Positions 1 through 64,000 of a DNA stretch of 64,000 nucleotides are shown one piece after another. The notes under the pieces are model-generated. The model ran no database searches. It was not told the origin of the DNA and saw only the letters and a program-made list of their open reading frames with translations. Location: assembly GCA_964463635.1 (NCBI GenBank), contig CAYXCB010000001.1, forward strand, positions 7,526-71,525, written 5' to 3'. The stretch is from an uncultured Candidatus Saccharibacteria bacterium. GTDB taxonomy: Bacteria > Patescibacteriota > Saccharimonadia > Saccharimonadales > CAZARM01. How positions within the stretch are numbered: the first letter of the stretch is position 1; each line of letters opens with the position of its first letter. The position numbers and the translations under genes were made by a program.

Positions 1-147
1 ACGGGGCATCGCTGGCTGAACTGCCAGGTTTTTGATGCTCGCTAAGCCGAGAGGCCACCCAGAGGAATGCCGCGGTGCTAGCCGCCAAGCAGCCTACGAT
101 CAATCCCACCCCCCAAACGTTCATTCAGTTCCACCTTCCAGTAGCGC

Positions 148-975
148 TTATAGCTTTAGTAATAAATATACCGTACCTAGCCCAACAGCGAAAATTATTA
201 ATGAAACTATACTCACTTGTGTCATGCTTCGGCTAATCGATGTTTTAGATAAGGGATTACGGCCAATCGCCACCATACTGCCCCGTACACCACTGTAAAG
301 CAGGTTTCCAGCAACGAGCACGCTGGCAACAGCGATGAAGAACGCCAGATAGACCCTAGGGGCGCTGACTGGCTTACCTGCGATTGACGCGACGCTTTGT
401 TCCAGAAAGCCTAGCCAAGGATTAGACGATTTGAACAAAGGGTTGGCAGCAACTGTTATATCAGATAGCACCCGGCTAAGCGCTACCTCTTGATTACCCA
501 CAACTGCGCTGCCAACTACGTTGGAGTTACCATCAAAAGTCGTCATGGCTTTGCCAGTGATATAGGGTGAATGTCCGTCGGCTTTCATACCCACGCCGGC
601 AACTCTAGATATGGTTAAATAATCCCCGGCCTGAATCGCGCCGTTTTGGTCGCTGACTAACATCTCAAACCTGCCGGATGTTGCAACAAAAACTTTCTGG
701 TCCTCGCTTGAAAGGGTTACTGGAGCGTCATTTGGATCAACCACGATACCGTACATGCGTGACGCATCATTGGCTTTAACAGGTTCTACTTTGGAGTTGT
801 TTTTATCTTGTAAGCGTACGATCATACCGCGTTCTACTGAACTATCGGCACTATAACCTCGGGTAAACTGTTGTGCTTTTAAGAAGCCAGTCAGGCTCAA
901 AGCAATCAAAAAACACAGCGCCATAAAAGCCAGAATGCGTGAAAAAGTAACATATTGAAGAATTTTTGTCTTCAT
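148..975 (-). CDS. hypothetical membrane protein (N-terminal TM helix and two C-terminal TM helices)
   Basis: 275-aa ORF with hydrophobic segments at both ends; no recognisable catalytic motif. Confidence 0.45.
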   Translation of the reverse strand: MKTKILQYVTFSRILAFMALCFLIALSLTGFLKAQQFTRGYSADSSVERGMIVRLQDKNNSKVEPVKANDASRMYGIVVDPNDAPVTLSSEDQKVFVATSGRFEMLVSDQNGAIQAGDYLTISRVAGVGMKADGHSPYITGKAMTTFDGNSNVVGSAVVGNQEVALSRVLSDITVAANPLFKSSNPWLGFLEQSVASIAGKPVSAPRVYLAFFIAVASVLVAGNLLYSGVRGSMVAIGRNPLSKTSISRSMTQVSIVSLIIFAVGLGTVYLLLKL

Positions 976-1011
976 AACTTGTCTTAACTGCTAACAGTAT
1001 AGCGTAAGCAG

Positions 1012-2148
1012 TTAAACCAGGCTAGCTAATACTTTAGCTGTTTGCTCAAGGTCGGACTGGCTGGTTCCTGACCCAAATGTAAGGCGCAGTGAGGAGTAGG
1101 CCTGTTCGTCAGTTCTACCGATAGCCCGAAGTACATGAGAGGCTTCATCATTGCTGGCGCTGCAGGCTGAGCCGGCCGCGCACATGATACCTTTCTCATC
1201 TAGTTCCATGATCAGGCGTTCATTATCGCTGCCGGGAATAGTTATATGCACATTATTCGGCAGGCGAAATTTACTAGAACCATTTACCACCGCGTTCGGG
1301 ATAGCCTTGGTGAGGCCAGCTATAAACTGGCTGCTTAGAATTCTGAGCCGATCACCTTCTTGCTTGCGGCGAGTTTGAACTAAATCGAGTGCGGCCACAA
1401 ACCCGACAATACCAGCGACATTTTCTGTGCCGCTGCGTACATTACGCTCCTGGCCGCCGCCTAGGGTTTGCGGCATAAGCAATGTGCCAGCTTTAATATA
1501 CAGCGCGCCTACTTGTTTAGGCCCATAAATCTTGCCTGAGTTGATGGTCATCAAATCCACACCCAAACGGTCCACATGTAGGTCTAAGTAAGCCGCCGCT
1601 TGGCAAGCATCAGTATGCAAATATAAAGGCAGTTTATTACCCTGCTTGACCCGATCTTTACGAACCTCTGCAACCATACGGCCAATTTCCCGTATCGGCT
1701 GGATAGTGCCGATCTCATTGTTGGCGTACATAACACTCACCAGCACAGTATCTTTATTAATCAAAGATTGCAGTTTGGCGATATTCAAGCGCCCGTCGAG
1801 ATCGACAGGTATTTCCTTAGCCTTGTATTGTTTGGCTGGGGCTAATACAGAGTCGTGTTCAATCGAGCTGACCAGCAGCTGCTTGCCAGGAAACTGCTGC
1901 ATCACGCCATTTATAGCCAGGTTATTCGCTTCGGTACCGCCAGCAGTGAATACGACTTCGCCGGGGCGAGAACCAAGCCAATGGGCAATTTTAGCCCGAG
2001 CTGCCTCAATGTCTTTGCCTACGGCTTTAGATGCCAGATAAGTAGCCGACGGGTTATAGAACTTATCAGCCAAATATGACTGCATGACAGCCTGCACTTC
2101 CGGCGCCACTGGCGTAGCCGCCGCGTAATCCAGATATATCCTTTTCAT
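1012..2148 (-). CDS. cysteine desulfurase (class V aminotransferase, NifS/IscS family)
   Basis: 378 aa. PLP-lysine region INSGKIYGPKQVGALYIKAG, the HTDACQAAA motif and active-site Cys region AAGSACSAS typical of IscS/NifS. Confidence 0.85.
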   Translation of the reverse strand: MKRIYLDYAAATPVAPEVQAVMQSYLADKFYNPSATYLASKAVGKDIEAARAKIAHWLGSRPGEVVFTAGGTEANNLAINGVMQQFPGKQLLVSSIEHDSVLAPAKQYKAKEIPVDLDGRLNIAKLQSLINKDTVLVSVMYANNEIGTIQPIREIGRMVAEVRKDRVKQGNKLPLYLHTDACQAAAYLDLHVDRLGVDLMTINSGKIYGPKQVGALYIKAGTLLMPQTLGGGQERNVRSGTENVAGIVGFVAALDLVQTRRKQEGDRLRILSSQFIAGLTKAIPNAVVNGSSKFRLPNNVHITIPGSDNERLIMELDEKGIMCAAGSACSASNDEASHVLRAIGRTDEQAYSSLRLTFGSGTSQSDLEQTAKVLASLV

Positions 2149-2165
2149 GAGGGAAGGCCGCCCTT

Positions 2166-2537
2166 TTAAGCAAACCGTGCGTAGAGTTCTGTATTCACGC
2201 GCTGTTCGTATAAGTTGGCAGCTTCGACTAGCCGGTCTGCTTCTTCTTTTGGAACTGATTGGTATTGGCCGTTTTGGGCTTTAATAATTCCGTTTGGCCG
2301 GATATCGTAACGAGTGGTTTTCATCTGTCGCTGCCCATTTTTGTCGACCCATTCCTCGTGCCATACCCAAGTATGCTCGTCGAGGCAGAAAAATTCGCGC
2401 CGCCCGCCTGGCTTAACAGGTCCGAACAGTTGTCCGCCGATTTTAGCTTCGTGTCGAATAAGATTGCGATATAGTTCGGCTTTGCGCTCAGCGTGCTTTT
2501 GAGCGCTTAGGCTGTTGAGAATTTTCTTAACCAGCAC
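2166..2537 (-). CDS. hypothetical protein
   Basis: 123-aa ORF co-directional and contiguous with neighbours; no recognised motif. Confidence 0.4.
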   Translation of the reverse strand: MLVKKILNSLSAQKHAERKAELYRNLIRHEAKIGGQLFGPVKPGGRREFFCLDEHTWVWHEEWVDKNGQRQMKTTRYDIRPNGIIKAQNGQYQSVPKEEADRLVEAANLYEQRVNTELYARFA

Positions 2538-2925
2538 GTCGCAACCCCCTCAGGATTTGTTGCTGTTCTGCTGGAGTGCCCAGGTCTTGAGCAATGCGAC
2601 CAAGACGGCGTAATTCACGCAAATGCTCAAGTTCGTCAATGTTATCTTTGGCAGATTGGCTGCCCTGCAGGGCTTCCGGCGCTTCAGGTATTTCTTGGGC
2701 ATGTGTATCCGTACGATTTTTATCAACGTCAATGTCCTGGGCCAAAGCTTCTTCGTTTTTAGTTTCCCCAGGGATAACTCGTATTTCCGGTGCGCCGTGT
2801 TCGGTGTCACGGGCTTGGGTAGTAGCAGTCCTCAGTATAGAAATAGCATTGCGACGCAACACCACTTCTTCGGGGGTGTTGAGTTCGCGATCTAGTTTTT
2901 CCGGGTTATCGGACGGTTGATGCAC
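2527..2925 (-). CDS. hypothetical acidic protein
   Basis: 132-aa ORF abutting tatD (stop at 2926); acidic low-complexity composition; no recognised motif. Confidence 0.35.
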   Translation of the reverse strand: MHQPSDNPEKLDRELNTPEEVVLRRNAISILRTATTQARDTEHGAPEIRVIPGETKNEEALAQDIDVDKNRTDTHAQEIPEAPEALQGSQSAKDNIDELEHLRELRRLGRIAQDLGTPAEQQQILRGLRRAG

Positions 2926-3750
2926 TTATTTCTCCTGGAACTTAAATAGTATTTTAGCATTCGCGGTGGTTGCTTGGGCCATAGTTTCCAGAGGTTCGTT
3001 TCGCAAACCGCTTAAAAATTTGGCTGTCTCCACCACATGTTTTGGCTCGCAGATTGTACCACGATATGGGGTAGGAGTCAAGAACGGAGCATCCGTTTCC
3101 AGCAATAAAGACTCTAATGGCACAGCTTTTGCCGCGTCAAGCTGATTTTCGTCTTTTGTGAACGTCATTATGCCGTTCAGGCCCACATAAAGCCCTCTAG
3201 ACAATATTTGTTTGAGATCTGCAATATCAGCGCTAAAACTATGGACCACGCCCTGAAGGCCCTTATATTGGTCGAAGATCGGCCAGAAATCATCAAACGC
3301 ATCCCGTATATGCAAAATTATTGGCAATTTAAGATTTAAGGCAAGTTCAAGCTGGAAGTGGAGCAGGGCAATCTGATCGTCTTTGGGCGAGTGGGTGTAG
3401 TAATAATCCAGTCCGATTTCGCCAATTGCCACAACACCCTTCTCCCCCGCTAGATTGCGAATTTTTCGCAATTTGTCGGGTGAATGGATGTGGTCTTTGG
3501 CTTCATGCGGATGCACGCCTACGCTGGCCCAGCAGTTTGACTGATTTTGAGCCAATTTTACAGCCATTTCGCTGTCCCGAAGCGTACAGCCCACGCATAT
3601 CAGCGTGCTCACCCCTGCCCTCTCCGCCTCTGTTATCATCTGTTCAGGATCGGTAAAGCCAGCCTTCGCCCATTTGTCTCTGACAAACTCATCCCCGCCA
3701 GCCTGAGCAGACGCCTCATGGATATGGCAATGAGTATCTACGAGTTGCAT
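2926..3750 (-). CDS. tatD: TatD-family metal-dependent hydrolase/DNase
   Basis: N-terminal DTHCHIH metal-binding motif and 274-aa length typical of TatD; start abuts metG. Confidence 0.8.
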   Translation of the reverse strand: MQLVDTHCHIHEASAQAGGDEFVRDKWAKAGFTDPEQMITEAERAGVSTLICVGCTLRDSEMAVKLAQNQSNCWASVGVHPHEAKDHIHSPDKLRKIRNLAGEKGVVAIGEIGLDYYYTHSPKDDQIALLHFQLELALNLKLPIILHIRDAFDDFWPIFDQYKGLQGVVHSFSADIADLKQILSRGLYVGLNGIMTFTKDENQLDAAKAVPLESLLLETDAPFLTPTPYRGTICEPKHVVETAKFLSGLRNEPLETMAQATTANAKILFKFQEK

Positions 3751-5208
3751 TTACTTCTTTGGAACTTCAGCTAAAGGATCTTTACGGGGGAACAAAGTCG
3801 GCTCAATTGGGCGAATTACACCCTCTTCAAACACTTTTCGCATCTTTTGCGATGTCTCGGGCAGGAATGGCGCCAATAGATCGGCAATTTGCAGCAGAGC
3901 GCTGACCTGGTAGGCCAGCACTTCACGTAAGTGCTCGGTATCGCCGTCTTTATGGATCACCCAGGGTTTTTCCTCATCTATGTACTGGTTTAGCCCGCGG
4001 ACCTGTTCCCAGACTTCGTCTAGTGCCCGGTCAAAATGGAAGTTTTCGAGCGCCTGGTGATACTGGGCCACGTCGTGTTCGGCATCCGGACTGTCGCCGA
4101 TTATTCCGTTCTGGTATTGGGTAATCATAGCGGCTGTACGCTGCACGGCGTTACCTAGCTCATTAGCCAGCTCGTTGTTGTAGGCATCGTGCAGGCGCTG
4201 CAGGCTGAATTCGCCGTCTTCATACGATGGGATATGACGCAATATGTAATAGCGCAAAGCGTCGGCGCCATATTCTTTGATGATTTTCACCGGATCGATG
4301 ACATTTCCGAGGGTTTTGCTCATCTTGATGCCGCCCTCAGCATTGATGAAGCCATGTACATACAGGCTTTTGGGTAGTGGCAGGCCCAGGCCTAGCAGCA
4401 TGCCGGGCCAAATGGCCGCGTGAAAGCGAAGGATGTCTTTGCCGATTACTTGGACGTTGGCCGGCCAGAAGTCCTTGAAGTCTTTGTGCTCTGGATAGCC
4501 GAGAACCGTAATATAGTTCATCAGCGCCTCGAACCAGACATACATGACTTGGGTTTTATCGCCTGGCACTGGAATACCCCAGGTAATCTTGCTGGTGGGA
4601 CGGGAAATGCTGATGTCGTCTAAGCCGTCTTTAATGACGTTTAAAATTTCATGTTTGCGGCTGGCTGGCACAACCTGGAATGAGCCGTCTTCAATGGCTT
4701 TGGTGATTTGAGGGGCGTAGCGGCTAAGTTTGAAGAGGTAGTTTTCTTCTTCAAACTTCTCATATTTACGGTTGTGATTGGGACACACGCCACCATTAGC
4801 CTTGACAACGGCTTCGTTAAAAAACTCTTCTTCGCCCGTGCAATACCAGCCGCTGTACTTGCCTTTAGATATGTCTTTTTCTAGCGCTTTCCAGATCAAC
4901 CCTGCACGTTGTTCATGGCCGGAGTCAGTCGTACGGATAAAACGGTCATTGCTAATATTTAGGGTCTTAGCTAAATCCCGAAAGTTTTCACTGACTTTGT
5001 CGGCGAAGGCTTTAGGGGTTAGCTTAAGTTCGGCGGCTTTTTCGGCGATTTTGCCGCCATGTTCATCCGTTCCGGTGCTGAATATTACTTGGTGGCCTTG
5101 CTGTCGGGCATAACGGGCCAGGACATCTGTCAATACAAACTCAAAGGCATGGCCGATATGCGGCTCGCCATTCACATAGGGAATCGAGGTTGTAATGTAG
5201 TAATTCAT
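3751..5208 (-). CDS. metG: methionine--tRNA ligase
   Basis: HIGH motif (PHIGHAFE), KMSKS motif (IKMSKTLGNVIDP) and the MetRS zinc-knuckle region; 485 aa. Confidence 0.9.
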   Translation of the reverse strand: MNYYITTSIPYVNGEPHIGHAFEFVLTDVLARYARQQGHQVIFSTGTDEHGGKIAEKAAELKLTPKAFADKVSENFRDLAKTLNISNDRFIRTTDSGHEQRAGLIWKALEKDISKGKYSGWYCTGEEEFFNEAVVKANGGVCPNHNRKYEKFEEENYLFKLSRYAPQITKAIEDGSFQVVPASRKHEILNVIKDGLDDISISRPTSKITWGIPVPGDKTQVMYVWFEALMNYITVLGYPEHKDFKDFWPANVQVIGKDILRFHAAIWPGMLLGLGLPLPKSLYVHGFINAEGGIKMSKTLGNVIDPVKIIKEYGADALRYYILRHIPSYEDGEFSLQRLHDAYNNELANELGNAVQRTAAMITQYQNGIIGDSPDAEHDVAQYHQALENFHFDRALDEVWEQVRGLNQYIDEEKPWVIHKDGDTEHLREVLAYQVSALLQIADLLAPFLPETSQKMRKVFEEGVIRPIEPTLFPRKDPLAEVPKK

Positions 5209-5217
5209 AGAGGTCTA

Positions 5218-5730
5218 TTATAACAGGGATGTTTGCTCGGGCGGGAGTGAAGCGGCAATGTCCGGACGATGCTGTTTTAGAAAAGTAGCCAGCCGCTCCA
5301 GGAACACTACCCGGCTTTTGACGATTTTGACCGACGCCGTCGGTAGGTCAAACCAATTGGCTTTATCAATTTCCGGAAATTCCTGGATCTCACCTGATTT
5401 TGGTGGCCATTCCACCTTAAAGGTGTTGGAGCTGATGTTTTTGATGTCAATATCGCCCTCCATCGCCCAGATCATAACAACTTTATTAGAAGACTTCGCT
5501 GTTCCAAGGTCGTAGGCTTCGCCAGTGGGTGCCGGCTGGCCAATCTCTTCTTCGAATTCGCGGTGGGCAGCAGCCAAAGCGTCTTCGCCCTCAAACTCGC
5601 CTTTGGGTATATCCCAGGCGGCAGCGTCTTTCCGAGCAAAAAATGGCCCGCCCATATGCCCTAGCAATACTTTAACTTTGCCGTCGTCGACTTTATATAT
5701 CAGCAGCCCGGCACTGGTCTTCACGACCAC
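5218..5730 (-). CDS. Nudix hydrolase
   Basis: Nudix box GEFEGEDALAAAHREFEEEIG. Confidence 0.7.
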   Translation of the reverse strand: MVVKTSAGLLIYKVDDGKVKVLLGHMGGPFFARKDAAAWDIPKGEFEGEDALAAAHREFEEEIGQPAPTGEAYDLGTAKSSNKVVMIWAMEGDIDIKNISSNTFKVEWPPKSGEIQEFPEIDKANWFDLPTASVKIVKSRVVFLERLATFLKQHRPDIAASLPPEQTSLL

Positions 5731-6017
5731 TTCCGTTTCTGATTCTTAACGATTTTGGCTTCGATCGCTTTGCCCAGGTCTATGTCTAGCTGATTGCAGA
5801 TGTCTAGCAGATACCAGAATATGTCAGCCGCTTCCTCGGCCACGTCGTACTTTTTTGAGCCTTTATGGGTTTTGATGCCCTGAGTTTTCCGTGCAGCTTT
5901 AGCGAACTCACCGACTTCTTCAACCAGCAGCAAAAACTTATCCGAAACCGTCTCATCCCCAAACCCCAGCTCTTCAACTAATTGTTCAATACGCTCTTGG
6001 TACTCTGTTATTGTCAT
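5721..6017 (-). CDS. MazG-like nucleotide pyrophosphohydrolase
   Basis: 98-aa all-alpha protein with EEVGEF...EEAADIFWYLL, the MazG/NTP-PPase EExxE...D motif arrangement. Confidence 0.6.
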   Translation of the reverse strand: MTITEYQERIEQLVEELGFGDETVSDKFLLLVEEVGEFAKAARKTQGIKTHKGSKKYDVAEEAADIFWYLLDICNQLDIDLGKAIEAKIVKNQKRKWS

Positions 6018-6029
6018 GGCCCTATTGTA

Positions 6030-6719
6030 TCAATTCAACCCGCTAAAGGTTGATTGTATACCACTAGCTTCTAGTCCCTCGTGATATTCTTGTACCCAAT
6101 CAAATTCTTGAGTACCGATCCGACCTTCTTCACGTAGTACTGCCATGGCTTTACTAAGCCCTGTAACCGTCACTAGGCTATATCCTTCACTTCGTACGGC
6201 CTCTGAGCCTCCCTCTTCTCTATCAAACATCACCACGAAGCCTGCAACTTGGAGATCTTTTTTTTCTATTTCGTCTGCTGTCTCAAGCTTAGAGGCTGCA
6301 TTCGTGACCACATCATCAACACTTATAACAGCATCTCCAATATTTACATCACCTTCAAAAGCCTCATGAATACCATACTCCTTACTTCCCACCCTTCCCC
6401 ATAACATTGAATCACCTCTCCGGTATGCGACCATTCCGCCCAGAGCTGTAAGTGACTGTGGGATTCCGTACAAATGGTTGTAGGGGAGTTCTAATTTGTC
6501 TATGGCGTTTGAGTAGCCATCGATCGCCAGATCACGTATTCGCCTTTGAGCATCTGTTGACAAAAGGCTATTTGTATTAAATGACGGAATCGGCCGTTGA
6601 TTGTAAAAAAGAGGCGATCGACGGCCTGATTTTAGAGTCCACTGAAAATTACTAAATCTTATTGCGCCTCTATCGTAAAGACCTATAACTAGCTCTTCTA
6701 GGTGCTCAAACTCGGCCAT
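6030..6719 (-). CDS. pyrE: orotate phosphoribosyltransferase-like protein
   Basis: WTLKSGRRSPLFYN matches the OPRTase N-terminal motif FTLKSGRxSPyFfN; PRPP-binding-like VISVDDVVTNAAS; directly abuts pyrF. Confidence 0.6.
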   Translation of the reverse strand: MAEFEHLEELVIGLYDRGAIRFSNFQWTLKSGRRSPLFYNQRPIPSFNTNSLLSTDAQRRIRDLAIDGYSNAIDKLELPYNHLYGIPQSLTALGGMVAYRRGDSMLWGRVGSKEYGIHEAFEGDVNIGDAVISVDDVVTNAASKLETADEIEKKDLQVAGFVVMFDREEGGSEAVRSEGYSLVTVTGLSKAMAVLREEGRIGTQEFDWVQEYHEGLEASGIQSTFSGLN

Positions 6720-7510
6720 TATGCTTCTCCAATTTCATGACCGATTGTTTGAGCTGCTTCAAGACCGGTCATGCCATAACCTTTTGCTTGAGTCAGCGGT
6801 CGACCAATTACCAAAAAATCCGCACCAGATTGTATAGCTACGGTTGGCGTTACAGCTGTGGCTTGCTCATCAGGTGTTACTGCATATGGCGGCCGTATAG
6901 CCGGTATAACTGTTTTTAGGTTGGCTGTGTGGGGATCGCTTTTTACTGATTCACATTCCAGCGGTGAGCAAACAATTCCATCCAAGCCGGCATCGGCTGC
7001 CTTGTGTGCGAACTGCCGCACTTTAGTAGCCCGGTCTGCCCCATAGATACTTGTACAAGTTTCAACTGGATTACCGCCCTTATCCTTTTCGATATCACTA
7101 ATAGAAGTAAGGACCGTAACACCAAGTATCCAGGGTCGCATTAGGCGAGGCTCTAGTGCAAGCGCTTCTTCTACTCCTACTACCGCCTCATGCATGGCTT
7201 TGGTGGTGTTTGAGGCGTGGATAGTAATCATGGATCCACCAGCAAGGGTTGCTTCACGCGTACGGCGACGCATCGTATCATCGATATCATGAAATTTGTA
7301 ATCAATCATCGTTAACGCACCGACATGTCCGATACCAGAGACTGCTTGGTCAAGACCCATTCGATCAGCGACTGAGTTCACTTTGGCGAGACCGATTACT
7401 GTGGCGTATTCTACTAGGCTCTCGTATGCTTCGGCCCAATAGTCATAATCAAGTGCGGCAATAATTCTTTCATGCGGCTGCGTTATTTCTTCCAAAGATC
7501 TGATCGCCAT
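6719..7510 (-). CDS. pyrF: orotidine-5'-phosphate decarboxylase
   Basis: IAALDY N-terminal motif, 263-aa TIM-barrel-sized protein, adjacent to the pyrE-like gene. Confidence 0.6.
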   Translation of the reverse strand: MAIRSLEEITQPHERIIAALDYDYWAEAYESLVEYATVIGLAKVNSVADRMGLDQAVSGIGHVGALTMIDYKFHDIDDTMRRRTREATLAGGSMITIHASNTTKAMHEAVVGVEEALALEPRLMRPWILGVTVLTSISDIEKDKGGNPVETCTSIYGADRATKVRQFAHKAADAGLDGIVCSPLECESVKSDPHTANLKTVIPAIRPPYAVTPDEQATAVTPTVAIQSGADFLVIGRPLTQAKGYGMTGLEAAQTIGHEIGEA

Positions 7511-7556
7511 ACAACCCTCGCTTCGCCACCCAGTTTAGTTAATACGTTAAATTAAA

Positions 7557-8069
7557 CTACTTAGTCTGGTTTGTGACAAGTTCTTGGTTACTTTTTTCAA
7601 CCTTAACCATAAAGCTCATTACACCCATAATATCGGGGAAGAATCGCTGAAATTTAATTTGTCGCTGTAATCTCTTGCGAATGACCCGATCGAATTTACG
7701 CATCTCTTTAGATGAGTCAAGCTCATCTACTATCGCCTGTATAGATTCATCTAATTGATCATCTTCGAATGTGACAAAGTCAGGATGTAAACTCGGCGTA
7801 TACTTGATTAACATGGCCAAAGGACCTTCGTAGTGATATCTGGTCTTGCGGGGAATGATTAGCTCCTGGCCGGCCCTAGCATTGATTTCTCCATCCTGGG
7901 TTACGAACTTGCCAAGTCCTTGAATTATTTCGAATTTTACTGCTGAAAAATGATTGGTAAATTCATAGCTCTCTCCAATCGAGTCTACATACATAGTTGT
8001 ACGTGCAGGCCAATCATGTTCAAGCAGTATCACATCCTGTACTCCGGGTCTTTCAGGCAGTTCTCGCAT
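7557..8069 (-). CDS. hypothetical protein (possible cupin-like fold)
   Basis: 170-aa ORF with no motif recognised; the fold guess is weak. Confidence 0.35.
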   Translation of the reverse strand: MRELPERPGVQDVILLEHDWPARTTMYVDSIGESYEFTNHFSAVKFEIIQGLGKFVTQDGEINARAGQELIIPRKTRYHYEGPLAMLIKYTPSLHPDFVTFEDDQLDESIQAIVDELDSSKEMRKFDRVIRKRLQRQIKFQRFFPDIMGVMSFMVKVEKSNQELVTNQTK

Positions 8070-8113
8070 CTCTTATTTGTAACATACCCTGTACTCGTAT
8101 GAAACTGATTCGG

Positions 8114-8314
8114 CTAATAACTGGCAAGGTGCCACAGGTTGCAGTGGCGGCATTTATAGACTTTGAGGCCCGTTCCATAGGACCACTTTGCAAAATTAGC
8201 GGCAGCATTGGCTTCTTTCTCCGTATCAAACGCCAGCTTGTCCACACAAGGTAATTCTTGTTTATCTTCCATGGAGCTGATTTTACACGACTGACAGGCT
8301 TGAGTGCAGTACAA
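8114..8314 (-). CDS. small Cys-rich zinc-ribbon protein (TTG start as drawn; alternative ATG at M15)
   Basis: 66 aa with CQSC ... CRHC pairs, i.e. CxxC-x44-CxxC, consistent with a zinc ribbon; sits between two co-directional genes. Confidence 0.35.
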   Translation of the reverse strand: MYCTQACQSCKISSMEDKQELPCVDKLAFDTEKEANAAANFAKWSYGTGLKVYKCRHCNLWHLASY

Positions 8315-8443
8315 GGAAGAGCTGAAGCGCGGACTGAGCCGTATATTAAATACGGTGAAGGAGCACTGGAAGCACTGACGCAGTAGTGCGCCAAGAGCAG
8401 CAGCGGAGTTCTGGCTCCGCCAGAAGCAGGCTGATGCGGCCTG

Positions 8444-9715
8444 TTAGTCGTCGATGAACTCTTGGCATAAGCGTTCAAAGACAGCATTAGTCCAGCCGAA
8501 GCCGGTTTGGGACGGATAAACGCCTTTGAGCGGCGGCTTACTGGGTTCAACAACGTTATATTTTTCTAGGAAGATATGGTTTTTGTTGAACCAGTCCAGG
8601 TTGGTTTTGATCCACTTCATAGCTATTCGTTTGGCATCTTCATGATAGCTATAGCGCTGCAAACCCTTAATCACCAGATACTGCAGCGGTGCCCAGCCGT
8701 TGGGATATGCCCACTGGGTTGGTATATTGCCCGGCACAAATTGTCCTAACTGCTGGACGTCTGTTGTAGCCAGGCCGCCGCGATTTTCAAACCGGCGCAA
8801 TGCCTTGACCATCTGCATGGCCTGAGTTTCGTCAACCAGGCCGGCCCACATTGGATAAAAACCGGCTAGCGAGCTGACTGTGCCGCCTTTTTGTTTCATA
8901 AAATTGTAGTCGTAATACAAGCCGCGCGCCGGGTTCCACATCAGGTCATACATGTTAGTCTTGCGGTGCTTGGCGGCGACTTCCCACTTACCAGCCGTTC
9001 GCTTGTCGTCAATCAGCCGGTAGTAACGGGCGAAGTCCATTTCATATTTATAAAGCAGCGAGTTCAAATCAGCCGGCAAGTAATCCAAACATTTGCGGTT
9101 AAACCGTGGTGTCATATCCCAGCCGCTTTCCGTCTCGGCGATATCGTTCAGGTAATTAAAGTCATAGTAGCGGCTGAGGCCGCGGTAAACTTGGCGGGCA
9201 TTTGGTTTGCGGGTGCCCATCCAGACAATTTCGTATTCTGCCTCAGCTATTTTGATAGCCCGTTCCAGCCATTTTTGATCCATGTCGTAGGCTTCGTATA
9301 CTTCCCAAATGAAACTGGTCAGAAATGGCGGCTGCGAGCGGCTGGTCAGATACAAGCGAGAAGCATTAGGAATAATCTTGAACCGTTCAAAAAGTATAAA
9401 TAAATCCTCTAAGATGCCAACCACCAGGTCCTTATGCTCCCCATCTAGCATGCCCTGGACCATAAAGTAGCTGTCCCAGTAATAAAGCTCGTCGTAGTCA
9501 AACTCGTGGCCCTTGGCATATGAAGGCACTAGGTATGGATGGGGCAGGCCGATTAAGTTATCGTCGTCTTTTGGATGAGAACGTTCCAGTTTTTTCCAGT
9601 AATTAGCTATATATTCTCGTGCTTCTTCGACATCTTTGGCATGCAGCGAATAGTCTTTCCGAAATGGATTAAAATTCCGTAATTTTATACCGGTTTGCAT
9701 AGCTTTACCAAACAT
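8444..9715 (-). CDS. trehalase (glycoside hydrolase family 37)
   Basis: GH37 signature regions YYWDSYF and QWAYPNGWAPLQ. Confidence 0.8.
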   Translation of the reverse strand: MFGKAMQTGIKLRNFNPFRKDYSLHAKDVEEAREYIANYWKKLERSHPKDDDNLIGLPHPYLVPSYAKGHEFDYDELYYWDSYFMVQGMLDGEHKDLVVGILEDLFILFERFKIIPNASRLYLTSRSQPPFLTSFIWEVYEAYDMDQKWLERAIKIAEAEYEIVWMGTRKPNARQVYRGLSRYYDFNYLNDIAETESGWDMTPRFNRKCLDYLPADLNSLLYKYEMDFARYYRLIDDKRTAGKWEVAAKHRKTNMYDLMWNPARGLYYDYNFMKQKGGTVSSLAGFYPMWAGLVDETQAMQMVKALRRFENRGGLATTDVQQLGQFVPGNIPTQWAYPNGWAPLQYLVIKGLQRYSYHEDAKRIAMKWIKTNLDWFNKNHIFLEKYNVVEPSKPPLKGVYPSQTGFGWTNAVFERLCQEFIDD

Positions 9716-9765
9716 CTATTCCCAGACTAGGTCATCTGAGAGTAGGCGTCAATAAGCCTTAAGAA

Positions 9766-10791
9766 TTAACAACGTATATTGTGGTCTAGGGTTTGGACGT
9801 ATTGGACCATGACAATTTTGCCGCCTGTAAAAGCAGGTTCTTGGCAGTAGGCTGGCGCTTCATCAGGCATCCGCTCGCCAATTGCCCGCCATGCTGGAAA
9901 ACCATTCTGCCAACCGCCGGTAATTCTATTCCACATCCCCGGTATACTATAAAAACCCAGGGCCGGGCTTTCACTATAATAATATTGGGATTGGCTGCCT
10001 ATAGCGTCCATAAGTCCTGTCAATACAGCTTTATGTTCTTCGTAGTCGCCTCGCCATTTATTCATAGTCTCCACGTCTAACCACCAAAAGCCGCTTTTCA
10101 CCCCGCTGGCATGGGCGTAATCCACAGAGTAAATTCCATGCTGGTTACCATACGCATATGCCACACACAGATTGTCGTTGGGGTCGCAATGCTTACCCGC
10201 CTCACCCAATATAGATAATGCCTCTTGTCTGCCTGGATAATCAGAATTAACGTATAGTGACAAGTCTTGGAACTGAGCAGCTTCATCAGCCAAACATGGA
10301 TTTTGTTCAAAGCTAGAACCGCCATTAACTCCTACAATGCCGAAGGTGGCGTAGTCAGGTACTTCAACCCCGCAGTTTGGCCATGAGATGTCAATGCCCA
10401 CGTTTGGCTGTGCCACTAGAGCCGCAGCGTGAGCATGGCTTCTTTCAGCTATCATGGCCTGGGATTCGACAATGATTGTAGTTGTTGTGCTTTCTTCGGG
10501 TTGTTGCTCAGGAGAAGCTGCTGATACAGGTTCGGTTGGTAATAACTCCAGTGCTGACGGGTTTAGTACTTCAATTTGCGGAACATCCGCGGCCGCTGGG
10601 GCAGGAGCACGATCAAGCGCCAAATCCATGTCTGGCTGACCGCCAGCAATACTAACACCTATTAAAATATTCGCTGCGGCCGCTGCAGCGATAGCTTTTC
10701 TGAAAACAATAGACTCCGCAATGTAGCTGCGTATAGTTTCTAACCGGCCTGTTTGTATTTCTGGGGCCGGGGCGGTTTCACCCCTACTCAT
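9766..10791 (-). CDS. secreted glycoside-hydrolase-like protein (GH25/DUF1906-like), paralogue of 49432..50283
   Basis: Membrane anchor or signal peptide; conserved GIDISWPNCG...FGIVGVNGG...WWLDVE blocks shared with the ORF at 49432..50283. Confidence 0.5.
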   Translation of the reverse strand: MSRGETAPAPEIQTGRLETIRSYIAESIVFRKAIAAAAAANILIGVSIAGGQPDMDLALDRAPAPAAADVPQIEVLNPSALELLPTEPVSAASPEQQPEESTTTTIIVESQAMIAERSHAHAAALVAQPNVGIDISWPNCGVEVPDYATFGIVGVNGGSSFEQNPCLADEAAQFQDLSLYVNSDYPGRQEALSILGEAGKHCDPNDNLCVAYAYGNQHGIYSVDYAHASGVKSGFWWLDVETMNKWRGDYEEHKAVLTGLMDAIGSQSQYYYSESPALGFYSIPGMWNRITGGWQNGFPAWRAIGERMPDEAPAYCQEPAFTGGKIVMVQYVQTLDHNIRC

Positions 10792-10860
10792 AATTTTAGT
10801 CTAGACTAAAACAGCAGTTTAATCTACCGTTTTTGACTTGTAAGCTACTCCTGAAAATAA

Positions 10861-11517
10861 TTACGGGCAGGGTTCGGCTTGCGCCGCAGATATATCATCG
10901 CCAATAACATTAACTTCCGGCACTAGCCACCTTTCGTTTGCACCTGTAGCTGGATTCTCATAAATAATTTGCCACCACACTTTGGAGGCGCTGCCCGGTT
11001 TGATGTCACTTATTTCCTGATTTGTTTCGTGATTGCTATAACATTCAAACAATACTTGCTGACCGTTCCGGGCAATAAGTGCCGGATTACTAGACTGATT
11101 CGCCCGCTTATAAAGACCGATTCGTGCATCAGCTAAAGGTACATTGCAGCTACCATCTAAAATTCCAAGTAGATAATCTTTGTCGCCAATTCTCTCCATT
11201 CTTATGCCTCCGGTTGCGCTGACACCTTCCGTATCAGTGTTTCTGGGTGGATTTAGGCATTGGGACTCGGTTTTAGTATCAATTTGTATGGGCTCGGGGA
11301 GATCGACTTCGGGGATTGGCAAACCTTTTTCCGAAGGAACAATATATGGCAGATCGGTAGTCGCGGCTGTAGCATCAGATTTTTGAGTAGTTGTTGACGG
11401 TTCAGCATTACTATCGCCATCGCTGCAAGCGGGTAAGGATAAGACTAAAGCGGCTATGATTCTGGGTCCAGCCCTTCTTAGTTTGGGAATTATTCCAACT
11501 TCTGGATTTGCCAGCAT
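10861..11517 (-). CDS. hypothetical secreted lipoprotein
   Basis: Signal peptide with lipobox-like LPAC followed by a Ser/Thr/Asp-rich linker. Confidence 0.45.
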   Translation of the reverse strand: MLANPEVGIIPKLRRAGPRIIAALVLSLPACSDGDSNAEPSTTTQKSDATAATTDLPYIVPSEKGLPIPEVDLPEPIQIDTKTESQCLNPPRNTDTEGVSATGGIRMERIGDKDYLLGILDGSCNVPLADARIGLYKRANQSSNPALIARNGQQVLFECYSNHETNQEISDIKPGSASKVWWQIIYENPATGANERWLVPEVNVIGDDISAAQAEPCP

Positions 11518-11589
11518 TACATGCTCCTAATTATCCGGTTCAGTCTACGGAGTAGGGGGCCAAAATTGTATTAGATTTATCGCTGTGAT

Positions 11590-12885
11590 TTAAGTGAGGA
11601 TCATTTTTCCTAGCCCTAGGAATACTAAAAAGCCAAACACATCGGTGGCAGTCGTAATAAAAATAGTTGCTGAGGCGGCGGGGTCCTTGCCAAGCTTAGA
11701 CATAATCAACGGCACGAGCGTGCCGAAAAACGCCGCGACTAGTAGGTTTATGACCATGGCCATGGCAAGAATAATGGCGATTTTAGTGTCACGGTTAAAG
11801 ATGATGACTACCACCGCAACGATAATTCCATTAATCAAACCATTGACCAATCCTGCACCGACCTCGTTCTTGAGTGTCCGAAGCGCCGTACGCAGCTCAA
11901 TTTGCTTCAGGGCTATACCTCGTACTAGTACGGCTAGCGTTTGAGTCGCGGCATTGCCGCCCATGCCGGCCACGATTGGCATGTAAATTGCCAGCAGTAC
12001 GTATTTGTCCAATGTTTCTTCAAACATTCCCACCGTAAACGCCGCCAAAAAAGCCGTGCCAAGATTGATGATCAGCCAGCGGTAGCGGTGCTGGACTTTG
12101 CGACGAGCCGAGTCAGTAACAGTTTCTTCCTGGTTAATACCAGCGAAGTCATACAAGCTGGAGGCTTCTTGCTCGTGCAGCATTTTGAGCACATCGTCAG
12201 AGTAAATAATGCCGACAACATTGTCGGCGTCGTTCTTAACAACCACCTTGGCATGCGGGTGGGACTGAAAAAGATGCAGTACCTCGTCGTGAGTAGCAGC
12301 ATATGATATTGACGGGACGCGCTTGACGTATTTGCCAATTAGTTCAGTCTTACTGGCAAAGCCCAGTTCATGACCAGGCATAAAACCGGCTAGGTGCCCG
12401 TCTGTTTTCATTACTAGAATCACAGGCGGCCGGCCAGTACGGCGTTCATGTTGTTTGAATTGTTTGGCTGTTTCAGTAATCGTGTCATTAACTGCGGCCT
12501 GAATATAGTCCAAGGTCATAAGGCCAGCAGCAGTTTTTGCATCGAATTCGAGCAAAGTTGACAGCGAATCTTTGAGATCCTGGCTAAGCAGCTGGAGGGC
12601 GCGTTCGCGCTTGTGTGGTGTTAGCAGCTGCAGCAGATCGGTGGCATCATCCGGATCCACGCTTTCTAGAATAGCGACTAGTTCTTCATCACCAATCCGC
12701 TGCAAAATGTCTTGTTTGACGTGAGGGGTAAGCGTGTCGAGCAGCTCAATCTGTTTGTCCAGGGGCTGACCCAGGAAGACTTGAGTCCGCTTGTCTTTTT
12801 TAAAAAGTAAATCCCTTAGCAGCAGCGGGTTAACGACGTTCAGATTTATGCCTAGGTTATTTTTAAACTTTTTAGAGAATTTCAT
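11590..12885 (-). CDS. mgtE: magnesium transporter MgtE
   Basis: MgtE N-domain, CBS pair and C-terminal 5-TM domain with GGNAATQ; 431 aa. Confidence 0.85.
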   Translation of the reverse strand: MKFSKKFKNNLGINLNVVNPLLLRDLLFKKDKRTQVFLGQPLDKQIELLDTLTPHVKQDILQRIGDEELVAILESVDPDDATDLLQLLTPHKRERALQLLSQDLKDSLSTLLEFDAKTAAGLMTLDYIQAAVNDTITETAKQFKQHERRTGRPPVILVMKTDGHLAGFMPGHELGFASKTELIGKYVKRVPSISYAATHDEVLHLFQSHPHAKVVVKNDADNVVGIIYSDDVLKMLHEQEASSLYDFAGINQEETVTDSARRKVQHRYRWLIINLGTAFLAAFTVGMFEETLDKYVLLAIYMPIVAGMGGNAATQTLAVLVRGIALKQIELRTALRTLKNEVGAGLVNGLINGIIVAVVVIIFNRDTKIAIILAMAMVINLLVAAFFGTLVPLIMSKLGKDPAASATIFITTATDVFGFLVFLGLGKMILT

Positions 12886-12945
12886 AGTTTTTATTTGATT
12901 AGCTTGAACTTACCTTACCATAAACTTAATGGATTTGCCCACCCT

Positions 12946-13356
12946 CTATAATCTGTTTTTAGCTTCTAATTCGTGGATGCGCTGGTGGTCCAGCCCGTAG
13001 TAGTGTGCGATTTCGTGCCAGAGGGTGTGTTTGATCTTACTTTTGAAATCTTCTAGATCGGCTGAAGCATAGAAAAGAGGCAGCTTGAACAGAGTAATCT
13101 TGTCAGGCAGGACCAAATTGTAGCTGGCGTTGCGCTTAGTCAGCGGAATCCCCTCGTACAAGCCAAATAATGTCTGGCTGCAATGCAGTTTAAGCTTTTG
13201 GCGCTGGGTTTCAGTCGGTTCGTCCTCGTAGGTGACTAAAACGTTGTTGAGCCGGGTAATATACTCTTCGGGCAACTCATCCATAGCAGCCGATATATAC
13301 TTGTCGAAGTCTTCGTCTGAGATACTTAACATGTTAAGTATTGTATCACATAGCAC
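12946..13356 (-). CDS. zincin-like metallopeptidase family protein (PF06262-like); true start may be the ATG at ~13332
   Basis: C-terminal HEIAHYYGLDH (HExxH...H) in a ~130-aa protein. The start region is overlapped by a 22-bp palindromic MarR-type box. Confidence 0.55.
   Translation of the reverse strand: MLCDTILNMLSISDEDFDKYISAAMDELPEEYITRLNNVLVTYEDEPTETQRQKLKLHCSQTLFGLYEGIPLTKRNASYNLVLPDKITLFKLPLFYASADLEDFKSKIKHTLWHEIAHYYGLDHQRIHELEAKNRL
13321..13343. promoter_or_regulatory. palindromic operator (MarR-box-like) GATACTTAACATGTTAAGTATTG overlapping the start of the peptidase gene
   Basis: Perfect 14-bp palindrome CTTAACATGTTAAG plus flanks; near-identical 22-nt site at 18375..18398 directly upstream of marR. 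Confidence 0.55.
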
Positions 13357-13364
13357 AAATTATT

Positions 13365-13391
13365 TTGACATTTAGGCTTGAGCGTTATAAT
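13365..13391 (+). promoter_or_regulatory. candidate sigma70-type promoter (TTGACA ... TATAAT, 15-nt spacer) for a short plus-strand transcript
   Basis: TTGACA at 13365-13370 and TATAAT at 13386-13391; an intrinsic terminator follows ~150 nt downstream. Confidence 0.4.
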
Positions 13392-13399
13392 GAATAATA

Positions 13400-13565
13400 T
13401 GAACATTAACAAAAAGAGGGGAGGTAATCTTTTGAAACAAGTCCTAATATCTAACGGACAAGTATCTGTAGTTACGCGCGGGAGGTACGCGCTTAACTAA
13501 CCTCCCCTAGCTTGTCTAAGTAGGCAGAATATCTTGGCCGCTCCGACTCGTCGGGGCGGTTTTCT
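13400..13565 (+). ncRNA. candidate small transcript (sRNA or 22-codon leader peptide) bounded by promoter and intrinsic terminator
   Basis: Long-range pairing GGGGAGGT...ACCTCCCC, internal hairpin GCGCG-GGAGGTA-CGCGC, terminator stem CCGCTCCGAC/GTCGGGGCGG followed by TTTTCT. A TTG-initiated 22-codon ORF (MKQVLISNGQVSVVTRGRYALN) sits after a GAGGGGAGG Shine-Dalgarno. Confidence 0.35.
13538..13565 (+). terminator. intrinsic terminator
   Basis: GC-rich 8-10 bp stem (one G-U) followed by TTTTCT. Confidence 0.55.
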
Positions 13566-13710
13566 ATTGAAATTCGACAAAGATTACAAACCCAAGCCAG
13601 CTTACTTTTCAATGCGCGACGCCCTGGAACAAGACTAGTTTCTTTTTAGCCTTTTGACCAGTAAGGCTAAGGCAAAACCATTACGCTGCTTACTTCGTAA
13701 GCTTTAGCGC

Positions 13711-13740
13711 CATACTTTCTTGTGTCGACAAGAAAGTATG
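13711..13740. repeat. perfect 30-bp palindrome CATACTTTCTTGTGTCGACAAGAAAGTATG
   Basis: Exact 15+15 inverted repeat centred on GTCGAC inside a 950-bp non-coding region. Confidence 0.8.
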
Positions 13741-14254
13741 CAAAGAAACGACGGCTAGATAAAAAGCGTTACTTTGCACGGTTAAAATAAGCCGTGCCTG
13801 CGGAACGGTCCGCCCATGTCTGCGCATGGGGGACAACGGTCCAATTCTGTTTTCTTAGTAGAAGGAATTGGACTGGTCCTCAGCAATGACTCGGCTCATT
13901 TTAACCTTAGCAAAATCAGCTTTTTATAACCCGACCAAGACCATGGAATATCTGACGGCAAATAAATAATACTTTAGGCCATGGCGGCCCAGCCAGGCTC
14001 TGGAAGTTCCTGATGACTGAATGTCAAAGGCACAATTTCTGCGCAGGGGATGTTTAAGCCCATATCTCTTCTTTGAAGAATTAATGAAAGATATGGGTGA
14101 GTTCCCCGGAGCCTTGTGGTTCTTTGACATTCGAGCGATTAGCGAGAATGTATGCCGAGCCCAAGCAAACCAGTCCTTGAAAAAGAAAAAGTTTGCCTGG
14201 CGTGAAGCTATACAATGAAGTCATAAAGAACTGGAATTGCCTGGGAGTTTTTGC

Positions 14255-14280
14255 CCACCTTTTGGCGGACCAAAAGGTGG
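14255..14280. other. stable hairpin (11-bp stem CCACCTTTTGG / CCAAAAGGTGG, 4-nt loop) just 3' of the 14307..14963 gene; not a canonical terminator
   Basis: Perfect 11-bp stem with no downstream U-run on either strand. Confidence 0.5.
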
Positions 14281-14306
14281 AAAGATTGCTTCTTGGAAAG
14301 AAGAAA

Positions 14307-14963
14307 CTAGAGGCTGTCGCCGTCCATGGCCATAAATATGCCGCTTATTTTAGCTTGGGAGTCAAAAGTAAATGACACCACCATATCATCAGCTGACATA
14401 CCGACGAAAGCGCTTTCTGGGAAGTACTGCTTGTAGTCGCCAGTCCCCCATTTGGTAAGCGTAGCGGCTGGCAGAGAAAAGTCCCAGGGATCAGTAGCAC
14501 TATCCAGATATTTTAGATCGCTAATGGCTTGGGTTGGTGTCCGATCACCGATGCCTTCACTGGCCGCTAATATAACCTTTATCTTGGAGGCCATGTAGCC
14601 CTCCAGTGCCGCAGTGTTGCCGCTTTTAATGGCATCTTCGATGTTGGCCAGGGCTTCGGCAGTTGGCGCCTTGGTTTCGGCTACGGTTGCTGGTGTAGTA
14701 TCTTCCGCAGCTGCCTCTGATTCAAGCTGGCTTATTCTTAGTTGTAAAGCCATTATTTCTGATTTATGATTTTTGGCTTGGTCTTTGGCTTCCAGGTCTC
14801 GCCAATAATACGCGCCTCCGCCAGCAGCTAGCAAGAACAAAGTGAATAAAATAAACACTAGTAAAGATACGTTTCTCTTGGTGCCTTTTGCCTTCGACAC
14901 AGGTTGCGCCGCTTCGGGTTCAGTTTTCTGAGTTTGATTGTTTCGATTGAAGTCCATATCCAT
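14307..14963 (-). CDS. hypothetical membrane-anchored protein with coiled-coil segment
   Basis: N-terminal TM helix (LLVFILFTLFLLAAGGGAYYW) followed by a coiled-coil-like region; 218 aa. Confidence 0.45.
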   Translation of the reverse strand: MDMDFNRNNQTQKTEPEAAQPVSKAKGTKRNVSLLVFILFTLFLLAAGGGAYYWRDLEAKDQAKNHKSEIMALQLRISQLESEAAAEDTTPATVAETKAPTAEALANIEDAIKSGNTAALEGYMASKIKVILAASEGIGDRTPTQAISDLKYLDSATDPWDFSLPAATLTKWGTGDYKQYFPESAFVGMSADDMVVSFTFDSQAKISGIFMAMDGDSL

Positions 14964-15251
14964 AGTAATCCTTTTTAACAGTTAGGTGAATTGTAGCATA
15001 AGCACGTTGATATGCTGTAAAAACAAAGAGAAGCCTTTTGAGGGGCTTCTCTTTGTCGCAGCTTCAGCTTTTTACGGCCTGGGTGCTAATCACCTCACAG
15101 TGACTAAGGCTGACTATAGGCCTGAGCAAATAGCCTGTCAAGTACTTTAGTAATTTACCGCTGTTTGCCTGTTGTTAAACGAGCGAGCTTTCTTGCTGAC
15201 GGCCGCATGCAAGCTTGTTACGCTGAAATTGCATTAACATAGGAGGGACCA

Positions 15252-15383
15252 ATGGCAAAAGATAGAAAAGACTATAACGATATGACCCGCGAGGAACTCG
15301 TGGCGATTATTGGCATTGAAGACAATCCGAACTACACTCGAGTTGAGCTGATTGATATGGCTCGCGATCGAGACACTTCAATG
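15252..15383 (+). CDS. small hypothetical protein (43 aa), not in ORF track
   Basis: ATG preceded by AGGAGGGA Shine-Dalgarno at -7; MAKDRKDYNDMTREELVAIIGIEDNPNYTRVELIDMARDRDTSM; followed by a strong terminator. Confidence 0.4.
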
Positions 15384-15409
15384 TAAATATATTTTCCTAC
15401 CCCTAAAAA

Positions 15410-15437
15410 GACCCCGAAAGTCGGGGTCTTTTTATTT
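15410..15437. terminator. bidirectional intrinsic terminator
   Basis: GACCCCGA-AAG-TCGGGGTC stem flanked by AAAAA upstream and TTTTTATTT downstream, between convergent genes. Confidence 0.7.
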
Positions 15438-16049
15438 GCGCAGAATAATTCTGGCGTAGCCGCGGGTGGCAGTAAAGCTCAAAATTAGCGCCAAACCAAA
15501 TACAACTCCCGCTAAGGCAGTAACAGACCGCCGTTCTGTAATATAAGCTAGCGTATATAAGCTAAGGGCTGACCATTGGAGCGTGGTAGCGTATTTTCCA
15601 GTGCGCGAGGTGTGCATAATTTTGTGCTGGGCTTTGGCCATAATCGATAAAACGGCATTTGTCAGATGTATTAGCGCAATTAATACAGCTTGCCAGGGTA
15701 ATAAAATATTGGTGATTACAAGTACCGGCAAAGCGGCGGCAATTTCCAGTTTGTCAATGCTGGCGTCTACGGCTTCGCCGACTGGACTTTTGGTGCCGGT
15801 TTCTTCAGCCACCATGCCATCAACGATATCAAGCACTCGACCGGCTACGATTAGAATCAAGCCTCGCCAAGTATGGTTGTAGTACAAATCGACCAATCCA
15901 AGCAGCACCAAAACTAGGCCTGCCAAACTCACGGCGTTGCCGGGCGTGACAATTCCATTAGTACTGGCAGCCAGACGCTGCCAGTAATTGCGATGCCTGA
16001 CTCGCAGCTTTTCCCAATCCGGTTTTCGGCTGGCACGATGAAGTTTCAC
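15432..16049 (-). CDS. CDP-alcohol phosphatidyltransferase family protein
   Basis: DIVDGMVAEETGTKSPVGEAVDASIDK matches D-x2-DG-x2-AR...G-x3-D-x3-D; multi-TM. Confidence 0.7.
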   Translation of the reverse strand: MKLHRASRKPDWEKLRVRHRNYWQRLAASTNGIVTPGNAVSLAGLVLVLLGLVDLYYNHTWRGLILIVAGRVLDIVDGMVAEETGTKSPVGEAVDASIDKLEIAAALPVLVITNILLPWQAVLIALIHLTNAVLSIMAKAQHKIMHTSRTGKYATTLQWSALSLYTLAYITERRSVTALAGVVFGLALILSFTATRGYARIILRK

Positions 16050-16075
16050 TCCTTCATCATAGCAAATAGCTGTTT

Positions 16076-17260
16076 TTAGACTACAAAGGTCAGGGCGTGG
16101 CCAACTCGTCCAGCTCGGCCGGCTCGGCCGACACGGTGGATATAATCCTGATAGGTTTGCGGCTGAGAAAAGTTAATGACATGAGTAATGTCGACAATGT
16201 CGATGCCGCGGGCAGCCACATCGGTAGCAACCAGCACGCTGACTTCACTGTCCTTGAAGCGTTTCAGGGCTCGCTGACGCTGGCTTTGATTCTTGCCGCC
16301 GTGGATCGAATCGGCTTTGAAACCTCGGCTAATCAATTCGTTGCTTAGTTTTTCAACACCGCGCTGAGTTTCGTCAAAAACGATGGCTTTTTCGACTTCG
16401 CCCTTTAGCAATAGATCATGCAGTTTGTCCATCTTATCGAGAGGTGATAGGCAACGCACGATGTCTTGGTTGACCATATCGGTAGTTTCACCAGTTTTGA
16501 TCGACACAGTGACTGGGTCAGATGTAAAGTTTTGTATCAAATTGTTGATTTTGTGGTCGAGCGTGGCCGAGAAAAAGAACGATTGGCGCTTGGCAATTAG
16601 ATTGCTAAGTATTTTGGTCACGCTATCGACAAAGCCCATGTCAAGCATGCGGTCTACTTCGTCCAATACAACCGTATCAAATGTAGATAGGTTTAGCGTT
16701 CGGCGCTCCAGGTGATCTTGAATCCGGCCAGGCGTACCGATTACAATTCTAGGTCGTGATTTCAGGTCGGCCAGCTGGCGTCCCATCGAAGTACCGCCAA
16801 TGAGCAGGGCTCCGAATAGGCCGCTGCCTTTAGCCATCCAGCGGCATTCCTGCTCGATTTGCTGAGCTAGCTCGCGGGTTGGCGCGATAATCAAGGCCTT
16901 AGAGTGCGGGTTATTAATTAACTTGTTAAGTATGGGTATAGCAAAGGCAGCTGTCTTGCCGGTGCCGGTGTTAGCAATGCCAATTACATCCCGGCCTTCT
17001 AGGCCGAGTGGAATTGTCTGGTCCTGGACTGGCGTTGGGACTTCGTAGCCCTTGTGTATGATGTTGGTCTTCAGTAACTGATGGACATTGAAGTCTGCAA
17101 AAGTGTGCTTGGCAACGTAAACGTCCTCTGTCACGCCTGTGGCACGACGGACGAAACGGGTCGGGTCGATATACTCGCCCCGACGTTTAGGACCGGAGAC
17201 ATTGCGTCGCCGGTTATGATTGGACGACTTGTAAATCGTCCGGCTTTTATAATTCGGCAT
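16076..17260 (-). CDS. DEAD-box ATP-dependent RNA helicase
   Basis: Q-motif, Walker A AxTGTGKT, DEVD, SAT and HRVGRAGRAGR motifs. Confidence 0.9.
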   Translation of the reverse strand: MPNYKSRTIYKSSNHNRRRNVSGPKRRGEYIDPTRFVRRATGVTEDVYVAKHTFADFNVHQLLKTNIIHKGYEVPTPVQDQTIPLGLEGRDVIGIANTGTGKTAAFAIPILNKLINNPHSKALIIAPTRELAQQIEQECRWMAKGSGLFGALLIGGTSMGRQLADLKSRPRIVIGTPGRIQDHLERRTLNLSTFDTVVLDEVDRMLDMGFVDSVTKILSNLIAKRQSFFFSATLDHKINNLIQNFTSDPVTVSIKTGETTDMVNQDIVRCLSPLDKMDKLHDLLLKGEVEKAIVFDETQRGVEKLSNELISRGFKADSIHGGKNQSQRQRALKRFKDSEVSVLVATDVAARGIDIVDITHVINFSQPQTYQDYIHRVGRAGRAGRVGHALTFVV

Positions 17261-17886
17261 AAAAAAGAATCCTCTATATTTTTAACTTGTTACTTTGGTG
17301 CTTGATTGCTCAGATGAAGCCAAAGTGATAGTCAAAAACTCGGATTCATGGAAAGACAATACCTATACATTAGCATGATATCTGTCCTGAGTCAACGTTA
17401 TAACAAAAAAGCACCAGAAAATCTGATGCGTTTTTGGTGGAGCTGGTGGGTACTGCCCCCACGTCCGCTAGTTTAACTGGTTAGTCTATCCTACAGGTGT
17501 AGGTCATTTGAATACATCATGGGATAAAAATGACCAAAAAACCATGATGGTCGATCCTGATCTTAGTCCGACTACGGATCAATTGCCGAAAGCAATCAGA
17601 AAATATGTCACGCTGTATCGCTATCTGATGTCACAATAGGCGCGGCTTTAGAAATTAAGCTAAAGCTGGTGCGAACTGGCGACCGAAGAGAAGTGTTTTA
17701 CCACTCTCAAAGGCGCTAGCTACGCGATCAAGTAGTTTTGCAACTATTTGGGTTCGTCTATACGCTGACAAGCGACCTGCTGATCTAACCGTTAAAGTCC
17801 AACGTCGAGCTTAAAATTCAGCCCCGTATATGATTTATCACTTCTTACAGTGATCTGTACATTATACCACTTATGTCAATAAATTG

Positions 17887-18342
17887 CTAGTTATGGAAAT
17901 GCTGGCCGCCACTGCCGGGATGGCAGGCATGGTCATGCATGATTGACATGATGTCCAGCAATTGCTGCTTCTGCTTATCGGTCAATTTATCAAACATTGA
18001 TTGGTGATAACTGTTCAAGATTTTTAGCGCCTCTTCGTTCAGCCGCAAGCCTTTGGACGTGGGAGTAGTAATGTGCCGGCGACGGTTGTCTGGACTGACT
18101 TTGCTCACTAGTAATCCGTCTTCTACCATTAACTTGATCTGCCGGCTAACGCTGGCCTCGGTCTGGCCTAAGGCACCAGCAATATCCCGCTGCTGCACGT
18201 AAGGGTTGCGCTCTAGCACCATTAGAATCTTGAACTGAGAAAAGCCTATCCCGAGTCGTTCCTGCAAAACCTGGTCATTCTGACGGGCCAGGGTAAAGGC
18301 CAGGTGCTGGAGTAGGTAGCCAATATTGTTAGTCGGACCCAT
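17887..18342 (-). CDS. MarR-family transcriptional regulator with His/Cys-rich C-terminal tail
   Basis: Winged-helix MarR core (FSQFKILMVLERNPYVQQRDIAGALGQTEASVSRQI); tail HDHACHPGSGGQHFHN. Confidence 0.8.
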   Translation of the reverse strand: MGPTNNIGYLLQHLAFTLARQNDQVLQERLGIGFSQFKILMVLERNPYVQQRDIAGALGQTEASVSRQIKLMVEDGLLVSKVSPDNRRRHITTPTSKGLRLNEEALKILNSYHQSMFDKLTDKQKQQLLDIMSIMHDHACHPGSGGQHFHN

Positions 18343-18374
18343 GTACTAATGCTAGCATGAAGTACTTTACTTGT

Positions 18375-18398
18375 TAATACTTAACGTGTTAAGTATTA
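18375..18398. promoter_or_regulatory. palindromic MarR-box-like operator TAATACTTAACGTGTTAAGTATTA upstream of marR
   Basis: 12-bp inverted-repeat arms; 33 nt upstream of the marR start; near-identical to the 13321..13343 site. Confidence 0.6.
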
Positions 18399-18411
18399 AG
18401 CAGGGAAGTGC

Positions 18412-19227
18412 TTAGACCGAATTGCCCAGTTGCTTATATAAGGCGTACCAGCTTTCTAGTGATAATTCCTGAGGACGCGAGCCAGGTTTGAGGCCAGCTC
18501 GAGTAATAGCGGCTGAAACGTCCATTTTACTCTGTTGCAGCCCGCCGCTCAAGGAGTTCAACAGCGTCTTTCGCCGGTTGCTGAATCCTGCTTTAACCAG
18601 TCTAAAAAACTGTTTGGTGTCAACATCCGTAAATAATGGACTAGTCCGATGCTTTAGGATGATCACCTGAGAATCGACTTTGGGCGGGGGAGAGAAGAGT
18701 CGTCTAGGCACTTCTCTGCCTAGAATAGTTTCAAAGTAGTACTGGGCGCTAACGGATAACAATGACATCTTGCCAGGGACTGCAGCTACGCGTTCGGCGA
18801 CTTCCTTTTGGACAAGCAATACAGCGATCACGGGCGGATTAACAGATTCGCTGAACGTACGGATCAGTTTGCTAGTCAAATAATACGGTATGTTCGCGAC
18901 GACTTTGTAGCCGGCCGGCAGGTCGCCAAGGTCAAAGTCCAGTATACTTCCCTTCACAAATTGCAAATTATTCGCAATCTTCTGAGAGATTAGATTATCG
19001 ATCAAGCCTTCGTCTAATTCCACCGCCACGACCTGCCCTGCCCGATCCGCCAGAACTCGGGTCAATGTTCCAGTACCCGGCCCAACCTCAAGCACCGTGT
19101 CTTCCCTGCTAATCTCGGCCGCATCGGCAATATCATTCAGGGCTTCGCTATCATGCAGCCAATGCTGCCCCAACGACTTCCGGCCTTTCTGCAGCCCATC
19201 AATAGCTGATTCATGAATATCAGCCAC
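18412..19227 (-). CDS. rsmA: 16S rRNA (adenine1518/1519-N6)-dimethyltransferase RsmA/KsgA
   Basis: LGQHWL N-terminus and SAM motif LEVGPGTGTLT. Confidence 0.85.
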   Translation of the reverse strand: MADIHESAIDGLQKGRKSLGQHWLHDSEALNDIADAAEISREDTVLEVGPGTGTLTRVLADRAGQVVAVELDEGLIDNLISQKIANNLQFVKGSILDFDLGDLPAGYKVVANIPYYLTSKLIRTFSESVNPPVIAVLLVQKEVAERVAAVPGKMSLLSVSAQYYFETILGREVPRRLFSPPPKVDSQVIILKHRTSPLFTDVDTKQFFRLVKAGFSNRRKTLLNSLSGGLQQSKMDVSAAITRAGLKPGSRPQELSLESWYALYKQLGNSV

Positions 19228-20012
19228 TAGATTCCAGCCGCATAGGTCACTATGTTTTCAAAAAGAATTTCCGCAGCATATCTAGCAGCCTCGGTTCGAT
19301 CCCGCTGAGGATGAAAAGCCTCGATGGATCGCTCGGGGTGTGGCATCATACCTAGAACTACACCACGTGGATCGCATATACCGGCTATGTCGAGCATTGC
19401 CCCATTGGGATTATCAGGGAAATTACCATCTGGAAGTGTCGCATGCCTAGTACTGTACTGAAATACCACCTGGCCATTCTTTTCTAAATCCAAAATTTCC
19501 ATCTCGGGTCCAAAGAACCTGCCTTCACCGTGCGCAATCTGCATAGGTATAGGTAGCTCGCTGAATTCTTCCGGCTGAGCAAAGCGACAGGCCGATTCAC
19601 CGACTGCTAGTTCAATCCAGCGACACTCAAAGCGCCCAATTTCGTTTTCGGCCAGCGTGACTTGTTGTTCGCCAATCGTTCCATAAGGTAATAGGCCAGT
19701 GCGAACAAGCACCTGGAATCCGTTGCAGACACCCAAGATAGGCTTTTCTTGATCTACAAATTCTTGCAGCTGATCTGAAAGGTAAGATGTAAGCTCATTA
19801 GCCAACACTTTACCGGAAGCAATGTCGTCACCATAAGAAAAACCCCCAGGAATTGCCAAAATACCGTAATCCGCGAGTCGACGCTCGCCACTTCTTAGCT
19901 GATTAATGTGGACAGTTTCTGGAAGGCCACCAGCCACCTCAAAGGCATGGCTCATTTCCATGTCACAATTGATACCGTCGGTCTTGAGTATACAAACTTC
20001 GGGACTAATCAT
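19227..20012 (-). CDS. purQ: phosphoribosylformylglycinamidine synthase glutaminase subunit PurQ
   Basis: Class-I glutamine amidotransferase with catalytic GVCNGFQVL. Confidence 0.85.
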   Translation of the reverse strand: MISPEVCILKTDGINCDMEMSHAFEVAGGLPETVHINQLRSGERRLADYGILAIPGGFSYGDDIASGKVLANELTSYLSDQLQEFVDQEKPILGVCNGFQVLVRTGLLPYGTIGEQQVTLAENEIGRFECRWIELAVGESACRFAQPEEFSELPIPMQIAHGEGRFFGPEMEILDLEKNGQVVFQYSTRHATLPDGNFPDNPNGAMLDIAGICDPRGVVLGMMPHPERSIEAFHPQRDRTEAARYAAEILFENIVTYAAGI

Positions 20013-22849
20013 GAATGAAATATTCCTTTCATAGGTGCCTGCCAGGCAGATTTCAGATCGTCAAGTTCAGTTTTGCACAGTTTATTCCAGGCACCTTTGC
20101 GAATTTCAAAACTAGTAGTACTGCTGGTACTGCCAATCTGTCGGTAAGGTACTCCCTCGAAAGCCAGATAGGCATCATTATGTCCATTGACTTCGACCAC
20201 AAAACATCCGGCAGTTTCATTAAACAGGAAAGTCTCCGAATCGGCGTGCTCAGGAATATGTATTGTTGCCCCGCTGTCACTGCCAAAGCACATTTCGGCT
20301 ACAGTTGTAGCAATTCCGCCTTCACTTACGTCGTGACAAGCTAGAATATCGCCTTTTTGAATCGCTTTGTAGATACGCCTTAATACCTCTGGCAGCACAA
20401 GCGTATTAATTTCTGGTACCTCACCACTTTGACCACCTGCTATATCGTAATACGTGCTGCCGCCCATATTGTCACTAGTACCGCCTACTAAATACAACAG
20501 TGTATCACCAGGCTTCTTGAGCTCTGTTGTCATTGTTTTTTCAACGTCCGGGATTCGGCCAAAAATTGACATAGTGTAAACCGGTGGGATTTTAATAATC
20601 TCGCCGTCTTTGCCGCGATAGGTGGAAGATAGGCTGTCTTTACCGGAAATGACGGGCAACTTCAGGAGGTGCATCATATCGACTGCAGCATCAACTGAAC
20701 GATCAAGCGATCCCATCGCCTCTTCATCGGGAAATGGCCAAATATAGTTACCGACAGCGGCAGCTTCATCAATATTGCCACCGGCAGAAACATAGTTTGC
20801 AGCCGCTTCTGCGATTGCCCAGACGGTGCCTTCGTAAGGATCTAATCGGTTCAAGATCGGGTTCATACCATGTGATTGCACCACGCCATAAGGCTTGCCT
20901 AGCATTGGCCGTATTACCAGAGCATCGTTGGGTCCTTCCTGATTAACGCCACCAAACGGGGAAACAACATTGCCGCCCTGCACTCCGTGATCATACTGGC
21001 GGACAATTGGCTCTTTGGAACACACATTTCCATGTGCTAGTACGGCCTTAAGCCGTTCTATCCATTCTCCCTCGCTCGTTGGCGCTTCAGGACGAACTTC
21101 CGAGATTTCCTCATGATCCCAGTGGGCGTACATGATTCTTTGCGGAAGTCCGCCGTCTAAAAACTCATAGTCCAGTTCAGCTACGTTTTGCTCGCCAAAA
21201 TTAACAGTTAGCGTATGACTGCCATCAAATTCTCCAAGTACGGTAGCTTCCACATTATATTTGCTGCAAACTATCATAAATTCTTCAATATTGTCTGGAG
21301 AGATCGCCGCAACCATGCGCTCTTGTGATTCGCTTAGCCAGATTTCCCAGGGTGCCAGGCCAGGATATTTTAGCGGCGCCTTGCTGATGTCTACTGTGAC
21401 GCCTATACTCTCACCAATTTCGCCTATGGCAGATGAAAAGCCAGCAGCACCACAGTCCGTCATAGCCCGAATGAAACCATGATCACGAGCCTCAAGCAAT
21501 GCATCAAACATGCGTTTTTCCTCGATCGCGTTGCCAATTTGGACCGCGCTGGAGTTCACGCTTGCTGTACGGTCGGTCATCTCACCTGACGAGAATGTTG
21601 CGCCGTGAATACCATCGCGTCCAGTGCGACCGCCAATAATCACAACTAAATCACCGACTAGGGGTTCGCCCTTTTGTGCCAGGACTTCCGGCATAATTCC
21701 GTAAGCGCCCACCTCGACAGTAGGCTTTGCCCGAAAATCCTCGTGATAATGCACTGAGCCATTCGGTGTGGGGATGCCCATACGATTACTATAATCGCGT
21801 ACGCCTTGGACTACGCGGCGCTGCAAGTAATCAGGATGCAAGGTTCCAAGCGGTAATAGTGATTCATCTAAGTCGGGCGGTGCGAAACAAAACATATCTG
21901 TCGAAATAATCGTTTTAGCACCTTGGCCAGTACCCATAACATCCCGGAAGACACCACCACTACCCGTCATAGCACCACCGTAAGGTTCAATGGCTGAAGG
22001 ACTATTATGGGTCTCGACCTTGCCACAGATGGCTTGGCCATCGTAAAAACGTATTACGCCGGAATTATCACCGAATGCTGAAATAACTAGGTCTTTAAAA
22101 TGTACTTTGGCGGCATTTTTAATGCGGTCAAATAAGGGTTCTTTTTCTACGCCATCAACCACAACTCTTGCATTGAAAGTTTTATGTCCACAATGTTCAC
22201 TCCATCTAGCAGCAATTATTTCCAGCTCGGCGTCAGTCGGATCACGGTCAAGTTTTCGGAAGTGCTTTTGGACTACGCTCATTTCTTCGCCGTTTAGAAA
22301 CAATTTATCTTTGGATAATTCCGTTAACTCCTTTTCGGAAGCTTCACGAATCGGCACAATATTGACTGGTCCGACCGACCCTTCAAAGATAAGAGAGCTG
22401 GGTTTCATGGTAATAATTTGTTCAACTGTCTCGTTAACTAATAACCGCCCGACTGCCGTATCAACTTGATCTGTTTCTACTTCGCCAAAAAACGCATATT
22501 CCCGGGATGCATCAACCGCAACGGGGTTTATCTCTAAATCTTGCGCAGCTTTCATAATAGACGCAGAAGCTGGGTTCATAACACCCGGCTTGTATGCAAC
22601 TTCAACTACGTGAGGCGTATCAAAACCGACGAGCTGATTTAAACTGTGTTGTTCGTTTACCGGATCCGTCAACAAGCTTTCGGCAAGCGTCTGGGCCTCT
22701 TCTTCGCTTATGCCCTCTATCCGATAAATTTTGGCTGTTTTTACTTCCTCGATATTATCCAAGCCTAGTGTGCGTTCGGCTTCTTGCCTAACATCTTGCC
22801 CTAAAGGATCCGCATCTCTTGGAATTACCCTTATTTCATGAATCGTCAC
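20009..22849 (-). CDS. purL: phosphoribosylformylglycinamidine synthase PurL with two N-terminal PurS-like domains fused
   Basis: 946 aa; PurM-like FGAM synthetase core; N-terminal ~160 aa contain two segments ending in PurS-like LLTDPVNE and LLVNETVEQI motifs. Confidence 0.8.
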   Translation of the reverse strand: MTIHEIRVIPRDADPLGQDVRQEAERTLGLDNIEEVKTAKIYRIEGISEEEAQTLAESLLTDPVNEQHSLNQLVGFDTPHVVEVAYKPGVMNPASASIMKAAQDLEINPVAVDASREYAFFGEVETDQVDTAVGRLLVNETVEQIITMKPSSLIFEGSVGPVNIVPIREASEKELTELSKDKLFLNGEEMSVVQKHFRKLDRDPTDAELEIIAARWSEHCGHKTFNARVVVDGVEKEPLFDRIKNAAKVHFKDLVISAFGDNSGVIRFYDGQAICGKVETHNSPSAIEPYGGAMTGSGGVFRDVMGTGQGAKTIISTDMFCFAPPDLDESLLPLGTLHPDYLQRRVVQGVRDYSNRMGIPTPNGSVHYHEDFRAKPTVEVGAYGIMPEVLAQKGEPLVGDLVVIIGGRTGRDGIHGATFSSGEMTDRTASVNSSAVQIGNAIEEKRMFDALLEARDHGFIRAMTDCGAAGFSSAIGEIGESIGVTVDISKAPLKYPGLAPWEIWLSESQERMVAAISPDNIEEFMIVCSKYNVEATVLGEFDGSHTLTVNFGEQNVAELDYEFLDGGLPQRIMYAHWDHEEISEVRPEAPTSEGEWIERLKAVLAHGNVCSKEPIVRQYDHGVQGGNVVSPFGGVNQEGPNDALVIRPMLGKPYGVVQSHGMNPILNRLDPYEGTVWAIAEAAANYVSAGGNIDEAAAVGNYIWPFPDEEAMGSLDRSVDAAVDMMHLLKLPVISGKDSLSSTYRGKDGEIIKIPPVYTMSIFGRIPDVEKTMTTELKKPGDTLLYLVGGTSDNMGGSTYYDIAGGQSGEVPEINTLVLPEVLRRIYKAIQKGDILACHDVSEGGIATTVAEMCFGSDSGATIHIPEHADSETFLFNETAGCFVVEVNGHNDAYLAFEGVPYRQIGSTSSTTSFEIRKGAWNKLCKTELDDLKSAWQAPMKGIFHS

Positions 22850-23525
22850 GATAAGCCTCTTGTTCTTTTAAAAACCTGTCTAGAACATAGGGCAGTGCGA
22901 TTTTCTCGACTATTTGAATGCGGTCAAATAGGTCTTGCGGTGTATCATCTGGAAAAACTTCAACAGGGTGCTCAGCTATCTTAGGCCCCCTGTCTACACC
23001 GGATGCCACTACATGCACGGTGTGCCTGGAAATGGCAAGCCCTAGTTCCAATACTCGCTCCGAGGTATGTAGGCCGTAGGTATCTTCGGTTTCTGGCAGT
23101 GGCCCAGGGTGTGTGTTGCTCATTCTAGCTAAATAGATAGAGCTAAAATGCGGCAGCCAGCCATACTCTTCAATAAGCTCGCCACGAACCATTTTCATAT
23201 AACCCATGAGGGCAACATGGGCAAATCCTTGGTTCGCAACCCTCTCACAAATTGCTGCTGACTCAGCAAGCGTCTGGCCACGTCCTATGTTACCGTCAGG
23301 ATGCGTACGACCACTAATTTCTGCTGTTTCAATATCTAGTTCATACTGCTTATTTAATCTTTGGACCCTGCCATATATACCGGCTCTTTCAGGAGGATTG
23401 TTGCATATCACCAACCCTACCTCTGCGCTTATTCGCCCGTCCTGAGTCGCATGAATGAATGCTTCAGCTGTTGAGCCGCTTCCTGAAGCTAAAATAGCAA
23501 TGCTAGGGGTGTGCTTCTTTATCAT
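22836..23525 (-). CDS. purN: phosphoribosylglycinamide formyltransferase PurN
   Basis: N-terminal AILASGSGS and formyltransferase core; adjacent to purL/purQ. Confidence 0.7.
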   Translation of the reverse strand: MIKKHTPSIAILASGSGSTAEAFIHATQDGRISAEVGLVICNNPPERAGIYGRVQRLNKQYELDIETAEISGRTHPDGNIGRGQTLAESAAICERVANQGFAHVALMGYMKMVRGELIEEYGWLPHFSSIYLARMSNTHPGPLPETEDTYGLHTSERVLELGLAISRHTVHVVASGVDRGPKIAEHPVEVFPDDTPQDLFDRIQIVEKIALPYVLDRFLKEQEAYRDDS

Positions 23526-23587
23526 ATTCCAAGATTATAGACATCTGTAAGCTAATCCCCAAGCACAAGCAAAATGGCTTAAGGGAA

Positions 23588-23635
23588 AAGAGCAGCCGGA
23601 GACCCCGATTCATTCGGGGCGCGGCTTTGGCGGGG
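23588..23635. repeat. partial copy (E3) of structured intergenic element: hairpin CCCCG-ATTCATT-CGGGG plus AGAGCAGCC motif
   Basis: Shares loop GATTCATTCG and flanking GAGCAGCCGGA with elements at 29216..29300 and 30684..30775; stem sequence different but complementary. Confidence 0.5.
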
Positions 23636-23663
23636 AAAACCGTAGATTTGTCTCAGTTACTAT

Positions 23664-24902
23664 CTAATACCAGTGGTTGACGTTCCAGAAGGCTTGGGCT
23701 TTGCAGGGGCTACCGTAGCGGTTAACCATATAGCCTATTCCCCAGCGGATCTGGACAGCTGGGTCTGATTCCCAACCGGGGCCCATTTTGCTGCCAGGCA
23801 AAGCCTGCGGGATGCCATAAGCGCCTGACGAACGGTTTCGGGCTAGGTGGTTCCATTTGGATTCGCGGTCAAAAATAGAATAAATACAGCTGAATTCTTT
23901 GGTCCAGCCCATGTCGGAGGCAATCTGTTTACCTAGCTCTACATTGGCTGATGGATTGCTATAAATCACCTTAGTGCCTTTTATAACGATTCTTTTAACA
24001 GGTTCGGCGGCAATAACTTCTTGGATTACCCGTCGGCTGGCTTCAACACCGTTGCGCAGTTCTAGTTCATAAGTTACGATTTTGCGGCCGTCGCTGCCAG
24101 CCTGCTGGACGCGCTGGGTCCCAGCTGGCAGCGCGGGGTCTTCCCGGGTTTCAACCGGTGCCGGGATTTTCTGGTCGTCAGTGGCAATCTGGGTACCAAC
24201 TCGAGTAACAAACACTTGGGTGTTTGGTGTCAGCACCGTGCTGGGCTCAGGCTGCAATGTGTCGCCTTCGTTCAGTTTGACATTCTTTTCAGCCAGTAAT
24301 TCGCCGACCGTTTCGGCATGGGTACGAACTTCAATAGGGGTGCCGTACAAGTTAAGGTTAGCTAGGGTCGCCCGGTCAATAACCACTTTTTCTGCCACTA
24401 TGCCATCGCGCAGCAGGTCTCGAGCGTCCATGCTCGTGGCGCCAGCGGTTTTCAGCCGGTCTTCTGGAAAGACTTGAACGCCTGCGGCCTCAACAATCGC
24501 TTCAGGCGTCGGCTGAGCTGTATATGTCACTGTTTTCTTGCTGCCGTCTTCTACTAGAACTGGCCGGGCGCGGTAAATAATTACCTGGAAATTGTCGGCT
24601 TCAATCGTCGTATCCAGCGCGGGATTAACGATGTCTTTTTCTCCTAAGCTAATATTGAGCCGCTGAAGCAAGTCGGCTACATTTTGAGCCCGAGTCGGGA
24701 CAATCTGCTGCTCACCATCAATACTGACTGAGACAACCATGGTATCGCTGGCGCCAATCGTCTGGCCATTAAAGCTAACGTAGCCAACCATGGACACAAA
24801 AAACAGTACCAGGAAAGTTAACACCGGTACGACAAACGGGTGGTTATGAAGCCTATGGAAACGACTTTTCCGGGTTTTGCCGGAAGGTTGTTTTTGACGC
24901 AT
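23664..24902 (-). CDS. G5/DUF348-domain cell-wall-associated protein with C-terminal transglycosylase-like domain (YabE/Rpf-like)
   Basis: N-terminal TM anchor, DUF348-like repeats, G5-like segment, C-terminal WNHLARNRSSGAYGIPQALPGSKM block resembling a lytic transglycosylase-like domain. Confidence 0.55.
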   Translation of the reverse strand: MRQKQPSGKTRKSRFHRLHNHPFVVPVLTFLVLFFVSMVGYVSFNGQTIGASDTMVVSVSIDGEQQIVPTRAQNVADLLQRLNISLGEKDIVNPALDTTIEADNFQVIIYRARPVLVEDGSKKTVTYTAQPTPEAIVEAAGVQVFPEDRLKTAGATSMDARDLLRDGIVAEKVVIDRATLANLNLYGTPIEVRTHAETVGELLAEKNVKLNEGDTLQPEPSTVLTPNTQVFVTRVGTQIATDDQKIPAPVETREDPALPAGTQRVQQAGSDGRKIVTYELELRNGVEASRRVIQEVIAAEPVKRIVIKGTKVIYSNPSANVELGKQIASDMGWTKEFSCIYSIFDRESKWNHLARNRSSGAYGIPQALPGSKMGPGWESDPAVQIRWGIGYMVNRYGSPCKAQAFWNVNHWY

Positions 24903-24982
24903 AATTCAAAATGGCTAATCCGGAGACCCTCTTAGTATTCATCGGTACTTCCCGTGATAGCCAACATATATTCTACCAATAA

Positions 24983-25504
24983 TCAGGTCTTGAACCAAAC
25001 TGCTATGATACTGCGAACATTAGGGCTGACAGCCTTATTGGTAAGTAAATCTTGCCACTTGAACCATTTAAGATCAGCCAGCTCGTACTTTTGGCGCAGA
25101 ACAGTAGGCTTACTCAGCAGCTCGAGAGCAAAAGCCGTGTAGCTAAAGGTGAGCCCGGCCTCTGGAATCGAGCGCTGCTCATGAATAAGTTTCAGTTGCT
25201 CGGGTTTAATTTTCATGCCAGTTTCTTCGTAAAGTTCGCGCAGCGCGCCTTGAATAGCCGTTTCGCGCCGGTGCCTGCCCCCGCCAGGCAGTTCCCAGCG
25301 GCCTAAGCCCAGCCAGCCTTTGCTAACTAGCACTTCCCCGCCGCAAATAATCAAAATCCTGGTCCGCTGGCTTCTGTAAAGGTAAACAAACAACGCCGGA
25401 TAGCTCAACCAGAATGCTAACCTGCCTAAGAGTGACCAAAGCCGTTTCATCCCATTAGACTCCAAAAGACCTTTTTTAATCTGATTATCGACTGAAGCAA
25501 GCAT
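24983..25504 (-). CDS. Nudix hydrolase with N-terminal membrane anchor
   Basis: Nudix box GGGRHRRETAIQGALRELYEETGM; hydrophobic N-terminal segment. Confidence 0.6.
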   Translation of the reverse strand: MLASVDNQIKKGLLESNGMKRLWSLLGRLAFWLSYPALFVYLYRSQRTRILIICGGEVLVSKGWLGLGRWELPGGGRHRRETAIQGALRELYEETGMKIKPEQLKLIHEQRSIPEAGLTFSYTAFALELLSKPTVLRQKYELADLKWFKWQDLLTNKAVSPNVRSIIAVWFKT

Positions 25505-25556
25505 GGGCGTTCAGTCGTGAACCAATCGCTGGAAGTTAAGTGGAGTCTAACGGGAT

Positions 25557-27707
25557 TCATTCTACTTTCTCCAGCGGCGCAAAGGCGGCGTTAAGCTTCT
25601 TAGTGCCTTTGCCTTTGAAATAAATTGTGACGTTTTCGCCCTCTATTTCTAGGATAGTCCCGACCCCGAACAGTTTATGACGGACTTGGTCGCCTTCTTC
25701 GATTTCCGGCATGTAATGGACTTCCTGGCTGGTTTCGTCGCGGCTAAACTCCGGCTTAGGCCACATGCTGCCGAAGCCTTGGTTGTCAGTCTGGACCTGG
25801 CCGTCAATTTCACTTAAAAACCTTGACGGCGGATTGTGCTGGACGCCGCCATAAAGCATTCGGGAACTGGCATGAATCATGTAGAGTTCGGATTTAGCCC
25901 TGGTCATACCGACGTAACAAAGTCGGCGCTCCTCTTCCATCTGGTTTTGGTCATAGAGCGCCCGTGAATGAGGGAAAATAGTTTCTTCTAGGCCCGTCAT
26001 AAAGACGACTGGAAATTCCAAGCCTTTAGCGGCATGCAGTGTCATCAGTGTCACGGCATTGCCGTTCATATCAGCCTGGTCGATGTCGCTGATTAGCGCC
26101 ACTTCCTCTAAAAAGCCAGCTAGTCCCAGTTCTTGGTATTCCTGCGCTACGCTTATCAGTTCCTTGACGTTTTCTTGCCTTGACTCGCCTTGCAGGCCGC
26201 CGTCATCCAGATAATTCAAGTAATCCAACCGGCGGATCAGCGAATCAATTAGGCCGGTCAAGGCCGCGTCTTGCAGCACGTTTCGCATAGCTGCCAGCAA
26301 TTCTCCTAGTTCAAATAAGCCTTTTTTGGCTTTGGGCGTCAGGCCTGGATGTTCGTTCACTGATCCTAGGGCTTGCTCAAGGTTTAGGTTGTTGTTTCGC
26401 TGCCAAGTATAAAAAGCCTCCATGGATCTAGGTCCGATGCCTCTAGTCGGCACATTGACGATCCGCTCGAAGCTGACACGGTCTTGTGGCTGATAAATTA
26501 GCCTGAGATAGGCCATGATGTCCTTGATTTCCTTGCGGTCATAAAAGCGCACACCGCCGACAACCCGATACGGGATACCGTAGCGGATAAAGCCTTCTTC
26601 GATTGCCCGGCTCTGGGCATTAGTCCGATACAACACCGCGAAATCAGAAAAATTACGGAACTTTATGTCTACAGCATTGCGAATCCGACGAATAATCGCC
26701 TCGGATTCACTCCGTTCGCTATTAACCGGCAGAATCTGGATCGGCTGGCCGCCGGTGTCCTCAGTCCAGAGTTTTTTGTCGGAACGCTGTTCGTTCTTGG
26801 TAATGACGGCATGGGCAGCGTCTAAAATCGCCTTGGTGCTGCGGTAGTTTTGTTCGAGTTTGATGATGGTGGTTTTGGGATAGTCGCGTTCGAAGTTCAA
26901 AATATTCCTAAAATCAGCACCTCTCCAACTGTAAATTGATTGCCAGTCGTCGCCAACTACTGCAACATTATATTTACTACTTGTCAATAGTTTGATCAGT
27001 TTATATTGGGCGGCATTGGTGTCCTGATACTCGTCTATCATAATATAGCCAAACTGCTTAACCCATTTTTTACGAATCTCAGGCTGCGTCTCAAATAGCT
27101 GCACCGTTCGGCCAATCAAATCGTCAAAGTCGAGCCCGCCAGCTTCTTTCAGCAGCCGCTCATAGATAGGGAAAACTTGAGCGGCCGCGTTATGAACCGG
27201 CCCGCTGCCCATACCGACGTAATCAGCCGGTGTTACTAGTTCATTTTTTGCGCTGCTAATCAGCGAAGCGATCGAGCGCGGCGGAAAGCTCTTTTCGTCC
27301 AGGCTTAATTGCTTGCTAGCTTGTTTGACGGCCGTGAGTCGGTCGCTTTCGTCAAATATAACGAAGTTAGGCGGAATACCGACATATTCTCCGTCCTGCC
27401 GCAGCAGCCGGACGCAGATCGAGTGGAACGTACCCATAAACGGCATAAAACTGCGGTTGTCAGCTTTCTCGCCTAACAACTTGGCCACGCGTTCGCGCAT
27501 CTCGCGGGCGGCTTTGTTGGTAAAGGTTACGGCGAGAATGTTGTATGGCGTAGCCCGTTTGGTGGCTATCAAGTAAGCGATTCGGTGAGTTAAGGTTTTG
27601 GTCTTGCCAGAACCGGCGCCGGCTAGAATCAACAGCGGTCCTTCGGTAGTTTCTACCGCTCGGCGTTGCTCATCATTTAACCCAGTCAAAAGCTCTGAAG
27701 ACATCAA
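25557..27707 (-). CDS. pcrA: ATP-dependent DNA helicase PcrA/UvrD
   Basis: Walker A AGAGSGKT, UvrD-family motifs, 716 aa. Confidence 0.85.
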   Translation of the reverse strand: MMSSELLTGLNDEQRRAVETTEGPLLILAGAGSGKTKTLTHRIAYLIATKRATPYNILAVTFTNKAAREMRERVAKLLGEKADNRSFMPFMGTFHSICVRLLRQDGEYVGIPPNFVIFDESDRLTAVKQASKQLSLDEKSFPPRSIASLISSAKNELVTPADYVGMGSGPVHNAAAQVFPIYERLLKEAGGLDFDDLIGRTVQLFETQPEIRKKWVKQFGYIMIDEYQDTNAAQYKLIKLLTSSKYNVAVVGDDWQSIYSWRGADFRNILNFERDYPKTTIIKLEQNYRSTKAILDAAHAVITKNEQRSDKKLWTEDTGGQPIQILPVNSERSESEAIIRRIRNAVDIKFRNFSDFAVLYRTNAQSRAIEEGFIRYGIPYRVVGGVRFYDRKEIKDIMAYLRLIYQPQDRVSFERIVNVPTRGIGPRSMEAFYTWQRNNNLNLEQALGSVNEHPGLTPKAKKGLFELGELLAAMRNVLQDAALTGLIDSLIRRLDYLNYLDDGGLQGESRQENVKELISVAQEYQELGLAGFLEEVALISDIDQADMNGNAVTLMTLHAAKGLEFPVVFMTGLEETIFPHSRALYDQNQMEEERRLCYVGMTRAKSELYMIHASSRMLYGGVQHNPPSRFLSEIDGQVQTDNQGFGSMWPKPEFSRDETSQEVHYMPEIEEGDQVRHKLFGVGTILEIEGENVTIYFKGKGTKKLNAAFAPLEKVE

Positions 27708-27729
27708 GCTATTTTAGCACCTTGAGGTG

Positions 27730-28356
27730 TCAAAGTAGGTCGTCTAGCAAACCGGCGTCGTAAGCAAATGCCGCGGCACCCACAGCGGCTGCTAGCAAAA
27801 TGAGAACTATAATCAGGGCGGTTCGGTGATGACGTTTGTGACTAGCAACACCAAGCGGCACGTAATATTTGCGCTCAGCAACTAATTGGTCAACCTTAGC
27901 GCGCATGGCTTCGATTTCTTTTTGGTCGTCATCGGTTTTTTTCTTGTCCTTGGCGGCATCGGCTACAGCTTCAACGGCAGCGCCCGAGTCGCCATCAAGC
28001 GGCACCGAGTCATCATCTGGCTTGGGTTCGCTGGGAGTTGCTGACACTGGTTCTGTAACCTCAAGTTCAGGCTTTTCAGCCGGTTTCGGTTCTTCTGCCC
28101 TGGCAACTTCAATTGGGACTGAATCAGCACCATCCTTAACTTCTACTTTTGTGCTGGTTGGTTCATTGATAACTTTTTCATGAGCTACGGTAGATAGTTT
28201 AACTTCTTCAGGTTTAGCTTCTTTTTGAACCATCGGATCCTGCATCATGGGGCCATGGGTAACAATAATCGGCCGCGATGTCGCGCTTGGCGCTGATTTG
28301 CCGGGCTGGGTCACGTCGTCCATCGGTTTCTTGCTGTTTTTTTCCGACTCAGCCAT
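27730..28356 (-). CDS. hypothetical acidic low-complexity protein with C-terminal TM anchor
   Basis: Pro/Glu/Lys-rich repeats and C-terminal hydrophobic segment LIIVLILLAAAVGAAAFA. Confidence 0.4.
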   Translation of the reverse strand: MAESEKNSKKPMDDVTQPGKSAPSATSRPIIVTHGPMMQDPMVQKEAKPEEVKLSTVAHEKVINEPTSTKVEVKDGADSVPIEVARAEEPKPAEKPELEVTEPVSATPSEPKPDDDSVPLDGDSGAAVEAVADAAKDKKKTDDDQKEIEAMRAKVDQLVAERKYYVPLGVASHKRHHRTALIIVLILLAAAVGAAAFAYDAGLLDDLL

Positions 28357-29152
28357 TGTCTTTACCTATTTCTGATAAATAACGGTCGGCGCTGGCTACC
28401 ATTCCAGAAAATTCGTGATAATTCAAGCTAGCGCCGCCGACGAGCAGGCCGTCGACGCCATCAATTTCCAGTAATCCTCTGGTTGAGGAAGCATTGGCAC
28501 TGCCGCCATACAAAATCCGCAGGGCCGCGCCGGCTTTTTTACCATATAAATGAGTGACGTTGTTGCGGATGGCGGCTACGGCTTTAGCGATCTCGGTAGC
28601 TTTGGGTGCTTCGTGATGCAGGTAGTCACTACCACTGCTCAGAGCCCAAACCGGTTCATAAGCTATAACGATATGCTGGATTTCTTTTGACGTGACATTA
28701 GATAGGGCTGATGTAACTTGGTCGTGCAGCACCTGCATGGTTTCGCCCTGAAGTTTTTCGTGTTTGGTCTCGCCGACACAGAGAATCGGGCTGATTTCGT
28801 TACGAATGGCGGCCGCTACTTTGTCCCGAACGGTGTCTAAATCTTCACCAAATTTATAGCGGCGATCAGAGTGACCAACTATAACGTAGTGGACTAGATC
28901 GCGCAGCATGGTAAAGCTGACCTCGCCGGTGTACGGCCCGTCGTCTTTATGATATGCGTTTTGAGCCGCTAGTCGGAACTTGCGCCGGTCTAGCTGGACG
29001 CTCAATGGCTGTAAAACCAGCATGCTTGGGGCTAGGACTACTTCTATGTCGCGGTGGATTTTGATACGCTCATGCAAACGGTGCAGCAAGATACTAGACT
29101 GAGAAGTATTCAGGTGCATTTTCCAATTGCCGACGATTAATGTTCTGCGCAT
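28349..29152 (-). CDS. tpiA: triosephosphate isomerase
   Basis: IVGNWKMH N-terminal motif, catalytic AYEPVWA, GGS(A)N. Confidence 0.9.
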   Translation of the reverse strand: MRRTLIVGNWKMHLNTSQSSILLHRLHERIKIHRDIEVVLAPSMLVLQPLSVQLDRRKFRLAAQNAYHKDDGPYTGEVSFTMLRDLVHYVIVGHSDRRYKFGEDLDTVRDKVAAAIRNEISPILCVGETKHEKLQGETMQVLHDQVTSALSNVTSKEIQHIVIAYEPVWALSSGSDYLHHEAPKATEIAKAVAAIRNNVTHLYGKKAGAALRILYGGSANASSTRGLLEIDGVDGLLVGGASLNYHEFSGMVASADRYLSEIGKDNG

Positions 29153-29215
29153 ATTTTTCTATTTCAACTAGCTTAATAATACTTATGCTTACACTGTTTG
29201 TAAATCTTGGATTCA

Positions 29216-29300
29216 GGGGAGAGCAGCCCGATGAAGCGATTCATTCGCTTCCCGGCGCGATGAGAGGGGATATTCCCCTCTCATGAGGCGAAGCCGTTGC
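29216..29300. repeat. structured intergenic element copy E1 (hairpin GAAGCG-ATTCATT-CGCTTC plus perfect palindrome ATGAGAGGGGA-TAT-TCCCCTCTCAT)
   Basis: Begins 10 nt after the pgk stop in mRNA sense; homologous to 30684..30775 with compensatory changes. Confidence 0.7.
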
Positions 29301-29309
29301 TTACTTGTA

Positions 29310-30599
29310 TCATTTTTTATCTAATAGACTCTCGACTCCTGGCAGGGTTTTGCCGCTCATCAGCTCTAAGCTCGCGCCGCCGCCAGTCGACACATGGTTA
29401 AAATGTCCCAGCAGTTTGCGTTCTTCTATATAACCGACCGTGTCGCCGCCGCCAACCACGGTAAATGGCCGATGGCCAAACTCACCTAGCATAGCGTCGA
29501 CAATCAGGTCTGTACCATGGGCAAACGGCCCGATCGGGCCCTGCAGGCCGTCGACTTCAGTCACGCCCATGGCGCCGTTCCAGATAACGGTGCCGGCCAT
29601 CTGCATACCGCCAGCAATAAACGAGCCGGAAAACGGCCCGATGTCCAGGATCATTTCGTCGTCACTTAGTTTTCCCGTCTCGCGCGGCGGCCGTTTAGGA
29701 TAATTTTCAATGTCGGCGATGATGTGGGCGTCCCAATCGACAATCCGGGTTTTAGCAGTCTTGTCCATCCGGTTCGCCACTACCCCGTCCTGAGGCAAGT
29801 AGAATATAAAATGCTGTTTTTTGACTTTGGCCCTGGCCCGATCGATTATGTCCTTAGCCAGCGGCACATCATCGGGATCAGTCAGGCTTTTGCCGACATC
29901 AAGCCCCTCAGCTAGCAAAAAAGTATTGGCCATGGCGCCGCCGACGACTACAAAATCGGCGATATCTATAAATCGGTTCAAAATGTCGATTTTATCAGCG
30001 ATTTTCGCGCCGCCGATAATGGCCATCAGCGGCCTGATGGGCTTTTCCATGACGCTCGTAATAGTGTCGACTTCTCGCTCTAGCAGCAATCCAGCCACGC
30101 TGGGTAAGAAGTGCGTCACGCCTTCGGTTGAGGCATGAGCCCGGTGGACTACGCCAAAGCCGTCTTGGACAAAAACCTCGCCTAAACTGGCCAGCTTTTC
30201 GGCGAATGCCCTGTCATTCGCCTCTTCCTCGTCGTGATAGCGCAAATTTTCGAGTAGTAATACTTGGCCAGGTTTCAGGGTTTTGGCGGCAGCCTGGGCG
30301 GATTCGCCAACACAATCAGTCGCGAACTTAACATCTAGGTCAAGCAGTTCGCCTAGCCTTTTGGCAATCGGTTTGAGACTCACTTTGGTATCTTTTGGCC
30401 CGTCGGGTCGACCTAGATGCGAGCACACTACAACCGCGCAGCCTTGCTCGAGTAAGTATTTAACTGTTGGCAAAGACTGCTGGATACGATAATCATCGGC
30501 AATCTTACCGTCTTCCAGCGGAACATTATAATCGGCCCGCAGTAAAACCCGTTTACCCTTCAGGTCGTAGTCGCGAATTGTTTGTTTGGTAAACGCCAA
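29310..30599 (-). CDS. pgk: phosphoglycerate kinase
   Basis: N-terminal RADYNVP motif and the PGK two-domain architecture. Confidence 0.9.
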   Translation of the reverse strand: MAFTKQTIRDYDLKGKRVLLRADYNVPLEDGKIADDYRIQQSLPTVKYLLEQGCAVVVCSHLGRPDGPKDTKVSLKPIAKRLGELLDLDVKFATDCVGESAQAAAKTLKPGQVLLLENLRYHDEEEANDRAFAEKLASLGEVFVQDGFGVVHRAHASTEGVTHFLPSVAGLLLEREVDTITSVMEKPIRPLMAIIGGAKIADKIDILNRFIDIADFVVVGGAMANTFLLAEGLDVGKSLTDPDDVPLAKDIIDRARAKVKKQHFIFYLPQDGVVANRMDKTAKTRIVDWDAHIIADIENYPKRPPRETGKLSDDEMILDIGPFSGSFIAGGMQMAGTVIWNGAMGVTEVDGLQGPIGPFAHGTDLIVDAMLGEFGHRPFTVVGGGDTVGYIEERKLLGHFNHVSTGGGASLELMSGKTLPGVESLLDKK

Positions 30600-30683
30600 A
30601 TTGCCACCCTATAGTTTTCAGATATTACTAACTACATTTTAGATTGTGCTAACGCTTTTAGCAAAGTTTGGATTAATGTCTTA

Positions 30684-30775
30684 GGGGAGAGTAGCCGGAC
30701 CAAGTGATTCATTCGCTTGTCCGCGCGGCCTGAGAGGGGATGCTCCCCTCTCAGCAGGCGAAGCCGCTGCTACTC
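30684..30775. repeat. structured intergenic element copy E2 (hairpin CAAGTG-ATTCATT-CGCTTG, palindrome CTGAGAGGGGA-TGC-TCCCCTCTCAG, outer stem GAGTAGC/GCTACTC)
   Basis: Immediately follows (overlaps) the pyk stop codon in mRNA sense; covariation relative to E1 preserves all stems. Confidence 0.7.
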
Positions 30776-32215
30776 TAACACTCGGACTTTAATTGTGTCA
30801 GTTGTGCCAACGACGCCTGGATATTTGCCAGTGGCCGTGACAATCATGTCGCCCGTCTTTAGTACCTTATTCTTTTGCAGCCAATTAGTCAGTTTAGTGG
30901 CAGCGAGTTTGCTGTCCGGGCGAACATAGCTTTTAGTTCCATAAACTACCGCCAACTGTTGGGCCACACGAGCTTCTGATGTAACAGCGATAATCGGTCG
31001 TTTAGGCCTGAGAGCGGCAATCTGCAATGCTGTCGCGCCAGATTTAGTTTCGGCGACGATAGCTTTGGCCTGAACATCATCGGCAAGACTAATGATGGCT
31101 TCGCAAATTGCCACCTGGCGGGTAGGCAGGGGCTGCTCAGGATAAATAACATTCAGAGGCGTATTATTTTGGGTGTACAGAATTACCCGCTTCATAGTTT
31201 CAACGGCTTCAATCGGATATTTGCCATTGGCGGTTTCATCGCTCAACATAACGCAATCGGCGCCAATCAAAACAGCCGTAGCGACGTCAGAAATTTCAGC
31301 TCTGGTTGGTTCGGGCACCTCTGTCATGCTGAATAACATCTGGGTAGCAATAATAGTCGGCTTGGCATACTTGATTCCAAGTCCAACCAGCTGGCGTTGG
31401 ACTATGGGAACAGATTCAGCTGGCGCTTCAACAGCTAGGTCGCCGCGAGCCACCATGATAACATCTGACTCCTGAACAATGGCTTCAATATTATCGACGG
31501 CCGCTTTAGTCTCGAACTTAACGATTATCTTGGCTTTAACCCCCAGATTCATCATCTGTTTGCGCATGTTTCGGATATCGGCCGCTGTCTGCACGAAACT
31601 CTGGGCCACATAGTCAATATCTTGGGTTGAACCAAAAGCCAGGTCTTTCTTGTCTTTTTTAGTGATAGTATCGCCAGCAAAGTCCGTATCCGGCAAATTT
31701 ATGCCTTTGCGCTTGATTAAGATACCTTCGTTTTCGGCTCTAGCATGTACTACGCCATCGGCGACACTAGTGATTATTGTTTTAACTTTCCCGTCGTATA
31801 AATACAGCCGATCCCCGCGTTTTACTTTGTTGCTGACGTCAAACTGGGTCGGCAGGTTGCCAGAACGCTCATAATCAGCTTTATACTGAAAAGTCAGATT
31901 CTGACCGGGCTGCACAGGTATAACCCCTTCGAAATCACCTAAGCGAAGTTTTGGGCCCTGCAAATCTTGAATAATAGCAACTGGTTTGCCGCAGTCTTTA
32001 GCAGCCTGGCGAATCCATTTGATGCGCTGGCCATGTTCTTCGTGGTCGCCATGGCTAAAATTAAGCCTCAGTCCATTGGCTCCGGCTTTAATGAGCGCGA
32101 GTACTTTTTCATAACTATCAGTGGCCGGCCCCACCGTGGCGATGATTTTAGTCCTTTTAAATTTATCAACAGGTACATTTGGCACCTTGTTAGTAGTATC
32201 CATAAAATTACGCAC
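30770..32215 (-). CDS. pyk: pyruvate kinase
   Basis: KIIATVGP, NFSHG motifs, 481 aa. Confidence 0.9.
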   Translation of the reverse strand: MRNFMDTTNKVPNVPVDKFKRTKIIATVGPATDSYEKVLALIKAGANGLRLNFSHGDHEEHGQRIKWIRQAAKDCGKPVAIIQDLQGPKLRLGDFEGVIPVQPGQNLTFQYKADYERSGNLPTQFDVSNKVKRGDRLYLYDGKVKTIITSVADGVVHARAENEGILIKRKGINLPDTDFAGDTITKKDKKDLAFGSTQDIDYVAQSFVQTAADIRNMRKQMMNLGVKAKIIVKFETKAAVDNIEAIVQESDVIMVARGDLAVEAPAESVPIVQRQLVGLGIKYAKPTIIATQMLFSMTEVPEPTRAEISDVATAVLIGADCVMLSDETANGKYPIEAVETMKRVILYTQNNTPLNVIYPEQPLPTRQVAICEAIISLADDVQAKAIVAETKSGATALQIAALRPKRPIIAVTSEARVAQQLAVVYGTKSYVRPDSKLAATKLTNWLQKNKVLKTGDMIVTATGKYPGVVGTTDTIKVRVLE

Positions 32216-32555
32216 CTCTCCTGCAACTCACCCCACAAAACAGGTTTTGCGGGGACCCCGTTTGCGCCCAGCGAAGCTGGTCGCACCGCAGGAGCTCTTG
32301 GCCCAGAACTGCATTTTCTACTGCAATACTCACGTCACCGTACCGAATGTACGGCTCGCTACGTTTCTCATAGAGAAATACACTTCTGCATCCAACTGCG
32401 TAAATTTTTATCATAATCTATTAACAGTGTACTTGCTTATGCTTATATCTAGCAAGGTTAAAAGATGTTTTGACTAGATATTTCAGATCTGTTATGGTAC
32501 TATTTTTTGGTCATTCAAGCAAGCATTTTAGCCATGTTTGATAATCATTCTTAAT

Positions 32556-32630
32556 GGTCTCATCGTCTAACGGTTAGGACACCAGGTTTTCATCCTGGCA
32601 ATCCGGGTTCGATTCCCGGTGAGATCACCA
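32556..32630 (+). tRNA. tRNA-Glu (anticodon UUC)
   Basis: Cloverleaf: acceptor GGTCTCA/TGAGATC, anticodon stem CCAGG/CCTGG with loop TTTTCAT, T-arm CCGGG-TTCGATT-CCCGG, encoded CCA. Confidence 0.8.
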
Positions 32631-32725
32631 TGCAATGTATTGACATTATAGTCAAGTATGCTACACTTGACTTACAGCACCTCGTTTGGACGCAAGTTCT
32701 CGCGAGGTCTTTTTATTGCTAGAAT

Positions 32726-33325
32726 ATGATCATGAGACGAGTTGTACTGATTGATGGCGAAAACTTAGTATATGGATTGAGGCATTTGCTTGGCAAAAAG
32801 GGCAATAAGGCTCCCCGTTCTAGAGTAGAACGCTTTAATTTTAGAGGACTGATTGAGGAGCTTTTAGCAGACAATGTGCCCTCTGAAATTCTATGGTTTG
32901 GAGCAAGATTAAGGCTTTATGATCAATCAAGCGAGCTCAAGCGTAAATCGAGTGAAGCCATCAAAGCACAAGCTAAGTTCATGAATCAAATACAGCAGCA
33001 AAAGATTACTTTTATTAAGGTGGGTTATTTACGAGCTCGAGAGTCAGACCCTTGTGAAAAATGCTCTCATCAAACATGGAAACTTGCCGAAAAGGGAGTA
33101 GATGTTGATTTAGCCGTACGTATGGTGTCAGAGGCCAGTAAAACCACAGAAATTATTGTCATAAGTGCTGATACAGATCTGCTTCCGGCCTTTTTGGTTT
33201 CAGCAAAACTAGGTTCAAAAATTATGCATATAGGCTACGAGACCCGCCCAATCTATGCACTTATCAAAGCGTCTGATAAAACCAGAACGATAACATTGCC
33301 GCTTGCTTTGAAATATAAGGCTTAG
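32726..33325 (+). CDS. NYN-domain (LabA/PIN-like) putative ribonuclease with embedded zinc ribbon
   Basis: LIDGENL, VDVDLAV and ISADTDLLPA acidic motifs of NYN domains; CEKCSH insert. Confidence 0.65.
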   Translation: MIMRRVVLIDGENLVYGLRHLLGKKGNKAPRSRVERFNFRGLIEELLADNVPSEILWFGARLRLYDQSSELKRKSSEAIKAQAKFMNQIQQQKITFIKVGYLRARESDPCEKCSHQTWKLAEKGVDVDLAVRMVSEASKTTEIIVISADTDLLPAFLVSAKLGSKIMHIGYETRPIYALIKASDKTRTITLPLALKYKA

Positions 33326-33603
33326 GATAAGCTGTTCGCGTCCCAATAACTGATTCATTGATTCACAACAGAGGCCAAAATGAAATCCCCCGCATTGCTG
33401 CTTGGGCTCCTGGGGTCCCCAAGCTGAGAGGATTCAGCTTGGGGTAGAGCAAGAACCAACCATAAAATCAAAGAATCCGAACGGTTTGTTCGGATTCTTG
33501 ATGCAAGAGGTTGAGTTCTTGCGAGAGCGGTCAGTCAATGCTCGTTTAGCTTAATGCTACTGTAGCACAAATTAGACAAACACGCTACTGCTTTTCCACA
33601 GCT

Positions 33604-35196
33604 TTAAACTGTGTACTTGCGACCGTATATGTAACGGTGTGCTAGCGCGCCAGCAATTGTAGTAGCCGCGAATATACCGACAACATCACTCACACCTGTT
33701 TTAGGTAGAGTTGTTGGAGGTACATCAATGTTGATTGGCTGTGCGCAAGAATCAGCAGTGTGAGACTTAACTTGGCCATCAACATTGAAGTCAACCGTTA
33801 CTTTAGCTGTAAAGTTACCAGCTGCTGGGAAAGTATGTTCAACTTCGCCGTTAGCCTTGTTAGTAACTGCTTCCTGCTTGTAGCCAGTACCAGTGAACTC
33901 GTAGCGGTACTGTTTGACAGTTGCTCCGCCCTGAGCTGTAGCTTTGGTGGTGAACTTGTAAGTTCGACCGCTTACCAGCACAGGCTTGTCCATCAGGTCA
34001 CAGCGGTAAATTGGTTGATCTGGCTTACAATCCTCGATTACAACTTTAGCGTTGTCTTTTCGCTCTGGGATGTTCTTAGCACGTCCGAAGGCTTCGTTCT
34101 TCAGTTCGCAAACATCATCTTTAGTGTTGACCTTGGTTCGGAAACGAATAACACCATTCCCGTTAGGGGAGTAGTCGCCTACGTTAACACCCCCAGATCC
34201 TAAGGCTGTATCAGAAAGAGTCTCAGTACCAGCTGCTGTTGACAGTTTGATTGAGCCAGGTACAAGTTCTAGGCCAGCTGGAAGTTCGTCACGAATAGTA
34301 ACGTCATCAGCAAAAGAGCTGCCATTATTCTTGTAGTCGATGCGCCAGCTAATAGTTTCACCGCGCTTTACACTTACAGTTTCAGAGCTGTCGGTCAGTT
34401 TTGGCATATCTACTTTAGATACGGTCTTATTGACTTCCAGGTTGGGGGCGTTGATGCGAACACGGATAACTACGAATGAAGCGAAGTCGAAACAACCAGG
34501 ATATATGCCATCCATAGCTTCATGTCCAATCAATGTGCCATTAGTGCTCATGATTGAGTCTGGAAGTGCCATACCGCCCTGATGAGCTGAATTGTAGATA
34601 CGAGCAGAACCAGGAACAAATTCAACGTCAAAGGCTTGGTTTTCGTTCCTTAGATCAACCGTGTCATATACCGTCTGCGGGATAGCGTTATCGGCGCTAA
34701 TTCGAGCCTGGGCAGTAAAACCATTGGCTACGCCTTCAGGAAGTTCAAATCGTATCTTGGTGTTCTTGGCTACGCCAATACCATCAAGTACGCCTGGACC
34801 CTTGTTGGGGTTATCGTTGATACTTGGGTGAGCTATGTTATGCACATATGCCCGCACAATGTATTCTTTGCCAACTTGAACTGGTTGTTGGTCTTTGTAT
34901 GTGCCGGGGCTTTGGTTGTAGCAAGCCTCGCCAGCCACAGTGCATTCCTTAGCATCTACAAAAGCTCGTTCATCACCATAAACATCAGTGTTGATATAGC
35001 TGTTGAAACGAGGACCGTCAAAGGCACCGTTGTGTTCGGCTGGATTATTCCAATCGAAGATCTTGCGGTCAGGACCATTCGGGCCATAACCGGCCATTAC
35101 GGCCATAGGTACTGCAACGGCGGCAAGTACTGCAACGGCGGCAACAGCAACTTTTGTTCGTTTGCTGAGTCGGTCTAAAATTTTTCGGATACTCAT
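33604..35196 (-). CDS. LPXTG-anchored cell-surface protein
   Basis: N-terminal signal peptide; C-terminal LPKTG followed by a hydrophobic stretch and RKYTV basic tail. Confidence 0.65.
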   Translation of the reverse strand: MSIRKILDRLSKRTKVAVAAVAVLAAVAVPMAVMAGYGPNGPDRKIFDWNNPAEHNGAFDGPRFNSYINTDVYGDERAFVDAKECTVAGEACYNQSPGTYKDQQPVQVGKEYIVRAYVHNIAHPSINDNPNKGPGVLDGIGVAKNTKIRFELPEGVANGFTAQARISADNAIPQTVYDTVDLRNENQAFDVEFVPGSARIYNSAHQGGMALPDSIMSTNGTLIGHEAMDGIYPGCFDFASFVVIRVRINAPNLEVNKTVSKVDMPKLTDSSETVSVKRGETISWRIDYKNNGSSFADDVTIRDELPAGLELVPGSIKLSTAAGTETLSDTALGSGGVNVGDYSPNGNGVIRFRTKVNTKDDVCELKNEAFGRAKNIPERKDNAKVVIEDCKPDQPIYRCDLMDKPVLVSGRTYKFTTKATAQGGATVKQYRYEFTGTGYKQEAVTNKANGEVEHTFPAAGNFTAKVTVDFNVDGQVKSHTADSCAQPINIDVPPTTLPKTGVSDVVGIFAATTIAGALAHRYIYGRKYTV

Positions 35197-35220
35197 TATA
35201 TTATCTCCTTATTACCTTTC

Positions 35221-36411
35221 TTATTCGCACGCTTCGCCACACTCGCCTAGAGTAGTGCTTGTTACAGATTGGGCGCTAGTCGTAGAAGTACTGGAGTTTG
35301 GAGCAGGTTCTGCGGTTGTACTGGTTGTAACGTTATTATTAGGATTGTTGTCATTGTCTGGAGTACCGCCTGCACCTGGTTGTTCAATAGTAGTATTGTC
35401 AGTAACGGTGTTGGATGTTCGTGGGGCAGTAGTACTAGTAGTCTTAGGCACAGTTGTAGGTACTGTAAAGGTCGTAGTAGGACGTCCCGGAGGAGTGGAT
35501 GTAACAGTAGTTACTGGTGTAGGTCGCTCACCTTTCAGCACGGGGTTTTCGCAGATTGCGCTGCTTGTCGCAACGAATTCGAAAACCTCATCAGTTGTAA
35601 TCACTTTGTCGCCGTTTTCATCAACTCGAATGGTGTAATGAATGAGCTGTTCAGGATCTTTACCCGCATCACGCATTTTTTGCACGAAAACTTTAAAGTC
35701 TTCATGGCTTAGCACTAAACCAGCTAAAGTTGTTCGTTTAGTTCCTTCAACACTGTGATTACCATGACGGGCTTCTCGCAGGTCTAAGAACTTAATGGTG
35801 TCTGCTTTGCCGTCGCCATCGGTGTCCACGCAGTTATGATTGCGTTCTATAGTACCTTCTGGGACATCAATACTGGCAATATGCTTTTGAGTAAAGGTTG
35901 TAAGGTCGGCGTTGCCGCTCACCTTTAATGATGTATCTGCTAATGATGTATCTGCATCTTTGTTGGCAACCGCTTTTTCAGTAATGAAGCCAAGTGCGTC
36001 AGCGCCCATTACATTAGTCCAGAACTTTTGAGTCGATTCAACCATATCTGGGTTTTGTTCATAAAAACCAAAAAGATGGTTTGGAGTGTAGGGTTTGTCG
36101 GTCCATAGTTCTTTGCCGCCTAAGCCGCCACAGTTCGTAAGACCGCTCTCTACGGCAGCAGCGATAGCCGCGTCGCTACCATCAAGGACGGTGCCAGGAA
36201 GACCTTCTGCTCCGGCAGAACCTTCAGAGGCTGCAGCTTCTTCGATTTCACCTAGATAGCTAAGGTCGCGTCCTGAATCACCCCCACAAGCAACAAGAGA
36301 TGTAGAAGCTAAACAAACTAAAGCTCCAGCACCAAATGCTTTTCGTGCTTTAAGTTCAAACGGGCTGATTTGGGCGACGGTGTTTGGATTAGTAATAGTT
36401 TGTTCGCTCAT
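35221..36411 (-). CDS. secreted hypothetical protein with Thr/Pro-rich C-terminal region
   Basis: Signal/lipoprotein-like N-terminus (LASTSLVACGG), long Thr/Ser/Pro-rich tail. Confidence 0.45.
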   Translation of the reverse strand: MSEQTITNPNTVAQISPFELKARKAFGAGALVCLASTSLVACGGDSGRDLSYLGEIEEAAASEGSAGAEGLPGTVLDGSDAAIAAAVESGLTNCGGLGGKELWTDKPYTPNHLFGFYEQNPDMVESTQKFWTNVMGADALGFITEKAVANKDADTSLADTSLKVSGNADLTTFTQKHIASIDVPEGTIERNHNCVDTDGDGKADTIKFLDLREARHGNHSVEGTKRTTLAGLVLSHEDFKVFVQKMRDAGKDPEQLIHYTIRVDENGDKVITTDEVFEFVATSSAICENPVLKGERPTPVTTVTSTPPGRPTTTFTVPTTVPKTTSTTAPRTSNTVTDNTTIEQPGAGGTPDNDNNPNNNVTTSTTAEPAPNSSTSTTSAQSVTSTTLGECGEACE

Positions 36412-36429
36412 ATTATTAGTTCTCCTTAA

Positions 36430-36792
36430 TTATTCTGAGACTTTAAGGTCTAGGCCAACGCTAGGAGCTTCCATCTCAGATTTAACGTCTTGAACTGGTT
36501 TGCCCACATTCTCGTCAAAGCAAGCTTCGGTAGCAATCTTGAGCTTATCGTTAATGCTCTTGATACCTTCGCCAACTGGCATATCTGTAGGTAGTTCGAG
36601 TTCCTTTGCTTTTCTAGCATCGCTTAGGGCTGTTTCACCGCAGTCACGGGCAATAAGTTTTGCCTGTCCGCTAATTATTTCGACTGGAGTGCCTTTAGGG
36701 CCTTCCTCTACGCCTGCTTCGCGTGTTTGATAACCACCAGCAAATAATGCTGCGCTAGCAAGTCCTATACCTAATACTTTCTTGTATCCCAT
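36430..36792 (-). CDS. small secreted hypothetical protein
   Basis: 120 aa with N-terminal signal-like hydrophobic segment. Confidence 0.4.
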   Translation of the reverse strand: MGYKKVLGIGLASAALFAGGYQTREAGVEEGPKGTPVEIISGQAKLIARDCGETALSDARKAKELELPTDMPVGEGIKSINDKLKIATEACFDENVGKPVQDVKSEMEAPSVGLDLKVSE

Positions 36793-37018
36793 GATCTAAT
36801 TCTCCCCTTGAGTTATTTACACTGTCTCCGCGCCCACCACTGTTGAAACAGCGTGATTTCACGTATAGTCACTACTCTACCACAAGCATTACTATATGTC
36901 AATACTTTTTACAATATTCCTCGTATTAACACAAGCGCAATCAAACCCCTTAAGCACGCGGTTCGTGCTCAGCATAGACGGGTGAGATACATAAGGCTGT
37001 GAAGTTTTTAACTTTTAT

Positions 37019-38449
37019 TTAAGTTTTTGAAGTTTCTTTGGTTGGTGGGAGGGATTTAAGCTTGGATTTGGCAAAACTAAAGCCAAAGGTACTGCCCTTG
37101 CCCTCTTCGCTCTTAAAGATCAGGCTGCCGCCTTGGGCGACTATAACTTTCTTAGCCATGAACAGGCCTAGGCCAGTACCGTCCGGCCGGGCTTGTTTGG
37201 CGTTGCCAGCCCGGAAAAACTTGGTAAACAAATGGTGCTGCTCGTGTTTTGGAACGCCCAAGCCATCATCCATGACGGTAAACTCTACGCTAGTTGGCAA
37301 GTCTTTGACCTCGATGTTGATGTGACCGCCGGCCGGCGTGTAGTAAATGGCGTTATCGACAAAGTTCATAATCACCTGGCGTATTTTGGTTTCATCCAGC
37401 ATCAGCATGGGGAAATCTTTTGGCTTCTCGTACTTGAGTTCAAGTTTACGGCCGGCCGCGGTTTCTTCTAACTGTTCCACTTCGCCTTGGACGGCTTCGG
37501 CCAGATTGGTTGGTACGGCTTCGATGATAAATTTACCGGTTCGCAAGCGCGACACGTTCAGTAGGTCGGCTATCAGGTAAACCATGCGCTGCGAGCTGAT
37601 AAAGGCCTGGTCCAGCAGTTTGTGCTGGCTAGCGGTTATTTTGCCCGAGTCACCCTCTATAACCATGCTGAGGTAGCCTTTGACTGATGTCAGCGGCGTC
37701 CGGAGCTGGTGTGAGGCCATACTGATGAACTCGTCCTTGGTCTCATCCAGCGCTTTCAGCTTTTCATTCGTCCGTTGCAGCTGTTTGAGCACCCGCTGGT
37801 TTTCCTCGAACAGTAAGCGGTTATCAATAGCAATCCCCACCGCCTCGCTGAGACGCTCCAGCAAAGTGTTTTCTTTTTCATTGATGTCATGCTTTTCCTG
37901 CGTCAGCCCGACAACCATCAACCCAACTAAGCGGTGCCTGGCCATAAGTTTAATAATAACCACACTTTGGACTGGTAATTCATGGCGCAAAGCCGTTATT
38001 TCGTTAGAGGATAAGCCAGTTAGATCGCTTAGGTCGTCAGTGGTAATGGATCTTGCGCTAATAGTCATCATCCGCGTCTGGCTAGACAGCCACTGATTGT
38101 GCTTGTCCAGGTCGATGTGCAAACGTTTAGTTTCCGGCGGTTTTCCAGATGAGGTTGCAAGACCCACTAGCTCCAAGGAATTATGATGAGAGGAATTTGT
38201 CAGAAAGGCGACTAGAGCGTAATTGGACTTATCCGTAATAGCACTGGCCATCTGTTGGCATAGAACATCAAGTGTTTCATGCGACTCTAACACCAGGCTG
38301 TCAATTTTGCGCAGAAGCGATAGCATTTGGTTGGTTTGGGCCAGCTCAAGGTTGCGTTTGTACATCTCCTGAGAGACATGGGCCAAGTCTTGCTCAAGCT
38401 GCTTTTTTTTGGTCATTGGCCTTTTCAGGCGTAATTTTTCTTTTTCCAC
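37019..38449 (-). CDS. sensor histidine kinase (soluble, coiled-coil/GAF-like N-terminus)
   Basis: H-box ISMASHQLRTPLTSVKGY, HATPase_c N, G1, G2 boxes. Confidence 0.8.
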   Translation of the reverse strand: MEKEKLRLKRPMTKKKQLEQDLAHVSQEMYKRNLELAQTNQMLSLLRKIDSLVLESHETLDVLCQQMASAITDKSNYALVAFLTNSSHHNSLELVGLATSSGKPPETKRLHIDLDKHNQWLSSQTRMMTISARSITTDDLSDLTGLSSNEITALRHELPVQSVVIIKLMARHRLVGLMVVGLTQEKHDINEKENTLLERLSEAVGIAIDNRLLFEENQRVLKQLQRTNEKLKALDETKDEFISMASHQLRTPLTSVKGYLSMVIEGDSGKITASQHKLLDQAFISSQRMVYLIADLLNVSRLRTGKFIIEAVPTNLAEAVQGEVEQLEETAAGRKLELKYEKPKDFPMLMLDETKIRQVIMNFVDNAIYYTPAGGHINIEVKDLPTSVEFTVMDDGLGVPKHEQHHLFTKFFRAGNAKQARPDGTGLGLFMAKKVIVAQGGSLIFKSEEGKGSTFGFSFAKSKLKSLPPTKETSKT

Positions 38450-38478
38450 CCTGAACGCGTCCTAATGAACATTAAATT

Positions 38479-38760
38479 TTATTGGAGAGACTTTGGTTGG
38501 TTCTCAGGAGCCAGCTGCGATAAATATTTAGAAACGGCTTCTTTGCAGGTTTCAACAGCAATCTGTCCAAAGAGTTCTTTGTACTGCCTTACAAGATCGT
38601 CAATTGCCTGGGTGGCGCTACCAGTTATGGACACGCTGTGCTTAGGCCAATCTACGGTTAGTGCCGTTACGCCTTTGGCTTGCTCGACAGCCACCGGTCC
38701 AATAATGGTTTCTTGCTGTTCGATGATTTTCGTGGCAATGTTGGTGTATATATCATCCAT
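38479..38760 (-). CDS. hypothetical protein
   Basis: 93-aa ORF between the HK and a membrane protein, same strand, 6-bp gaps. Confidence 0.4.
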   Translation of the reverse strand: MDDIYTNIATKIIEQQETIIGPVAVEQAKGVTALTVDWPKHSVSITGSATQAIDDLVRQYKELFGQIAVETCKEAVSKYLSQLAPENQPKSLQ

Positions 38761-38766
38761 AGCAGG

Positions 38767-39618
38767 TTAGCCTTCGTTCTCTTGAACTTTCAGCCTGGGG
38801 ACGCTTTCGTTGTAAGCCAGCAAGGAAAGGGCTAGTAGGTTTGCGCCAGCAAATAGGACCAGGTCGCCCCAGTTAGCATTATAGAAAGTGCCGACTGTGG
38901 TCGTATAGGAGAAAATAATGTCGCCAAAGTACATAACCAGCATGCCAAGAAAAGTCAGTATTAACGGCAGGCGTAGTTTGCCACCTAAATATTTGCCGGC
39001 GATAGCCGCAATGATCGCCACCAGTGTAAAGGAAACAAAGTCGGCCACAGGATAGAACACATCTAGGAACGTTTTAAGTTTATCAGTGGTGTCAGAAAAG
39101 AACTCTCCTTGTTTAGCAACTACCACCGCTAAGTAATAAGTTAGCGCCACACTTAGGCCGCAAAGTATAATAATGCCCCACCACAGCAGCGGTTTCTTTT
39201 TTAACACCAAATTAACACCGGCCAGCCGAGTTAAGAGCACAGTGCTAGCCGCATATAAGGTAACACCTGACGCAAAACCTACGTCAGCCACGGACGGATA
39301 CGGCGCTTCTACTTCTAAAACTAAATTGTAATAAGACCATATGAGTTCGCCAGCCGACCATAGAAATAGGCCCAGCGACAGCAGGCCGATCGAGCGCCCA
39401 AGCACGCTGGACATACCGCCCCATCTTTTGGCCGCCATAAAACCCTTCAAGCTAGCCAGAAAAGGCACCACGCCAAGCATTAGTGAGAAGTAGTAGTTAA
39501 GGTTAGCGTCAACTGTGTGCTGCATTTGAACAACCACCCACATACCTAAGGTTAGAACCATTAGAAAAACAATAAACAAATTGTATTTACTCTTCCAGAA
39601 AGTTTTTGTAGATAACAT
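38767..39618 (-). CDS. hypothetical polytopic membrane protein (~8 TM)
   Basis: Multiple hydrophobic helices; likely co-operonic with the histidine kinase. Confidence 0.5.
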   Translation of the reverse strand: MLSTKTFWKSKYNLFIVFLMVLTLGMWVVVQMQHTVDANLNYYFSLMLGVVPFLASLKGFMAAKRWGGMSSVLGRSIGLLSLGLFLWSAGELIWSYYNLVLEVEAPYPSVADVGFASGVTLYAASTVLLTRLAGVNLVLKKKPLLWWGIIILCGLSVALTYYLAVVVAKQGEFFSDTTDKLKTFLDVFYPVADFVSFTLVAIIAAIAGKYLGGKLRLPLILTFLGMLVMYFGDIIFSYTTTVGTFYNANWGDLVLFAGANLLALSLLAYNESVPRLKVQENEG

Positions 39619-39696
39619 GGTTATTACTCATCTAAATATTAATGATATAATATCACACAGGTAATGCTTTAAAGCGAAAATAAAAAGTTAATCGTT

Positions 39697-40929
39697 ATGC
39701 CCCTCATCAAAACAAAAAAATCATTTGAGTCCTTTACTGCTGATTGCAATCATTTGGCAAGTAAAATCTTACAGCGCCGCTATGACCTCGTGGGCTTGCT
39801 ATCGCAATATGAGACATATGAAACCGCTAATGACGAAATTGAGCGATCAGTAGAGGCTTTAAGGGGTATGAGCAAAGAGCTATCCGCAATTAAACACCCG
39901 TTGAGCAACCTCACTATCTCTACCTTTTTTCCCTTAAACCTCCCCCTTTATTCACTGGTCTTGTTTGGTATTGCTCCAAGTGTTTTCGCTCGACAAGTTT
40001 ACATTCGACCGCCTGAAATAATGCATAAAATGCTCCAGGAAGTATTTGAGTTCCTGGAAATTAGCAAACTTTTTGCCAACATTTCCGTCCATGTGGTGCC
40101 GCGATATATTTTTATGGATTTATATGCATCGGAGTCTGACGTGATTGTTTTCACCGGTAAATATGAAAATGCTCTGTCAATTCATAAGCAATGTCCTCAG
40201 GCTCTGCTGGTGTATAACGGCAGCGGCATAAATCCTTTCTTGCTATTTGACGACGCCAATATTGACCTAGCTGTCGCCAAGGCCGTCGAAATGCGCTGTT
40301 TTAACAGCGGCCAGGACTGTGCAGGGCCAGACGCTTTCTTTATCCCGACTACCTTAGCCGACGCTTTTGTCGGCAAGCTGCAAAGAGCCTTAGAGCAGGT
40401 AAAAGTAGGCGACTCAACTGATCCGGAAGTTAGAGTTAGCCGCACCATGAAAGAAACTTATATCCAACAGCTTCAGCCCGTCCTGGAAAGAGAGCGCCAA
40501 AATCTAGTTTACGGGGGTGAGATCGACCTGGAAAAGCATCTAGTTCATCCTACTATAGTCGTTAAACCCATTGCGGAACATGCTGGCAACTTCCATGAGT
40601 TCTTCGCGCCAGTTTTTTATGTACTCGAATATAACGATATTGCTGAATTGGAAAAAGCCCTGTTTAGCCAAGAACTTATAGATCGTTCTATGTATATCTC
40701 TGTGTTTGGCAATAATGAAGAAATTGAGAATAAATTGACCTTTGCCCGTCTACTGAAAGATAAGATAGTAAACGACGTTGAGCGCGGCAACTATGAATAT
40801 GGCGGCTACGGGCCAAACGCTAACTTCCTGCTCTACGGTGACCAAAAAGTGATCCAGCCAGTATTAATCAGCCGCGATATGCACAGCCAGCTGGCCCGAG
40901 CTTCTAGTCACGCAGCTGCTCAGCAGTAG
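39697..40929 (+). CDS. aldehyde dehydrogenase family protein (short form)
   Basis: FFPLNLPL (PWNFP-like), catalytic Cys motif CFNSGQDCAGPDAF, EFFAPV Glu motif. Confidence 0.6.
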   Translation: MPLIKTKKSFESFTADCNHLASKILQRRYDLVGLLSQYETYETANDEIERSVEALRGMSKELSAIKHPLSNLTISTFFPLNLPLYSLVLFGIAPSVFARQVYIRPPEIMHKMLQEVFEFLEISKLFANISVHVVPRYIFMDLYASESDVIVFTGKYENALSIHKQCPQALLVYNGSGINPFLLFDDANIDLAVAKAVEMRCFNSGQDCAGPDAFFIPTTLADAFVGKLQRALEQVKVGDSTDPEVRVSRTMKETYIQQLQPVLERERQNLVYGGEIDLEKHLVHPTIVVKPIAEHAGNFHEFFAPVFYVLEYNDIAELEKALFSQELIDRSMYISVFGNNEEIENKLTFARLLKDKIVNDVERGNYEYGGYGPNANFLLYGDQKVIQPVLISRDMHSQLARASSHAAAQQ

Positions 40930-42331
40930 CCACTGAATTACTTAGCAACGTAACAAGTTCTAGGGGTCGGCTCTTTGTAACTAATTCCCTAAACTCAACT
41001 GGCACATCGATAAGGCTCAGTATTTTTTGCCTGTCCTCAGTATTGTAAGCTTTTCTGCTAATGGCGTAGGCCAGAGTATGTGAGACTTGGGTTAAAGCTG
41101 TACTAAGTGATTCTGGTAACTTTTCCTGATGCATCAATGCCTTTTGGGCTACGGCCGGATCAATGCATACAAAACTATTGAATGCGCTTTCGATTATAAC
41201 TCTGTTGGCGTGGTTATAAAGCAGCTGATGAAACCGCTGCGGAGCTATGACAATGATGGGACTTGCCGTCTTGTCTTGCTTTACTTTTTTAAGCAGTTTA
41301 TTGGTCGCGTATAGCAAATAGGCAGCTTTTAATGGTACGCCAGTAGCAGTGCGAAGCGAGGCCATAGGACCAGATTCTATATGGTAGTAGGCGGCTTTGC
41401 TCTCGGGATCCCTGATTAGGCCAAGCCCTTCAGAATTTAGGCTATATTCGTCAATCCACCGATTCGTTTTAGCGATGATTTCACTTTCTTGCTGGGCGTT
41501 CGGTTTTGTACTGTCTTCAAAATTGCTCAGATTTACAGCCTGAATATAGTGCTTTAGCAAATCTTGAAGTTTTTTTACGTTGGCTCTTGTGAGATCGGTT
41601 TCCAATGATGCTAACCAAGCACTAATTTTTTTTTCGCGTTGGGCCAGTGGCGCACTAATACTAAGCTCCTGGCGGTAGTCGGCAACGGATTGAGCCTGGT
41701 CATTATTGTCATTGATCCACATTTGGAGATTCAGTAATTCTGCAATCTCCTCTGAACTATCTGGTATTAGGTACTCGCTTTTTAGGTTATAGCCAGCTAC
41801 ATGATAAATATCGCTGATAAACCTATAGACAGTCTCGGCATGCTGGTCGTCAGCTGCCTGACCCAGAGTAGATCCGGCAACCAGTAAAAACACATATTTA
41901 TTACGGTCTTTGCGCGATTGGGGTTTTTGCAGCCAATGAGCTACATAATAGGCTGTCTCAGACAAGTAATTTTCTGAGAGTTCAAAGTTAATGTACCCGC
42001 TGACAGCCTCTGTCTGGACATTATCTAACATCGTAGGGTGGGATTTGTGAAGCCATCGTTTGACATGTTCGGCTAGGGTCTCAGCAACTTCTCCTGGGTT
42101 ACTCTTTAAAAGATTGGCTAGCTCAAAACAGGGGAAAACGTAATCAATATGCTTCCCATTGCCGGCTTCGATCGCCTTGGCCTGTTTGTTAACCTCTGGC
42201 ATGAAATCAACACCATAGGTCTGATATACTGCCACCTTCAAGACCTGGCCCAAAAATTCCCGAGGGTGCTTAGTAAGACCGGTAATTGTTTCCAGAGAAT
42301 CTTGTCTTTTGAGTTTTCTACCTAGTTTCAT
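40904..42331 (-). CDS. arginyl-tRNA synthetase-like protein with degenerate HIGH motif (possible ArgRS paralogue)
   Basis: N-terminus matches the Arg_tRNA_synt_N domain (DYVFPCFELANLLKSNPGEVAETLAE ... SGYINFEL), but the expected HIGH region reads LGQAADDQHAE and the protein is only 475 aa. Confidence 0.4.
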   Translation of the reverse strand: MKLGRKLKRQDSLETITGLTKHPREFLGQVLKVAVYQTYGVDFMPEVNKQAKAIEAGNGKHIDYVFPCFELANLLKSNPGEVAETLAEHVKRWLHKSHPTMLDNVQTEAVSGYINFELSENYLSETAYYVAHWLQKPQSRKDRNKYVFLLVAGSTLGQAADDQHAETVYRFISDIYHVAGYNLKSEYLIPDSSEEIAELLNLQMWINDNNDQAQSVADYRQELSISAPLAQREKKISAWLASLETDLTRANVKKLQDLLKHYIQAVNLSNFEDSTKPNAQQESEIIAKTNRWIDEYSLNSEGLGLIRDPESKAAYYHIESGPMASLRTATGVPLKAAYLLYATNKLLKKVKQDKTASPIIVIAPQRFHQLLYNHANRVIIESAFNSFVCIDPAVAQKALMHQEKLPESLSTALTQVSHTLAYAISRKAYNTEDRQKILSLIDVPVEFRELVTKSRPLELVTLLSNSVATAEQLRD

Positions 42332-42369
42332 AATGCCTGTACTTGATCTATCCCACTACCTTACACGGT

Positions 42370-43260
42370 TTAATGATATATGAAAAACAGGCCGACAATC
42401 ATAACAATCATGCACAGGATTTTCTTGGGCAAGCGCTTGTCCTTTATTTCACGAAAATATTTTGGGAAAAACGGGCTCAAGGCAATACCGAACACTAGCA
42501 CGAACAGTGGCTGCAGCCCTTCAATGCCCTTAACCACAGATAACGCCCCTGCGCTGATAGCGTAGCCTTGGGTCATTTCAGCCAATATATTTACGACTTC
42601 AGCCACTACAAGAAAAAGTAAAATTATAACTTTGGATGATTTTACTACTTTCTTAAATTCTGTTTTTTTCTGGCTAAAAGCTAGGAATGTCAGGCCGCCG
42701 ACACCGAAACCGAACGATACCCACATGTAAATTTCTGCAAAGGTGCCTCCGCGGTAGGCGTATTTGCTCAAAATGGCCGCAAAGGCGTAGATCACTGCAC
42801 CAATGGTGGCGTAAAAAATAGCAGACGATAGTTTAAACTTGCGTATTTCCAGCAATGAAAGCACAAATGACGCCAGGATGATTATAGCTAGTCCTATGTA
42901 CTGCGAGGTATGCAAAACTTCGCTGAGCAACATAAAGGCCAGAAACGGTACTAGTGCTGCCGACAAGTTGTTGAGGGCGACGGCTACAGATGGCTCATCG
43001 GCGTCGAGCGTACGGAAGTAAAAATAGTAGAAAAAAACCGTCAGCACGCCAGCTCCAATGGCACTAGCCACATAACGAGGCTCGCTTGCAATTCGCTCAT
43101 TGGTCACGAACAGGTAGAAAGATGGCAGGAAACCGAATAAACCGGAAATAACCGCGCCAAAAGCGGCACTGCGATAGACGTTTTTGAGCAAATTGTCGTC
43201 TATGAGGTTAACAACTGCCCACAGAATCGTCGCTGTTATCGCCGCAATAAACCAAGTCAT
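42370..43260 (-). CDS. EamA/DMT-family transporter
   Basis: ~10 TM helices in two 5-TM halves; 296 aa. Confidence 0.55.
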   Translation of the reverse strand: MTWFIAAITATILWAVVNLIDDNLLKNVYRSAAFGAVISGLFGFLPSFYLFVTNERIASEPRYVASAIGAGVLTVFFYYFYFRTLDADEPSVAVALNNLSAALVPFLAFMLLSEVLHTSQYIGLAIIILASFVLSLLEIRKFKLSSAIFYATIGAVIYAFAAILSKYAYRGGTFAEIYMWVSFGFGVGGLTFLAFSQKKTEFKKVVKSSKVIILLFLVVAEVVNILAEMTQGYAISAGALSVVKGIEGLQPLFVLVFGIALSPFFPKYFREIKDKRLPKKILCMIVMIVGLFFIYH

Positions 43261-43349
43261 ACTTTAGATATTTTTACCTTGATAGGTTCTTATTTTAATG
43301 CTTTTGCTATTATATACCTATCACTACTAACTGAGTTTACTATTCGCTT

Positions 43350-43718
43350 ATGCCAAAAGTAGCAATCGTAGAAGATGACCAGGCGATCAGCCAGATGTAC
43401 CGCATCAAGTTTGAGGCGGAAGGATTCGAAGTCGAAACCGCCGAAAACGGCAAACTTGGGCTAGAGCTAGTCGAGAAAATGATGCCTGACATCATATTGC
43501 TTGATCTGATGATGCCCGAAATGACCGGCGACGCTATGCTTCAGAAACTGCGTGCGACCGACTGGGGCAAGAATATCAGAGTTATCATCCTGACCAACAT
43601 GGGCGAGCAAGAAGCCCCGCCAATTGTGAAAACCCTCGATGTAAGGCGCTTTATAGTCAAAGCCGAGATGACGCCTCGCCAAGTAGCCGAGATGGTCAAA
43701 AAAGAACTTGCCCAGTAG
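43350..43718 (+). CDS. stand-alone response-regulator receiver domain (CheY-like)
   Basis: VEDD acidic pocket, phospho-acceptor Asp in ILLDLMMP, conserved K in RFIVKAEM region; 122 aa. Confidence 0.75.
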   Translation: MPKVAIVEDDQAISQMYRIKFEAEGFEVETAENGKLGLELVEKMMPDIILLDLMMPEMTGDAMLQKLRATDWGKNIRVIILTNMGEQEAPPIVKTLDVRRFIVKAEMTPRQVAEMVKKELAQ

Positions 43719-44292
43719 GGTCAGGCAAGTGTTGTTTTTCTACTAAAAAATCAATGATTGCCGTACCCAGGGCTGCAACGGCTTTGTCAATGCCCTCTGT
43801 GTTTTGAAAAACTAAATCAGCTGCTTCATCTGCCTCCTTGCGATCTGAATGGAATCTCCGCAACCGTGAGTGCATGTCGCCCGGATCAACATTAGGATCC
43901 CTCGCTGTAAACGCATTTTCTGGGTTTTGATCAAGCGGTGAAACAGCACAAAAAGCTACTGGCGGTGCAATTAGTCCACGAAGTTTAACCGCGAATACTG
44001 GCATGAGTATTCGCATCCTGATTTCCCTTTCGGCCAAAGGTCGGGGTACTTCGATGCCGTATTCATAGGTTGGATAGGTCTGAAAGGTAAATAAAAAGTC
44101 CGAGCGTTTTTCATCAAACTCTTCCTGGTCCACAAAAACATTTTCTTTGTCACATTCGTCAGGTCTTCTTGACCGGGTTGTCCACGTTTTATCAACACTG
44201 AAACTATATTCAGCAGATGTTTCAGCCAAACTTAGCATAAGTGATGTTTTGCCAGCTGTAGAAGGGCCAAAAAATACAATGTGAGCACCCAT
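43696..44292 (-). CDS. guanylate kinase-like P-loop protein (divergent)
   Basis: P-loop GPSTAGKTS and TTRSRRPDE (guanylate kinase TTRxxRxGE-like). Confidence 0.5.
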   Translation of the reverse strand: MGAHIVFFGPSTAGKTSLMLSLAETSAEYSFSVDKTWTTRSRRPDECDKENVFVDQEEFDEKRSDFLFTFQTYPTYEYGIEVPRPLAEREIRMRILMPVFAVKLRGLIAPPVAFCAVSPLDQNPENAFTARDPNVDPGDMHSRLRRFHSDRKEADEAADLVFQNTEGIDKAVAALGTAIIDFLVEKQHLPDPTGQVLF

Positions 44293-44294
44293 AA

Positions 44295-45506
44295 TCAGCC
44301 AGCTTTTTGCATCAAACGGTTCCCCAGGAGGCTTGTTGCTGGTTCTTGTTTACCAATAACTGATTCGTACAATTTAATTAGTGTTGGCAGCTGGACTTCC
44401 CAGGATAGGTAGCCAATATCTTTGACAGCTTGGTCGGCCAGGCGCTTTTGAAGTTCAATGTTTTTCGATAAAAATAAAATAGCTTCTGCTAATTTGGCTA
44501 CGGATTGTTGCGGAACAAGTAGACCATTTTGATTATTACGAATAAAGCTGTTTATTCCTTGGGAGTCAGCTCCTATGAATGGCTTTCCAGAGGCCATGGC
44601 TTCAACGGTGGCAACTGGGGCACCCTCATAGTATGAGGGCATTGCGATTATATCGCTGGCCGCATACAGTTTGGGCATATCTTCATATAAAAATTTGCGG
44701 CTAGGAATAATGATTCGATTCTTAATGCTGGGATAGCTGGCTTGGGATTTTAAGGATTCCCAAAAAACCGTGTCTAGTGGTTCAACAGCAGCTGGCAGAC
44801 AAAGATAATAATTACTAGGAAGATGCACGAGTGCACGGACTATTTCTTTAATTCCTTTGCGAGGGATAACCCTAGAAGGAGTCATAATCAGAATATCGTT
44901 ATCACTGAGGCCAAATTCCTGACGCAGCTGAGGGTTTTCTTTGGCAGTAAATAAAGTAATATCAACAGGGTACGGTACAGCCTCGACAGGAAGTTTACCC
45001 CTTACAATTTTGTTGGCGGCTTCAGCGTAAACTTGGTTGGCAGCAGTCAACAGCTTTGGCCGCGCTAAATCTATTACGCCCCTGGCAAAGCTCAGCTCCG
45101 CTTCAAAACTATCCATTCCGCCGATTATTCTCTCGCCCCACACCGGAGTACTGTGGATAGATGCTATCACTGGTATATTGCGATGGTTACACAGGCCAAC
45201 AACCAGAAGCCCGAAGTAACCATGAACATGTATGATATCGGGGTTTAAGCGTTCAATTAACTTATGGAGGCCGGCGGTTGCAGCAATAATATCGAGTTTG
45301 GAGTCGCTCAAACCATTTATTTCATAGACGCCGTATGGGTAATTATCGACGTTACGTTCGGCCAGCGGTTCGACAGCGATTGAAATATTGATACCCGCAC
45401 TGTGGAGGCGATTTATGGAATTCAACACAAATGTTTCGCCACCACCGATAATTGGATGAAATTTTGGAGAGATAATAAGGATTTTCATAGGCCTACCTTG
45501 CTCCAC
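44295..45506 (-). CDS. GT4-family glycosyltransferase
   Basis: C-terminal E-x7-E region EGAPVATVEAMASGKP typical of GT-B GT4 enzymes. Confidence 0.75.
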   Translation of the reverse strand: MEQGRPMKILIISPKFHPIIGGGETFVLNSINRLHSAGINISIAVEPLAERNVDNYPYGVYEINGLSDSKLDIIAATAGLHKLIERLNPDIIHVHGYFGLLVVGLCNHRNIPVIASIHSTPVWGERIIGGMDSFEAELSFARGVIDLARPKLLTAANQVYAEAANKIVRGKLPVEAVPYPVDITLFTAKENPQLRQEFGLSDNDILIMTPSRVIPRKGIKEIVRALVHLPSNYYLCLPAAVEPLDTVFWESLKSQASYPSIKNRIIIPSRKFLYEDMPKLYAASDIIAMPSYYEGAPVATVEAMASGKPFIGADSQGINSFIRNNQNGLLVPQQSVAKLAEAILFLSKNIELQKRLADQAVKDIGYLSWEVQLPTLIKLYESVIGKQEPATSLLGNRLMQKAG

Positions 45507-46047
45507 ACTTTATAAACCAAATATTTAATGCCGCCAGCAAGTTAATATTGTCGAATTGGTCGCTAGTAATCATGTTTTTGAGCTTCTTTACTGTCATCCA
45601 GTTATTCTCAATAAACTCGTCCTCATCATGAACAAGTTTTTGCTCAAACAGTTGTTCGCACAAAACAACGAACTGCTTTTGGTTAGACAACCTGTTATGC
45701 ACAAAAAAAGATCCTATGGTCGTAGTTTGCTCGGAACTATACCCCGACTCTTCTGCCAGCTCACGCATCGCAGCTCTTTCAGGGGTTTCATTAGGCTTCA
45801 TACTGCCGCCAGGCAGCTGCCACATGACTTTATCAGGCGGATAGCTGTATTCCTTTTGAATCAGGACTTGATTATCTTTATTTACGGCAATGATTGCTAC
45901 CGAATGGTGGCGAGCAGAAGCATGATGTACATATGTTGATTTTTTTCCGTTAGGCAGTTCTACCCTATCTTCGCGTACTTTCAAGCGTTTATGATCAAGA
46001 ATAAGCCGAGAGGATAACTTCTTCCAAGGCTTGGGTTTACTCTTCAT
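45493..46047 (-). CDS. Nudix hydrolase
   Basis: Nudix box GGSMKPNETPERAAMRELAEESGY. Confidence 0.7.
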   Translation of the reverse strand: MKSKPKPWKKLSSRLILDHKRLKVREDRVELPNGKKSTYVHHASARHHSVAIIAVNKDNQVLIQKEYSYPPDKVMWQLPGGSMKPNETPERAAMRELAEESGYSSEQTTTIGSFFVHNRLSNQKQFVVLCEQLFEQKLVHDEDEFIENNWMTVKKLKNMITSDQFDNINLLAALNIWFIKCGAR

Positions 46048-46118
46048 AGGTCTCCTATAAGTGCGAATACTACCTCTATATAGAGCATAATTTTAGAACT
46101 TTTTATAATATTGTCAAC

Positions 46119-47687
46119 TTGTTGCACTTCTTACACTTTCGGTTCAGTATTCTTCAAACTGATACAATATACTCTATGAAAATTGCTATTTTGGGTTTTG
46201 CCGGACAGGGCCAAGCTGCCTACGATTATTGGAATAAGCCTGAAAATGAGATTACGATCCGTGATAAGGATAAATCTATCAGCGCACCTGCTGGTGTTAT
46301 AACCCAGCTTGGACCGGACTATCTTAAGAATCTAGATCAATACGACTTGTTGGTGCGTACACCTGCCCTGCACCCGCGTGATATCGTGAACGCCAATCCT
46401 AAGTCACCGGATATTTTGGACAAAGTCACGACTGTCACTAATGAATTTTTCAAGGTTTGCCCGACCAAAAACATCATTGGAGTAACCGGAACTAAGGGTA
46501 AAGGCACGACTTCAACTCTGATTGCTAAAATCCTGGAAGCTGCTGGCAAAAAGGTACATTTGGGCGGCAATATCGGCATTCCACCGCCCGAGATGCTTAA
46601 AAATGGTATCCAGCCAGATGATTGGGTAGTGCTTGAACTAGCCAATTATCAGTTGATTGACCTGAAGCATTCGCCTCATATTGCAGTTTGTCTGATGGTA
46701 GAGCCCGAGCACATGGACTGGCATATAGCCCCCATGCCCGCCCAACCTCATAGGTCTAAAAAACAATCGACCGCACCAGGCGATCCCATCCGCAACCTCG
46801 ACGTACCTTCAGGTACGCCTCAGCCGACGTCTGAGACACCTGGCACGACCGCTGGTTCCTCATCTAGCTATAAGGATGAGCAGGCATGGGAGCTGGGACT
46901 GGAAGAGTACATTGCTGCCAAGCAGCAGCTTTTCATCCACCAATCAGAAGACGACATAGCTATTTATTACGCCAAAAATGAGAACTCTCTAAGCGTCGCC
47001 GATGCGTCAGAAAGCAAGCAAATCCCCTACTTTGCCCCGCCGGGAGCTTTCGTCGAAAACGACGATATCGTCATAGACGGTCAAAGCATCTGTGCAACCT
47101 CTGAACTTAAACTTCTTGGCCAGCATAATTGGCAGAACGTCTGCGCCGCCGTAACGACCGCTTGGCAAATTACTCAGGATGTTGAAGCTATACGCTCAGT
47201 CCTAACAACGTTTACTGGTCTTGAGCACCGTTTAGAGCTAGTTCGTGAACTGGACGGCGTCAAATATTATGATGACTCATTTGGCACCACGCCCGAAACA
47301 GCTATCGTGGCAACTGAAGCTTTAGATCAGCCAAAAGTTATTATCCTCGGCGGATCGGATAAAGGAGCAAAATTTGACGCTTTGGCCCAAACAATCGCTG
47401 GAGCCAATATCCGACAAGTTATTCTTATCGGCAATACAACTCATTCTCACTACAAAACGATCACGCCGGATATCGAATCGGCTTTAAAAGCAGCCGGAGT
47501 GACTACCCTCACTTCCACTGTGAAACCAGGCGGAATAACCATGGAAAAAGTGGTGCAATTAGCAAGAGAACATGCTCAGACTGGTGATGTCGTGCTGCTC
47601 TCGACTGCATGTGCTAGTTTCGATATGTTCAAGAACTACAAAGACCGCGGCGAACAGTTCAAGCAAGCTGTTCAAGCACTCTCTTAA
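46119..47687 (+). CDS. murD: UDP-N-acetylmuramoyl-L-alanine--D-glutamate ligase MurD with low-complexity insertion (start possibly at 46176)
   Basis: Mur ligase P-loop GVTGTKGKGTTS and MurD central/C-terminal domains; ~60-aa Pro/Ser/Thr-rich insert. Confidence 0.75.
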   Translation: MLHFLHFRFSILQTDTIYSMKIAILGFAGQGQAAYDYWNKPENEITIRDKDKSISAPAGVITQLGPDYLKNLDQYDLLVRTPALHPRDIVNANPKSPDILDKVTTVTNEFFKVCPTKNIIGVTGTKGKGTTSTLIAKILEAAGKKVHLGGNIGIPPPEMLKNGIQPDDWVVLELANYQLIDLKHSPHIAVCLMVEPEHMDWHIAPMPAQPHRSKKQSTAPGDPIRNLDVPSGTPQPTSETPGTTAGSSSSYKDEQAWELGLEEYIAAKQQLFIHQSEDDIAIYYAKNENSLSVADASESKQIPYFAPPGAFVENDDIVIDGQSICATSELKLLGQHNWQNVCAAVTTAWQITQDVEAIRSVLTTFTGLEHRLELVRELDGVKYYDDSFGTTPETAIVATEALDQPKVIILGGSDKGAKFDALAQTIAGANIRQVILIGNTTHSHYKTITPDIESALKAAGVTTLTSTVKPGGITMEKVVQLAREHAQTGDVVLLSTACASFDMFKNYKDRGEQFKQAVQALS

Positions 47688-48303
47688 GCTGTGCGATTAC
47701 TGGTTGCTCGGGCTGTATTATTACCGCTCTGCTTTTAGTTTCTTTTTTGATAATTTCTTCAATCCAGTGGTAGTGGGTGCAACCCAGCACGATAACATCA
47801 GCTCCAGCCTTGCATACTGAGTCAATTTGTTTATGAACGTGTGACTGGTCAATTTCTTTGTTCTCGATTAACTCAGTCCAGTTGCCGCAGTCAGGCTCCA
47901 GGACTTTAATGTCTTTTGCATAGGTGTCTTTAAGCCACCCGTACCTGGGGCTAGCTAGCGTCGTCGGTGTCGCGCAAACTGCGATGATGTGTGATTTGGT
48001 TTGCTCAGCGGCTGGTTTGACCATCGGTTCAATACCAATTAATGGCAGTGTGAATCGCTTTCGCAATTCTTCAATTATGGTTGTGGTAACAGTGTTGCAA
48101 GCGACAACTATCACGTCTGTACGAGTGGCCAGGTCATCAAAAATTGGCGTCACTAGCTTAAGTAATTGATCTGGCGACTTTGTGCCATAGGGTATGTTTT
48201 TGCGGTCATTTACATAGATAATTTCATGTTCAGGTAAAGCCTGCCTAATGGCGTTCGTGACTGACTCGCCACCGACACCCGAGTCAAAAACACCTATGCG
48301 CAT
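47659..48303 (-). CDS. murI: glutamate racemase
   Basis: VFDSGVGG N-terminus and the two catalytic Cys regions VVACNTVTT and LGCTHY. Confidence 0.8.
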   Translation of the reverse strand: MRIGVFDSGVGGESVTNAIRQALPEHEIIYVNDRKNIPYGTKSPDQLLKLVTPIFDDLATRTDVIVVACNTVTTTIIEELRKRFTLPLIGIEPMVKPAAEQTKSHIIAVCATPTTLASPRYGWLKDTYAKDIKVLEPDCGNWTELIENKEIDQSHVHKQIDSVCKAGADVIVLGCTHYHWIEEIIKKETKSRAVIIQPEQPVIAQLKRVLEQLA

Positions 48304-48304
48304 A

Positions 48305-49135
48305 TTATTTACCTTCGGCTTTGTTGCGGGCTGAACGGATTACGTTATCGAATAAGGCGCAGACGGTCAACGGCCCTACCCCGCCCTTTTCAGGGGTAAT
48401 GGTAATGTCCGGCAATTCTCGGACGCCAGGATCAACGTCACCAATCAAGCCGTTTTTGTCTGTGGCAACGCCCGCATCGACAATAACCGCATCAGGTTTG
48501 ACCATGTCTTTTTTGACCAGCCCGGGAACACCAGTAGCGCAGACTAAGACGTCTGCTTCTTTGATGATTGACGCAATGTTTTCAGTGTGGCGGTCGGCTA
48601 TGGACACTTTATGGCCGGAGTCTTTCCAAATTCTAGCTAATGGCCGGCCAACTAAACGGCCGTGGCCTATAATTGCTAAGTTTTTACCCTGCAGATCGAC
48701 ATTGTAACCAGCCAGCAGCCAATTAATAGCCAATGGTGTAGCAGGGTCAAAATTCGTATGCTCAGCTAGTCCGTCGACGTCCTTGCTGGGGCTGACAGCA
48801 TTCAGGATTTCATTAGTTTGGGTTGGGTCTGGCAAGGGTATCTGGACGATAATGCCGTGTACGCCGGCGTCTACGTTGAGTTCGTTGATTCTTTTCAGCG
48901 CTTCGGCCTGGCTAACTGTGTGAACGTCGACTTCTATATCAATATCCGACCCGTAGCCTTGTTTGAGCTTCATATAGCTATCCACGACCGGATCGGGATT
49001 GGTCCGAATTATGGCTAGTCTCGGGGTAATGGCATGCGCCTGACGCAAACTGCGCACTTCATGAGCTTGCCGCTGCTTTATAAACTCCGCTAGTTCTTTA
49101 CCGTTTAGTAATTTCATACCGAGATAGTGTATCAA
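48305..49135 (-). CDS. folD: bifunctional methylenetetrahydrofolate dehydrogenase/cyclohydrolase FolD
   Basis: Characteristic N-terminus MKLLNGKELAEFIK, NAD(P) Rossmann GHGRLVGRPLA, 276 aa. Confidence 0.85.
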   Translation of the reverse strand: MIHYLGMKLLNGKELAEFIKQRQAHEVRSLRQAHAITPRLAIIRTNPDPVVDSYMKLKQGYGSDIDIEVDVHTVSQAEALKRINELNVDAGVHGIIVQIPLPDPTQTNEILNAVSPSKDVDGLAEHTNFDPATPLAINWLLAGYNVDLQGKNLAIIGHGRLVGRPLARIWKDSGHKVSIADRHTENIASIIKEADVLVCATGVPGLVKKDMVKPDAVIVDAGVATDKNGLIGDVDPGVRELPDITITPEKGGVGPLTVCALFDNVIRSARNKAEGK

Positions 49136-49200
49136 TAAATTGTGGCTAGACTAAGACAAGAGCCTGGGGTGGGCTCTTGTCTTTTGCGAAAACTAATTTA

Positions 49201-49326
49201 CTAGCTTCGGTCTTTTGGGCGTCGTCCGCCGCCGCGGCTGGCTTCGCCGCCCATGCGGTGGATCTTATCCTTCATCTCCTTAGTCATATTCTTAGAACCA
49301 AGTCCACGCTTGTTTCGTTCGGCCAT
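49201..49326 (-). CDS. small basic hypothetical protein (41 aa), not in ORF track
   Basis: ATG with AAGGAG Shine-Dalgarno 7 nt upstream; MAERNKRGLGSKNMTKEMKDKIHRMGGEASRGGGRRPKDRS. Confidence 0.35.
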   Translation of the reverse strand: MAERNKRGLGSKNMTKEMKDKIHRMGGEASRGGGRRPKDRS

Positions 49327-49431
49327 GCACCACTCCTTTTTTAAATTAGCTTCTTAAGTTTATGTTTATTCAGCTGATTCCTCTGCGGTATTTCTCATAG
49401 CAATTACTTTTATTGTGAAAGTCACGCGGGT

Positions 49432-50283
49432 CTAGACGCAGGAATAGTTGTAGTCTAGGCCTTTAGACACAAATTGTGTCAGGACAACTTTGCCATTTGC
49501 AGTCAGAGGAGCTGCTTTACATGCTTGCTGAGCGGTTTTTTGGCTGGCTCCACCAGGACGCCAGTTATTTAAACCGTTCAAGTTACTGCCAGGAGTAACC
49601 GAACTGCCGACAATCTGACTCCATTGCGCGCCTGTAGAATATAGGCCGACTCGCCCGCCGAGTGACTTAAAGTACTCGGTCATGCCTTCCAGTACTGCTA
49701 CGTTGCTCTGATGATCAAATGTGCTGCCGGATAGTTTCCAAGTGTTTTCAGTCTCGACATCAAGCCACCATATATAGGCGTCTGGCGAAGTACTTACAGC
49801 AGCTTGGACGGCTGCCGGTTGGAAGCGGTCGCGCACATCTTCCAGCGAGCGGTTCCAGCCATATTGCCAGGCGCAGGCTAGCGAATCGCTGCCGTCGCAT
49901 GGGCCATGAGGATTTGCTGTTACATTGCCAGCCGGGTCGATATTACTTGTTGGCCATGAAGCTGTGCCTAAACCGCCAGGGTTGGCAGTATTTACATATA
50001 GCTGCAGTTTTTCTTGAGGCGTCCCGCCAACAGACTGCTTAGCCCAGATAAGCTGATCTTTTAGGCATGGGTTAGTAGTGGTGGCTAACCCGCCATTGAC
50101 GCCAACAATGCCGAATGCCTGCGTCTTAGGCAGTGTTTTGCCGCATTGCGGCCAAGACACGTCAATCCCTAGCGGTGTAGCAGAGCCTCCGCCGCTGACA
50201 GGTTTAGCCGCCATAGCGCTGGGGGCTATTAAAATAACAGATATAAAACTTAAAAACAAACCAAGTAAAAGGTTTTTCTTCAT
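49432..50283 (-). CDS. secreted glycoside-hydrolase-like protein (GH25/DUF1906-like), paralogue of 9766..10791
   Basis: Signal peptide MKKNLLLGLFLSFISVILIAPSAMA; GIDVSWPQCG...FGIVGVNGG...WWLDVE blocks shared with the paralogue. Confidence 0.5.
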   Translation of the reverse strand: MKKNLLLGLFLSFISVILIAPSAMAAKPVSGGGSATPLGIDVSWPQCGKTLPKTQAFGIVGVNGGLATTTNPCLKDQLIWAKQSVGGTPQEKLQLYVNTANPGGLGTASWPTSNIDPAGNVTANPHGPCDGSDSLACAWQYGWNRSLEDVRDRFQPAAVQAAVSTSPDAYIWWLDVETENTWKLSGSTFDHQSNVAVLEGMTEYFKSLGGRVGLYSTGAQWSQIVGSSVTPGSNLNGLNNWRPGGASQKTAQQACKAAPLTANGKVVLTQFVSKGLDYNYSCV

Positions 50284-50513
50284 CAGGACAGTATATCAAA
50301 CCAGGCTTTCCGACCAAGTGATTAGTCACCATATGCAATTCTAGCTAGTTAAGTTTCTGGTTGCTTCGTTGCTGTTTCTATGTACGGATTCATCACGGGA
50401 TCAAACGTGCAAGTATTGCATATATGTAGATCGTCAGATATTATTTAAGATAAGCGAAATGTGATCACTAGATCTCCTACTAAAACTAAAAAGAAAGGTA
50501 GGTTACCCTACTA

Positions 50514-51386
50514 ATGCAATATATGAAAAAACTTGGTGTCAAAACTTTATTGGCAGTATTTGCCGTGGCCTTTGCCATAGCTCTAAATGGGTCAGTTGTT
50601 GTACGTGCGGGCACTTCGCCCACCCTAAACAACCTACTAAGTTATTCCGTTCTAGGTGGCGCAGAAGTGACTTGTACCGGCTCGACCACCATAACCGGGG
50701 ATGTGGGAGTTAGCCCTGGCACTTCAATTTCTGGCTTTCCTAGTCCGTGTGTTGTTGGCCCTCCGGGCACAACGCATTCCAATGACGCCAGCGCCATAGC
50801 GGCTCAAGCCGAAAACCTCGTTGTCTTTGGCGCTCTTGACCAAACCTGTGATCAGACTTTTGGCGCGGTAGATCTGACTGCAACCTTTCCATCAGGTGTC
50901 GGACCTGGTGTCTATTGTTCCACCAGCAGCTTCTCGCTGAGCGGGAATCTAACCCTTACCGGGGCTGGTGTATGGATTTTTAAAACAGTATCTACATTAA
51001 TTACCTCACCAGGTTCATCTGTTACCGGTGGCGACCCGTGTAATGTATGGTGGAGAATCGGCAGCTCAACGACTCTCGATACGACTACTTCATTCGTAGG
51101 AAATGTTTTATCGCAAAACGGCGCTAACGCTATGAATACCGGCGCGACCTTGAACGGTCGATTCCTGGGACTAGCTGCTGCTACGGTGACGCTGGATGAT
51201 AATACGATCTCGGGACCAACATGCGTGCCTTCGTTTGGTCCAGGTGGTAGTACTACGCCAGGACTGCCCAATACGGGGATCAGTCCTGAGGACACAAGCA
51301 GCGCCTCGTGGAACATTCTCATACCCGCTGGGGTTGTCATTGCTCTAGTATCGCTCTACCTAGTTCGAAAGAAACGCGCACTATAA
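50514..51386 (+). CDS. LPXTG-anchored surface protein
   Basis: Signal peptide; C-terminal LPNTG, hydrophobic helix, RKKRAL tail; immediately upstream of a sortase gene. Confidence 0.65.
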   Translation: MQYMKKLGVKTLLAVFAVAFAIALNGSVVVRAGTSPTLNNLLSYSVLGGAEVTCTGSTTITGDVGVSPGTSISGFPSPCVVGPPGTTHSNDASAIAAQAENLVVFGALDQTCDQTFGAVDLTATFPSGVGPGVYCSTSSFSLSGNLTLTGAGVWIFKTVSTLITSPGSSVTGGDPCNVWWRIGSSTTLDTTTSFVGNVLSQNGANAMNTGATLNGRFLGLAAATVTLDDNTISGPTCVPSFGPGGSTTPGLPNTGISPEDTSSASWNILIPAGVVIALVSLYLVRKKRAL

Positions 51387-51410
51387 GCCAAGCATCGGTA
51401 AGGCTTATGC

Positions 51411-52025
51411 ATGAATTTATCGAAAACATCGTTTAAACGAACAGTATTCCTGCTAATCATTGTAGGATTTGCGTTCTCTCCAGCGTTTATTCGCTATTTC
51501 AGCTTAAGACCGACTCAGAACGACTCCGCGCTACTTGTAGTAGACCCGCCTACTATTGATAAAGAAAAGGTAAACCCGGGTTTGCCGACCCGTCTTAAGA
51601 TTCCAAAAATCAACGTTGATGCAGCTATTGAGCATGTGGGGCTTACTTCCGGGGGAGATATGGATATACCAAAAGGCCCAACTACTGCAGGCTGGTTCAG
51701 CCAGGGACCACGCCCTGGGGCAAATGGCAGTGCCGTGATTGACGGACATTTTGGATATAGAAATGACATACCGGCCATATTCGATAATCTTCATACCTTG
51801 CAGAAGGGGGACAATATTTATGTCGAAGATGATAAAGGAGCAATTATTATTTTCGTGGTTCGGGAGTCACGGCAATACAGTCCAAATGAAAATACCTCAA
51901 GTATATTTACTTCAAACGACGGCAAAACCCATCTAAACCTCATAACCTGCCAGGGAATTTGGAGTAATAGCCAAAGAAGCTACTCTAAGCGCTTAGTAGT
52001 ATTTGCTGATAAAGAAATAGAATAA
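51411..52025 (+). CDS. sortase (transpeptidase)
   Basis: N-terminal membrane anchor, catalytic His region and LITCQG (TLxTC) catalytic Cys motif. Confidence 0.7.
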   Translation: MNLSKTSFKRTVFLLIIVGFAFSPAFIRYFSLRPTQNDSALLVVDPPTIDKEKVNPGLPTRLKIPKINVDAAIEHVGLTSGGDMDIPKGPTTAGWFSQGPRPGANGSAVIDGHFGYRNDIPAIFDNLHTLQKGDNIYVEDDKGAIIIFVVRESRQYSPNENTSSIFTSNDGKTHLNLITCQGIWSNSQRSYSKRLVVFADKEIE

Positions 52026-52036
52026 GTTCTTAGCTC

Positions 52037-52378
52037 TCAGCTTTTAGAAATTTCAGCTAACCGACTACGCACAAGTTCTTTAATAATAGACTCGGGAAGG
52101 GGTTTATCTTCAGTAAACTGGATTGTGCCTTTGCCCAATTTATAGCCTTCGAGTTTATCTTTTATAGCTTCGGTTCGAGGCCCCGGAAATACACTCATAT
52201 GGTTTTTAAACGCCGCAAAGTGAATTAAATACTTACCCTTGTATTTCAATGTAGGGATGCCGTAGCTTATTACTTCCTCAGCGTCAGGCACCATTTGCTT
52301 AACGAGCTGGCGGATCTTTTCTAGTTCCGCTCTCTGTGAGGGCGTTGTGCTTTCTAGATACTCATCAATAACTATCAT
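52037..52378 (-). CDS. DUF1801 (YdhG-like) domain protein
   Basis: 113 aa; overall similarity to the DUF1801 family pattern (recalled, not computed). Confidence 0.5.
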   Translation of the reverse strand: MIVIDEYLESTTPSQRAELEKIRQLVKQMVPDAEEVISYGIPTLKYKGKYLIHFAAFKNHMSVFPGPRTEAIKDKLEGYKLGKGTIQFTEDKPLPESIIKELVRSRLAEISKS

Positions 52379-52399
52379 TACAATATATTATCAAATTAT

Positions 52400-52418
52400 T
52401 GGAGGGCCGGGAGGGACT
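52400..52418. repeat. putative att repeat (imperfect copy of tRNA-Lys 3' end: TGGAGGGCC..GGGACT)
   Basis: Matches the 3' ~20 nt of tRNA-Lys at 61996..62018 (TGGAGGGCCCAGTGGGACT) with 3 mismatches; lies exactly where chromosomal-type genes give way to XRE/ImmA. Confidence 0.45.
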
Positions 52419-52592
52419 TACTGCTTTAGATGAATTTTGGAGGTCTACCAAGGGAGTAGTTTATATATTTATATTGAGGAACTAATGCGATGGAGACAGC
52501 TATTGGATAACAGATACCGGCAAAATCAGCTTAACAAGCGTCGCAGTAGCGTTGTTTATTCCTAGTAGTGGTTACATACGCAGATTAAGAGG

Positions 52593-52820
52593 TCAGTGGT
52601 TACTGCCTTTTTCCTTGTCTTGATATATGTCATACACAAGATTAGCGAGGTCTTTAGCGTCCCTCTTCATTCTCAGCCTAGTTCTGGCTTGCTCTAAAGC
52701 GTCCTTTGCCAGCAAATCTAACGTAGTTATTACTTCCAGAATCTCGTCATCACTCATTCCGGTAGCGTTAGCACCGAGTATTTCCCGTGCTTCTTTAATA
52801 GAAACTATTGGATTCATCAT
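52593..52820 (-). CDS. hypothetical small protein
   Basis: 75-aa ORF downstream of ImmA on the same strand. Confidence 0.4.
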   Translation of the reverse strand: MMNPIVSIKEAREILGANATGMSDDEILEVITTLDLLAKDALEQARTRLRMKRDAKDLANLVYDIYQDKEKGSNH

Positions 52821-52828
52821 TCAAACGC

Positions 52829-53350
52829 CTAGAGTAATTTTATTAGTCCACTGTTTGTAATTTGAATCCACAGTGCGTCTTTACTTACCCCATACCGCTT
52901 CGCAAGTTCCTCAATATCTTTGATTCCAGCCTTTATATCAGCTCGTAGAAACTTAGTCGGCATTAACAGATATGCCGCAAAGTGGTCGGCTTCTTGCTCA
53001 TCAAAACTCTTGTAGCCGTGATGAAGGCTAGAGTTACCCATAACGTGTCCGAAGTAGAGATGGCCTATTTCGTGTGCAACCGAGAATCGTTGCCGTACAA
53101 CAGCCCTATTCTTATTATAAAGAATTACTAGTTGACCATTCCGATTAACAAGCATTGCGTCACGCTCCTTACCAGTGATACTTTCATCGGCTGGAACGAT
53201 TACGGCACCAAACTCATCTTTAATCAGCTTGTATATCTCATTGAGCCTGACAGGAGCTTGAGTAATTTTAGCGGATTTTAATAGTGCAAGGGTCTTATGC
53301 CTTGCTTCTGTGAACTTGGCTTCGTTAGTTGTCTGATTGCTTTCGTCCAT
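52829..53350 (-). CDS. ImmA/IrrE-family metallo-endopeptidase
   Basis: HEIGHLYFGH (HExxH) in a ~170-aa protein overlapping an upstream XRE repressor gene. Confidence 0.75.
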   Translation of the reverse strand: MDESNQTTNEAKFTEARHKTLALLKSAKITQAPVRLNEIYKLIKDEFGAVIVPADESITGKERDAMLVNRNGQLVILYNKNRAVVRQRFSVAHEIGHLYFGHVMGNSSLHHGYKSFDEQEADHFAAYLLMPTKFLRADIKAGIKDIEELAKRYGVSKDALWIQITNSGLIKLL

Positions 53351-53696
53351 CTTGGTTCTTTGACAGTTTCAACGCGTCAATAAACGATTCAACTCTTTTG
53401 ACGTCGTCTTGGTCTAGGTGTTCATCTGCTCTTAGAGCAATTTGTACGCTTGGCTGTGGGCTTGTTGTCGTGTCGCCTTTTATAAAGTAATTTACGTCAC
53501 GGTGAAGAAGCCTAGCTATCTCCTCCAAGTCGCTTATTTGAACTCTACGTTCACCAGCTTCAATGAGGGATATGGCAGTAGGCGACTTGTAGTCCAGCTT
53601 TTGAGCTAGTTCAGTCTGTGTTAGGCCCTCGGCTTCACGAGCTTTCTTGATTCTTGACCCAATCTGAGCGTACTTCTTTACTTCGTTGTTTTCCAT
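53325..53696 (-). CDS. XRE-family helix-turn-helix transcriptional regulator
   Basis: LTQTELAQKLDYKSPTAISLIEAGER HTH_3 motif. Confidence 0.8.
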   Translation of the reverse strand: MENNEVKKYAQIGSRIKKAREAEGLTQTELAQKLDYKSPTAISLIEAGERRVQISDLEEIARLLHRDVNYFIKGDTTTSPQPSVQIALRADEHLDQDDVKRVESFIDALKLSKNQDGRKQSDN

Positions 53697-53729
53697 ATTG
53701 ATATATTACATTTATCAGAAAGTATTGAC

Positions 53730-53765
53730 AAGCATTTATCGTTTTGATAAATTGATAATTACAAA
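53730..53765 (+). promoter_or_regulatory. candidate promoter (TTGACA-N17-TAAATT) with TTGATAA direct repeats in divergent XRE / DUF2188-TIR region
   Basis: Consensus -35 and near-consensus -10 with 17-nt spacer ahead of the DUF2188-TIR-membrane operon; operator-like repeats overlap. Confidence 0.4.
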
Positions 53766-53805
53766 CTAAACTCTTGAGGGTAAAACAAGGGGGAAAGGAC
53801 ACAAA

Positions 53806-54027
53806 ATGGCACGAAAAGTTTTTCACGTAGTACCTTACGGCACAAACTGGCAGGTCAAGCACAATGGTCAGGTACTTAGTAACCACACCTATAAGGCAAA
53901 CGCTATCAGCTCAGGGCAACTAGTAGCTAAAGCGAACCAGCCAAGCCAACTCGTAGTACATCGGGCTGATGGAACTATTGAGTTTGAGTACACATACGGT
54001 AACGACCCCTACCCACCAGTTGGGTAG
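53806..54027 (+). CDS. DUF2188-domain protein
   Basis: 73 aa; HVVPYGTNWQVKHNG...YGNDPYPP matches the DUF2188 pattern; GGGGAAAGG Shine-Dalgarno. Confidence 0.6.
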   Translation: MARKVFHVVPYGTNWQVKHNGQVLSNHTYKANAISSGQLVAKANQPSQLVVHRADGTIEFEYTYGNDPYPPVG

Positions 54028-54063
54028 GTCGTTCTTGCATTTAAGGGTAAAATATGGAGAGTT

Positions 54064-54642
54064 ATGAGTTTAGCGGACGAATTATATAGAGCTATGTACG
54101 GCCAGGAGCCAACTGTACCTAAGCCAATTAAGTGGAGCGGTTTCCTGCCGCCAGCGAAAGCTCAGCCTAAGCCAGGTTTTGTGCGAATAGCAAAACCGCA
54201 GCCACGCCCTTTCGTCAGAATTGCCAAGCCGAAGGTGTTTGTTAGCTTTGATTACGAGAATGACCGTCTTTATAAACAGGCATTGGATATGTGGGACGCC
54301 AATAAGCGTTTTGATTTTAGCTTTAAGAGTAATACACCCCAAGAAATCCAGTCCGAAAGCGTAGAAAGGGTAAAAGCAGTTCTGACAACAAAAGTAAAAG
54401 CGTCCAGTCACGTTGTAGTATTGGTTGGTAAATACGCCAACGAGCTGCACAGCGATAGTCAAAAAATTGGTTTTCGTAATTGGATAAACTTTGAAGTTTA
54501 CCAAGCACGTTATTATAAGAAGAAGGTTGTTGTTGTAATGCTAAGCCCGTACAACACACTACCTGAATGGTTGCGTGGTTCAGGTGCAACCCTAGTTAAC
54601 AGCTTCAACGAAAAAGAAATAATACAGGCCCTAAGTAAGTAG
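54064..54642 (+). CDS. TIR-like domain protein (ThsB / MTH538 DUF1863-like) with N-terminal Pro/Lys-rich tandem repeat
   Basis: KVFVSFDYEND beta-A motif (compare ThsB RVFFSFHYQD), central VVVLVG strand, and NWINFEV W-x3-E motif (putative catalytic Glu); N-terminal FVRIAKPQPRP / FVRIAKPK repeat. Confidence 0.6.
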   Translation: MSLADELYRAMYGQEPTVPKPIKWSGFLPPAKAQPKPGFVRIAKPQPRPFVRIAKPKVFVSFDYENDRLYKQALDMWDANKRFDFSFKSNTPQEIQSESVERVKAVLTTKVKASSHVVVLVGKYANELHSDSQKIGFRNWINFEVYQARYYKKKVVVVMLSPYNTLPEWLRGSGATLVNSFNEKEIIQALSK

Positions 54643-54647
54643 GCAAT

Positions 54648-55277
54648 ATGGCAAAACTAAGCGAAGATACAAAACTTGAAGTTCTGAGTGACCATTATAA
54701 GGAAACCGTTAACGATTTTAAGAAAACAGGCAAAAGTCGTGACCTAAACTTTTTTGCGGTACTTATATTCCTAGGTGTGATGACGTTCCAGTTCGTTTCT
54801 CCACACCAGTCACAAAGCATACTTACACAAGTAATTAACTCCCGCTTGGATATAGATGCAGCTCTTAGCATTAACCTGCTTGGTTCACTGATTTGGCTTG
54901 CATTGCTTTTCGCTGCGATTCGCTATTTTCAAGCCGTCATTAACCTTGAAAAACAGTACAACTACAGCCACGACCTTGAAGACTTATTAGCTAAAAGCTA
55001 TGACAATAAAGCGTTTACCCGTGAAGGCAAATCTTACCTGAAAGATTATCCTGTATTTTCAAAATGGGTACATTTTGTCTATCGTAAGCTGTTCCCGCTA
55101 CTCTTGGTTATTGCATTAACTGTAAAAATACTTGGAGAGTGGTTAGCCAATAAAACAAATGCGTTACCTCTAGCACTAGACTCTGTCATTTACGGAGCAC
55201 TGTTAGTGTCAATAGTCCTCTATGTCTACTCGTTGCAAAAGACTGAAAAGCACACAGAAAAAGACGTTAAAAAATAG
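54648..55277 (+). CDS. 4-TM membrane protein, candidate effector partner of the TIR protein
   Basis: Starts 5 nt after the TIR stop; four predicted TM helices with a ~60-aa cytoplasmic loop; no Macro/SIR2/SLOG motif recognisable. Confidence 0.5.
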   Translation: MAKLSEDTKLEVLSDHYKETVNDFKKTGKSRDLNFFAVLIFLGVMTFQFVSPHQSQSILTQVINSRLDIDAALSINLLGSLIWLALLFAAIRYFQAVINLEKQYNYSHDLEDLLAKSYDNKAFTREGKSYLKDYPVFSKWVHFVYRKLFPLLLVIALTVKILGEWLANKTNALPLALDSVIYGALLVSIVLYVYSLQKTEKHTEKDVKK

Positions 55278-55288
55278 CCCGACTTTAT

Positions 55289-55834
55289 TTATAGATTTGT
55301 TTCGTTGGAGAGCTTTATTCTGACTTTTTCAGTCATTGTATTGGTGCTGACATAGCCAAGTGCGTCTACATCTGGGTCGTAGAGTTCAATCATATCTAGG
55401 TCATTGCGTGGAAATACCCTCGCACCTTTTATTACTTTGCCGTCAATTAGCGACTGTTTTAATTCGCCGTATTGCTCTGGTTCAAGGTAGAAATCAACAT
55501 CTCCAACGTGGTTGCGATAAGGGTCTGGCTTACGAATATATAAATGAGTGTAGGTAGTTTCTGGGACATCGTCTTGAGCGGGAATAACAATAGGTTCGTG
55601 TAGAGTAAAGTATTTTTGATTTGGGTCATCAGATGGTTCGGTAAGTTCTTTACGAATTGCTAAAAGCCTTTCGTATTCGTCGTCGTAATGACAAAACACG
55701 CCCATATTGCCAGCATTAGGCAAGTATTTATCAAACGACTGTTTGCAGAGCTTATAACAAGCAAAGTGAATGTACTTTGTGGCTTCAACTAACTGGTCAT
55801 TGTTTTCTATGGGGCTAAATCTATAAAGTTTCAT
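55289..55834 (-). CDS. hypothetical protein
   Basis: 181-aa ORF, last gene of the minus-strand redox operon; no motif recognised. Confidence 0.4.
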   Translation of the reverse strand: MKLYRFSPIENNDQLVEATKYIHFACYKLCKQSFDKYLPNAGNMGVFCHYDDEYERLLAIRKELTEPSDDPNQKYFTLHEPIVIPAQDDVPETTYTHLYIRKPDPYRNHVGDVDFYLEPEQYGELKQSLIDGKVIKGARVFPRNDLDMIELYDPDVDALGYVSTNTMTEKVRIKLSNETNL

Positions 55835-55836
55835 TG

Positions 55837-56415
55837 CTAAAATCCTGGGTCGTTGAAGTAATCAATACTAAATATGTCAGAAGCCTCCGCAAAGTTATTA
55901 CGCTCCCACTGCATAAAGGGCTTGGGATTGCCTTTGGGTGATATTTCTTCGTTATAGAACTTGGGATTAACTTTAGCTTTGGCGTATCCACCAATTACCA
56001 TTAAGTGGTTGCCGCCTACATCTTTCGGTAAACCTATAATCTTGTATTCCACCCAACCCAAAGCGTCTTTTAGGACTGGTCCGTGTTCTGAAAAGTCCAA
56101 GTCTAAGCTATCGTTAAACTCCTCAATTTTATCTTTGCCGGAGTTGTAACCCGAATACTTTTGGCCGAGTTTCCATACTAGCTCAAGTTGCTCTCGGTGA
56201 GGAACAGATACAGTAAAGGCTTTAGCTGTTTTCAGGCTTTCGGCAGTAATCCAAGGTTTATAGACAGCAATCATCACCATACTAGGTTCGGTACTTATTG
56301 AGGTGATGTTATTGATTGGAATAATGTTTTGGCGACCATCTTCTGAAACAGTGCCAATTAGCACCACCAATCTAGGAGCAAGAATCCTGTGTATTTTGTC
56401 TGTTACTTCAATCAT
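55837..56415 (-). CDS. flavin reductase-like (FMN-binding split-barrel) protein
   Basis: Flavin_Reduct-like pattern (LVVLIGTVSEDGRQNIIPI...S.EPSMV..V). Confidence 0.55.
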   Translation of the reverse strand: MIEVTDKIHRILAPRLVVLIGTVSEDGRQNIIPINNITSISTEPSMVMIAVYKPWITAESLKTAKAFTVSVPHREQLELVWKLGQKYSGYNSGKDKIEEFNDSLDLDFSEHGPVLKDALGWVEYKIIGLPKDVGGNHLMVIGGYAKAKVNPKFYNEEISPKGNPKPFMQWERNNFAEASDIFSIDYFNDPGF

Positions 56416-56426
56416 AACTACTCTTC

Positions 56427-57167
56427 TTACCCTAGAACTTTTAAGCTCATACCGCCATCAATTACCAAAACTTCACCACATACGGCGTCATTCTTTGCAA
56501 GGAAAACTATACCGTCTGCAATTTCACTTGGCTCAATCCAACGGTTAATGAGATGTCCTGCGGCTTGTTTGGCTTTATATTCATCGTCCATATTGCCCCA
56601 CATTGGCGTCAGTGTTCTACCGGGTGCAACTGAATTTATGAGTATCTCTGGTGCAAGTGCTTTAGCTAGATTTTTCATATATGAATCAAGTGCCGCTTTC
56701 ATAGATGAGTAGGCAATGGCGTCTGGTCGTCCGTGGCCCAACTTTCCGTGGATTGATGAGACGAACACAATCTTGCCATTTTTCATCAACTTACGGGCTT
56801 CATTTGTGATACGGACTTGTGCAAGGAAATTAGTCTCAAAGACATTCTGAAAAGCATCAAGGCTTTCGGGTCTATCGTCTTCGTCAAATAAACCCGCACT
56901 GTTTACCAAAATATCAATTGCAGAAAACTTTTCCTTTATCTTTGTGAACATAATCTCAACTTCTTCCGGCTTTGAAATGTTCGCCTGTACAGTCAACGTT
57001 TCTACCGAGTTTTTAGCAGCTAGATTGGCCACTTCCTCTGCGGCCTTAACATCGTGGGAGTAGTTAATAATAACATTGGCACCTTCCTTAGCCATTGCCT
57101 CTACTGTGGCTCGGCCTATACCTTTAGAACCACCTGTTACTAATACTGTTTTGCCTTGCAATTTCAT
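56427..57167 (-). CDS. SDR-family oxidoreductase
   Basis: TGGSKGIG Rossmann motif and catalytic YSSMK (YxxxK). Confidence 0.8.
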   Translation of the reverse strand: MKLQGKTVLVTGGSKGIGRATVEAMAKEGANVIINYSHDVKAAEEVANLAAKNSVETLTVQANISKPEEVEIMFTKIKEKFSAIDILVNSAGLFDEDDRPESLDAFQNVFETNFLAQVRITNEARKLMKNGKIVFVSSIHGKLGHGRPDAIAYSSMKAALDSYMKNLAKALAPEILINSVAPGRTLTPMWGNMDDEYKAKQAAGHLINRWIEPSEIADGIVFLAKNDAVCGEVLVIDGGMSLKVLG

Positions 57168-57170
57168 AGA

Positions 57171-57644
57171 CTATCCTTTCGCTCCACCATTCCACTCAAG
57201 TTTATACTTCTGACCTGACGTGCCGCCAAAGCGACCAAACACATACCAGTTAGTTACGCTAATCTTGTAGAACTGATGACCCTCATCATTTGAGGCTTCT
57301 TCAACAATATCATCTGTTATTTTCAGGCGAGCCTTTAGACATTCTGCTGCCGTATTTTGCTCATCACCTACTTCAAGCAATTCTGCCTTGCCCTCAAAGT
57401 AAACACCAACAACAGGGTCGCCTAGCTCATATTTATCAATGATATTTCCAGCTACGTTTGAATTGTTAGCAATTTCTTGGCTATGTCGTCTTGATTTTAA
57501 TGAACGGAAATACAGACTGAGGCTATCGTCATACGCAAAGTGGACTTCACAAACCCAAGGAGCATTATCGCTAACCGTTGCTAACGACATATGTATCGTC
57601 TTCTCAATAAACTCACGCACAACTTGTTCTATATCAACACTCAT
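57171..57644 (-). CDS. pyridoxamine 5'-phosphate oxidase-like FMN-binding protein
   Basis: 157-aa PNPOx-like split barrel (MSLATVSDNAPWVCEVHFAYD pattern). Confidence 0.55.
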   Translation of the reverse strand: MSVDIEQVVREFIEKTIHMSLATVSDNAPWVCEVHFAYDDSLSLYFRSLKSRRHSQEIANNSNVAGNIIDKYELGDPVVGVYFEGKAELLEVGDEQNTAAECLKARLKITDDIVEEASNDEGHQFYKISVTNWYVFGRFGGTSGQKYKLEWNGGAKG

Positions 57645-58600
57645 TTATTCACTCTCGTTGGAAATTCGTTTTTTGTTGCGCTAACCATATTATCTGTCCA
57701 TAGGACTACCGAGTTGTGCATAGATTCATAGGTAGTCCACGCATAAGCAGGAGCAGCCCAGACATTACCATTAAACTTCGTAAACTCGTTGGGTTTTCCC
57801 TCAAAGCCGTAGCCAAATAAATCTTCCTTAGCCACCATACCAAGCACCTGTTCTTGGTTAAACAAACCGTGTGCAATATCTACTAAGATAGCCGACTTCT
57901 TCATTGATTTAATGTGTTCTTCTGTAATCAACGCCAGCGTTTCAGGATTTTTAGCTGCTGTCGGAAAGATGACATCTGCCGTTTCTAGTAATTGCTCAAG
58001 TGATACTTCTTCGTAAGCGTCATTCGTTGAAGACCTTGACCAGTAAACTACATTCATATCAAGCCCCTTACAGGCTTCGGCAATCGCACTACCGATATGC
58101 CCTAAACCGATAATTCCAGCCGTCTTGCCCTTGAGCTGTACGCCACGATACTTCATAAAATCTTTGTCAAAATCCAGCGGGTAGTTATCTTTAATTAGTC
58201 TAGGAGTTTGCCGAGCTAAGTTAAACATCATCATAACCGCCCACTCTGCAACGGCTTGCGTAGAGAAGTTTACGATTTGGCAGATTGGTATATTACGCTC
58301 GTTAGCAACATCTTGCTCAACCCATTCAAAGCCGGTAGAAGCTATTAGAATGCCTTTGAGATTTGGAATATCTTTGTAGTCTGCGCTGCTTAGTTTCCAG
58401 CTAACATAATCGGGATTCAAGCACAGCAACCGTTCTTCGTCACCTTCAAATAATGCTTTGCAGTCGCTAATCGGTTCAATCTCTTTTGTAATTACCAATT
58501 CAAGTCCACTGTCTTTCAACTTACTTAAAAGCTCGTCGGTGATTAGTTCGTCCCAAAGCGGGTCAAATATAAATGCTTTCATACCGTAACTATACAACAT
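57641..58600 (-). CDS. D-isomer-specific 2-hydroxyacid dehydrogenase family protein
   Basis: NAD-binding GKTAGIIGLGHIGSAIA, catalytic-domain fold length 319 aa. Confidence 0.8.
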   Translation of the reverse strand: MLYSYGMKAFIFDPLWDELITDELLSKLKDSGLELVITKEIEPISDCKALFEGDEERLLCLNPDYVSWKLSSADYKDIPNLKGILIASTGFEWVEQDVANERNIPICQIVNFSTQAVAEWAVMMMFNLARQTPRLIKDNYPLDFDKDFMKYRGVQLKGKTAGIIGLGHIGSAIAEACKGLDMNVVYWSRSSTNDAYEEVSLEQLLETADVIFPTAAKNPETLALITEEHIKSMKKSAILVDIAHGLFNQEQVLGMVAKEDLFGYGFEGKPNEFTKFNGNVWAAPAYAWTTYESMHNSVVLWTDNMVSATKNEFPTRVNK

Positions 58601-58768
58601 TTACCTCTTAAAATCTGTCTTTTTAGTGGACACTTTTCTTAAAATTACTTTGCGAACACCAGTATTTACTAAGGGGTCGCACAAACACCGCTCAGAGAGG
58701 CTGAGAATGGCTTAAAACCTGTATTCAGGCTCGCATTGACTACTGTTTCTTATTAGACTGCCGACAAT

Positions 58769-58987
58769 ATGTCAAACAACCTAGAACAAGCAGTCAAAAA
58801 CCGAAAAGAAATGGCAGAAATCAAACGTAAATTGCTGACTGGCGAGATTAGCCGAGACGAAGCAAAACGACTAGCACAACCAATAATTAATTTAGCAAAT
58901 AAGCATTGTGTGGAAATAGCAAAGAAACACGGCAAGAAACCATATAAGTTAAACTTCACTAGTTTAATGAGAGATAGTTACGGATGA
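58769..58987 (+). CDS. small hypothetical protein
   Basis: 72-aa ORF on the integrated element, stop overlaps the next small ORF start (ATGA). Confidence 0.35.
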   Translation: MSNNLEQAVKNRKEMAEIKRKLLTGEISRDEAKRLAQPIINLANKHCVEIAKKHGKKPYKLNFTSLMRDSYG

Positions 58988-59130
58988 AGAAACAAAAAAC
59001 TGAATCGTGGCGAAGATTTGTATTGAATTATGACGACGCAAAAATTACCTTTCCTGACGGTACAGTCAAGCTACCGAAAGGACTAACAGAAAAGTCCAAA
59101 AGGCTCGCAATAAAGCGAAAAAAGCACTAG
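58984..59130 (+). CDS. small hypothetical basic protein (48 aa), not in ORF track
   Basis: Translationally coupled (ATGA overlap) to the upstream ORF. Confidence 0.3.
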   Translation: MKKQKTESWRRFVLNYDDAKITFPDGTVKLPKGLTEKSKRLAIKRKKH

Positions 59131-59187
59131 TTTTTATTATCAATAAAAATTAAAAGAACAGCGACGAACAGTGGGCTTTTTAGCTTT

Positions 59188-60042
59188 TTGCGTATAATTA
59201 CGTTTATGACTGGCCGAGAAAAAATACTTATTACAATAAACCTGATTGACCACTATTATCAGCAATCGTTATCAGGCAATACAGTTAAGTTTGATTCCAA
59301 TGATTTAGACAATGCCGGTATCCGACTTGAAGAGCAAAACAACATTTTAGACGCCCTCAAAGAAGACTACGAATGCATTGAGTACTCATACACAAAGCCT
59401 TATTCAGATTTAACAGATGATGACAATCTTCCTAGTACTCTCGTTCAGCACTTACATATGAAATCAGGTGCAGTAGACGTAAAATATTACTATCTAGATT
59501 ATAAAATAAGGTCGCAGAAAGATTTCATCATTACTATTCTTGATAAGTTTGATGAGGTTAAGAATAAAGCAAAAGCAGACGACTTAGAAAAATATCAGTA
59601 TCATACAACTGCGCTGTCAGATAAACCACTTGGTACACCTATAGTGGATAAAAATTCCTCAGAAATTATATATGTGGCCTTTAGGAATAATGTTCTCATT
59701 ATTGGTCTTAGGCCTGGTATGTCCGTTCCCTTAGGTAAGCCACTTAGATACGACAGTCCACCTTACAACTTTATGCAATATATCCTCAAGAACCCGAACA
59801 GACCCATAAGCGTACACGAGATACAAGAAAAGGTTGAAGGCTGCAAAACAAAAACCGACCTGAGTGAACTTGTTAGAAATTGCCATTTTAACAAAGAGTT
59901 AAAGAGAATATTCTTTGAAAGAACAACACAAAAGACTATACGCTTTACTCCTTGGAGAGAGTTAAATGGCGAGCAACTGGAATGGTTCATTAACTGGATA
60001 GAAACCACCCGTGAGCAAATCGCAACAAACCGTGAAGAATAA
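59188..60042 (+). CDS. hypothetical protein
   Basis: 284-aa ORF; followed by an intrinsic terminator. Confidence 0.45.
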   Translation: MRIITFMTGREKILITINLIDHYYQQSLSGNTVKFDSNDLDNAGIRLEEQNNILDALKEDYECIEYSYTKPYSDLTDDDNLPSTLVQHLHMKSGAVDVKYYYLDYKIRSQKDFIITILDKFDEVKNKAKADDLEKYQYHTTALSDKPLGTPIVDKNSSEIIYVAFRNNVLIIGLRPGMSVPLGKPLRYDSPPYNFMQYILKNPNRPISVHEIQEKVEGCKTKTDLSELVRNCHFNKELKRIFFERTTQKTIRFTPWRELNGEQLEWFINWIETTREQIATNREE

Positions 60043-60082
60043 CCATTCATAGAAGTTAGAATCAGTAATAATCGTGTAATTA

Positions 60083-60109
60083 AGGAGCTTTATAACAGCT
60101 CCTTTTTTC
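60083..60109 (+). terminator. intrinsic terminator
   Basis: AGGAGCT-TTATAAC-AGCTCCT stem followed by TTTTTT. Confidence 0.65.
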
Positions 60110-60322
60110 TTATCTATAGTCTCTCGTATGTCAAACGAGAACAAAGCCAAATCAATAAAGAAAGGAGACGTAGAAGAAGCGTTTGAAACGCTGGCACAGT
60201 TCCTGTTTGAGCAATACAAGAAAAAGAAGCAAGCAGAAGAATACGAAGACGAGCAAGATATATAAACTTGCAGGTCTTAATTAAACATTACTTAATATAG
60301 AATGCTCAAGGAGGGCAAAACT

Positions 60323-60469
60323 ATGAAAAAGAAGACAGATTGGCGTCCGTACTATTTATTCAAATACACGGCGGAAAAAAGAGTTTGTTATCTGTATTAC
60401 AGAAACATACGAACAAAAGAAGTTAAGAAAATTGGAAAGATAGAGGTACAAAAAGATGTTAAGAACTAA
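60323..60469 (+). CDS. small basic hypothetical protein (48 aa) overlapping the recombinase start; possible excisionase/directionality factor
   Basis: AAGGAGG Shine-Dalgarno 7 nt upstream of ATG; stop overlaps the recombinase ATG. Confidence 0.3.
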   Translation: MKKKTDWRPYYLFKYTAEKRVCYLYYRNIRTKEVKKIGKIEVQKDVKN

Positions 60470-62093
60470 AGCAATCGCACTATGTCGTGTATCAACTAAG
60501 GGTCAAATGCTAGACGGCAACCTTGAACCACAAAAGGAGAATGTAGAGAAAGCAGCTAATATTTTAGATACAGACCTAGTAAAAGTCTGGGCATTAGCCG
60601 TATCTAGTCGTAAGGGTAAAAACGTAAAGCGTAAAGATTTGCACGAAATGCGTGACTACTGCAAAAGATTCAAATCAGTTAAGTACCTAATAATAGACGA
60701 GCCAGACAGATTTATGCGCTCAATAAAAGAGTATTACTGGTGGAAAGTGGAATTTGAGCTTGTTGGTGTACAGATACGCTTTTCAAACAATCCAACTGCT
60801 GACCCCGAAGATGATAGGGTTGTATTTGATGAGCTGATAGATGTCTATCGTGCTGAGCAAAGTAACAATGAACGAATTAAGAAAACTCCAGGTAAAATGA
60901 TGGCAAAGATTCGGGCTGGCTACTATCCAAGTAATCCGCACACTGGCTATAAGAAGTCTGATATACCAGGTTTGCACGAACCAGATGAGCCAAACTGGTC
61001 AGCTATGCGAAGTACGTTCAAGGAAATGGTATCTGGTGAACTAACAGTTAGCGAGGGTCTTAAAGAAGTCACCAAACGTGGACTACGCACTAAGAACTAT
61101 GGACCGAAAGCTGTAGGTGGCAAAACAATTGATATGTTCCGCTGGAAAGCCCTTATGTGCGACCCGTACTATTACGGATTCCTTAAACTTGGCGATTGGT
61201 CAGAGGAAAATGCGAACGGTTTACATAAGACAATGATTACAAAGGAGGAACACGAAATACTTGTAGCGTTGGCAAAGAATAAGGGTAAACGATTTATAGT
61301 GAACCGAAACAATCCTGAATTCCCGTTCTCAAATGAGGCGGAATGTACGAGGTGTGTATTTTCTGATAATCCTTACCCTAGGTTAGTTGGCTACTGGCAA
61401 AATAATGGAGCAAAGAAAAACAGACTTAGGTATAGGCGTTACAGATGCAGAGACTGCAATCTTGGAGTGAGGCAAGAGGCACTCCACGAAGGCATAACGG
61501 AGGAGCTATCACAGCTCCTCTTGTCTTTAGAACAGAAAGAAAAGCTAAAGGAACACGCCCGAAAGATATGGCGGTCATACGAAAAAGTAAGGATTGAACA
61601 GGCTAGAATAGCCTTAGGACGACTTACAATACTGAAAGAAAAGAAGAACAAGTTCATTGAGAGCTTAGTAGCCAACCCAAACCTTGCAGAAGACATTCAA
61701 GAATCAATTGAACAGATTAAAAGTGATATTGTTGTAGCCGAACAGGAAGCGTCAGAAGCTCAAGACTTTGAAAAGGACTTCATAGAGTTTATAGGCTTTG
61801 CTTTTGACTTTATGGACAACTTAAAGGGTAAATGGTGGGAGTTAGACAAGGACACTATGAAAATATGTAAACAAGTGTTATTTCCGTGCGGAATCCAGCT
61901 ACTCCCAAATAAAAAAGTTTATATACCTAAAATTAGCCTAGTTTACGGGGGTGATGATAACAAAAAAGCCCCCGAAGGGGCTGATTTTACTAGACTGGAG
62001 GGCCCAGTGGGACTCGAACCCACGACACTCTGCTTAAGAGGCAGATGCTCTAACCAACTGAGCTATGGGCCCATATTCCAATTGTACATGTAG
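60456..62093 (+). CDS. large serine recombinase (resolvase domain + recombinase domain + zinc ribbon + coiled coil)
   Basis: N-terminal IALCRVSTKGQ (catalytic Ser), DEPDRFMRS, recombinase-domain block, CTRC...CRDC zinc ribbon, C-terminal coiled coil; last ~30 codons overlap tRNA-Lys on the opposite strand. Confidence 0.8.
   Translation: MLRTKAIALCRVSTKGQMLDGNLEPQKENVEKAANILDTDLVKVWALAVSSRKGKNVKRKDLHEMRDYCKRFKSVKYLIIDEPDRFMRSIKEYYWWKVEFELVGVQIRFSNNPTADPEDDRVVFDELIDVYRAEQSNNERIKKTPGKMMAKIRAGYYPSNPHTGYKKSDIPGLHEPDEPNWSAMRSTFKEMVSGELTVSEGLKEVTKRGLRTKNYGPKAVGGKTIDMFRWKALMCDPYYYGFLKLGDWSEENANGLHKTMITKEEHEILVALAKNKGKRFIVNRNNPEFPFSNEAECTRCVFSDNPYPRLVGYWQNNGAKKNRLRYRRYRCRDCNLGVRQEALHEGITEELSQLLLSLEQKEKLKEHARKIWRSYEKVRIEQARIALGRLTILKEKKNKFIESLVANPNLAEDIQESIEQIKSDIVVAEQEASEAQDFEKDFIEFIGFAFDFMDNLKGKWWELDKDTMKICKQVLFPCGIQLLPNKKVYIPKISLVYGGDDNKKAPEGADFTRLEGPVGLEPTTLCLRGRCSNQLSYGPIFQLYM
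61996..62072 (-). tRNA. tRNA-Lys (anticodon CUU)
   Basis: GGGCCCATAGCTCAGTTGGTTAGAGCATCTGCCTCTTAAGCAGAGTGTCGTGGGTTCGAGTCCCACTGGGCCCTCCA: full cloverleaf, anticodon loop CTCTTAA, encoded CCA. Confidence 0.8.
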
Positions 62094-62202
62094 GGTTCAA
62101 ATCCTGGGAACCCCGACCCAAAGATAATTTTCTGCTGAAAATTTCTTTCGGCATGCCTCACGCCGTCGCGTTCCGGCCTTGCAAAAGTCCACAGGACTTT
62201 CT

Positions 62203-62249
62203 CACCCTGCTTAAGAGGCAGGTGCTCTAACCAGCTGAGCTACTGGCCC
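62203..62249 (-). pseudogene. truncated tRNA-Lys(CUU)-like 5' half (acceptor 5' strand, D-arm, anticodon arm only)
   Basis: GGGCCAGTAGCTCAGCTGGTTAGAGCACCTGCCTCTTAAGCAGGGTG: ~85% identical to the intact tRNA-Lys 5' half; no T-arm or 3' acceptor follows. Confidence 0.5.
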
Positions 62250-62326
62250 TCGTCGGAACCGACGGTCGGCTTCCAGAAAACAAATGTATTTGTTTTCCTT
62301 CCATCCTCTAGTCGCTTCCTCTTCTC

Positions 62327-62361
62327 AATTTTGTAAACAGCTTCGCTTGGTTTACAAAATT
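62327..62361. repeat. inverted repeat AATTTTGTAAAC-N11-GTTTACAAAATT
   Basis: Perfect 12-bp arms; followed by two direct copies of GTAAATGCAAC at 62384 and 62411. Confidence 0.6.
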
Positions 62362-62461
62362 GGTGAGCTGCGGGTAAATGCAACGGGGGGAACTTTAGCA
62401 GATTACCCCTGTAAATGCAACCTAGGTTAGTGTATCCTAGTAATAGTAACGAGGACTCATT

Positions 62462-62581
62462 ATGAACCCCGATCAGCCCGATCCAGATATGCCGCCAGTA
62501 CCGCCGCCGGCTTCACCCGACCCAGCTCCGGATCAAGATCCGGTTGCGCCCGTTCCGCCTCCTGTTACCAATAAGTTATAG
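62462..62581 (+). CDS. small proline-rich hypothetical peptide (39 aa), not in ORF track
   Basis: GAGGA Shine-Dalgarno 6 nt upstream of ATG; precedes the DUF5684 gene. Confidence 0.25.
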   Translation: MNPDQPDPDMPPVPPPASPDPAPDQDPVAPVPPPVTNKL

Positions 62582-62636
62582 ATTTATTAATTAAAGTCGT
62601 ATAATTCCTACATAATCAACAATTAAGGAGTTCTAT

Positions 62637-63101
62637 ATGCTCAATCTTTTAGCGCAAGTCAATAATGTTACAGTCGATGGCGACAGCGGTGCTTTAGCAG
62701 CTGTCTTCGGCGGAACCTTCATGCTGGTGTGGCTGGCAGTAGTCGTAGTTAGCATCATTGGTATGTGGAAGGTGTTTGAAAAAGCCGGTAAACCGGGCTG
62801 GGTATCAATTATACCTGTTTACAACTACTGGGTTTTGGCGGAAATTGCTGGCAAACCAGGCTGGTGGGCACTAGTTTTTCTGCTTGCCTGGATTCCGGTG
62901 CTTGGACCGATTGCCGCCCTGGTAGTTGCTGTCCTGATCTCAATTGAGCTGGCTAAAGCCTTTGGTAAAGACCCTGCATATGCGGCACTTTTGGTACTAG
63001 TGCCATTTGTGGGCTTCCCAATGCTCGGTTTTGGCGACGCAAAGTACACTGCCCCGACAGCAACGGCTGCGCCCACACCACCAGCAACCCCTGCGGCCTA
63101 A
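62637..63101 (+). CDS. DUF5684-family small membrane protein
   Basis: MWKVFEKAGKPGW...IIPVYNYWVLAEIAGKPGWW internal repeat characteristic of DUF5684; Ala/Pro/Thr-rich tail. Confidence 0.55.
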   Translation: MLNLLAQVNNVTVDGDSGALAAVFGGTFMLVWLAVVVVSIIGMWKVFEKAGKPGWVSIIPVYNYWVLAEIAGKPGWWALVFLLAWIPVLGPIAALVVAVLISIELAKAFGKDPAYAALLVLVPFVGFPMLGFGDAKYTAPTATAAPTPPATPAA

Positions 63102-63135
63102 AAAGCTACTTAGTAGTTACAGAAAAAAGCGGACT

Positions 63136-63609
63136 CTACCGCTTTTTTCTTTTGTAGACCGCAAAACGAAACGTAATGCCGTTTTCCGTCATGGGTTCAG
63201 AAATCTCTACTTGTTCAAAGTCAGTTTCAAAATCCGGAAAAAACTTGGTGCACTGAAAATCACCCTCAACATGCGTTAAGTACAATTCATCAGCCAGGTC
63301 TAATGTGCTGGCGAATAGCCCGGCTCCGCCACCAACCCAGATGTCTTCTTTAAGGTTTTTTAAAAACTCTCTTGCGTCACCTGTTTTTTCAAATCCTGGC
63401 CTTAGCGGCTCAGTGCTACTAGTTGCTACTATGTTGCGTCGATTTGGCAATGGCAGCTGCTGTTCTTTGTACCAGCCAGCACCCATCATGACAATGCCGC
63501 CGGTTGTCATGTCGCGAAAGTAATGTTTGTCAGTCGGTAGGTCCCAGGGAATGCCGTGGTCGTCGGCTATACCCTTTTTGCTATCTATCGCGGCTATAAA
63601 TTTGATCAT
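63136..63609 (-). CDS. folA: dihydrofolate reductase
   Basis: IAAIDSKKGIADDHGIPW N-terminal motif, 157 aa. Confidence 0.8.
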   Translation of the reverse strand: MIKFIAAIDSKKGIADDHGIPWDLPTDKHYFRDMTTGGIVMMGAGWYKEQQLPLPNRRNIVATSSTEPLRPGFEKTGDAREFLKNLKEDIWVGGGAGLFASTLDLADELYLTHVEGDFQCTKFFPDFETDFEQVEISEPMTENGITFRFAVYKRKKR

Positions 63610-63612
63610 GTT

Positions 63613-64000
63613 TTATCTTTTTATACTTGGTCGGATGTGGTTTAGCAAGAAAAAAGACCCAGCCACTACTAAAAGTTTCTCCGGGCGCTTGAGCAGTACC
63701 CGAAAAGCGGCTTCCGGCTCAGCAATTACTTCCCAATCATCAAAACCTGTCATATGAATTTTCTCAGCAACTTGCTTAGGGTTAACCGAAAATTTTGGCG
63801 TGTCTTGTTCGCCGTAGAAAGACGTAATGACTATGTGGTCAGCGAACTTTACTACTGTTTCAACGGTTGATTGTGTCCGGCGTCCGCCAGTCTTAACGAT
63901 ACTGAACAGCAGGGCGATTTTGTCATCTGGATAGCGCTGTTTGATGCTCTTAAACAAGGCTTGGAGTTTCTGGGCGTTATGGGCACCGTCCATGATTAGG
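63613..64000 (-). CDS. folC: folylpolyglutamate synthase/dihydrofolate synthase, C-terminal part (gene continues beyond window)
   Basis: Mur-ligase C-terminal domain with DGAHN motif; adjacent to folA; 5' end outside window. Confidence 0.55.
   Translation of the reverse strand, partial: LIMDGAHNAQKLQALFKSIKQRYPDDKIALLFSIVKTGGRRTQSTVETVVKFADHIVITSFYGEQDTPKFSVNPKQVAEKIHMTGFDDWEVIAEPEAAFRVLLKRPEKLLVVAGSFFLLNHIRPSIKR

Follow-up and report, generated by a model that had tools for sequence, protein, structure and literature searches.

A shared palindrome as the predicted operator of a MarR-type repressor at its own promoter and at the start of a mini-zincin gene in a Saccharibacteria bacterium

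In a stretch of 64,000 nucleotides of DNA from an uncultured Candidatus Saccharibacteria bacterium (hereafter the window), a palindrome of 20–21 bp, ATACTT(G/A)AC-NN-GTTAAGTAT, occurs both upstream of a marR gene and at the start of a gene encoding a mini-zincin (PF06262, Zincin_1). This shared palindrome is best explained as the site of the neighbouring MarR-type repressor, which is encoded at 17887–18342 on the minus strand, and we estimate the probability that it is the operator of this protein at approximately 0.7. What was computed directly is where the sites lie and how well they are conserved; the predicted sites themselves are reported without strand.

The palindrome, ATACTTAAC(A/G)TGTTAAGTATT, is present in two copies in the window, i.e., ATACTTAACATGTTAAGTATT at 13322–13342 and ATACTTAACGTGTTAAGTATT at 18377–18397; the 14-bp core CTTAACATGTTAAG at 13325–13338 is a perfect palindrome. 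For the 21-mer, with up to three mismatches allowed, the expected number of matches was 0.00 in 100 dinucleotide-preserving shuffles, and the two copies are, therefore, not a product of chance. The first-pass annotation had described a 22-bp palindrome occurring twice, once just upstream of marR in an autoregulatory position and once across an internal ATG of the peptidase gene, and had judged this near-identity to be beyond chance in 64 kb; both copies were indeed encountered at these places and the shuffles bear out the judgement. Scanning all 64 kb by position weights gave 34.0 bits for the marR site and 32.9 bits for the Zincin_1 site, and revealed a third operator-like site (ATACTTAACAAGTTAATTAA, minus strand; 16914–16933) with 24.7 bits within the coding sequence of a DEAD-box helicase gene. 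The best score after these three is 6.9 bits and, the helicase site excepted, the marR and Zincin_1 sites stand at least 26 bits above the rest of the window. The helicase site was absent from the earlier list of copies.

The predicted operator at the marR promoter lies 15 nt past the stop codon of ksgA, and its proximal edge (18377) is located 34 nt upstream of the marR ATG (18342–18340, minus strand). The same palindrome was found upstream of the marR orthologs in 71 out of 80 species-level genomes (sites with at most three mismatches and within 160 nt upstream were counted), against a background of 15 out of 6556 170-nt windows from the same loci (0.23%). In these loci the palindrome measures 20 bp, ATACTT(G/A)ACNNGTTAAGTAT, and the median position of its centre is −43.5 relative to the start codon. 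Position 7 is a G in 66 of the 77 marR sites, which creates TTGAC, a consensus −35 sequence, with a −10-like TAnnnT hexamer ~17 nt downstream of it; in most cases the left operator arm thus serves as the −35 box too, at the place of the −35 box of candidate promoter P1 (see below). The right arm, although located in the spacer of the promoter, is nearly invariant (G12 and A15 both in 77 out of 77 sites), for which promoter function by itself does not account. The central pair is most often GT (30 sites), TT (21) or AT (11). Variants of the arms are uncompensated, with ACAC...GTAT being common, which fits recognition by a protein and not an RNA hairpin. MarR family members typically act on a palindrome of ~16–20 bp over their own promoter, and the 20-bp palindrome, which in 71 out of 80 loci covers both the −35 box and the spacer, is, as predicted from these features, a classic autoregulatory MarR operator. 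With its site in this position MarR would repress itself.

A consensus scan provided two candidate promoters for marR in the window, both on the minus strand. The first (P1, 18364–18392) would consist of a −35 box TTAACA (18392–18387) within the operator, 17 nt, and a −10 box TAAAGT (18369–18364). The alternative (P2, 18349–18377) would combine a −35 box TTAACA (18377–18372) with a TG-extended −10 box TAGCAT (18354–18349) only 6 nt ahead of the ATG, so that the marR mRNA would be leaderless; no Shine-Dalgarno sequence precedes the marR ATG, and a P2-like layout also occurs in two relatives. A weak, degenerate second site in tandem (AGTATTAACAAGTAAAGTAC in the minus-strand reading; 18362–18381; 3.4 bits) overlaps the −10 box of P1, and clearer tandem sites ~14 nt downstream are present in five relatives.

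Conserved at the marR locus are ksgA, marR itself, ssrA and, as an optional member, an MFS gene. A gene for a DHA1/TetA-like MFS transporter (166 bits against NF012174, below the Tet cut-off) directly follows marR in at least 50 of the 80 relatives. It is missing in the window and ~8 relatives, where ssrA directly follows marR, and tblastn recovered no ortholog of it in the whole 64 kb. Could the palindrome be bound by another protein, be it a different transcription factor or one of nucleoid or segregation type that has a few sites per genome? Its position at marR would in that case be incidental, or marR would be regulated by that factor. The copies located inside genes are consistent with this. 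Perfect palindromes in metagenomes fall in coding DNA in 34 out of 127 cases, and some coding copies are kept against synonymous change: the helicase site encodes I-L-N-K-L-I, and its codons ATA CTT AAC AAG TTA are identical in two relatives although the flanking synonymous positions are saturated (the helicases of two others encode ILNKL with other codons), while copies embedded in ksgA occur in three relatives. The genes beside perfect copies are very mixed (TrmD, MMPL, TauE, a metallo-beta-lactamase fold and others), and 1.1 Mb of related sequence holds only ~1 site per 74–111 kb; together this is reminiscent of parS-like sites or those of global regulators. Nevertheless, we consider binding by another protein rather unlikely, since the most conserved location of the palindrome is the marR promoter, which is the signature of autoregulation, the relatives show no second regulator gene that consistently adjoins the site, and the arm length and spacing, like those of AdcR/ZitR, suit a MarR dimer. 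A different MarR (L144), found in no other way, also came up in the search for perfect palindromes; it has a perfect copy upstream and a recognition helix (SEASVSRKI) similar to that in the window (TEASVSRQI). Several intergenic copies are, on inspection of the sequence, centred at approximately −45 to −63 from the likely downstream starts, which are atypical positions for a repressor.

It is very improbable that the palindrome acts in RNA, as a short hairpin or terminator at the ends of genes, or that it is an extragenic repeat of the REP/MITE type spread through the genome. Many intergenic copies (e.g., at the TrmD, MBL, MMPL and TauE loci) do lie 3–20 nt past the stop codon of the preceding gene, with T-runs after them, the ksgA stop being the example in the window, and in RNA the G at position 7 of the marR sites would still pair with U. 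However, the stem would comprise 8–9 bp of nearly exclusively A-U pairs (one G-C pair) with a loop of 2–4 nt, and the exact sequence, not just the pairing, is kept in dozens of species and at loci without relation to one another, with arm changes left uncompensated. We therefore rejected an intrinsic terminator, for which a G+C-rich stem, a U-tract and conservation of structure instead of sequence would be expected, and which the terminator scan did not report at the palindrome either. Furthermore, copies within essential coding regions would terminate those genes, and the transcript of the Zincin_1 gene would start at the centre of the palindrome so that no hairpin could form. The flanks are unrelated between copies, and three sites per 64 kb is far below the abundance of REP elements. 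The first-pass annotation had considered that a motif scattered through coding regions would indicate a generic repeat instead of an operator; the coding copies go some way in that direction, but the low density renders a generic repeat unlikely.

The predicted Zincin_1 operator has as its exact centre the ATG (13332–13330, minus strand) of the mini-zincin gene (12946–13332, minus strand; 128 aa; PF06262, 83.6 bits). An identical protein is present in NCBI (P0121), and the public gene calls for it start at this ATG and not at the upstream GTG at 13356. The first codons, M-L-S-I, make up the right half of the operator, and an LS(I/V) N-terminus is common to 30 of the 120 closest homologs. A TG-extended −10 box, TGATACAAT (13340–13348, minus strand), was read directly from the sequence; it lies 7 nt before the ATG and overlaps the operator by 3 nt. 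With TACAAT followed by 7 nt and then the start codon, the Zincin_1 mRNA appears to be leaderless. Coding imposes a further constraint on the right arm in the MLSI clade, where the left arm shares its outer 3 nt with the −10 box.

Both the TACAAT arrangement and a site centred on the start codon are retained in the orthologs of L201, L202, L211, L218 and L221, and in L007 and L179 the site is located shortly before the start. At least seven other diverged orthologs thus carry a site at or just upstream of the Zincin_1 start, and at least three different registers relative to this codon occur. Of 10 independent Zincin_1 loci, sampled by protein similarity except for L007, which came in with its marR flank, 4 (L201, L202, L211 and L007) had a site with at most three mismatches at the start; compared to the 0.23% background this gives a binomial P of ~6e-9, or ~1e-4 when the MLSI clade is counted once. 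L179, L218 and L221 are further cases, whereas six orthologs, half of those sampled, have no site. Recurrence of the link in several diverged lineages, in more than one register, is supported by these comparisons. That the Zincin_1 copy is a mere by-product of a −10 box and the M-L-S-I coding sequence, with only the marR site a true operator, is highly implausible: its right arm does equal the codons ATG TTA AGT AT, the outer 3 nt of its left arm belong to TACAAT, and the sole reading frame open through the palindrome is I-L-N-x-L-S-I, which accounts for its recurrence in coding DNA, but nothing would make the 7 nt separating −10 box and start, in which the left-arm core CTTAAC is found, mirror the coding arm, TT(A/G)AC is kept in six genomes at 69–88% protein identity, the full sites of L007 and L179 are situated wholly upstream of a different N-terminus, and the identity with the marR site is 21 out of 21, for which we estimate a chance of ~1e-8 or less in 64 kb (0 in 100 shuffles).

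The PF06262 model matches the Zincin_1 protein over its full length. Mini-zincins of this family (PF06262/DUF1025; Acel_2062, provisional MEROPS M94) carry the motif HEXXHXXGXXD and, like the protein studied here, are ~125 aa long with an HEXXH motif and no signal peptide (PMC3890501). In the window the motif reads HEIAHYYGLDH, with D at +9, and at +10 an H where the family has D; the third ligand may, therefore, be H, or D one position off. To the best of our knowledge, neither a peptidase activity nor a cellular role has been established for the PF06262 family. The gene mgtE (11590–12885, minus strand; PF01769, PF03448, PF00571), coding for a Mg2+/divalent-cation channel and scoring just under the cut-off of TIGR00400 (215.9 versus 232.75 bits), is situated 60 nt downstream. 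No terminator is predicted in the gap, and elsewhere the pairing was observed only in the close relative L201; mgtE is possibly co-transcribed with the Zincin_1 gene, and a promoter of its own is possible. A divergent sRNA or leader, previously proposed as perhaps part of the same regulon, is a real conserved RNA, yet in two other genomes it does not lie beside a site and it is, therefore, not a conserved regulon member.

The marR gene encodes a protein of 151 aa with a His/Cys-rich tail, MHDHACHPGSGGQHFHN, which exceeds the cut-offs of both MarR domains (PF12802, 45.0 versus 27 bits; PF01047, 34.8 versus 24.6 bits) and, in a profile search, matches 60 solved MarR structures. Its AlphaFold model (pLDDT 86.6) displays the helix/strand order of MarR, a fold defined by six helices, a wing of two strands and a dimerisation domain made of helices, and the best Foldseek matches are CouR, MarR, MepR and ST1710 (TM-scores up to 0.81), so that the fold, as modelled, is that of a generic MarR. 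Of the 1222 homologs found, all those bearing a name are from Saccharibacteria, suggesting a subfamily seen so far only in this phylum. The C-terminal H-x3-C-x7-C tail is conserved (H136 and C140 in 120 out of 120 homologs, C148 in 103), as are H13 and H113, although in the window C140 is the single Cys and a His occupies the position of C148. Of the earlier proposal that this tail serves in metal or redox sensing, the tail itself proved real and family-conserved, and such sensing is only suggested by it, but the parallel with AdcR/ZitR did not hold (see below), and the TetA-like pump as usual partner points as much to a small-molecule signal.

The arms and spacer of the palindrome, TTAAC-NN-GTTAA (5-bp arms, 2-bp spacer), are identical to those of the zinc-responsive AdcR/ZitR regulators of streptococci and lactococci, of which the operators (TTAACYRGTTAA) overlap the −35 and −10 boxes of their own operon, sometimes with two sites (PMC6372160), much as the marR site in the window overlaps candidate promoter boxes. 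The recognition helices are similar as well (AdcR SQAAVTKAIK; window TEASVSRQIK). In contrast, the central dinucleotide is mostly GT, TT or AT here and YR in the AdcR/ZitR consensus (PMC6372160), the site reaches 4 bp further on each side (ATAC...GTAT), and no zinc-uptake genes lie alongside. AdcR binds zinc through E24, H42, H108 and H112 (site 1) and C30, E41 and E107 (site 2; PMC6372160). In an hhalign alignment with an AdcR sequence numbered consistently with that study, E41, H42 and H108 correspond to F37, K38 and A105, and E107 to a conserved E104, the N-terminal ligands and H112 lying outside the aligned region. The score against NF038251 (AdcR_fam_Zn_TF) is 19.6 bits with a cut-off of 175 bits, and the ZitR and AdcR structures are only weak PDB matches (E = 4e-4 and 9e-4). 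Since the aligned ligands are not conserved and the model score is this low, we rejected an AdcR/ZitR identity. AdcR presumably also lacks the C-terminal tail that holds the putative sensor residues of the window MarR.

Pump-linked MarRs (MepR-mepA, MexR-mexAB, EmrR-emrAB and MarR-marO of E. coli) likewise have an autoregulatory palindrome over their own promoter, and MepR, CouR, MexR and ST1710 are the best sequence or fold matches. The adjacent pump of the MepR/EmrR type is, however, a feature of the relatives and not of the window, pump-linked MarRs are not known to have the conserved His/Cys tail, and the mini-zincin gene is an extra predicted target. The thiol sensors OhrR, SarZ/MgrA and 2-Cys OhrR resemble the family in the C-terminal Cys pair C140/C148 of most members, 2-Cys OhrR having its C-terminal Cys in a comparable region. 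Thiol-switch MarRs have a reactive Cys in helix 1, some with a second, resolving Cys; in helix 1 the window family has the conserved H13. None of 22 aligned members has a Cys in the N-terminal half, and with its single Cys the window MarR could not operate a disulfide switch; a switch of the OhrR/SarZ type was, therefore, not retained.

From the above we infer that MarR, as a dimer, would contact both 9-bp arms, with centres ~10 bp or one helical turn apart, and would repress rather than activate. At the Zincin_1 gene the site would reach from the −10 box over the transcription start to the start codon, so that bound repressor would block RNA polymerase, with mgtE perhaps affected through read-through. 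In most relatives MarR would also repress the TetA-like pump gene that follows it. A signal would release the repressor; it may act via the conserved His/Cys residues (H13, H113, H136, C140 and, in most members, C148), or it may be a small molecule, which is the case for other MarRs linked to pumps.

This would be an ordinary kind of bacterial gene switch in the little-studied phylum Saccharibacteria (TM7). A wider role, in which MarR is not a local pump repressor but a phylum-wide regulator of Saccharibacteria with ~10 sites per genome, is unlikely. Operators would then be written into promoters, start codons and even coding DNA of genes related to translation (ksgA, the DEAD-box helicase, the region upstream of TrmD, DusB-like, GatB and LeuRS genes), with the coding operators held against synonymous drift. 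The TetA-like pump and the translation apparatus would be tied to one signal, and the C-terminal H-x3-C-x7-C tail would be a new module sensing metal, or host-derived or antibiotic stress.

The palindrome ATACTTAAC(A/G)TGTTAAGTATT is present twice in the window, at 13322-13342 and 18377-18397, as the first-pass annotation had described, and 100 dinucleotide-preserving shuffles yielded no chance match with up to three mismatches. The copy on the marR side ends 34 nt ahead of the ATG of marR (17887-18342, minus strand), a gene flanked by ksgA (18412-19227, minus strand) and the tmRNA gene ssrA (17435-17825, minus strand; Rfam), while the second copy has its exact centre on the ATG (13332-13330) of a PF06262 mini-zincin (Zincin_1) gene (minus strand, ending at 12946; Pfam). 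When the whole window was scanned with a weight matrix, the marR site scored 34.0 bits, the mini-zincin site 32.9 bits and a third site, at 16914-16933 inside a DEAD-box helicase gene (16076-17260, minus strand), 24.7 bits; besides these three, no site exceeded 6.9 bits.

A scan across one genome per GTDB species yielded 222 loci encoding a relative of the MarR, 80 of which (L001-L080) were taken with 10-kb flanks. The site ATACTT[G/A]ACNNGTTAAGTAT, with up to three mismatches and within 160 nt of the marR start, was found in 71/80 loci and was perfect in 25 of the 80, compared with an equally good site in only 15 of 6556 background windows of the same loci. The proposed autoregulation of marR through the shared operator was right in its core. 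We read the 20-bp palindrome, from its sequence context, as the putative operator of the adjacent MarR. That another protein binds the motif is the main rival reading, which draws on copies inside coding sequences, some of them kept at the DNA level, and on the heterogeneous genes that adjoin other copies (both discussed below). However, the motif is overwhelmingly concentrated on the marR promoter and this MarR is, therefore, the best candidate for its binder.

The layout of the marR promoter is consistent with this role. The site is centred at a median position of -43.5, and position 7 is a G in 66/77 sites, so that the left arm reads TTGAC; a -10-like hexamer lies approximately 17 nt downstream and, consequently, the left arm doubles as the -35 box. 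A promoter spacer requires no particular sequence, yet the right arm (TGTTAAGTAT), which sits in the spacer, is nearly invariant. A substitution in one arm is not matched by a compensating one in the opposite arm (the combination ACAC...GTAT is common), and together with the invariant spacer arm this is the pattern of an autoregulatory operator read by a symmetric protein dimer. An RNA hairpin at the marR site does not fit these uncompensated changes. In the window itself the left arm reads TTAACA at this place, and there are two candidate marR promoters, which use either this arm or an adjoining degenerate second site; one of them would result in a leaderless marR mRNA.

The gene order ksgA, marR, an optional MFS gene and ssrA is conserved (17435-19227 in the window, and L001-L080): ksgA is located upstream of marR in 76/80 loci, the next gene downstream of marR encodes a DHA1/TetA-like MFS pump in at least 50/80, and ssrA follows in 60/80, as detected by nhmmer with the tmRNA of the window. 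ARAGORN reported no tmRNA in the 80 loci, although Rfam and nhmmer do find them. The window belongs, with about eight loci, to the minority in which the pump gene is missing beside marR. The pairing of MarR with an MFS pump suggests a classical pump repressor responding to a small molecule, a reading that competes with the metal or redox sensing proposed initially. The ssrA gene also has an apparent TG-extended -10 promoter of its own (TGGTATAAT; 17860-17868, minus strand), directly past the marR stop codon.

The MarR of the window (identical to entry P0001 of the protein collection) has 1222 homologs, the named ones all belonging to Candidatus Saccharibacteria, and is a generic MarR by sequence and predicted fold, with MepR, CouR, MexR, and ST1710 as best matches. 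Its operator has arms and spacing (TTAAC-N2-GTTAA) identical to those of the box of the AdcR/ZitR zinc sensors, TTAACYRGTTAA, which overlaps the -35 and -10 boxes (PMC6372160). Membership of AdcR/ZitR, which this identity prompted us to consider, is nevertheless ruled out, since F37, K38, and A105 of the window MarR occupy the positions aligned with the zinc ligands E41, H42, and H108, and the AdcR family model scores only 19.6 bits on it, against a cut-off of 175. Among 120 homologs, H13 (116), H90 (118), H113 (115), H136 (120), C140 (120), and C148 (103) are family residues, and the tail of the family reads MH-x3-C-x7-C-x-H; this tail is predicted with low confidence and is probably disordered. 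The window MarR carries His in place of C148, leaving a single Cys, and a redox disulfide switch is thus excluded in this protein. Its last 17 residues include six His, and a metal site is conceivable. L144, one of the metagenome matches to the perfect palindrome, encodes at 273-779 another type of MarR whose recognition helix (SEASVSRKI) is similar, and a perfect and even longer palindrome (CAGTATACTTAACATGTTAAGTATACTG; 234-253) is located just upstream of this gene; this suggests a second regulator of the same DNA specificity.

At the mini-zincin gene the minus strand reads TGATACAAT-ACTTAAC-ATG-TTAAGTATC, i.e., an extended -10 box and, after 7 nt, the start codon, which coincides with the centre of the palindrome, so that the mRNA is probably leaderless. 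The right half-site forms the first four codons (M-L-S-I), and the public annotation of the identical protein (P0121, 128 aa) starts at the same ATG, 13332-13330. The same layout, with 2-3 mismatches, occurs among orthologs gathered by protein identity in L201 (88% protein identity), L202 (72%), and L211; it is shared by L218 and L221, where the ATG given in the annotation in fact belongs to the end of TACAAT. Full sites are located 20-29 nt upstream of a different Zincin_1 N-terminus in L007, which entered our sample with a marR flank and not through the motif, and in L179, a biased case because it was found through the motif scan. Six other orthologs (L206, L209, L210, L213, L214, and L216) have no site at Zincin_1. 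Zincin_1 loci picked without reference to the motif carry a site in 4/10 cases vs. a background of 0.23%, and an LS(I/V) N-terminus, as encoded by the half-site, occurs in 30 of the 120 closest mini-zincin homologs. The link to the mini-zincin made in the first-pass annotation is, therefore, real and recurrent, yet lineage-specific. The gene mgtE (11590-12885, minus strand; Pfam) starts 60 nt beyond the mini-zincin gene with no terminator predicted in the gap; judging from this arrangement co-regulation is possible, although the pairing was found in the window and L201 only.

Two further observations concern the Zincin_1 loci. In most of the starts compared (L201, L202, L206, L209-L211, L179, L218, and L221) a -10-like hexamer is placed 5-7 nt ahead of the start codon and a Shine-Dalgarno sequence is lacking; this arrangement suggests that mini-zincin mRNAs of Saccharibacteria are leaderless. 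Genes for Fur-family regulators are located 2-3 kb from Zincin_1 in two lineages (L211:4841-5474 and L202:6352-6384), in L211 together with a ZIP transporter gene at a similar distance; this could reflect synteny or a link with zinc.

Copies of the motif are also found elsewhere. Within the 80 loci, extra sites occur between an MFS and a NUDIX gene (L023), in a GNAT gene promoter (L030), and upstream of a gene (L052:7629-9218 and L054:8308-9960; likewise L159:3-1325) that encodes 529-550 aa with a Pro-rich N-terminus, has no Pfam or NCBIfam family and is inserted between ksgA and marR in two of the three genomes. Perfect or near-perfect sites within ksgA of three genomes (L029:9373-9392, L045:2804-2823, and L056:9356-9375) encode I/T-L-N-M/K-L-S-I; they precede the site at the marR promoter by approximately 600 nt, with diverged codons around them, and may represent an auxiliary operator or a roadblock. 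Scanning metagenomes for the perfect palindrome recovered at least 127 sites on at least 120 stretches (L081-L200), on contigs with a mostly Saccharibacteria-like G+C of 0.44-0.54. Among the matches listed the neighbours are very mixed and form no clean regulon: intergenic copies precede genes for TrmD (in three diverged lineages), MMPL, TauE, metallo-beta-lactamase-fold, MarR, and Zincin_1 proteins and others. At four trmD genes (L089, L090, L184, and L187) the perfect site lies 0-4 nt past the upstream stop codon and 9-10 nt ahead of the start codon, and its terminal TAT begins a -10-like hexamer (TATTAT or TATTTT).

At least 34 perfect copies among the sites listed fall within long ORFs, where they are invariably read as I-L-N-x-L-S-I, since both remaining frames are interrupted by TAA; the ORFs include the housekeeping genes for DusB-like proteins (seven), GatB (four), LeuRS, TsaB, and ApbE (three each), and FolD and ArgRS (two each). 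The helicase site of the window encodes I-L-N-K-L-I; five of its codons are identical in L001 and L008 although flanking synonymous positions are saturated, an indication that in some lineages selection acts on the DNA sequence, whereas L005 and L037 keep the residues but use other codons. The small regulon envisaged earlier is tempered by the coding-embedded copies and the mixed neighbours.

The divergent transcript tentatively included in that regulon is a real conserved structured sRNA (13397-13565, plus strand) without an Rfam family, even at E ≤ 1. Its promoter (13365-13391) is near-consensus as read from the sequence (TTGACA, 15 nt, TATAAT), a strong intrinsic terminator is predicted (13536-13561), the fold z-score is -4.15, and homologs with compensatory base changes occur at L201:2754-2936, L007:19400-19498, and L094:7318-7479. 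In the window, the operator centre precedes the likely start of the sRNA by approximately 66 nt. In L007 and L094 the sRNA is kilobases from any site and it is, therefore, not a conserved target. The adjoining stretch of approximately 740 nt (13566-14306), bounded by the sRNA terminator and a 218-aa gene (14307-14963), contains no convincing ORF and no Rfam match.

In kind this is a standard autoregulated MarR, i.e., a phylum-specific new example of a well-known repressor class, mildly unusual in that one operator has the start codon of a probably leaderless gene at its centre and that copies are embedded in coding sequence. Our literature search found no paper on a regulon or operator of Saccharibacteria or other ultra-small host-dependent CPR bacteria. 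To our knowledge, transcriptional control in these organisms is almost entirely unexplored. This study provides a phylum-conserved, testable candidate regulator-operator pair for Saccharibacteria, and describes the consensus of its motif, the positions at promoters, one target that is likely leaderless, and a tail that may act as sensor. In cultivated Saccharibacteria the pair would permit a regulon to be mapped for the first time, and it could serve as repressor and operator in the genetic tools now under construction for these bacteria.

Follow-up and report, generated by a model that had tools for sequence, protein, structure and literature searches.

The locus and its features

The window analysed here is a stretch of 64,000 nucleotides from a Saccharibacteria contig. 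Between the gene of a Zincin_1 peptidase (12946-13332, minus strand) and that of a 218-amino-acid protein (14307-14963, minus strand) it has no ORF of at least 100 amino acids, and the gap of 950 bases that separates them (13357-14306) is ORF-poor and strongly structured. As the sequence-only reading of this DNA had remarked, the gap is unusually large; it is the largest in the window between listed ORFs of at least 100 amino acids. The amount of predicted structure in the gap far exceeds chance expectation, with fold z-scores of -6.7 on the plus strand and -8.6 on the minus strand for the gap as a whole and of -8.5 and -9.7, respectively, for its distal part (13639-14306). Perfect stems of at least 11 bp are scarce elsewhere in the window and are found mostly just beyond the ends of listed ORFs, which is where terminators are expected. 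The features of the gap are collected in Table 1.

Table 1. Positions of the features found in the gap, in window coordinates.
Feature	Position	Strand	Evidence or remark
Promoter	13365..13391	+	-35 box TTGACA 13365-70, 15-nt spacer, -10 box TATAAT 13386-91; read from sequence
Predicted small RNA, about 168 nt	13399..13566	+	nhmmer, CM R1; fold z-score -3.6
Purine run and GGTAATC	13416..13429	+	5' strand of P1 (13417-25) and P0 (13421-29)
22-codon ORF, TTG to TAA (MKQVLISNGQVSVVTRGRYALN)	13432..13500	+	open over 21-22 codons in 11 of 12 members
Hairpin hp1, GTCC/GGAC with 11-nt loop	13441..13459	+	within near-invariant core AAGTCCTA.ATCTAACGGACA
Long-range helix LR	13457..13516	+	GACAAG 13457-62 with CTTGTC 13511-16
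P0, 3' strand	13527..13535	+	GAATATCTT
Intrinsic terminator	13536..13566	+	11-bp GC-rich stem, 4-nt loop, then TTTTCTATT
GH10 glycosidase gene relic, last 23 codons and stop codon	13567..13638	+	tblastn, BLASTP
Domain D1, three hairpins closed by TTTCTTT/AAAGAAA	13639..13757		z-score -4.5
Hairpin with 13-bp stem and 4-nt loop, and tail CAAAGAAAC	13711-13740, tail 13741-49		within D1
Domain D2, 171-nt closed rod (ATAAAAAGC/GCTTTTTAT) with forked tip	13758..13928		inverted repeat I1
Domain D3, 130-nt closed rod (GAATGTCAAAG/CTTTGACATTC) around CCCATATCT hairpin	14011..14140		z-score -4.7 (+), -5.2 (-)
Two hairpins directly past the stop of the 218-amino-acid gene	14255..14306	-	11-bp stem 14255-80; CTTCTT/AAGAAG

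No family in Rfam 15 matched the gap, whether searched at gathering or at E-value thresholds, and the best scores in the interval 13200-14450 belonged to mir-363 (15 bits, E 4.2) and Acido-Lenti-1 (12.8 bits, E 6.5). This agrees with the earlier statement, made by eye, that the region matches none of RNase P, tmRNA, SRP and 6S RNA, and extends it to every other family. Rfam searches of eight homologous loci gave nothing at the position of the small unit described below, those of a second spacer and four phage loci gave nothing relevant, and the whole gap had no nucleotide match among phage GenBank records. The window does contain a tmRNA gene elsewhere, at 17435-17825.

Every close relative of the MgtE gene proved to be a member of the Saccharibacteria. 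The closest relative is the locus L066, in which the peptidase, MgtE and DEAD-box proteins are 88-89% identical to their counterparts in the window; the 218-amino-acid protein is 69% identical in L066 and has no other homologue above 61%. The sequence-only reading had proposed an alignment with relatives as a check on conservation, and it gave a divided answer: the small unit at the start of the gap is conserved, but the stretch after it has no counterpart in L066.

A conserved small gene with its own promoter and terminator

The plus strand of 13365-13566 is an independent small gene: it forms a self-standing unit, about 168 nt long, that brings its own promoter and terminator and is conserved in a subgroup of the Saccharibacteria. 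Both boxes of the promoter that had been noted from the sequence are present, but a consensus scan called no promoter there because the spacer between TTGACA and TATAAT is only 15 nt long. An ATG lies at 13399, 7 nt past the -10 box. L066 and L001 preserve the segment GAGCGnTATAAT of the promoter, and the TATAAT of the -10 box recurs unchanged in both of them and in L002 and L057. At the other end, the intrinsic terminator is where it had been placed, with a stem at 13536-13561 followed by a T run, and every family member has an equivalent in the form of a GC-rich hairpin and a run of three to five T residues (only three in L057). The sequences of the terminator stems differ among the members, and the conserved segment stops ahead of them. 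The points at which transcription would begin and end, and the translation of the unit, are predictions from these signals.

Searches of 573 kb with nhmmer and the covariance model CM R1 recovered the unit once in the window and once in each of 13 other Saccharibacteria loci (L001, L002, L055-L061 and L063-L066), of which 11 have a distinct sequence; no second copy was found elsewhere in the 573 kb. The earlier proposal of a small transcript bounded by a promoter and a terminator is strengthened by this distribution, by the covarying helices described below and by the presence of a terminator belonging to the unit itself. The copies in the window, L066, L001 and L002 were found without recourse to a 20-nt pattern, whereas a metagenome scan with that exact pattern returned 11 loci, in 10 of which the small unit is conserved. 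The family alignment is small (9-12 distinct sequences), and ten of its members were found through the exact pattern, which exaggerates the apparent invariance of the core. Scanning viral contigs with a pattern for the small-RNA core gave no match, a target search found the complement of the loop of hairpin 1 nowhere else in the window, and literature searches for small RNAs of Saccharibacteria or CPR bacteria returned nothing relevant. The unit is a new small RNA/small ORF family that is absent from Rfam.

A pseudoknot fold supported by covariation

Covariation supports the folding of the small RNA as a compact pseudoknot. The long-range pairing GGGGAGGT/ACCTCCCC that had been picked out from the sequence is genuine and joins 13417-13425 to 13500-13508; this helix, P1, is 98% paired across the family and includes an A-U/G-C swap at column 15/99. 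The purine run and GGTAATC at 13416-13429 supply the 5' strands of both P1 and a second helix, P0; this segment also resembles a Shine-Dalgarno site, and its GGTAATC is invariant across family members. P0 is 100% paired, and six of its eight pairs show changes that preserve a wobble pair. The two runs that are paired in P1 are of low complexity and their register varies among the members; the changes in P0 are one-sided only, and P1 and P0 overlap by 4-5 nt.

The helix LR crosses P1 and so creates the pseudoknot, enclosing a hairpin, hp2 (13470-98), and the 3' strand of P1. Its energy lies between -9 and -20 kcal/mol in 12 of 12 members (duplexfold) and its compensatory changes include one from G-C to A-U in the window, while four of the five pairs in the stem of hp2 have undergone double changes. 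The stem of the hairpin hp1 never varies and so offers no covariation. In the structure composed of P1, LR and hp2, 91.8% of cells are paired, compared with 43-57% in slid controls, and eight pairs show double changes; when this test and that of P0 are taken together, the corresponding ranges are 92-96% and 28-57%, with six to eight double-change pairs. The observed covariation score was reached by none of 500 shuffles. At the level of sequence, then, the unit has the attributes of a stand-alone small RNA gene: its own promoter, its own terminator, neighbours that vary or are convergent, and a secondary structure that is supported by covariation.

The embedded open reading frame

The 22-codon ORF that had been read in the unit, from the TTG at 13432 to the TAA at 13500, is indeed there. 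Among the family members the TTG is invariant and follows a GGAGGT/GGGGGT run by 6-8 nt, and the stop codon occurs at an equivalent CTAA/CTAG. The variable part of the ORF has 12 stop triplets out of frame and none in frame, a degree of openness for which the probability is about 0.008 if the events are taken as independent. Because the ORF is open more often than chance predicts, a coding function is conceivable, and the unit might be the mRNA of a protein of 21-22 residues (M-x-SPRSNGQ...SEVL) with a structure that only tunes translation by hiding the Shine-Dalgarno site. The invariant start, the length of 21-22 codons shared by 11 of 12 members with their equivalent stop, the net indels in multiples of three and an upstream ATG that is in frame in 7 of 12 members would all suit such a protein. 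We nevertheless consider it unlikely. The peptide is not conserved (44% mean column identity in the alignment), and the copy in the window has been frameshifted twice, in two pairs of shifts that compensate each other, and SNGQVS is all that it retains of the consensus. The changes among the window, L066, L001 and L002 include frameshifts and an amino-acid replacement. The stop codon is missing from L061, where the frame runs to 29 codons; L055 and L064 have LGGL in place of SEVL with the hairpin kept; and codons 10-16 vary freely, with base changes that are matched by the 3' strand of LR. Compensatory changes in the RNA alter the amino acids of the ORF. Furthermore, the 'spacer' UAAUC(C) is invariant and the GGAGG core is variable, the opposite of a plain ribosome-binding site. 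Thus an open frame, a start codon and a ribosome-binding site are all in place, but amino-acid conservation with an excess of synonymous changes is not seen, the changes being frameshifts, non-synonymous or RNA-compensatory.

A glycosidase gene relic follows the small gene

In an ancestor the small gene was followed by a gene for a GH10 glycosidase. The segment 13567-13638 is the remnant of that gene, the rest having been deleted. Its match in a tblastn search has 73% identity over 22 amino acids (E 3.5e-5), and it is 68% identical to residues 345-366 of a 367-amino-acid protein in L002 (BLASTP, E 9e-10), which is itself a member of the Pfam family Glyco_hydro_10 (E 5e-76) and is encoded by an intact gene placed after the same small RNA. 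The similarity is therefore significant, collinear with the C-terminus and stop codon, and at the syntenic position. All that L066 retains of the relic is the fragment ATGCAGACGCCTGG. Decaying pseudogene remnants had been named beforehand as the finding that would undo the case for a functional element in the gap; that description is accurate for this one piece.

The GH10 gene bears on a further explanation of the small unit, namely that it is a cis-regulatory leader, an attenuator or a riboswitch, of the gene downstream, originally GH10, and has been orphaned in the window. The intact and co-directional GH10 gene 95 nt after the unit in L002, the GH10 relic and 269-amino-acid gene after it in L001, and an attenuator-like layout of promoter, structured RNA with short ORF and terminator are in keeping with this, but the unit is intact in the window and L066 despite the loss of GH10, in L066 its end is 24 nt away from a convergent gene, in L055/L056, L061/L065, L063 and L064 the nearest sizeable ORF downstream is oriented towards the unit, and the co-directional genes downstream are unrelated in L057, L058 and L059, so a leader is highly improbable. 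The terminator stems are wholly different while the segment before them is conserved, and thus no conserved antiterminator pairing was evident in what was an informal comparison; with the inconsistent downstream genes, this led us to reject a leader-peptide attenuator, including the 'leader peptide' that had been offered as one interpretation of the short ORF. A riboswitch was rejected too: no related set of genes recurs 3' of the unit, which is followed by GH10 in L002, by the relic in the window and L066 and by convergent or unrelated genes elsewhere, and no ligand-type riboswitch family of Rfam matches it.

The hairpin-rich stretch is lineage-specific

The remaining 668 nt (13639-14306) are lineage-specific non-coding DNA. 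They have no counterpart in L066, where the same gene order is maintained around an intergenic region of 268 bp that contains only the small unit; the stretch is dispensable and does not belong to the conserved unit. Searching it with an HMM of the 266/269-amino-acid family present at the same place in L001, L067 and L070 gave no coding signal, nor did six-frame Pfam or tblastx comparisons with all loci, and the homologue search for a 65-amino-acid ORF at 14021-14218 found nothing.

The stretch appears to be built of self-contained hairpin modules (D1, D2, D3 and D5), with closed rods that fold separately at z-scores of -4.5 to -9.5; those of D2 are -6.8 on the plus strand and -9.5 on the minus strand. 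The smaller hairpins of the sequence-only reading were all recovered, CCAATTC/GAATTGG at 13841-47 and 13865-71, CCCATATCT/AGATATGGG at 14059-67 and 14089-97, and the 11-bp stem at 14255-14280. Its 'exact 30-bp palindrome' needs correction, being a perfect stem of 13 bp (13711-23 with 13728-40) around a non-palindromic 4-nt loop, GTCG. This palindrome of D1 constitutes a conserved hairpin motif by itself: hairpin and tail recur at 2549-2590 of L002 and at 1374-1415 of the phage contig L073, and the outer stem covaries. We treat only these two recurrences as solid. Matches to a relaxed version of the hairpin pattern in the phage loci L074-L084, L079 and L082 may be due partly to chance because the pattern is of low complexity and a single region, in identical or near-identical copies, accounts for nine of the matches. 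Scans of viral contigs with patterns for the hairpins at 14255 and 14059 produced no matches.

A hairpin followed by a tail ending in GAAAC is reminiscent of a CRISPR repeat or the solitary repeat unit of a phage, and in the phage contig the D1 motif, a hairpin followed by CAAAGAAAC, is likewise present in a single copy. The 13-bp stem is longer than those of typical CRISPR repeats. We rejected this identification: the motif is single-copy in the window, no array of direct repeats surrounds it in L073, L079 or L082, and no cas genes were seen. A role as an attachment site was considered as well, and no integrase was found among nine scanned ORFs of L073.

The modules invite comparison with MITEs, REPINs and Correia-type elements. 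D1-D3 are non-coding rods of 119-171 bp in an intergenic spacer and, like MITEs and REPINs, they are missing from the nearest relative, while relatives have a comparable hairpin indel: L066 carries a long-hairpin insertion of about 165 nt that is missing from the window, and a related sequence lies inside the enlarged small RNA gene of L002. A 13-nt inverted repeat with CTAG stands exactly at both ends of the stretch (13635-47 and 14298-14310), and the D1 motif occurs in a phage contig. One or several MITE/REPIN-like elements that had entered the interval from the GH10 relic to the stop codon of the 218-amino-acid gene could account for these features, and we regard this as a possible, if somewhat unlikely, origin for the stretch as a whole. 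The terminal inverted repeat (CTAGTTTCTTTTT/AAGAAGAAACTAG) is short. The CTAG at its left end is also the relic's natural stop codon, a point at which sequence has been lost from L066, the segment and the adjacent end of the relic both being absent. Because L066 itself lacks the natural end of the relic, the difference can be read either as a gain in the window or as a loss in L066. In addition, the modules differ from MITEs and REPINs in being single-copy, each occurring just once in the 64-kb window and none recurring in the retrieved loci, and hence lacking there the several dispersed copies that define such elements; there is no demonstrable target-site duplication for D2 or D3; and no partner transposase was noticed in the window, where the protein-family scan covered the flanking ORFs.

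It is very unlikely that the stretch, or the entire gap, is one large structured non-coding RNA such as a 3' UTR of the 218-amino-acid gene or a long minus-strand RNA. The z-scores of the 668 nt are extreme enough to fit a genuine structured RNA, D2 reaches its lowest value on the minus strand, where extra G-U pairs form, and the architecture of closed domains is modular. The two hairpins directly past the stop codon of the 218-amino-acid gene are not followed by a T run, and a terminator-like site further on in the minus strand (13991->13975) would leave that gene with a structured 3' UTR of about 330 nt. On the other hand, the stretch is absent from L066 despite the same gene order, the 40-nt hairpin motif is its only similarity to about 1 Mb of related loci or to phage records, it has no match in Rfam, and the two strands fold about equally well, which is expected of DNA palindromes and not of a strand-specific RNA. 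The stretch is thus probably not a single functional long RNA. Its modules are most likely the leftovers of gene loss and rearrangement, together with insertions of small mobile hairpin elements such as those that appear as indels in relatives.

Discussion

Our findings favour, with a probability of about 0.6, the view that the gap is composite, a mosaic in which a small gene, the relic of a GH10 gene and dispensable hairpin-rich DNA lie side by side without being related. A single non-coding element of 950 bp had been implied when the region was first described, but a strong terminator divides it and the remaining 680 bp or so (13628-14306) are absent from L066.

We infer that the function of the small gene is exercised mainly at the level of RNA. 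In the scheme that we propose, transcription would start from a sigma-70-type promoter and stop at the intrinsic terminator, giving an RNA of about 168 nt; the purine run and GGUAAUC at its 5' end would pair with a pyrimidine run just past the stop codon of the ORF, forming P1, and/or with the distal GAAUACCUU, forming P0. Between these strands would lie LR and the covarying hairpin hp2 with its GAGGUAC loop. Both P1 and P0 would occlude the Shine-Dalgarno-like run of the embedded TTG ORF of 21-22 codons, and it may be the act of translating this ORF, not its peptide, that remodels the fold or stabilises the RNA. The near-invariant core of 21 nt, AAGUCCUA.AUCUAACGGACA, is the likely binding site of a partner. 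A bolder version of this scheme, which we put forward as a long shot, would make the family a new class of pseudoknotted RNA in the Saccharibacteria (CPR) in which translation of the ORF toggles P1 and P0 and so couples ribosome availability to exposure of the 21-nt effector loop, with the hairpin-CAAAGAAAC motif serving separately as a recognition site exchanged between these bacteria and their phages, such as an operator, an attachment site or a mimic of a solitary repeat.

Several bacterial small RNAs have a dual function and include a short ORF, among them SgrS/SgrT, SR1/SR1P and RNAIII/hld. The small unit resembles them in its independent promoter, its intrinsic terminator and its length of about 170 nt, and likewise in combining a conserved structure with a short ORF that has its own ribosome-binding site. 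It differs from them in that its ORF lies inside the pseudoknot core and encodes a peptide that is not conserved; it has no sequence or covariance-model similarity to them, and no target or chaperone is known for it. The pseudoknots of the preQ1-II and SAM-II/V riboswitches sequester a Shine-Dalgarno site, and in the small unit, too, a purine-rich ribosome-binding segment pairs with a pyrimidine strand downstream to form a pseudoknotted helix. Those riboswitches precede a consistent set of metabolic genes, from which no terminator of the riboswitch itself separates them. The small unit, in contrast, is self-contained, would have no gene to regulate beyond its own 21-codon ORF, and none of the Rfam models matches it. 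With the trp, his and pheA leaders it shares a short ORF with overlapping RNA helices and an intrinsic terminator behind it, but it lacks a conserved downstream operon and, as far as an informal comparison goes, evident conserved alternative pairing with the terminator or any noted conserved regulatory codons.

The hairpin-rich stretch carries a caution, namely that extreme predicted structure in a large spacer can stem from the relics of gene loss and from dispensable hairpin modules as well as from a long RNA that is functional. The spacer also documents recent genome erosion, a glycosidase gene having been reduced to its last 23 codons and stop codon. Genomes of the Saccharibacteria are about 1 Mb in size, and the lineage is only now becoming genetically tractable; we know of almost no regulatory RNAs that have been described in it. 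In this context a conserved, self-contained and pseudoknotted small RNA from outside Rfam would add a candidate regulator for the Saccharibacteria, and the small unit would offer a defined target for deletion or reporter experiments.

The small unit and its conservation

All close relatives of the window's MgtE protein in the genome collection are found in Saccharibacteria MAGs, and the source genome is a member of Saccharibacteria (TM7). Its genes are densely packed and mostly on the minus strand. The gap between the peptidase gene and the gene for the 218-aa protein had struck the sequence-only reading as unusually large, and it is the widest between the window's listed ORFs of at least 100 aa. 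On either strand, folding of the whole gap is far more stable than that of shuffled controls (z-scores -6.7 and -8.6), and in a sliding fold scan the spacers were structured while the adjoining coding DNA was ordinary. An Rfam search of the gap returned no family match at any threshold, in line with the earlier failure to recognise RNase P, tmRNA, SRP or 6S RNA by eye.

The gap opens with a predicted ~168-nt small RNA gene, the small unit. Both boxes of the TTGACA...TATAAT promoter proposed for it are there, but they stand 15 nt apart and for this reason a consensus scan called no promoter; the proposed intrinsic terminator was borne out.

Features of the gap and its surroundings (window coordinates)
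Feature	Position	Strand	Remarks
Zincin_1 metallopeptidase gene	12946-13332	-	left border of gap
Gap	13357-14306		950 bases
Small unit	13365-13566	+	with embedded TTG ORF
Promoter boxes of small unit	TTGACA 13365-70; TATAAT 13386-91	+	read from sequence
Intrinsic terminator of small unit	stem 13536-61	+	stem, then T run
GH10 relic	13567-13638	+	encodes (L)KFDKDYKPKPAYFSMRDALEQD*, directly 3' of terminator
D1	13639-13757		119 nt; closing stem TTTCTTT/AAAGAAA; z -4.5 (+) / -4.6 (-)
D2	13758-13928		171 nt; closing stem ATAAAAAGC/GCTTTTTAT; z -6.8 (+) / -9.5 (-)
D3	14011-14140		130 nt; closing stem GAATGTCAAAG/CTTTGACATTC; z -4.7 (+) / -5.2 (-)
D5	14255-14306		52 nt; two hairpins 3' of 218-aa gene stop; z -4.6 (+) / -5.3 (-)
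218-aa membrane-anchored protein gene	14307-14963	-	right border of gap
Second small unit	15020-15145	-	upstream of 218-aa gene; terminator with 13-bp stem, 15023-15056
44-aa ORF	15252-15386	+	MAKDRKDYNDMTREELVAIIGIEDNPNYTRVELIDMARDRDTSM; AGGAGGG ribosome-binding site
tmRNA gene	17435-17825	-	Rfam RF00023, 50.9 bits
tRNA gene	32556-32627	+
tRNA gene	61999-62072	-

Conservation across relatives is limited to the initial ~270 nt of the gap. Alignment with two other Saccharibacteria loci, L001 and L002, revealed a shared -10 box, 5' core and 3' motif with terminator, the L002 copy being enlarged by ~190 nt mid-unit. Scanning metagenomes for a 20-nt pattern from the core yielded 11 loci, ten of them with the small unit; the eleventh was rejected as a chance match within coding DNA. 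L066, the relative whose proteins are most similar, shares the window's gene order (218-aa gene, peptidase, mgtE) and has peptidase, MgtE and DEAD-box proteins that are 88-89% identical; its intergenic region is 268 bp long and holds only the small unit. With a profile HMM as with a covariance model, every positive locus yielded a single copy and no further copy was detected over 573 kb; Rfam had no family for the unit in eight homologous loci. Comparison with relatives, a check that the earlier reading had proposed, showed the unit to be conserved, in an alignment that is small and partly ascertained via the exact pattern. It represents a real, conserved small RNA or small ORF family, apparently new and with an inferred function.

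RNA structure and the embedded frame

RNAalifold predicted a helix P1 (a purine run paired with a pyrimidine run), hairpin 1, hairpin 2 (hp2) and a small 3' hairpin. Per-sequence duplex folding added a long-range helix, LR, of -9 to -20 kcal/mol in 12 of 12 members, in which the segment after hairpin 1 (GACAGG...) pairs with a segment 5' of UACGUAGGC; LR crosses P1, and the two would therefore form a pseudoknot. In the 9-sequence alignment A3, P1, LR and hp2 have 91.8% of cells paired, against 43-57% in slid controls, with two-sided changes at eight pairs and a covariation score attained by none of 500 shuffles. A fourth helix, P0 (GGAGGUAAUC with a distal GAAUACCUU), has 100% of its cells paired and varies on one side at six of eight pairs, a wobble pair always being retained; because it shares a few bases with P1, these helices would either alternate or stack into a pseudoknot. 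The window copy retains every helix, with a compensatory G-C to A-U change in LR.

The unit also carries an open frame that could encode a functional peptide. Its TTG lies 6-8 nt 3' of GGAGGT or GGGGGT, and the frame runs for 21-22 codons in all but one of the 12 members (29 in L061), terminating at CTAA or CTAG immediately 5' of the P1 3' strand. Its variable part has no in-frame stop triplet as against 12 distinct out-of-frame ones, a chance of ~(2/3)^12 = 0.008 if the events are independent. Other observations speak against a functional peptide. The window peptide, MKQVLISNGQVSVVTRGRYALN, has only SNGQVS in common with the consensus owing to compensating frameshifts, which come in two pairs, SEVL has become LGGL in L055 and L064 with the hairpin kept, and mid-ORF codons covary with LR partner bases. 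Unlike a simple ribosome-binding site, the UAAUC(C) 'spacer' is invariant and the GGAGG core varies along with its pairing partner. Our reading is that constraint on the small unit is mainly at the RNA level, with the frame kept translatable. The small RNA also has an ATG close to its -10 box (TATAAT, 7 nt, ATG at 13399; 13386-13401, plus strand), and 7 of 12 family members have an ATG there or another upstream ATG in frame with the TTG ORF. The same geometry occurs in the apparently leaderless peptidase gene (extended -10 box TGATACAAT, 7 nt, ATG; 13330-13348, minus strand).

A leader function was rejected, since the first sizeable ORF 3' of the unit is convergent in L055/L056, L061/L065, L063 and L064, the genes there are co-directional but unrelated in L057, L058 and L059, and the unit is followed by the GH10 gene in L002 and by a gene relic in L001, L066 and the window. 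The terminator stems of different members have unrelated sequences, and no conserved antiterminator pairing is therefore evident by inspection. Throughout one sub-clade (L058, L059, L060, L063) the small RNA is divergent from a ~120-aa gene (MHYHELIRRIK...DDESQDALELVVENVAAHL), a conserved local synteny, with a ~61-aa His-rich ORF nearby.

A gene relic and a lineage-specific spacer

The GH10 relic matches the final 22 residues of a 367-aa protein encoded 3' of the small RNA in L002 (tblastn 73% identity, E 3.5e-5; BLASTP 68%, E 9e-10), itself a GH10 glycosyl hydrolase (Pfam, E 5e-76). As the match is C-terminal, ~1.1 kb is missing from the window, from the terminator's 3' edge to about codon 344 of the GH10 gene. 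The relic is further decayed in L001, and ~14 nt are left in L066.

The stretch 13639-14306 is without counterpart in L066. The protein collection contains no nearer relative, the next 218-aa protein homologue being at most 61% identical. At the equivalent position L001 has a 269-aa gene, whose homologues are convergent with the 218-aa gene in further relatives (L067, L070-72); an HMM of this family had no match in the gap. Six-frame Pfam and tblastx searches found nothing in 13639-14306, and a homologue search with its 65-aa ORF was empty. In the predicted fold the stretch is divided into closed, separate modules (D1-D3, D5), second copies of which were absent from the window and the loci retrieved; the further hairpins listed by the sequence-only reading are present in the sequence and in an inverted-repeat check. 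A 13-nt inverted repeat with CTAG flanks both ends; insertion and deletion look alike here because the left CTAG doubles as the stop codon of GH10 and sequence has been lost at this place in L066.

What had been described as an exact 30-bp palindrome at 13711-13740 has a perfect 13-bp stem but is not exact, having a 4-nt loop; with its 3' tail it reads CATACTTTCTTGT-GTCG-ACAAGAAAGTATG-CAAAGAAAC. The L002 homologue lies 23 nt 3' of the peptidase stop codon, its outer pair flipped from A-T to T-A. When viral contigs were scanned for an exact 22-nt pattern, the match was to a single phage contig, L073 (IMGVR_UViG_3300028797_006161, 1374-1415), with 90% identity over 39 nt including the CAAAGAAAC tail, which the pattern did not demand. 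The site lies in 568 nt of non-coding DNA 5' of the terminase gene; the contig encodes terminase, major head and tail genes, and no integrase was matched among nine scanned ORFs. A relaxed pattern found more phage contigs with covarying outer stems, perhaps partly by chance. Membership of a repeat array was rejected, there being no array around the motif. The hairpin may bind a protein, act in RNA processing or stability, or mark the end of a mobile element.

The adjacent 468-bp spacer contains the 44-aa ORF, which had no Pfam match. The second small unit has a TTGACAGG...TATAGT promoter and a predicted ~95-nt transcript; L066 has a counterpart with 89% identity over 134 nt, a 23-nt core is identical in L002, and Rfam returned no family. 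This unit may serve as a leader for the 218-aa gene, or it may be a further small RNA. In L066 a long hairpin of ~165 nt (~2213-2380), missing from that site in the window, lies between this unit and the 218-aa gene; related sequence (80% over 54 nt) occurs at L002 8576-8628, inside the ~190-nt small-RNA insertion. These observations point to hairpin elements that are mobile in this clade.

The palindromic motif and the further hairpins are part of a dispensable, lineage-specific spacer that also holds the gene relic. A terminator-like hairpin with a T-rich tail lies at 13975-13991 (minus strand), ~320 nt 3' of the 218-aa stop; if this terminator is used, D3-D5 would be a structured 3' UTR of the 218-aa gene.

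Follow-up and report, generated by a model that had tools for sequence, protein, structure and literature searches.

The window, that is the whole 64,000-nucleotide (64-kb) stretch analysed here, carries the genes pyk, pgk and tpiA on its minus strand, and three copies of a short hairpin element, E1 and E2 at these genes and E3 at a gene for a G5/DUF348 protein (Table 1). All three copies lie on the plus strand, antisense to pyk, pgk, tpiA and the G5 gene. Direct reading confirmed the coordinates and the common architecture that an initial annotation had assigned to E1 and E2; both are full copies, at 29212-29301 and 30680-30771. It also bore out the compensatory stem changes (GAAGCGA/TCGCTTC against AAGTGA/TCGCTT, and A-T against C-G at the base of the palindrome) and the closeness to minus-strand stop codons, which is 0-16 nt for all three copies (8 nt for E3, from the stop codon at 23664-23666). 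Beyond what had been described before, E1 and E2 have in common a 5' extension (AAATCTTGGATT in E1, AAGTTTGGATT in E2) and G(Y)TGCT after the third hairpin, P3. The extension of E1 probably belongs to the inserted unit. In E1, the variable stem of the first hairpin, P1, closes a TTCAT loop, and A29215, the base preceding the purine tract, mirrors the loop-closing A of the second hairpin, P2. E3 had been taken for a half-copy and is actually a full-length, decayed member of a sister subclass, with a tract GGGAAAAGAG (23583-23592), P1 (23595-23624), a decayed junction and P2 (GGGGAAAACC..ATTTGTCTC, 23632-23655). It resembles L032:703-776 and the majority class of the metagenome copies, and a comparable decayed copy follows the G5 gene of L002. 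The sigma-70-like site between E1 and the tpiA start was the top-scoring one of the region (10/12), and a weaker analogue was found at 30636-30664, between E2 and pgk.

Table 1. Genes and element features in the window
Feature	Position	Strand	Remarks
pyk (pyruvate kinase)	30770..32215	-	upstream neighbour of E2 in gene sense
pgk (phosphoglycerate kinase)	29310..30599	-	between E2 and E1
tpiA (triose-phosphate isomerase)	28349..29152	-	downstream of E1 in gene sense
sigma-70-like site TTTACA-17-TATTAT	29176..29204	-	gap between E1 and tpiA start; consensus match only
E1 5' extension AAATCTTGGATTC	29203..29215	+	AAATCTTGGATT, compared with AAGTTTGGATT of E2, directly 5' of the G-run
E1 purine tract GGGGAGAG	29216..29223	+	mirror image of P2 5' arm GAGAGGGG
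E1 P1	29226..29258	+	base GCCCG/CGG(C)GC, bulged C, A.C mismatch; fold, consensus, covariation
E1 P2 ATGAGAGGGGA-TAT-TCCCCTCTCAT	29260..29284	+	fold, palindrome, covariance model
E1 P3 GGC-GAA-GCC + GTTGCT	29287..29301	+	sequence, fold; pgk stop codon next, 29310-29312
E2 5' extension AAGTTTGGATTAATGTCTTA	30663..30683	+	common to E1
E2 purine tract GGGGAGAG	30684..30691	+	
E2 P1 GCCGGAC-C-AAGTGA-TTCAT-TCGCTT-GTCCGCGC	30694..30726	+	U.G wobble, + strand
E2 P2 CTGAGAGGGGA-TGC-TCCCCTCTCAG	30730..30754	+	
E2 P3 GGCGAAGCC + GCTGCT	30757..30771	+	overlaps pyk stop codon (30770-30772, minus strand)
E3, degenerate full-length copy of the A-rich subclass	23581..23656	+	34.5 bits, E = 4e-8

Within the 64 kb, the exact sequence GATTCATTCG occurs three times, only in E1, E2 and E3 and each time on the plus strand, and the palindrome GAGAGGGGA-NNN-TCCCCTCTC was found only at E1 and E2, with 0 occurrences expected. 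The folds of E1 and E2 beat those of shuffled sequences (z = -3.2 and -4.9, respectively). Covariance models made from relatives scored E1 at 77-88 bits and E2 at 61-77 bits (for E3 see Table 1), and found nothing else of significance over the window. The Rfam scan proposed in the initial annotation left the elements unmatched: Rfam 15 gave no match at the elements of the window at the gathering threshold, none over positions 23400-31000 at E <= 10, and none at 8 loci with the majority subclass at E <= 1. A tRNA or tRNA-Sec-like gene was considered, TCA lying in the 7-nt P1 loop A-TTCAT-T, and was rejected by ARAGORN and Rfam, which reported only tRNA-Glu and tRNA-Lys in the window, and by the lack of conservation of the loop. 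An intrinsic (Rho-independent) terminator was rejected as well, as no T-run follows P1 or P2 on either strand; a terminator scan listed neither E1 nor E2, and in E3 only a minus-strand site of 5 pairs with a 3-nt loop in P1 (23608-23596). A sigma-70 promoter inside P2 does not agree with the spacing of WTGAGA...CATTAC, which ranges from 16 to more than 20 nt by subclass, nor with the genuine extended -10 boxes found further upstream; no conserved motif was detected at a fixed distance upstream of the elements. An integron attC site was rejected too: the consensus has neither a GTTRRRY nor an RYYYAAC core, and the flanks are housekeeping genes in conserved synteny.

A lack of further copies and of conservation in relatives, which would have refuted the initial annotation, was clearly not found: covariance models were built and run, and well over 100 copies were recovered elsewhere. 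Pattern scans and two covariance models together collected about 145 elements (genome scan, about 42 copies; metagenome scan, 125), on contigs labelled almost all as Saccharibacteria or Patescibacteria. Across the genome and metagenome scans the family was seen only in Saccharibacteria and related Patescibacteria, at a density of about 1 per 20-50 kb, and subclasses with a differently matched tract and P2 occur side by side within a single genome. Matches to Streptomyces, Gemmatimonas and Microbacterium in the first pattern scan were coding-sequence coincidences in high-GC genomes, in which P2 was absent. The viral contigs scanned contained zero copies, and a phage origin was rejected on this basis. 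A literature search found no publication on the element. The double hairpin apparently represents a so far undescribed family that is common across Saccharibacteria (TM7).

On its own strand, the element consists of a variable 5' extension, the purine tract, CAGCC, P1, GCGCG, P2, and either a short tail or P3. P1 is a variable hairpin with strong compensatory covariation and a conserved A.C mismatch, kept in 78 of 119 sequences. P2 is conserved, and its basal pair covaries family-wide between A-U, U-A and C-G. P3 is an optional GNA mini-hairpin (GGCGAAGCC), present in about a quarter to a third of the copies. Over 35 sequences, 93% of the cells were paired against 78% in shuffles, and double changes occupied 124 cells against 44, which substantiates the selected structure claimed before. 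The loop GATTCATTCG, which had been called invariant, is indeed constant in this genome, but P1 loops vary across the family (ATTTATT, GCTTTGC, TCACGC, GTATTCC), and the proposal of a protein-binding invariant loop is consequently not supported. G.U pairs are scarce in P1 on both strands (13 versus 23 of about 800), so complementarity is kept on both DNA strands. The same count in the P1 interior, 13 versus 23, was uninformative as to which strand is functional. The conserved A.C of the element strand would be a G.U on the opposite one.

The purine tract covaries with P2 as its mirror image. Among 144 elements, the mirror contacts comprised A over A-U 459 times, G over G-C 447 times and U over A-U twice. 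At the junction, G stood systematically over A-U (92 cases), and A stood over the A.G mismatch in 98 cases; the A-run table was on-rule for 133 of the 144. From these sequence comparisons, the covariation looks triplex-like. In addition, the tract resembles the P2 5' arm in a quasi-direct way (GGGAAAAG versus GAGAAAAA), and either of them can pair with UUUGUCUC. This explains the 'n+1' rule of the A runs and suggests a riboswitch-like switch, in which tract and P2 5' arm would vie for the P2 3' arm and so control the downstream start codon or read-through. In favour of such a switch, P2 contains or abuts a Shine-Dalgarno sequence and an ATG in some copies (L032, L123, L034, L022). However, in the subclass of the window two of the eight positions of the alternative helix are A.C mismatches, one third of the copies are antisense to the flanking genes, the downstream genes are mixed (TlyA-like, MsrA, RecX, SmpB, ATP synthase, PilM, RimK, tRNAs), and there is no Rfam match. 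A riboswitch or cis-regulatory leader class in general was rejected, with sense and antisense copies at about 2:1 and heterogeneous neighbour genes; orientation is strict only in the tRNA-linked subset. As the purine runs are nearly self-symmetric, few variants are informative. The only two are L152 and L233: their U/T-containing tracts place T across from A-T pairs, a change expected of a mirror (triple) contact and not of an alternative helix, which tentatively favours the mirror reading. We consider the switch highly improbable.

The T opposite A-T in L152 and L233 is also what the DNA purine motif shows, and a covarying mirror repeat is classically taken to mark an intramolecular DNA triplex. 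The element could accordingly act as DNA, its mirror repeat and palindromes forming H-DNA or cruciforms or being bound by a REP/RAYT-like or recombinase protein, with effects on supercoiling, replication or recombination. The Watson-Crick complementarity of P1 on both strands agrees with this, and GCGAAGC-type GNA mini-hairpins are especially stable as DNA. In contrast, the mirror halves are about 40 nt apart, a long spacer for H-DNA, no protein is known to be associated with the element, and the orientation bias (31:2 at tRNAs, 22:5 relative to genes for the repeat-flanked copies) indicates a strand-specific process. Replication direction alone fails to account for the orientation, as copies run in the sense direction at tRNAs and in the antisense direction at groEL and pgk; the GC skew of the window is weak. 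On this balance, a DNA-level function is rather improbable.

Comparison with relatives showed that the pyk-pgk-tpiA spacers are tight there and have been widened by the elements in the window. In L001, L003 and L005 the pyk-pgk spacer is 19-59 nt, against 170 nt in the window, and the pgk-tpiA spacer 27-35 nt, against 157 nt. These three are empty sites for the elements of the window, and the closest relative is element-free at this operon. L002 carries an independent insertion in the pgk-tpiA spacer, within tpiA at about codon 14, where about 49 nt including the tpiA start codon are duplicated on both sides and are single-copy in the empty sites. Family-wide, direct repeats flank the elements (score >10) in 35 of 140 cases (25%), against 7 of 731 pseudo-sites in the same loci (1%). 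These repeats of the local target are mostly 29-68 nt in the strong cases, with a median of 38 overall, and reach 68 nt in L091. In L036, L107, L238, L022 and L030, each insertion duplicated the last ~16 codons and the stop of a CobO-like gene. The right boundary of the insert is tight, at P2 plus about 8-9 nt or just past P3, and elsewhere copies of the P3 type include P3 in the insert, their right direct repeat beginning 12-24 nt after P2. The left boundary varies from 0 to 35 nt upstream of the tract. The targets are gene termini, intergenic spacers and 23S rRNA variable loops. Both marks of a mobile element, filled versus empty sites and target duplication, were thus found in the family; for the copies of the window, only the empty sites were. 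The flanks of E1, E2 and E3 hold no statistically significant direct repeats (best E2, p ~0.1), so the insertion of these three is deduced only from the comparison with relatives.

Taken together, these findings make it fairly probable that E1, E2 and E3 inserted long ago and belong to a family of small (about 75-100 nt), non-autonomous mobile elements. Of the options offered before, a small MITE fits best, given the empty sites in relatives and the target duplications in many members, although not one of the classical DDE type, as terminal inverted repeats are absent and the duplications are long and variable instead of a fixed 2-14 bp. Comparison of the 5' end (GGGGAGAG / GGGAAAAG) with the reverse-complemented 3' end (GAGAGGGG / GAGACAAA) gave agreement at only 4-5 of 8 positions; the ends are related by mirror symmetry, not inversion. 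A classical REP is not supported, a REP-like stabiliser having been suggested before. Of the traits of REP or REPIN-RAYT systems, palindromes are present, but the density is about 1 per 20-50 kb, the unit is a composite of two or three hairpins, and the target duplications are long. The presence of target duplications likewise speaks against palindrome elements derived from IS200/IS605 (PATE); TTAC follows P2 in many A-rich copies, which is the wrong side for an IS608-type target. The element would spread via a folded single-stranded intermediate, whose hairpins and tract-P2 contact selection would preserve. The long duplication would leave the target gene intact, and for this reason copies seem to lie directly at stop or start codons. 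The copies of the window would be present as their reverse complement in the transcripts of pyk-pgk-tpiA and G5 and would form stable intercistronic hairpins there, the effect on the mRNA being either incidental or secondarily useful. As to the mRNA-stabilising or processing role suggested before, the mRNA would contain hairpins whichever way the element is oriented.

Several observations count against insertion. Terminal inverted repeats are absent, and the duplications, at 29-68 nt, greatly exceed the 2-14 bp that DDE transposons usually make. Divergent genomes have copies at common positions, after groEL, a CobO-like gene and the G5 gene, and the CobO repeats are more alike within than between genomes, a pattern that requires either gene conversion or recurrent insertion into a specific site. 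For a selfish repeat, AGAGCAGCC, GCGCG and the A.C and A.G mismatches are conserved with unusual strictness. Also against insertion, the family was linked to no enzyme, be it a transposase, a reverse transcriptase or another.

One subclass precedes tRNA genes on the same strand at a distance of 8-9 nt. Copies near tRNAs were on the same strand in 31 cases and on the opposite one in 2; the 31 lie 5-19 nt (mode 8-9) upstream of tRNAs with 18 different anticodons, and target duplications were found at 0 of 30. Canonical extended -10 boxes (TGCTAYAAT) are present 11-90 nt upstream of them, so the leader transcript includes these copies. Their appearance is that of resident, functional units and not of selfish ones, which again counts against the insertion reading. 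Saccharibacteria 23S rRNA genes also contain copies, in either direction, at the helix-45 IVS site as well as at other places, and further copies lie about 10-14 nt upstream of the 23S 5' end; the helix-45 site holds some family members, and the copies of the window are outside rRNA. From this distribution, the element might be a host-functional RNA module whose dispersal is secondary. Transcribed in polycistronic mRNAs, pre-tRNA leaders and rRNA precursors, its coaxial P1 and P2, possibly with a tract-P2 triple helix, would serve as an RNase III-type site and/or exonuclease barrier and uncouple the stability of neighbouring RNAs. Such a role agrees with the transcribed tRNA leaders and the copies before and within 23S, with the copies that closely follow stop codons in either orientation, with the strict conservation and conserved mismatches, and with the groEL and CobO-like positions, which are maintained across genomes while tract and P2 co-evolve. 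Yet orientation relative to protein genes is mixed (about 2:1) and rRNA insertions occur in both directions, the closest relative lacks the element at the same operon, flanking duplications mark many copies as recent insertions, and the hairpins have no following U-tract and are thus no intrinsic terminator. We regard this role as unlikely, though less so than the switch or the DNA-level function.

Insertion and the tRNA-linked copies could be connected if the mobile family were a retroposon-like unit derived from tRNA leaders, an idea that we consider rather doubtful. RNase P would release the resident copies from pre-tRNA leaders by a cut 8-9 nt past P2; the freed strand would fold into two hairpins, with the tract in the groove of P2 as a putative triplex joining the ends; and copying of this strand into new sites, at a stagger of tens of bases, would give the long duplications. 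Consistent with this, the 3' boundary of dispersed copies (P2 plus about 8-9 nt) equals the modal distance to the tRNA +1, the 5' boundary is variable like transcription starts, the tRNA-linked copies have no duplications (0/30), and the dispersed copies with direct repeats are strand-biased relative to genes (22:5). If true, bacteria would have a counterpart of SINE-like dispersal, and the purine-motif triplex would have a natural example.

The genomes of Saccharibacteria and other Patescibacteria are tiny and densely packed, and their non-coding and selfish DNA is, to our knowledge, almost unstudied. At about 1 per 20-50 kb the element is frequent enough to reshape operons; it splits pyk-pgk-tpiA in the window, and elsewhere it occupies tRNA leaders and enlarges 23S rRNA. 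It should therefore be included in annotation pipelines and RNA-family libraries. The duplications of 29-68 nt point to an insertion mechanism not yet understood, for which IS1549/IS1634 is the only bacterial precedent found and no model exists. We know of no report of a tract-P2 mirror covariation for bacterial repeats, and if it reflects a triple helix, it offers a natural system to study purine-motif triplexes. In practice, the covariance model allows fast tagging of Saccharibacteria contigs in metagenomes, and element presence or absence can be used as a marker for strain tracking.

Bacterial MITEs and REP-type small interspersed repeats (REP/BIME, ERIC, Correia, RUP/BOX) are, like the element, short, non-coding, hairpin-forming and multi-copy. 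They too occur in either orientation between the genes of compact operons, are transcribed together with their neighbours, and have a patchy distribution among relatives. Unlike these, the element has neither terminal inverted repeats nor a short fixed duplication (29-68 nt instead), is a composite of tract, P1, P2 and optional P3 with strong compensatory covariation, is conserved in sequence across many diverged contigs, and has one subclass tied to tRNA leaders; its density is much lower than that of REPs. Triple-helix elements offer a further comparison, namely H-DNA mirror repeats, purine-motif triplexes and the MALAT1/ENE triple helix, which adjoins an RNase P site. As in triplexes, the purine tract mirrors the purine arm of the duplex next to it, G standing over G-C, and A or U over A-U. 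Just as mascRNA follows the MALAT1 triple helix, an RNase P cleavage site follows 8-9 nt after the end of the structure in tRNA-linked copies. ENEs, however, form U.A-U triples with a 3' A-rich tail, whereas the putative triplex of the element, known from sequence and with an alternative helix possible, is of the antiparallel purine motif, which is well known for DNA and not established in natural RNA.

Long target duplications of variable length (8-514 bp) are known for IS1549 and IS1634, of the IS1634 family (PMC2266710), and provide a bacterial precedent for such duplications at insertion. These are autonomous DDE elements of 1.5-2 kb with a transposase and terminal repeats, whereas the element is 75-100 nt long, with no ORF and dissimilar ends, and no IS of this kind was noticed in the neighbourhood of the copies. 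Mitochondrial double-hairpin or repetitive hairpin-forming elements of fungal and sponge organelles, suspected to be mobile and with no known function, are likewise two adjacent hairpins in intergenic and rRNA variable regions, and they stay in transcripts (PMC2800124). Their sequence is unrelated to that of the element, with no purine-tract/hairpin matching described, and those of Allomyces were reported without flanking duplications, in contrast to the long ones here (PMC2800124). In CPR bacteria, short non-intron rRNA insertions occur at known IVS sites; Saccharibacteria were reported as largely without rRNA insertions, and the motif of the element was not described (PMC11270868). Like the 23S IVS (helix 25/45), family members occupy the helix-45 site and other 23S variable loops, but unlike them the element is also found outside rRNA, before tRNAs and between protein genes.

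Direct reading bore out the positions and architecture of E1 and E2, the two copies of a structured element that the initial annotation had described behind the stop codons of pgk and pyk. Together with E3, which it had called a half-copy behind the G5 gene, they lie antisense to a minus-strand gene array in the order pyk, pgk, tpiA, hypothetical gene, pcrA, Nudix gene, G5/DUF348 gene, purN and purL, and each lies 0-16 nt from the stop codon of the upstream gene. The DNA is from a Candidatus Saccharibacteria (TM7) contig; an NCBI protein matches the pgk product at 100% identity, and the hits ranked after it are Saccharibacteria or Saccharimonadales proteins. The loop GATTCATTCG occurred three times in 64 kb, confined to the three copies and on the plus strand every time. 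The palindrome GAGAGGGGA-NNN-TCCCCTCTC was found in E1 and E2 only, against 0 expected in the window scan, and the multi-branch folds of these two copies beat those of shuffled sequences (z = -3.2 for E1 and -4.9 for E2).

Positions of element copies, genes and other features in the window and in other loci
Feature	Sequence	Position	Strand	Remark
E1	window	29212-29301	plus	R2, 77 bits
E2	window	30680-30771	plus	R2, 61 bits
E3	window	23581-23656	plus	R2, 34.5 bits (E = 4e-8)
pyk	window	30770-32215	minus	first in array
pgk	window	29310-30599	minus	after pyk in array
tpiA	window	28349-29152	minus	after pgk in array
G5/DUF348 gene	window	23664-24902	minus	same array
Sigma-70-like hexamer pair	window	29176-29204	minus	E1 to tpiA start
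Sigma-70-like hexamer pair	window	30636-30664	minus	E2 to pgk start
20-bp palindrome	window	13322-13341		
20-bp palindrome	window	16914-16933		
20-bp palindrome	window	18377-18396		
tmRNA gene	window	17435-17825	minus	Rfam 50.9 bits, gathering score 47
PurL ORF	window	20009-22849	minus	946 aa
tRNA-Lys(CUU)	window	61996-62072		
tRNA-Lys(CUU)-like 5' half	window	~62110-62249	minus	GGGCCAGTAGCTCAGCTGGTTAGAGCACCTGCCTCTTAAGCAGGGTG
tpiA start region	L002	3299-3325		start GTG
PcrA/UvrD helicase	L001	14186-17410		1074 aa
CobO-like duplicated 3' end	L036	4720-4905		
CobO-like duplicated 3' end	L107	7255-7440		
23S rRNA gene	L131	69-3628		
23S rRNA gene	L198	1-2668		
23S rRNA gene	L155	3078-6922		exceeds model by ~900 nt
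23S rRNA gene	L216	8255-11601		
23S rRNA gene	L208	1-2643		

Searches by pattern and covariance model carried the family far beyond the window. The pattern GGGGAGAGYAGCCSGA-N(12-40)-SGCGCG, run on one genome per species, returned 117 loci. True matches, about 42 elements, lay in 39 of them, with titles nearly all naming Saccharibacteria, Saccharimonadales or Patescibacteria; one locus was labelled Parcubacteria and one Limnocylindria. The remaining loci were rejected as coding-sequence coincidences in high-GC genomes. In the true matches the second hairpin (P2) was close to invariant although absent from the search pattern, and the first hairpin (P1) varied by compensatory changes. Over 35 sequences, 93% of cells were paired, against 78% in shuffles. 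Double changes numbered 124 cells; shuffled sequences gave 44 and slid controls no more than 32. The loop reported as invariant is restricted to this genome. R1, a covariance model built from these elements, recovered divergent additional copies that brought a sister subclass to light, and E3 belongs to it rather than being half a copy. Metagenome contigs, scanned with AGAGYAGCCSGA-N(18-26)-SGCGCGWYGAGA (purine run and upper P2 unconstrained), yielded 125 elements in 120 loci. The window's GGGGAGAG/GAGAGGGG type was a minority there; the majority form reads GG(G)-A(n)-GAG ... GAG-A(n+1)-CC(C)-loop-GG(G)-U(n-1)-G-UCUC. A second model, R2, which covers two subclasses, found about 13 copies additional to the pattern-found ones in 624 kb of metagenome loci, a density of roughly one per 20-50 kb, and with filters off it found exactly three in the window. 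No Rfam 15 family matched the element, no copy was found in viral contigs, and no description of it was found in the searchable literature.

On the element strand, the unit consists of a 5' extension, a purine tract, CA, P1, G and P2, and closes either with a GNA-type mini-hairpin, P3 (GGC-GAA-GCC in E1 and E2), or with a short tail that is often AUUAC. The extension is variable in the family; in this genome AAATCTTGGATT / AAGTTTGGATT is common to E1 and E2. P1 has the base GCC-S-G / C-S-G-(C)-GC, in which the S:S pair covaries, the C is bulged, and an A.C 1x1 mismatch is kept in 78 of 119 sequences; above it stand a variable stem of 6-9 bp and an unconserved loop. The two basal pairs of P2 covary (A-U, U-A, C-G), and position 5 holds a conserved A.G mismatch or a G-C pair in the A-rich subclasses. 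G.U pairs in P1 were scarce on both strands (13 versus 23 of about 800), which is what one would expect of complementarity held at the DNA level.

Relatives revealed empty and filled sites. The window spacers measure 170 nt (pyk-pgk) and 157 nt (pgk-tpiA); in the element-free relatives L001 (pgk 84% identical), L003 and L005 they measure 19-59 and 27-35 nt. In L002 (76% identical), a pgk-tpiA element lies at another point, near codon 14 within tpiA; some 49 nt with the ribosome-binding region and start codon, single-copy in the empty-site genomes, stand on both sides of it. L002 is a filled site with target duplication, an independent hit in this spacer. Its functional tpiA start is preceded by a Shine-Dalgarno motif, GGTGGAGG, in the 14 nt that separate the element from the duplicated target; the ribosome-binding site of tpiA was apparently brought in, or made anew, by the insertion. 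For each element we then aligned the two 80-nt flanks with one another. Scores exceeded 10 in 35 of 140 real elements (25%) and 20 in 23 of them; among 731 pseudo-sites from the same loci the counts were 7 (1%) and 2. Strong repeats measured 29-68 nt, with a near-perfect 68-nt repeat in L091. The left repeat stops 0-35 nt ahead of the tract, and the right one begins 3-10 nt past P2, or 12-24 nt past it in P3-bearing copies, which makes P3 part of the unit. Copies seem to abut stop or start codons presumably because the duplication leaves the hit gene intact. At five loci (L036, L107, L238, L022, L030), the last ~16 codons and stop codon of a CobO-like gene flank the element on both sides; these duplicated ends are more similar within than between genomes, implying either that the flanking repeats undergo gene conversion with each other or that one site was hit repeatedly. 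Direct-repeat-flanked copies were gene-sense in 22 cases versus 5, and all copies about 2:1. Flanking repeats of E1, E2 and E3 themselves were not significant, and E3 and the copy after the G5 gene of L002 are both decayed.

A small non-autonomous insertion element is the best-supported account, and we hold it to be probable. Its hairpins and tract-P2 contact would be preserved because spread needs a folded single strand. On this account the window copies are old, tolerated insertions. The reverse complements of E1 and E2 would be transcribed in the pyk-pgk-tpiA spacers, and that of E3 behind the G5 gene, placing stable hairpins directly 3' of stop codons. The once-tight pyk-pgk-tpiA operon may now have internal promoters, judging from sigma-70-like hexamer pairs that are consensus matches only.

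Two properties are not explained by a plain selfish repeat. The first is a match between tract and P2. With the tract taken backwards, starting at CAGCC, and the 5' arm of P2 taken forwards, A-runs of 1, 2, 3, 4 and 5 in the tract went with 1 (44 elements), 3 (26), 4 (5), 5 (41) and 6 (17) in the arm. Six (4,1) elements conform if G is allowed at P2 position 5, leaving five true exceptions. Tract A stood over A-U 459 times and over the A.G mismatch 98 times, and tract G over G-C 447 times and over the last A-U 92 times; other combinations were rare. Differing subclasses share one genome, each internally matched (n=1 twice and n=4 once in the window; similarly in L032, L054, L113, L114, L167 and L190), so the match is intramolecular and not one to a shared trans factor. 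An antiparallel purine-motif triple helix requires a mirror repeat (G.G-C, A.A-U, U.A-U), and is one of several candidates. Its topology fits, since the tract exits the P1/P2 junction and would follow P2 antiparallel to the purine arm, and two copies vary in line with a base triple: in L152 the tract has U for G, the arm A for G and the partner U for C, and in L233 a U stands over an A-U pair. However, the purine runs are almost self-symmetric, so the tract is also a quasi-direct mimic of the P2 arm. It could thus compete for the P2 3' arm in an alternative helix, which explains the n+1 rule via a G.U pair. Seen from the other strand, tract and P2 would form a pyrimidine-motif triplex of the canonical kind.

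The second property is tRNA linkage. In 31 of 99 A-rich copies, a same-strand tRNA gene starts 5-19 nt (mode 8-9) past P2, versus two with an opposite-strand tRNA and 0 of 45 copies in the window's subclass. Eighteen anticodons are represented, and good extended -10 boxes (TGCTAYAAT) 11-90 nt upstream place the element within the pre-tRNA leader. Flanking duplications accompany 0 of 30 tRNA-linked copies, 19 of 43 in the window's subclass and 16 of 67 other A-rich copies. Variable loops of 23S rRNA genes, among them the helix-45 IVS site, also carry copies, in both orientations; some copies end ~10-14 nt ahead of the 23S 5' end, and a single gene has up to four, in and directly upstream of it. 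The five Saccharibacteria 23S genes in the table have one to several copies, in variable loops including the helix-45 site or at most 14 nt upstream, and two copies are antisense. In CPR 23S genes, IVS sites have been noted to carry short insertions that are uncharacterised, with this motif undescribed (PMC11270868). That some copies, chiefly the tRNA- and rRNA-linked ones, serve the host in processing, exonuclease blocking or as leaders seems unlikely to us, and it is compatible with mobility. Dispersed units end on the 3' side at P2 plus ~8-9 nt, which equals the modal distance to tRNA +1; this is the sole direct hint of a possible origin of dispersed copies in tRNA leaders freed by RNase P.

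Other features were seen in the window. A tRNA-Lys(CUU)-like 5' half, 89% identical to the adjoining gene and followed by ~100 nt of unrelated sequence with no T-arm, was detected by neither ARAGORN nor Rfam and may be an interrupted or pseudo-tRNA. The tmRNA, missed by ARAGORN, is evidently divergent. Around it, a palindrome that is perfect or nearly so, ATACTTAAC-N-GTTAAGTAT, is present in three copies in a 5-kb stretch, against 0.01 expected, in or beside short intergenic spacers; it may be an operator-like site bound by a dimeric regulator. The purine-synthesis genes purL and purN are present on this Saccharibacteria contig, and a match of the first ~70 residues of PurL to PurS points to an apparent PurS-PurL fusion. 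The PcrA/UvrD helicase of L001, the closest relative, has Hint/intein-splicing domains and appears to contain an intein; the window orthologue has 716 aa.

What is unusual about this element is the length of its target duplications and its triplex-like mirror covariation. Like MITEs and REP-type repeats it is short, structured, intergenic and presumably co-transcribed. The initial annotation had offered both as readings. Of the small MITE, insertion stood, on empty and filled sites and flanking repeats, but it does not qualify as a DDE MITE, having no terminal inverted repeats and no short fixed duplication. A classical REP was not supported, the composite unit, low density and long duplications being unlike REP/RAYT. 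IS1549/IS1634, which make 8-514 bp repeats for which no model was proposed, are the sole bacterial precedent documented here for long variable duplications (PMC2266710). Mitochondrial double-hairpin elements resemble the element in their two-hairpin form and their rRNA and intergenic distribution, but differ in that flanking duplications were reported absent (PMC2800124).
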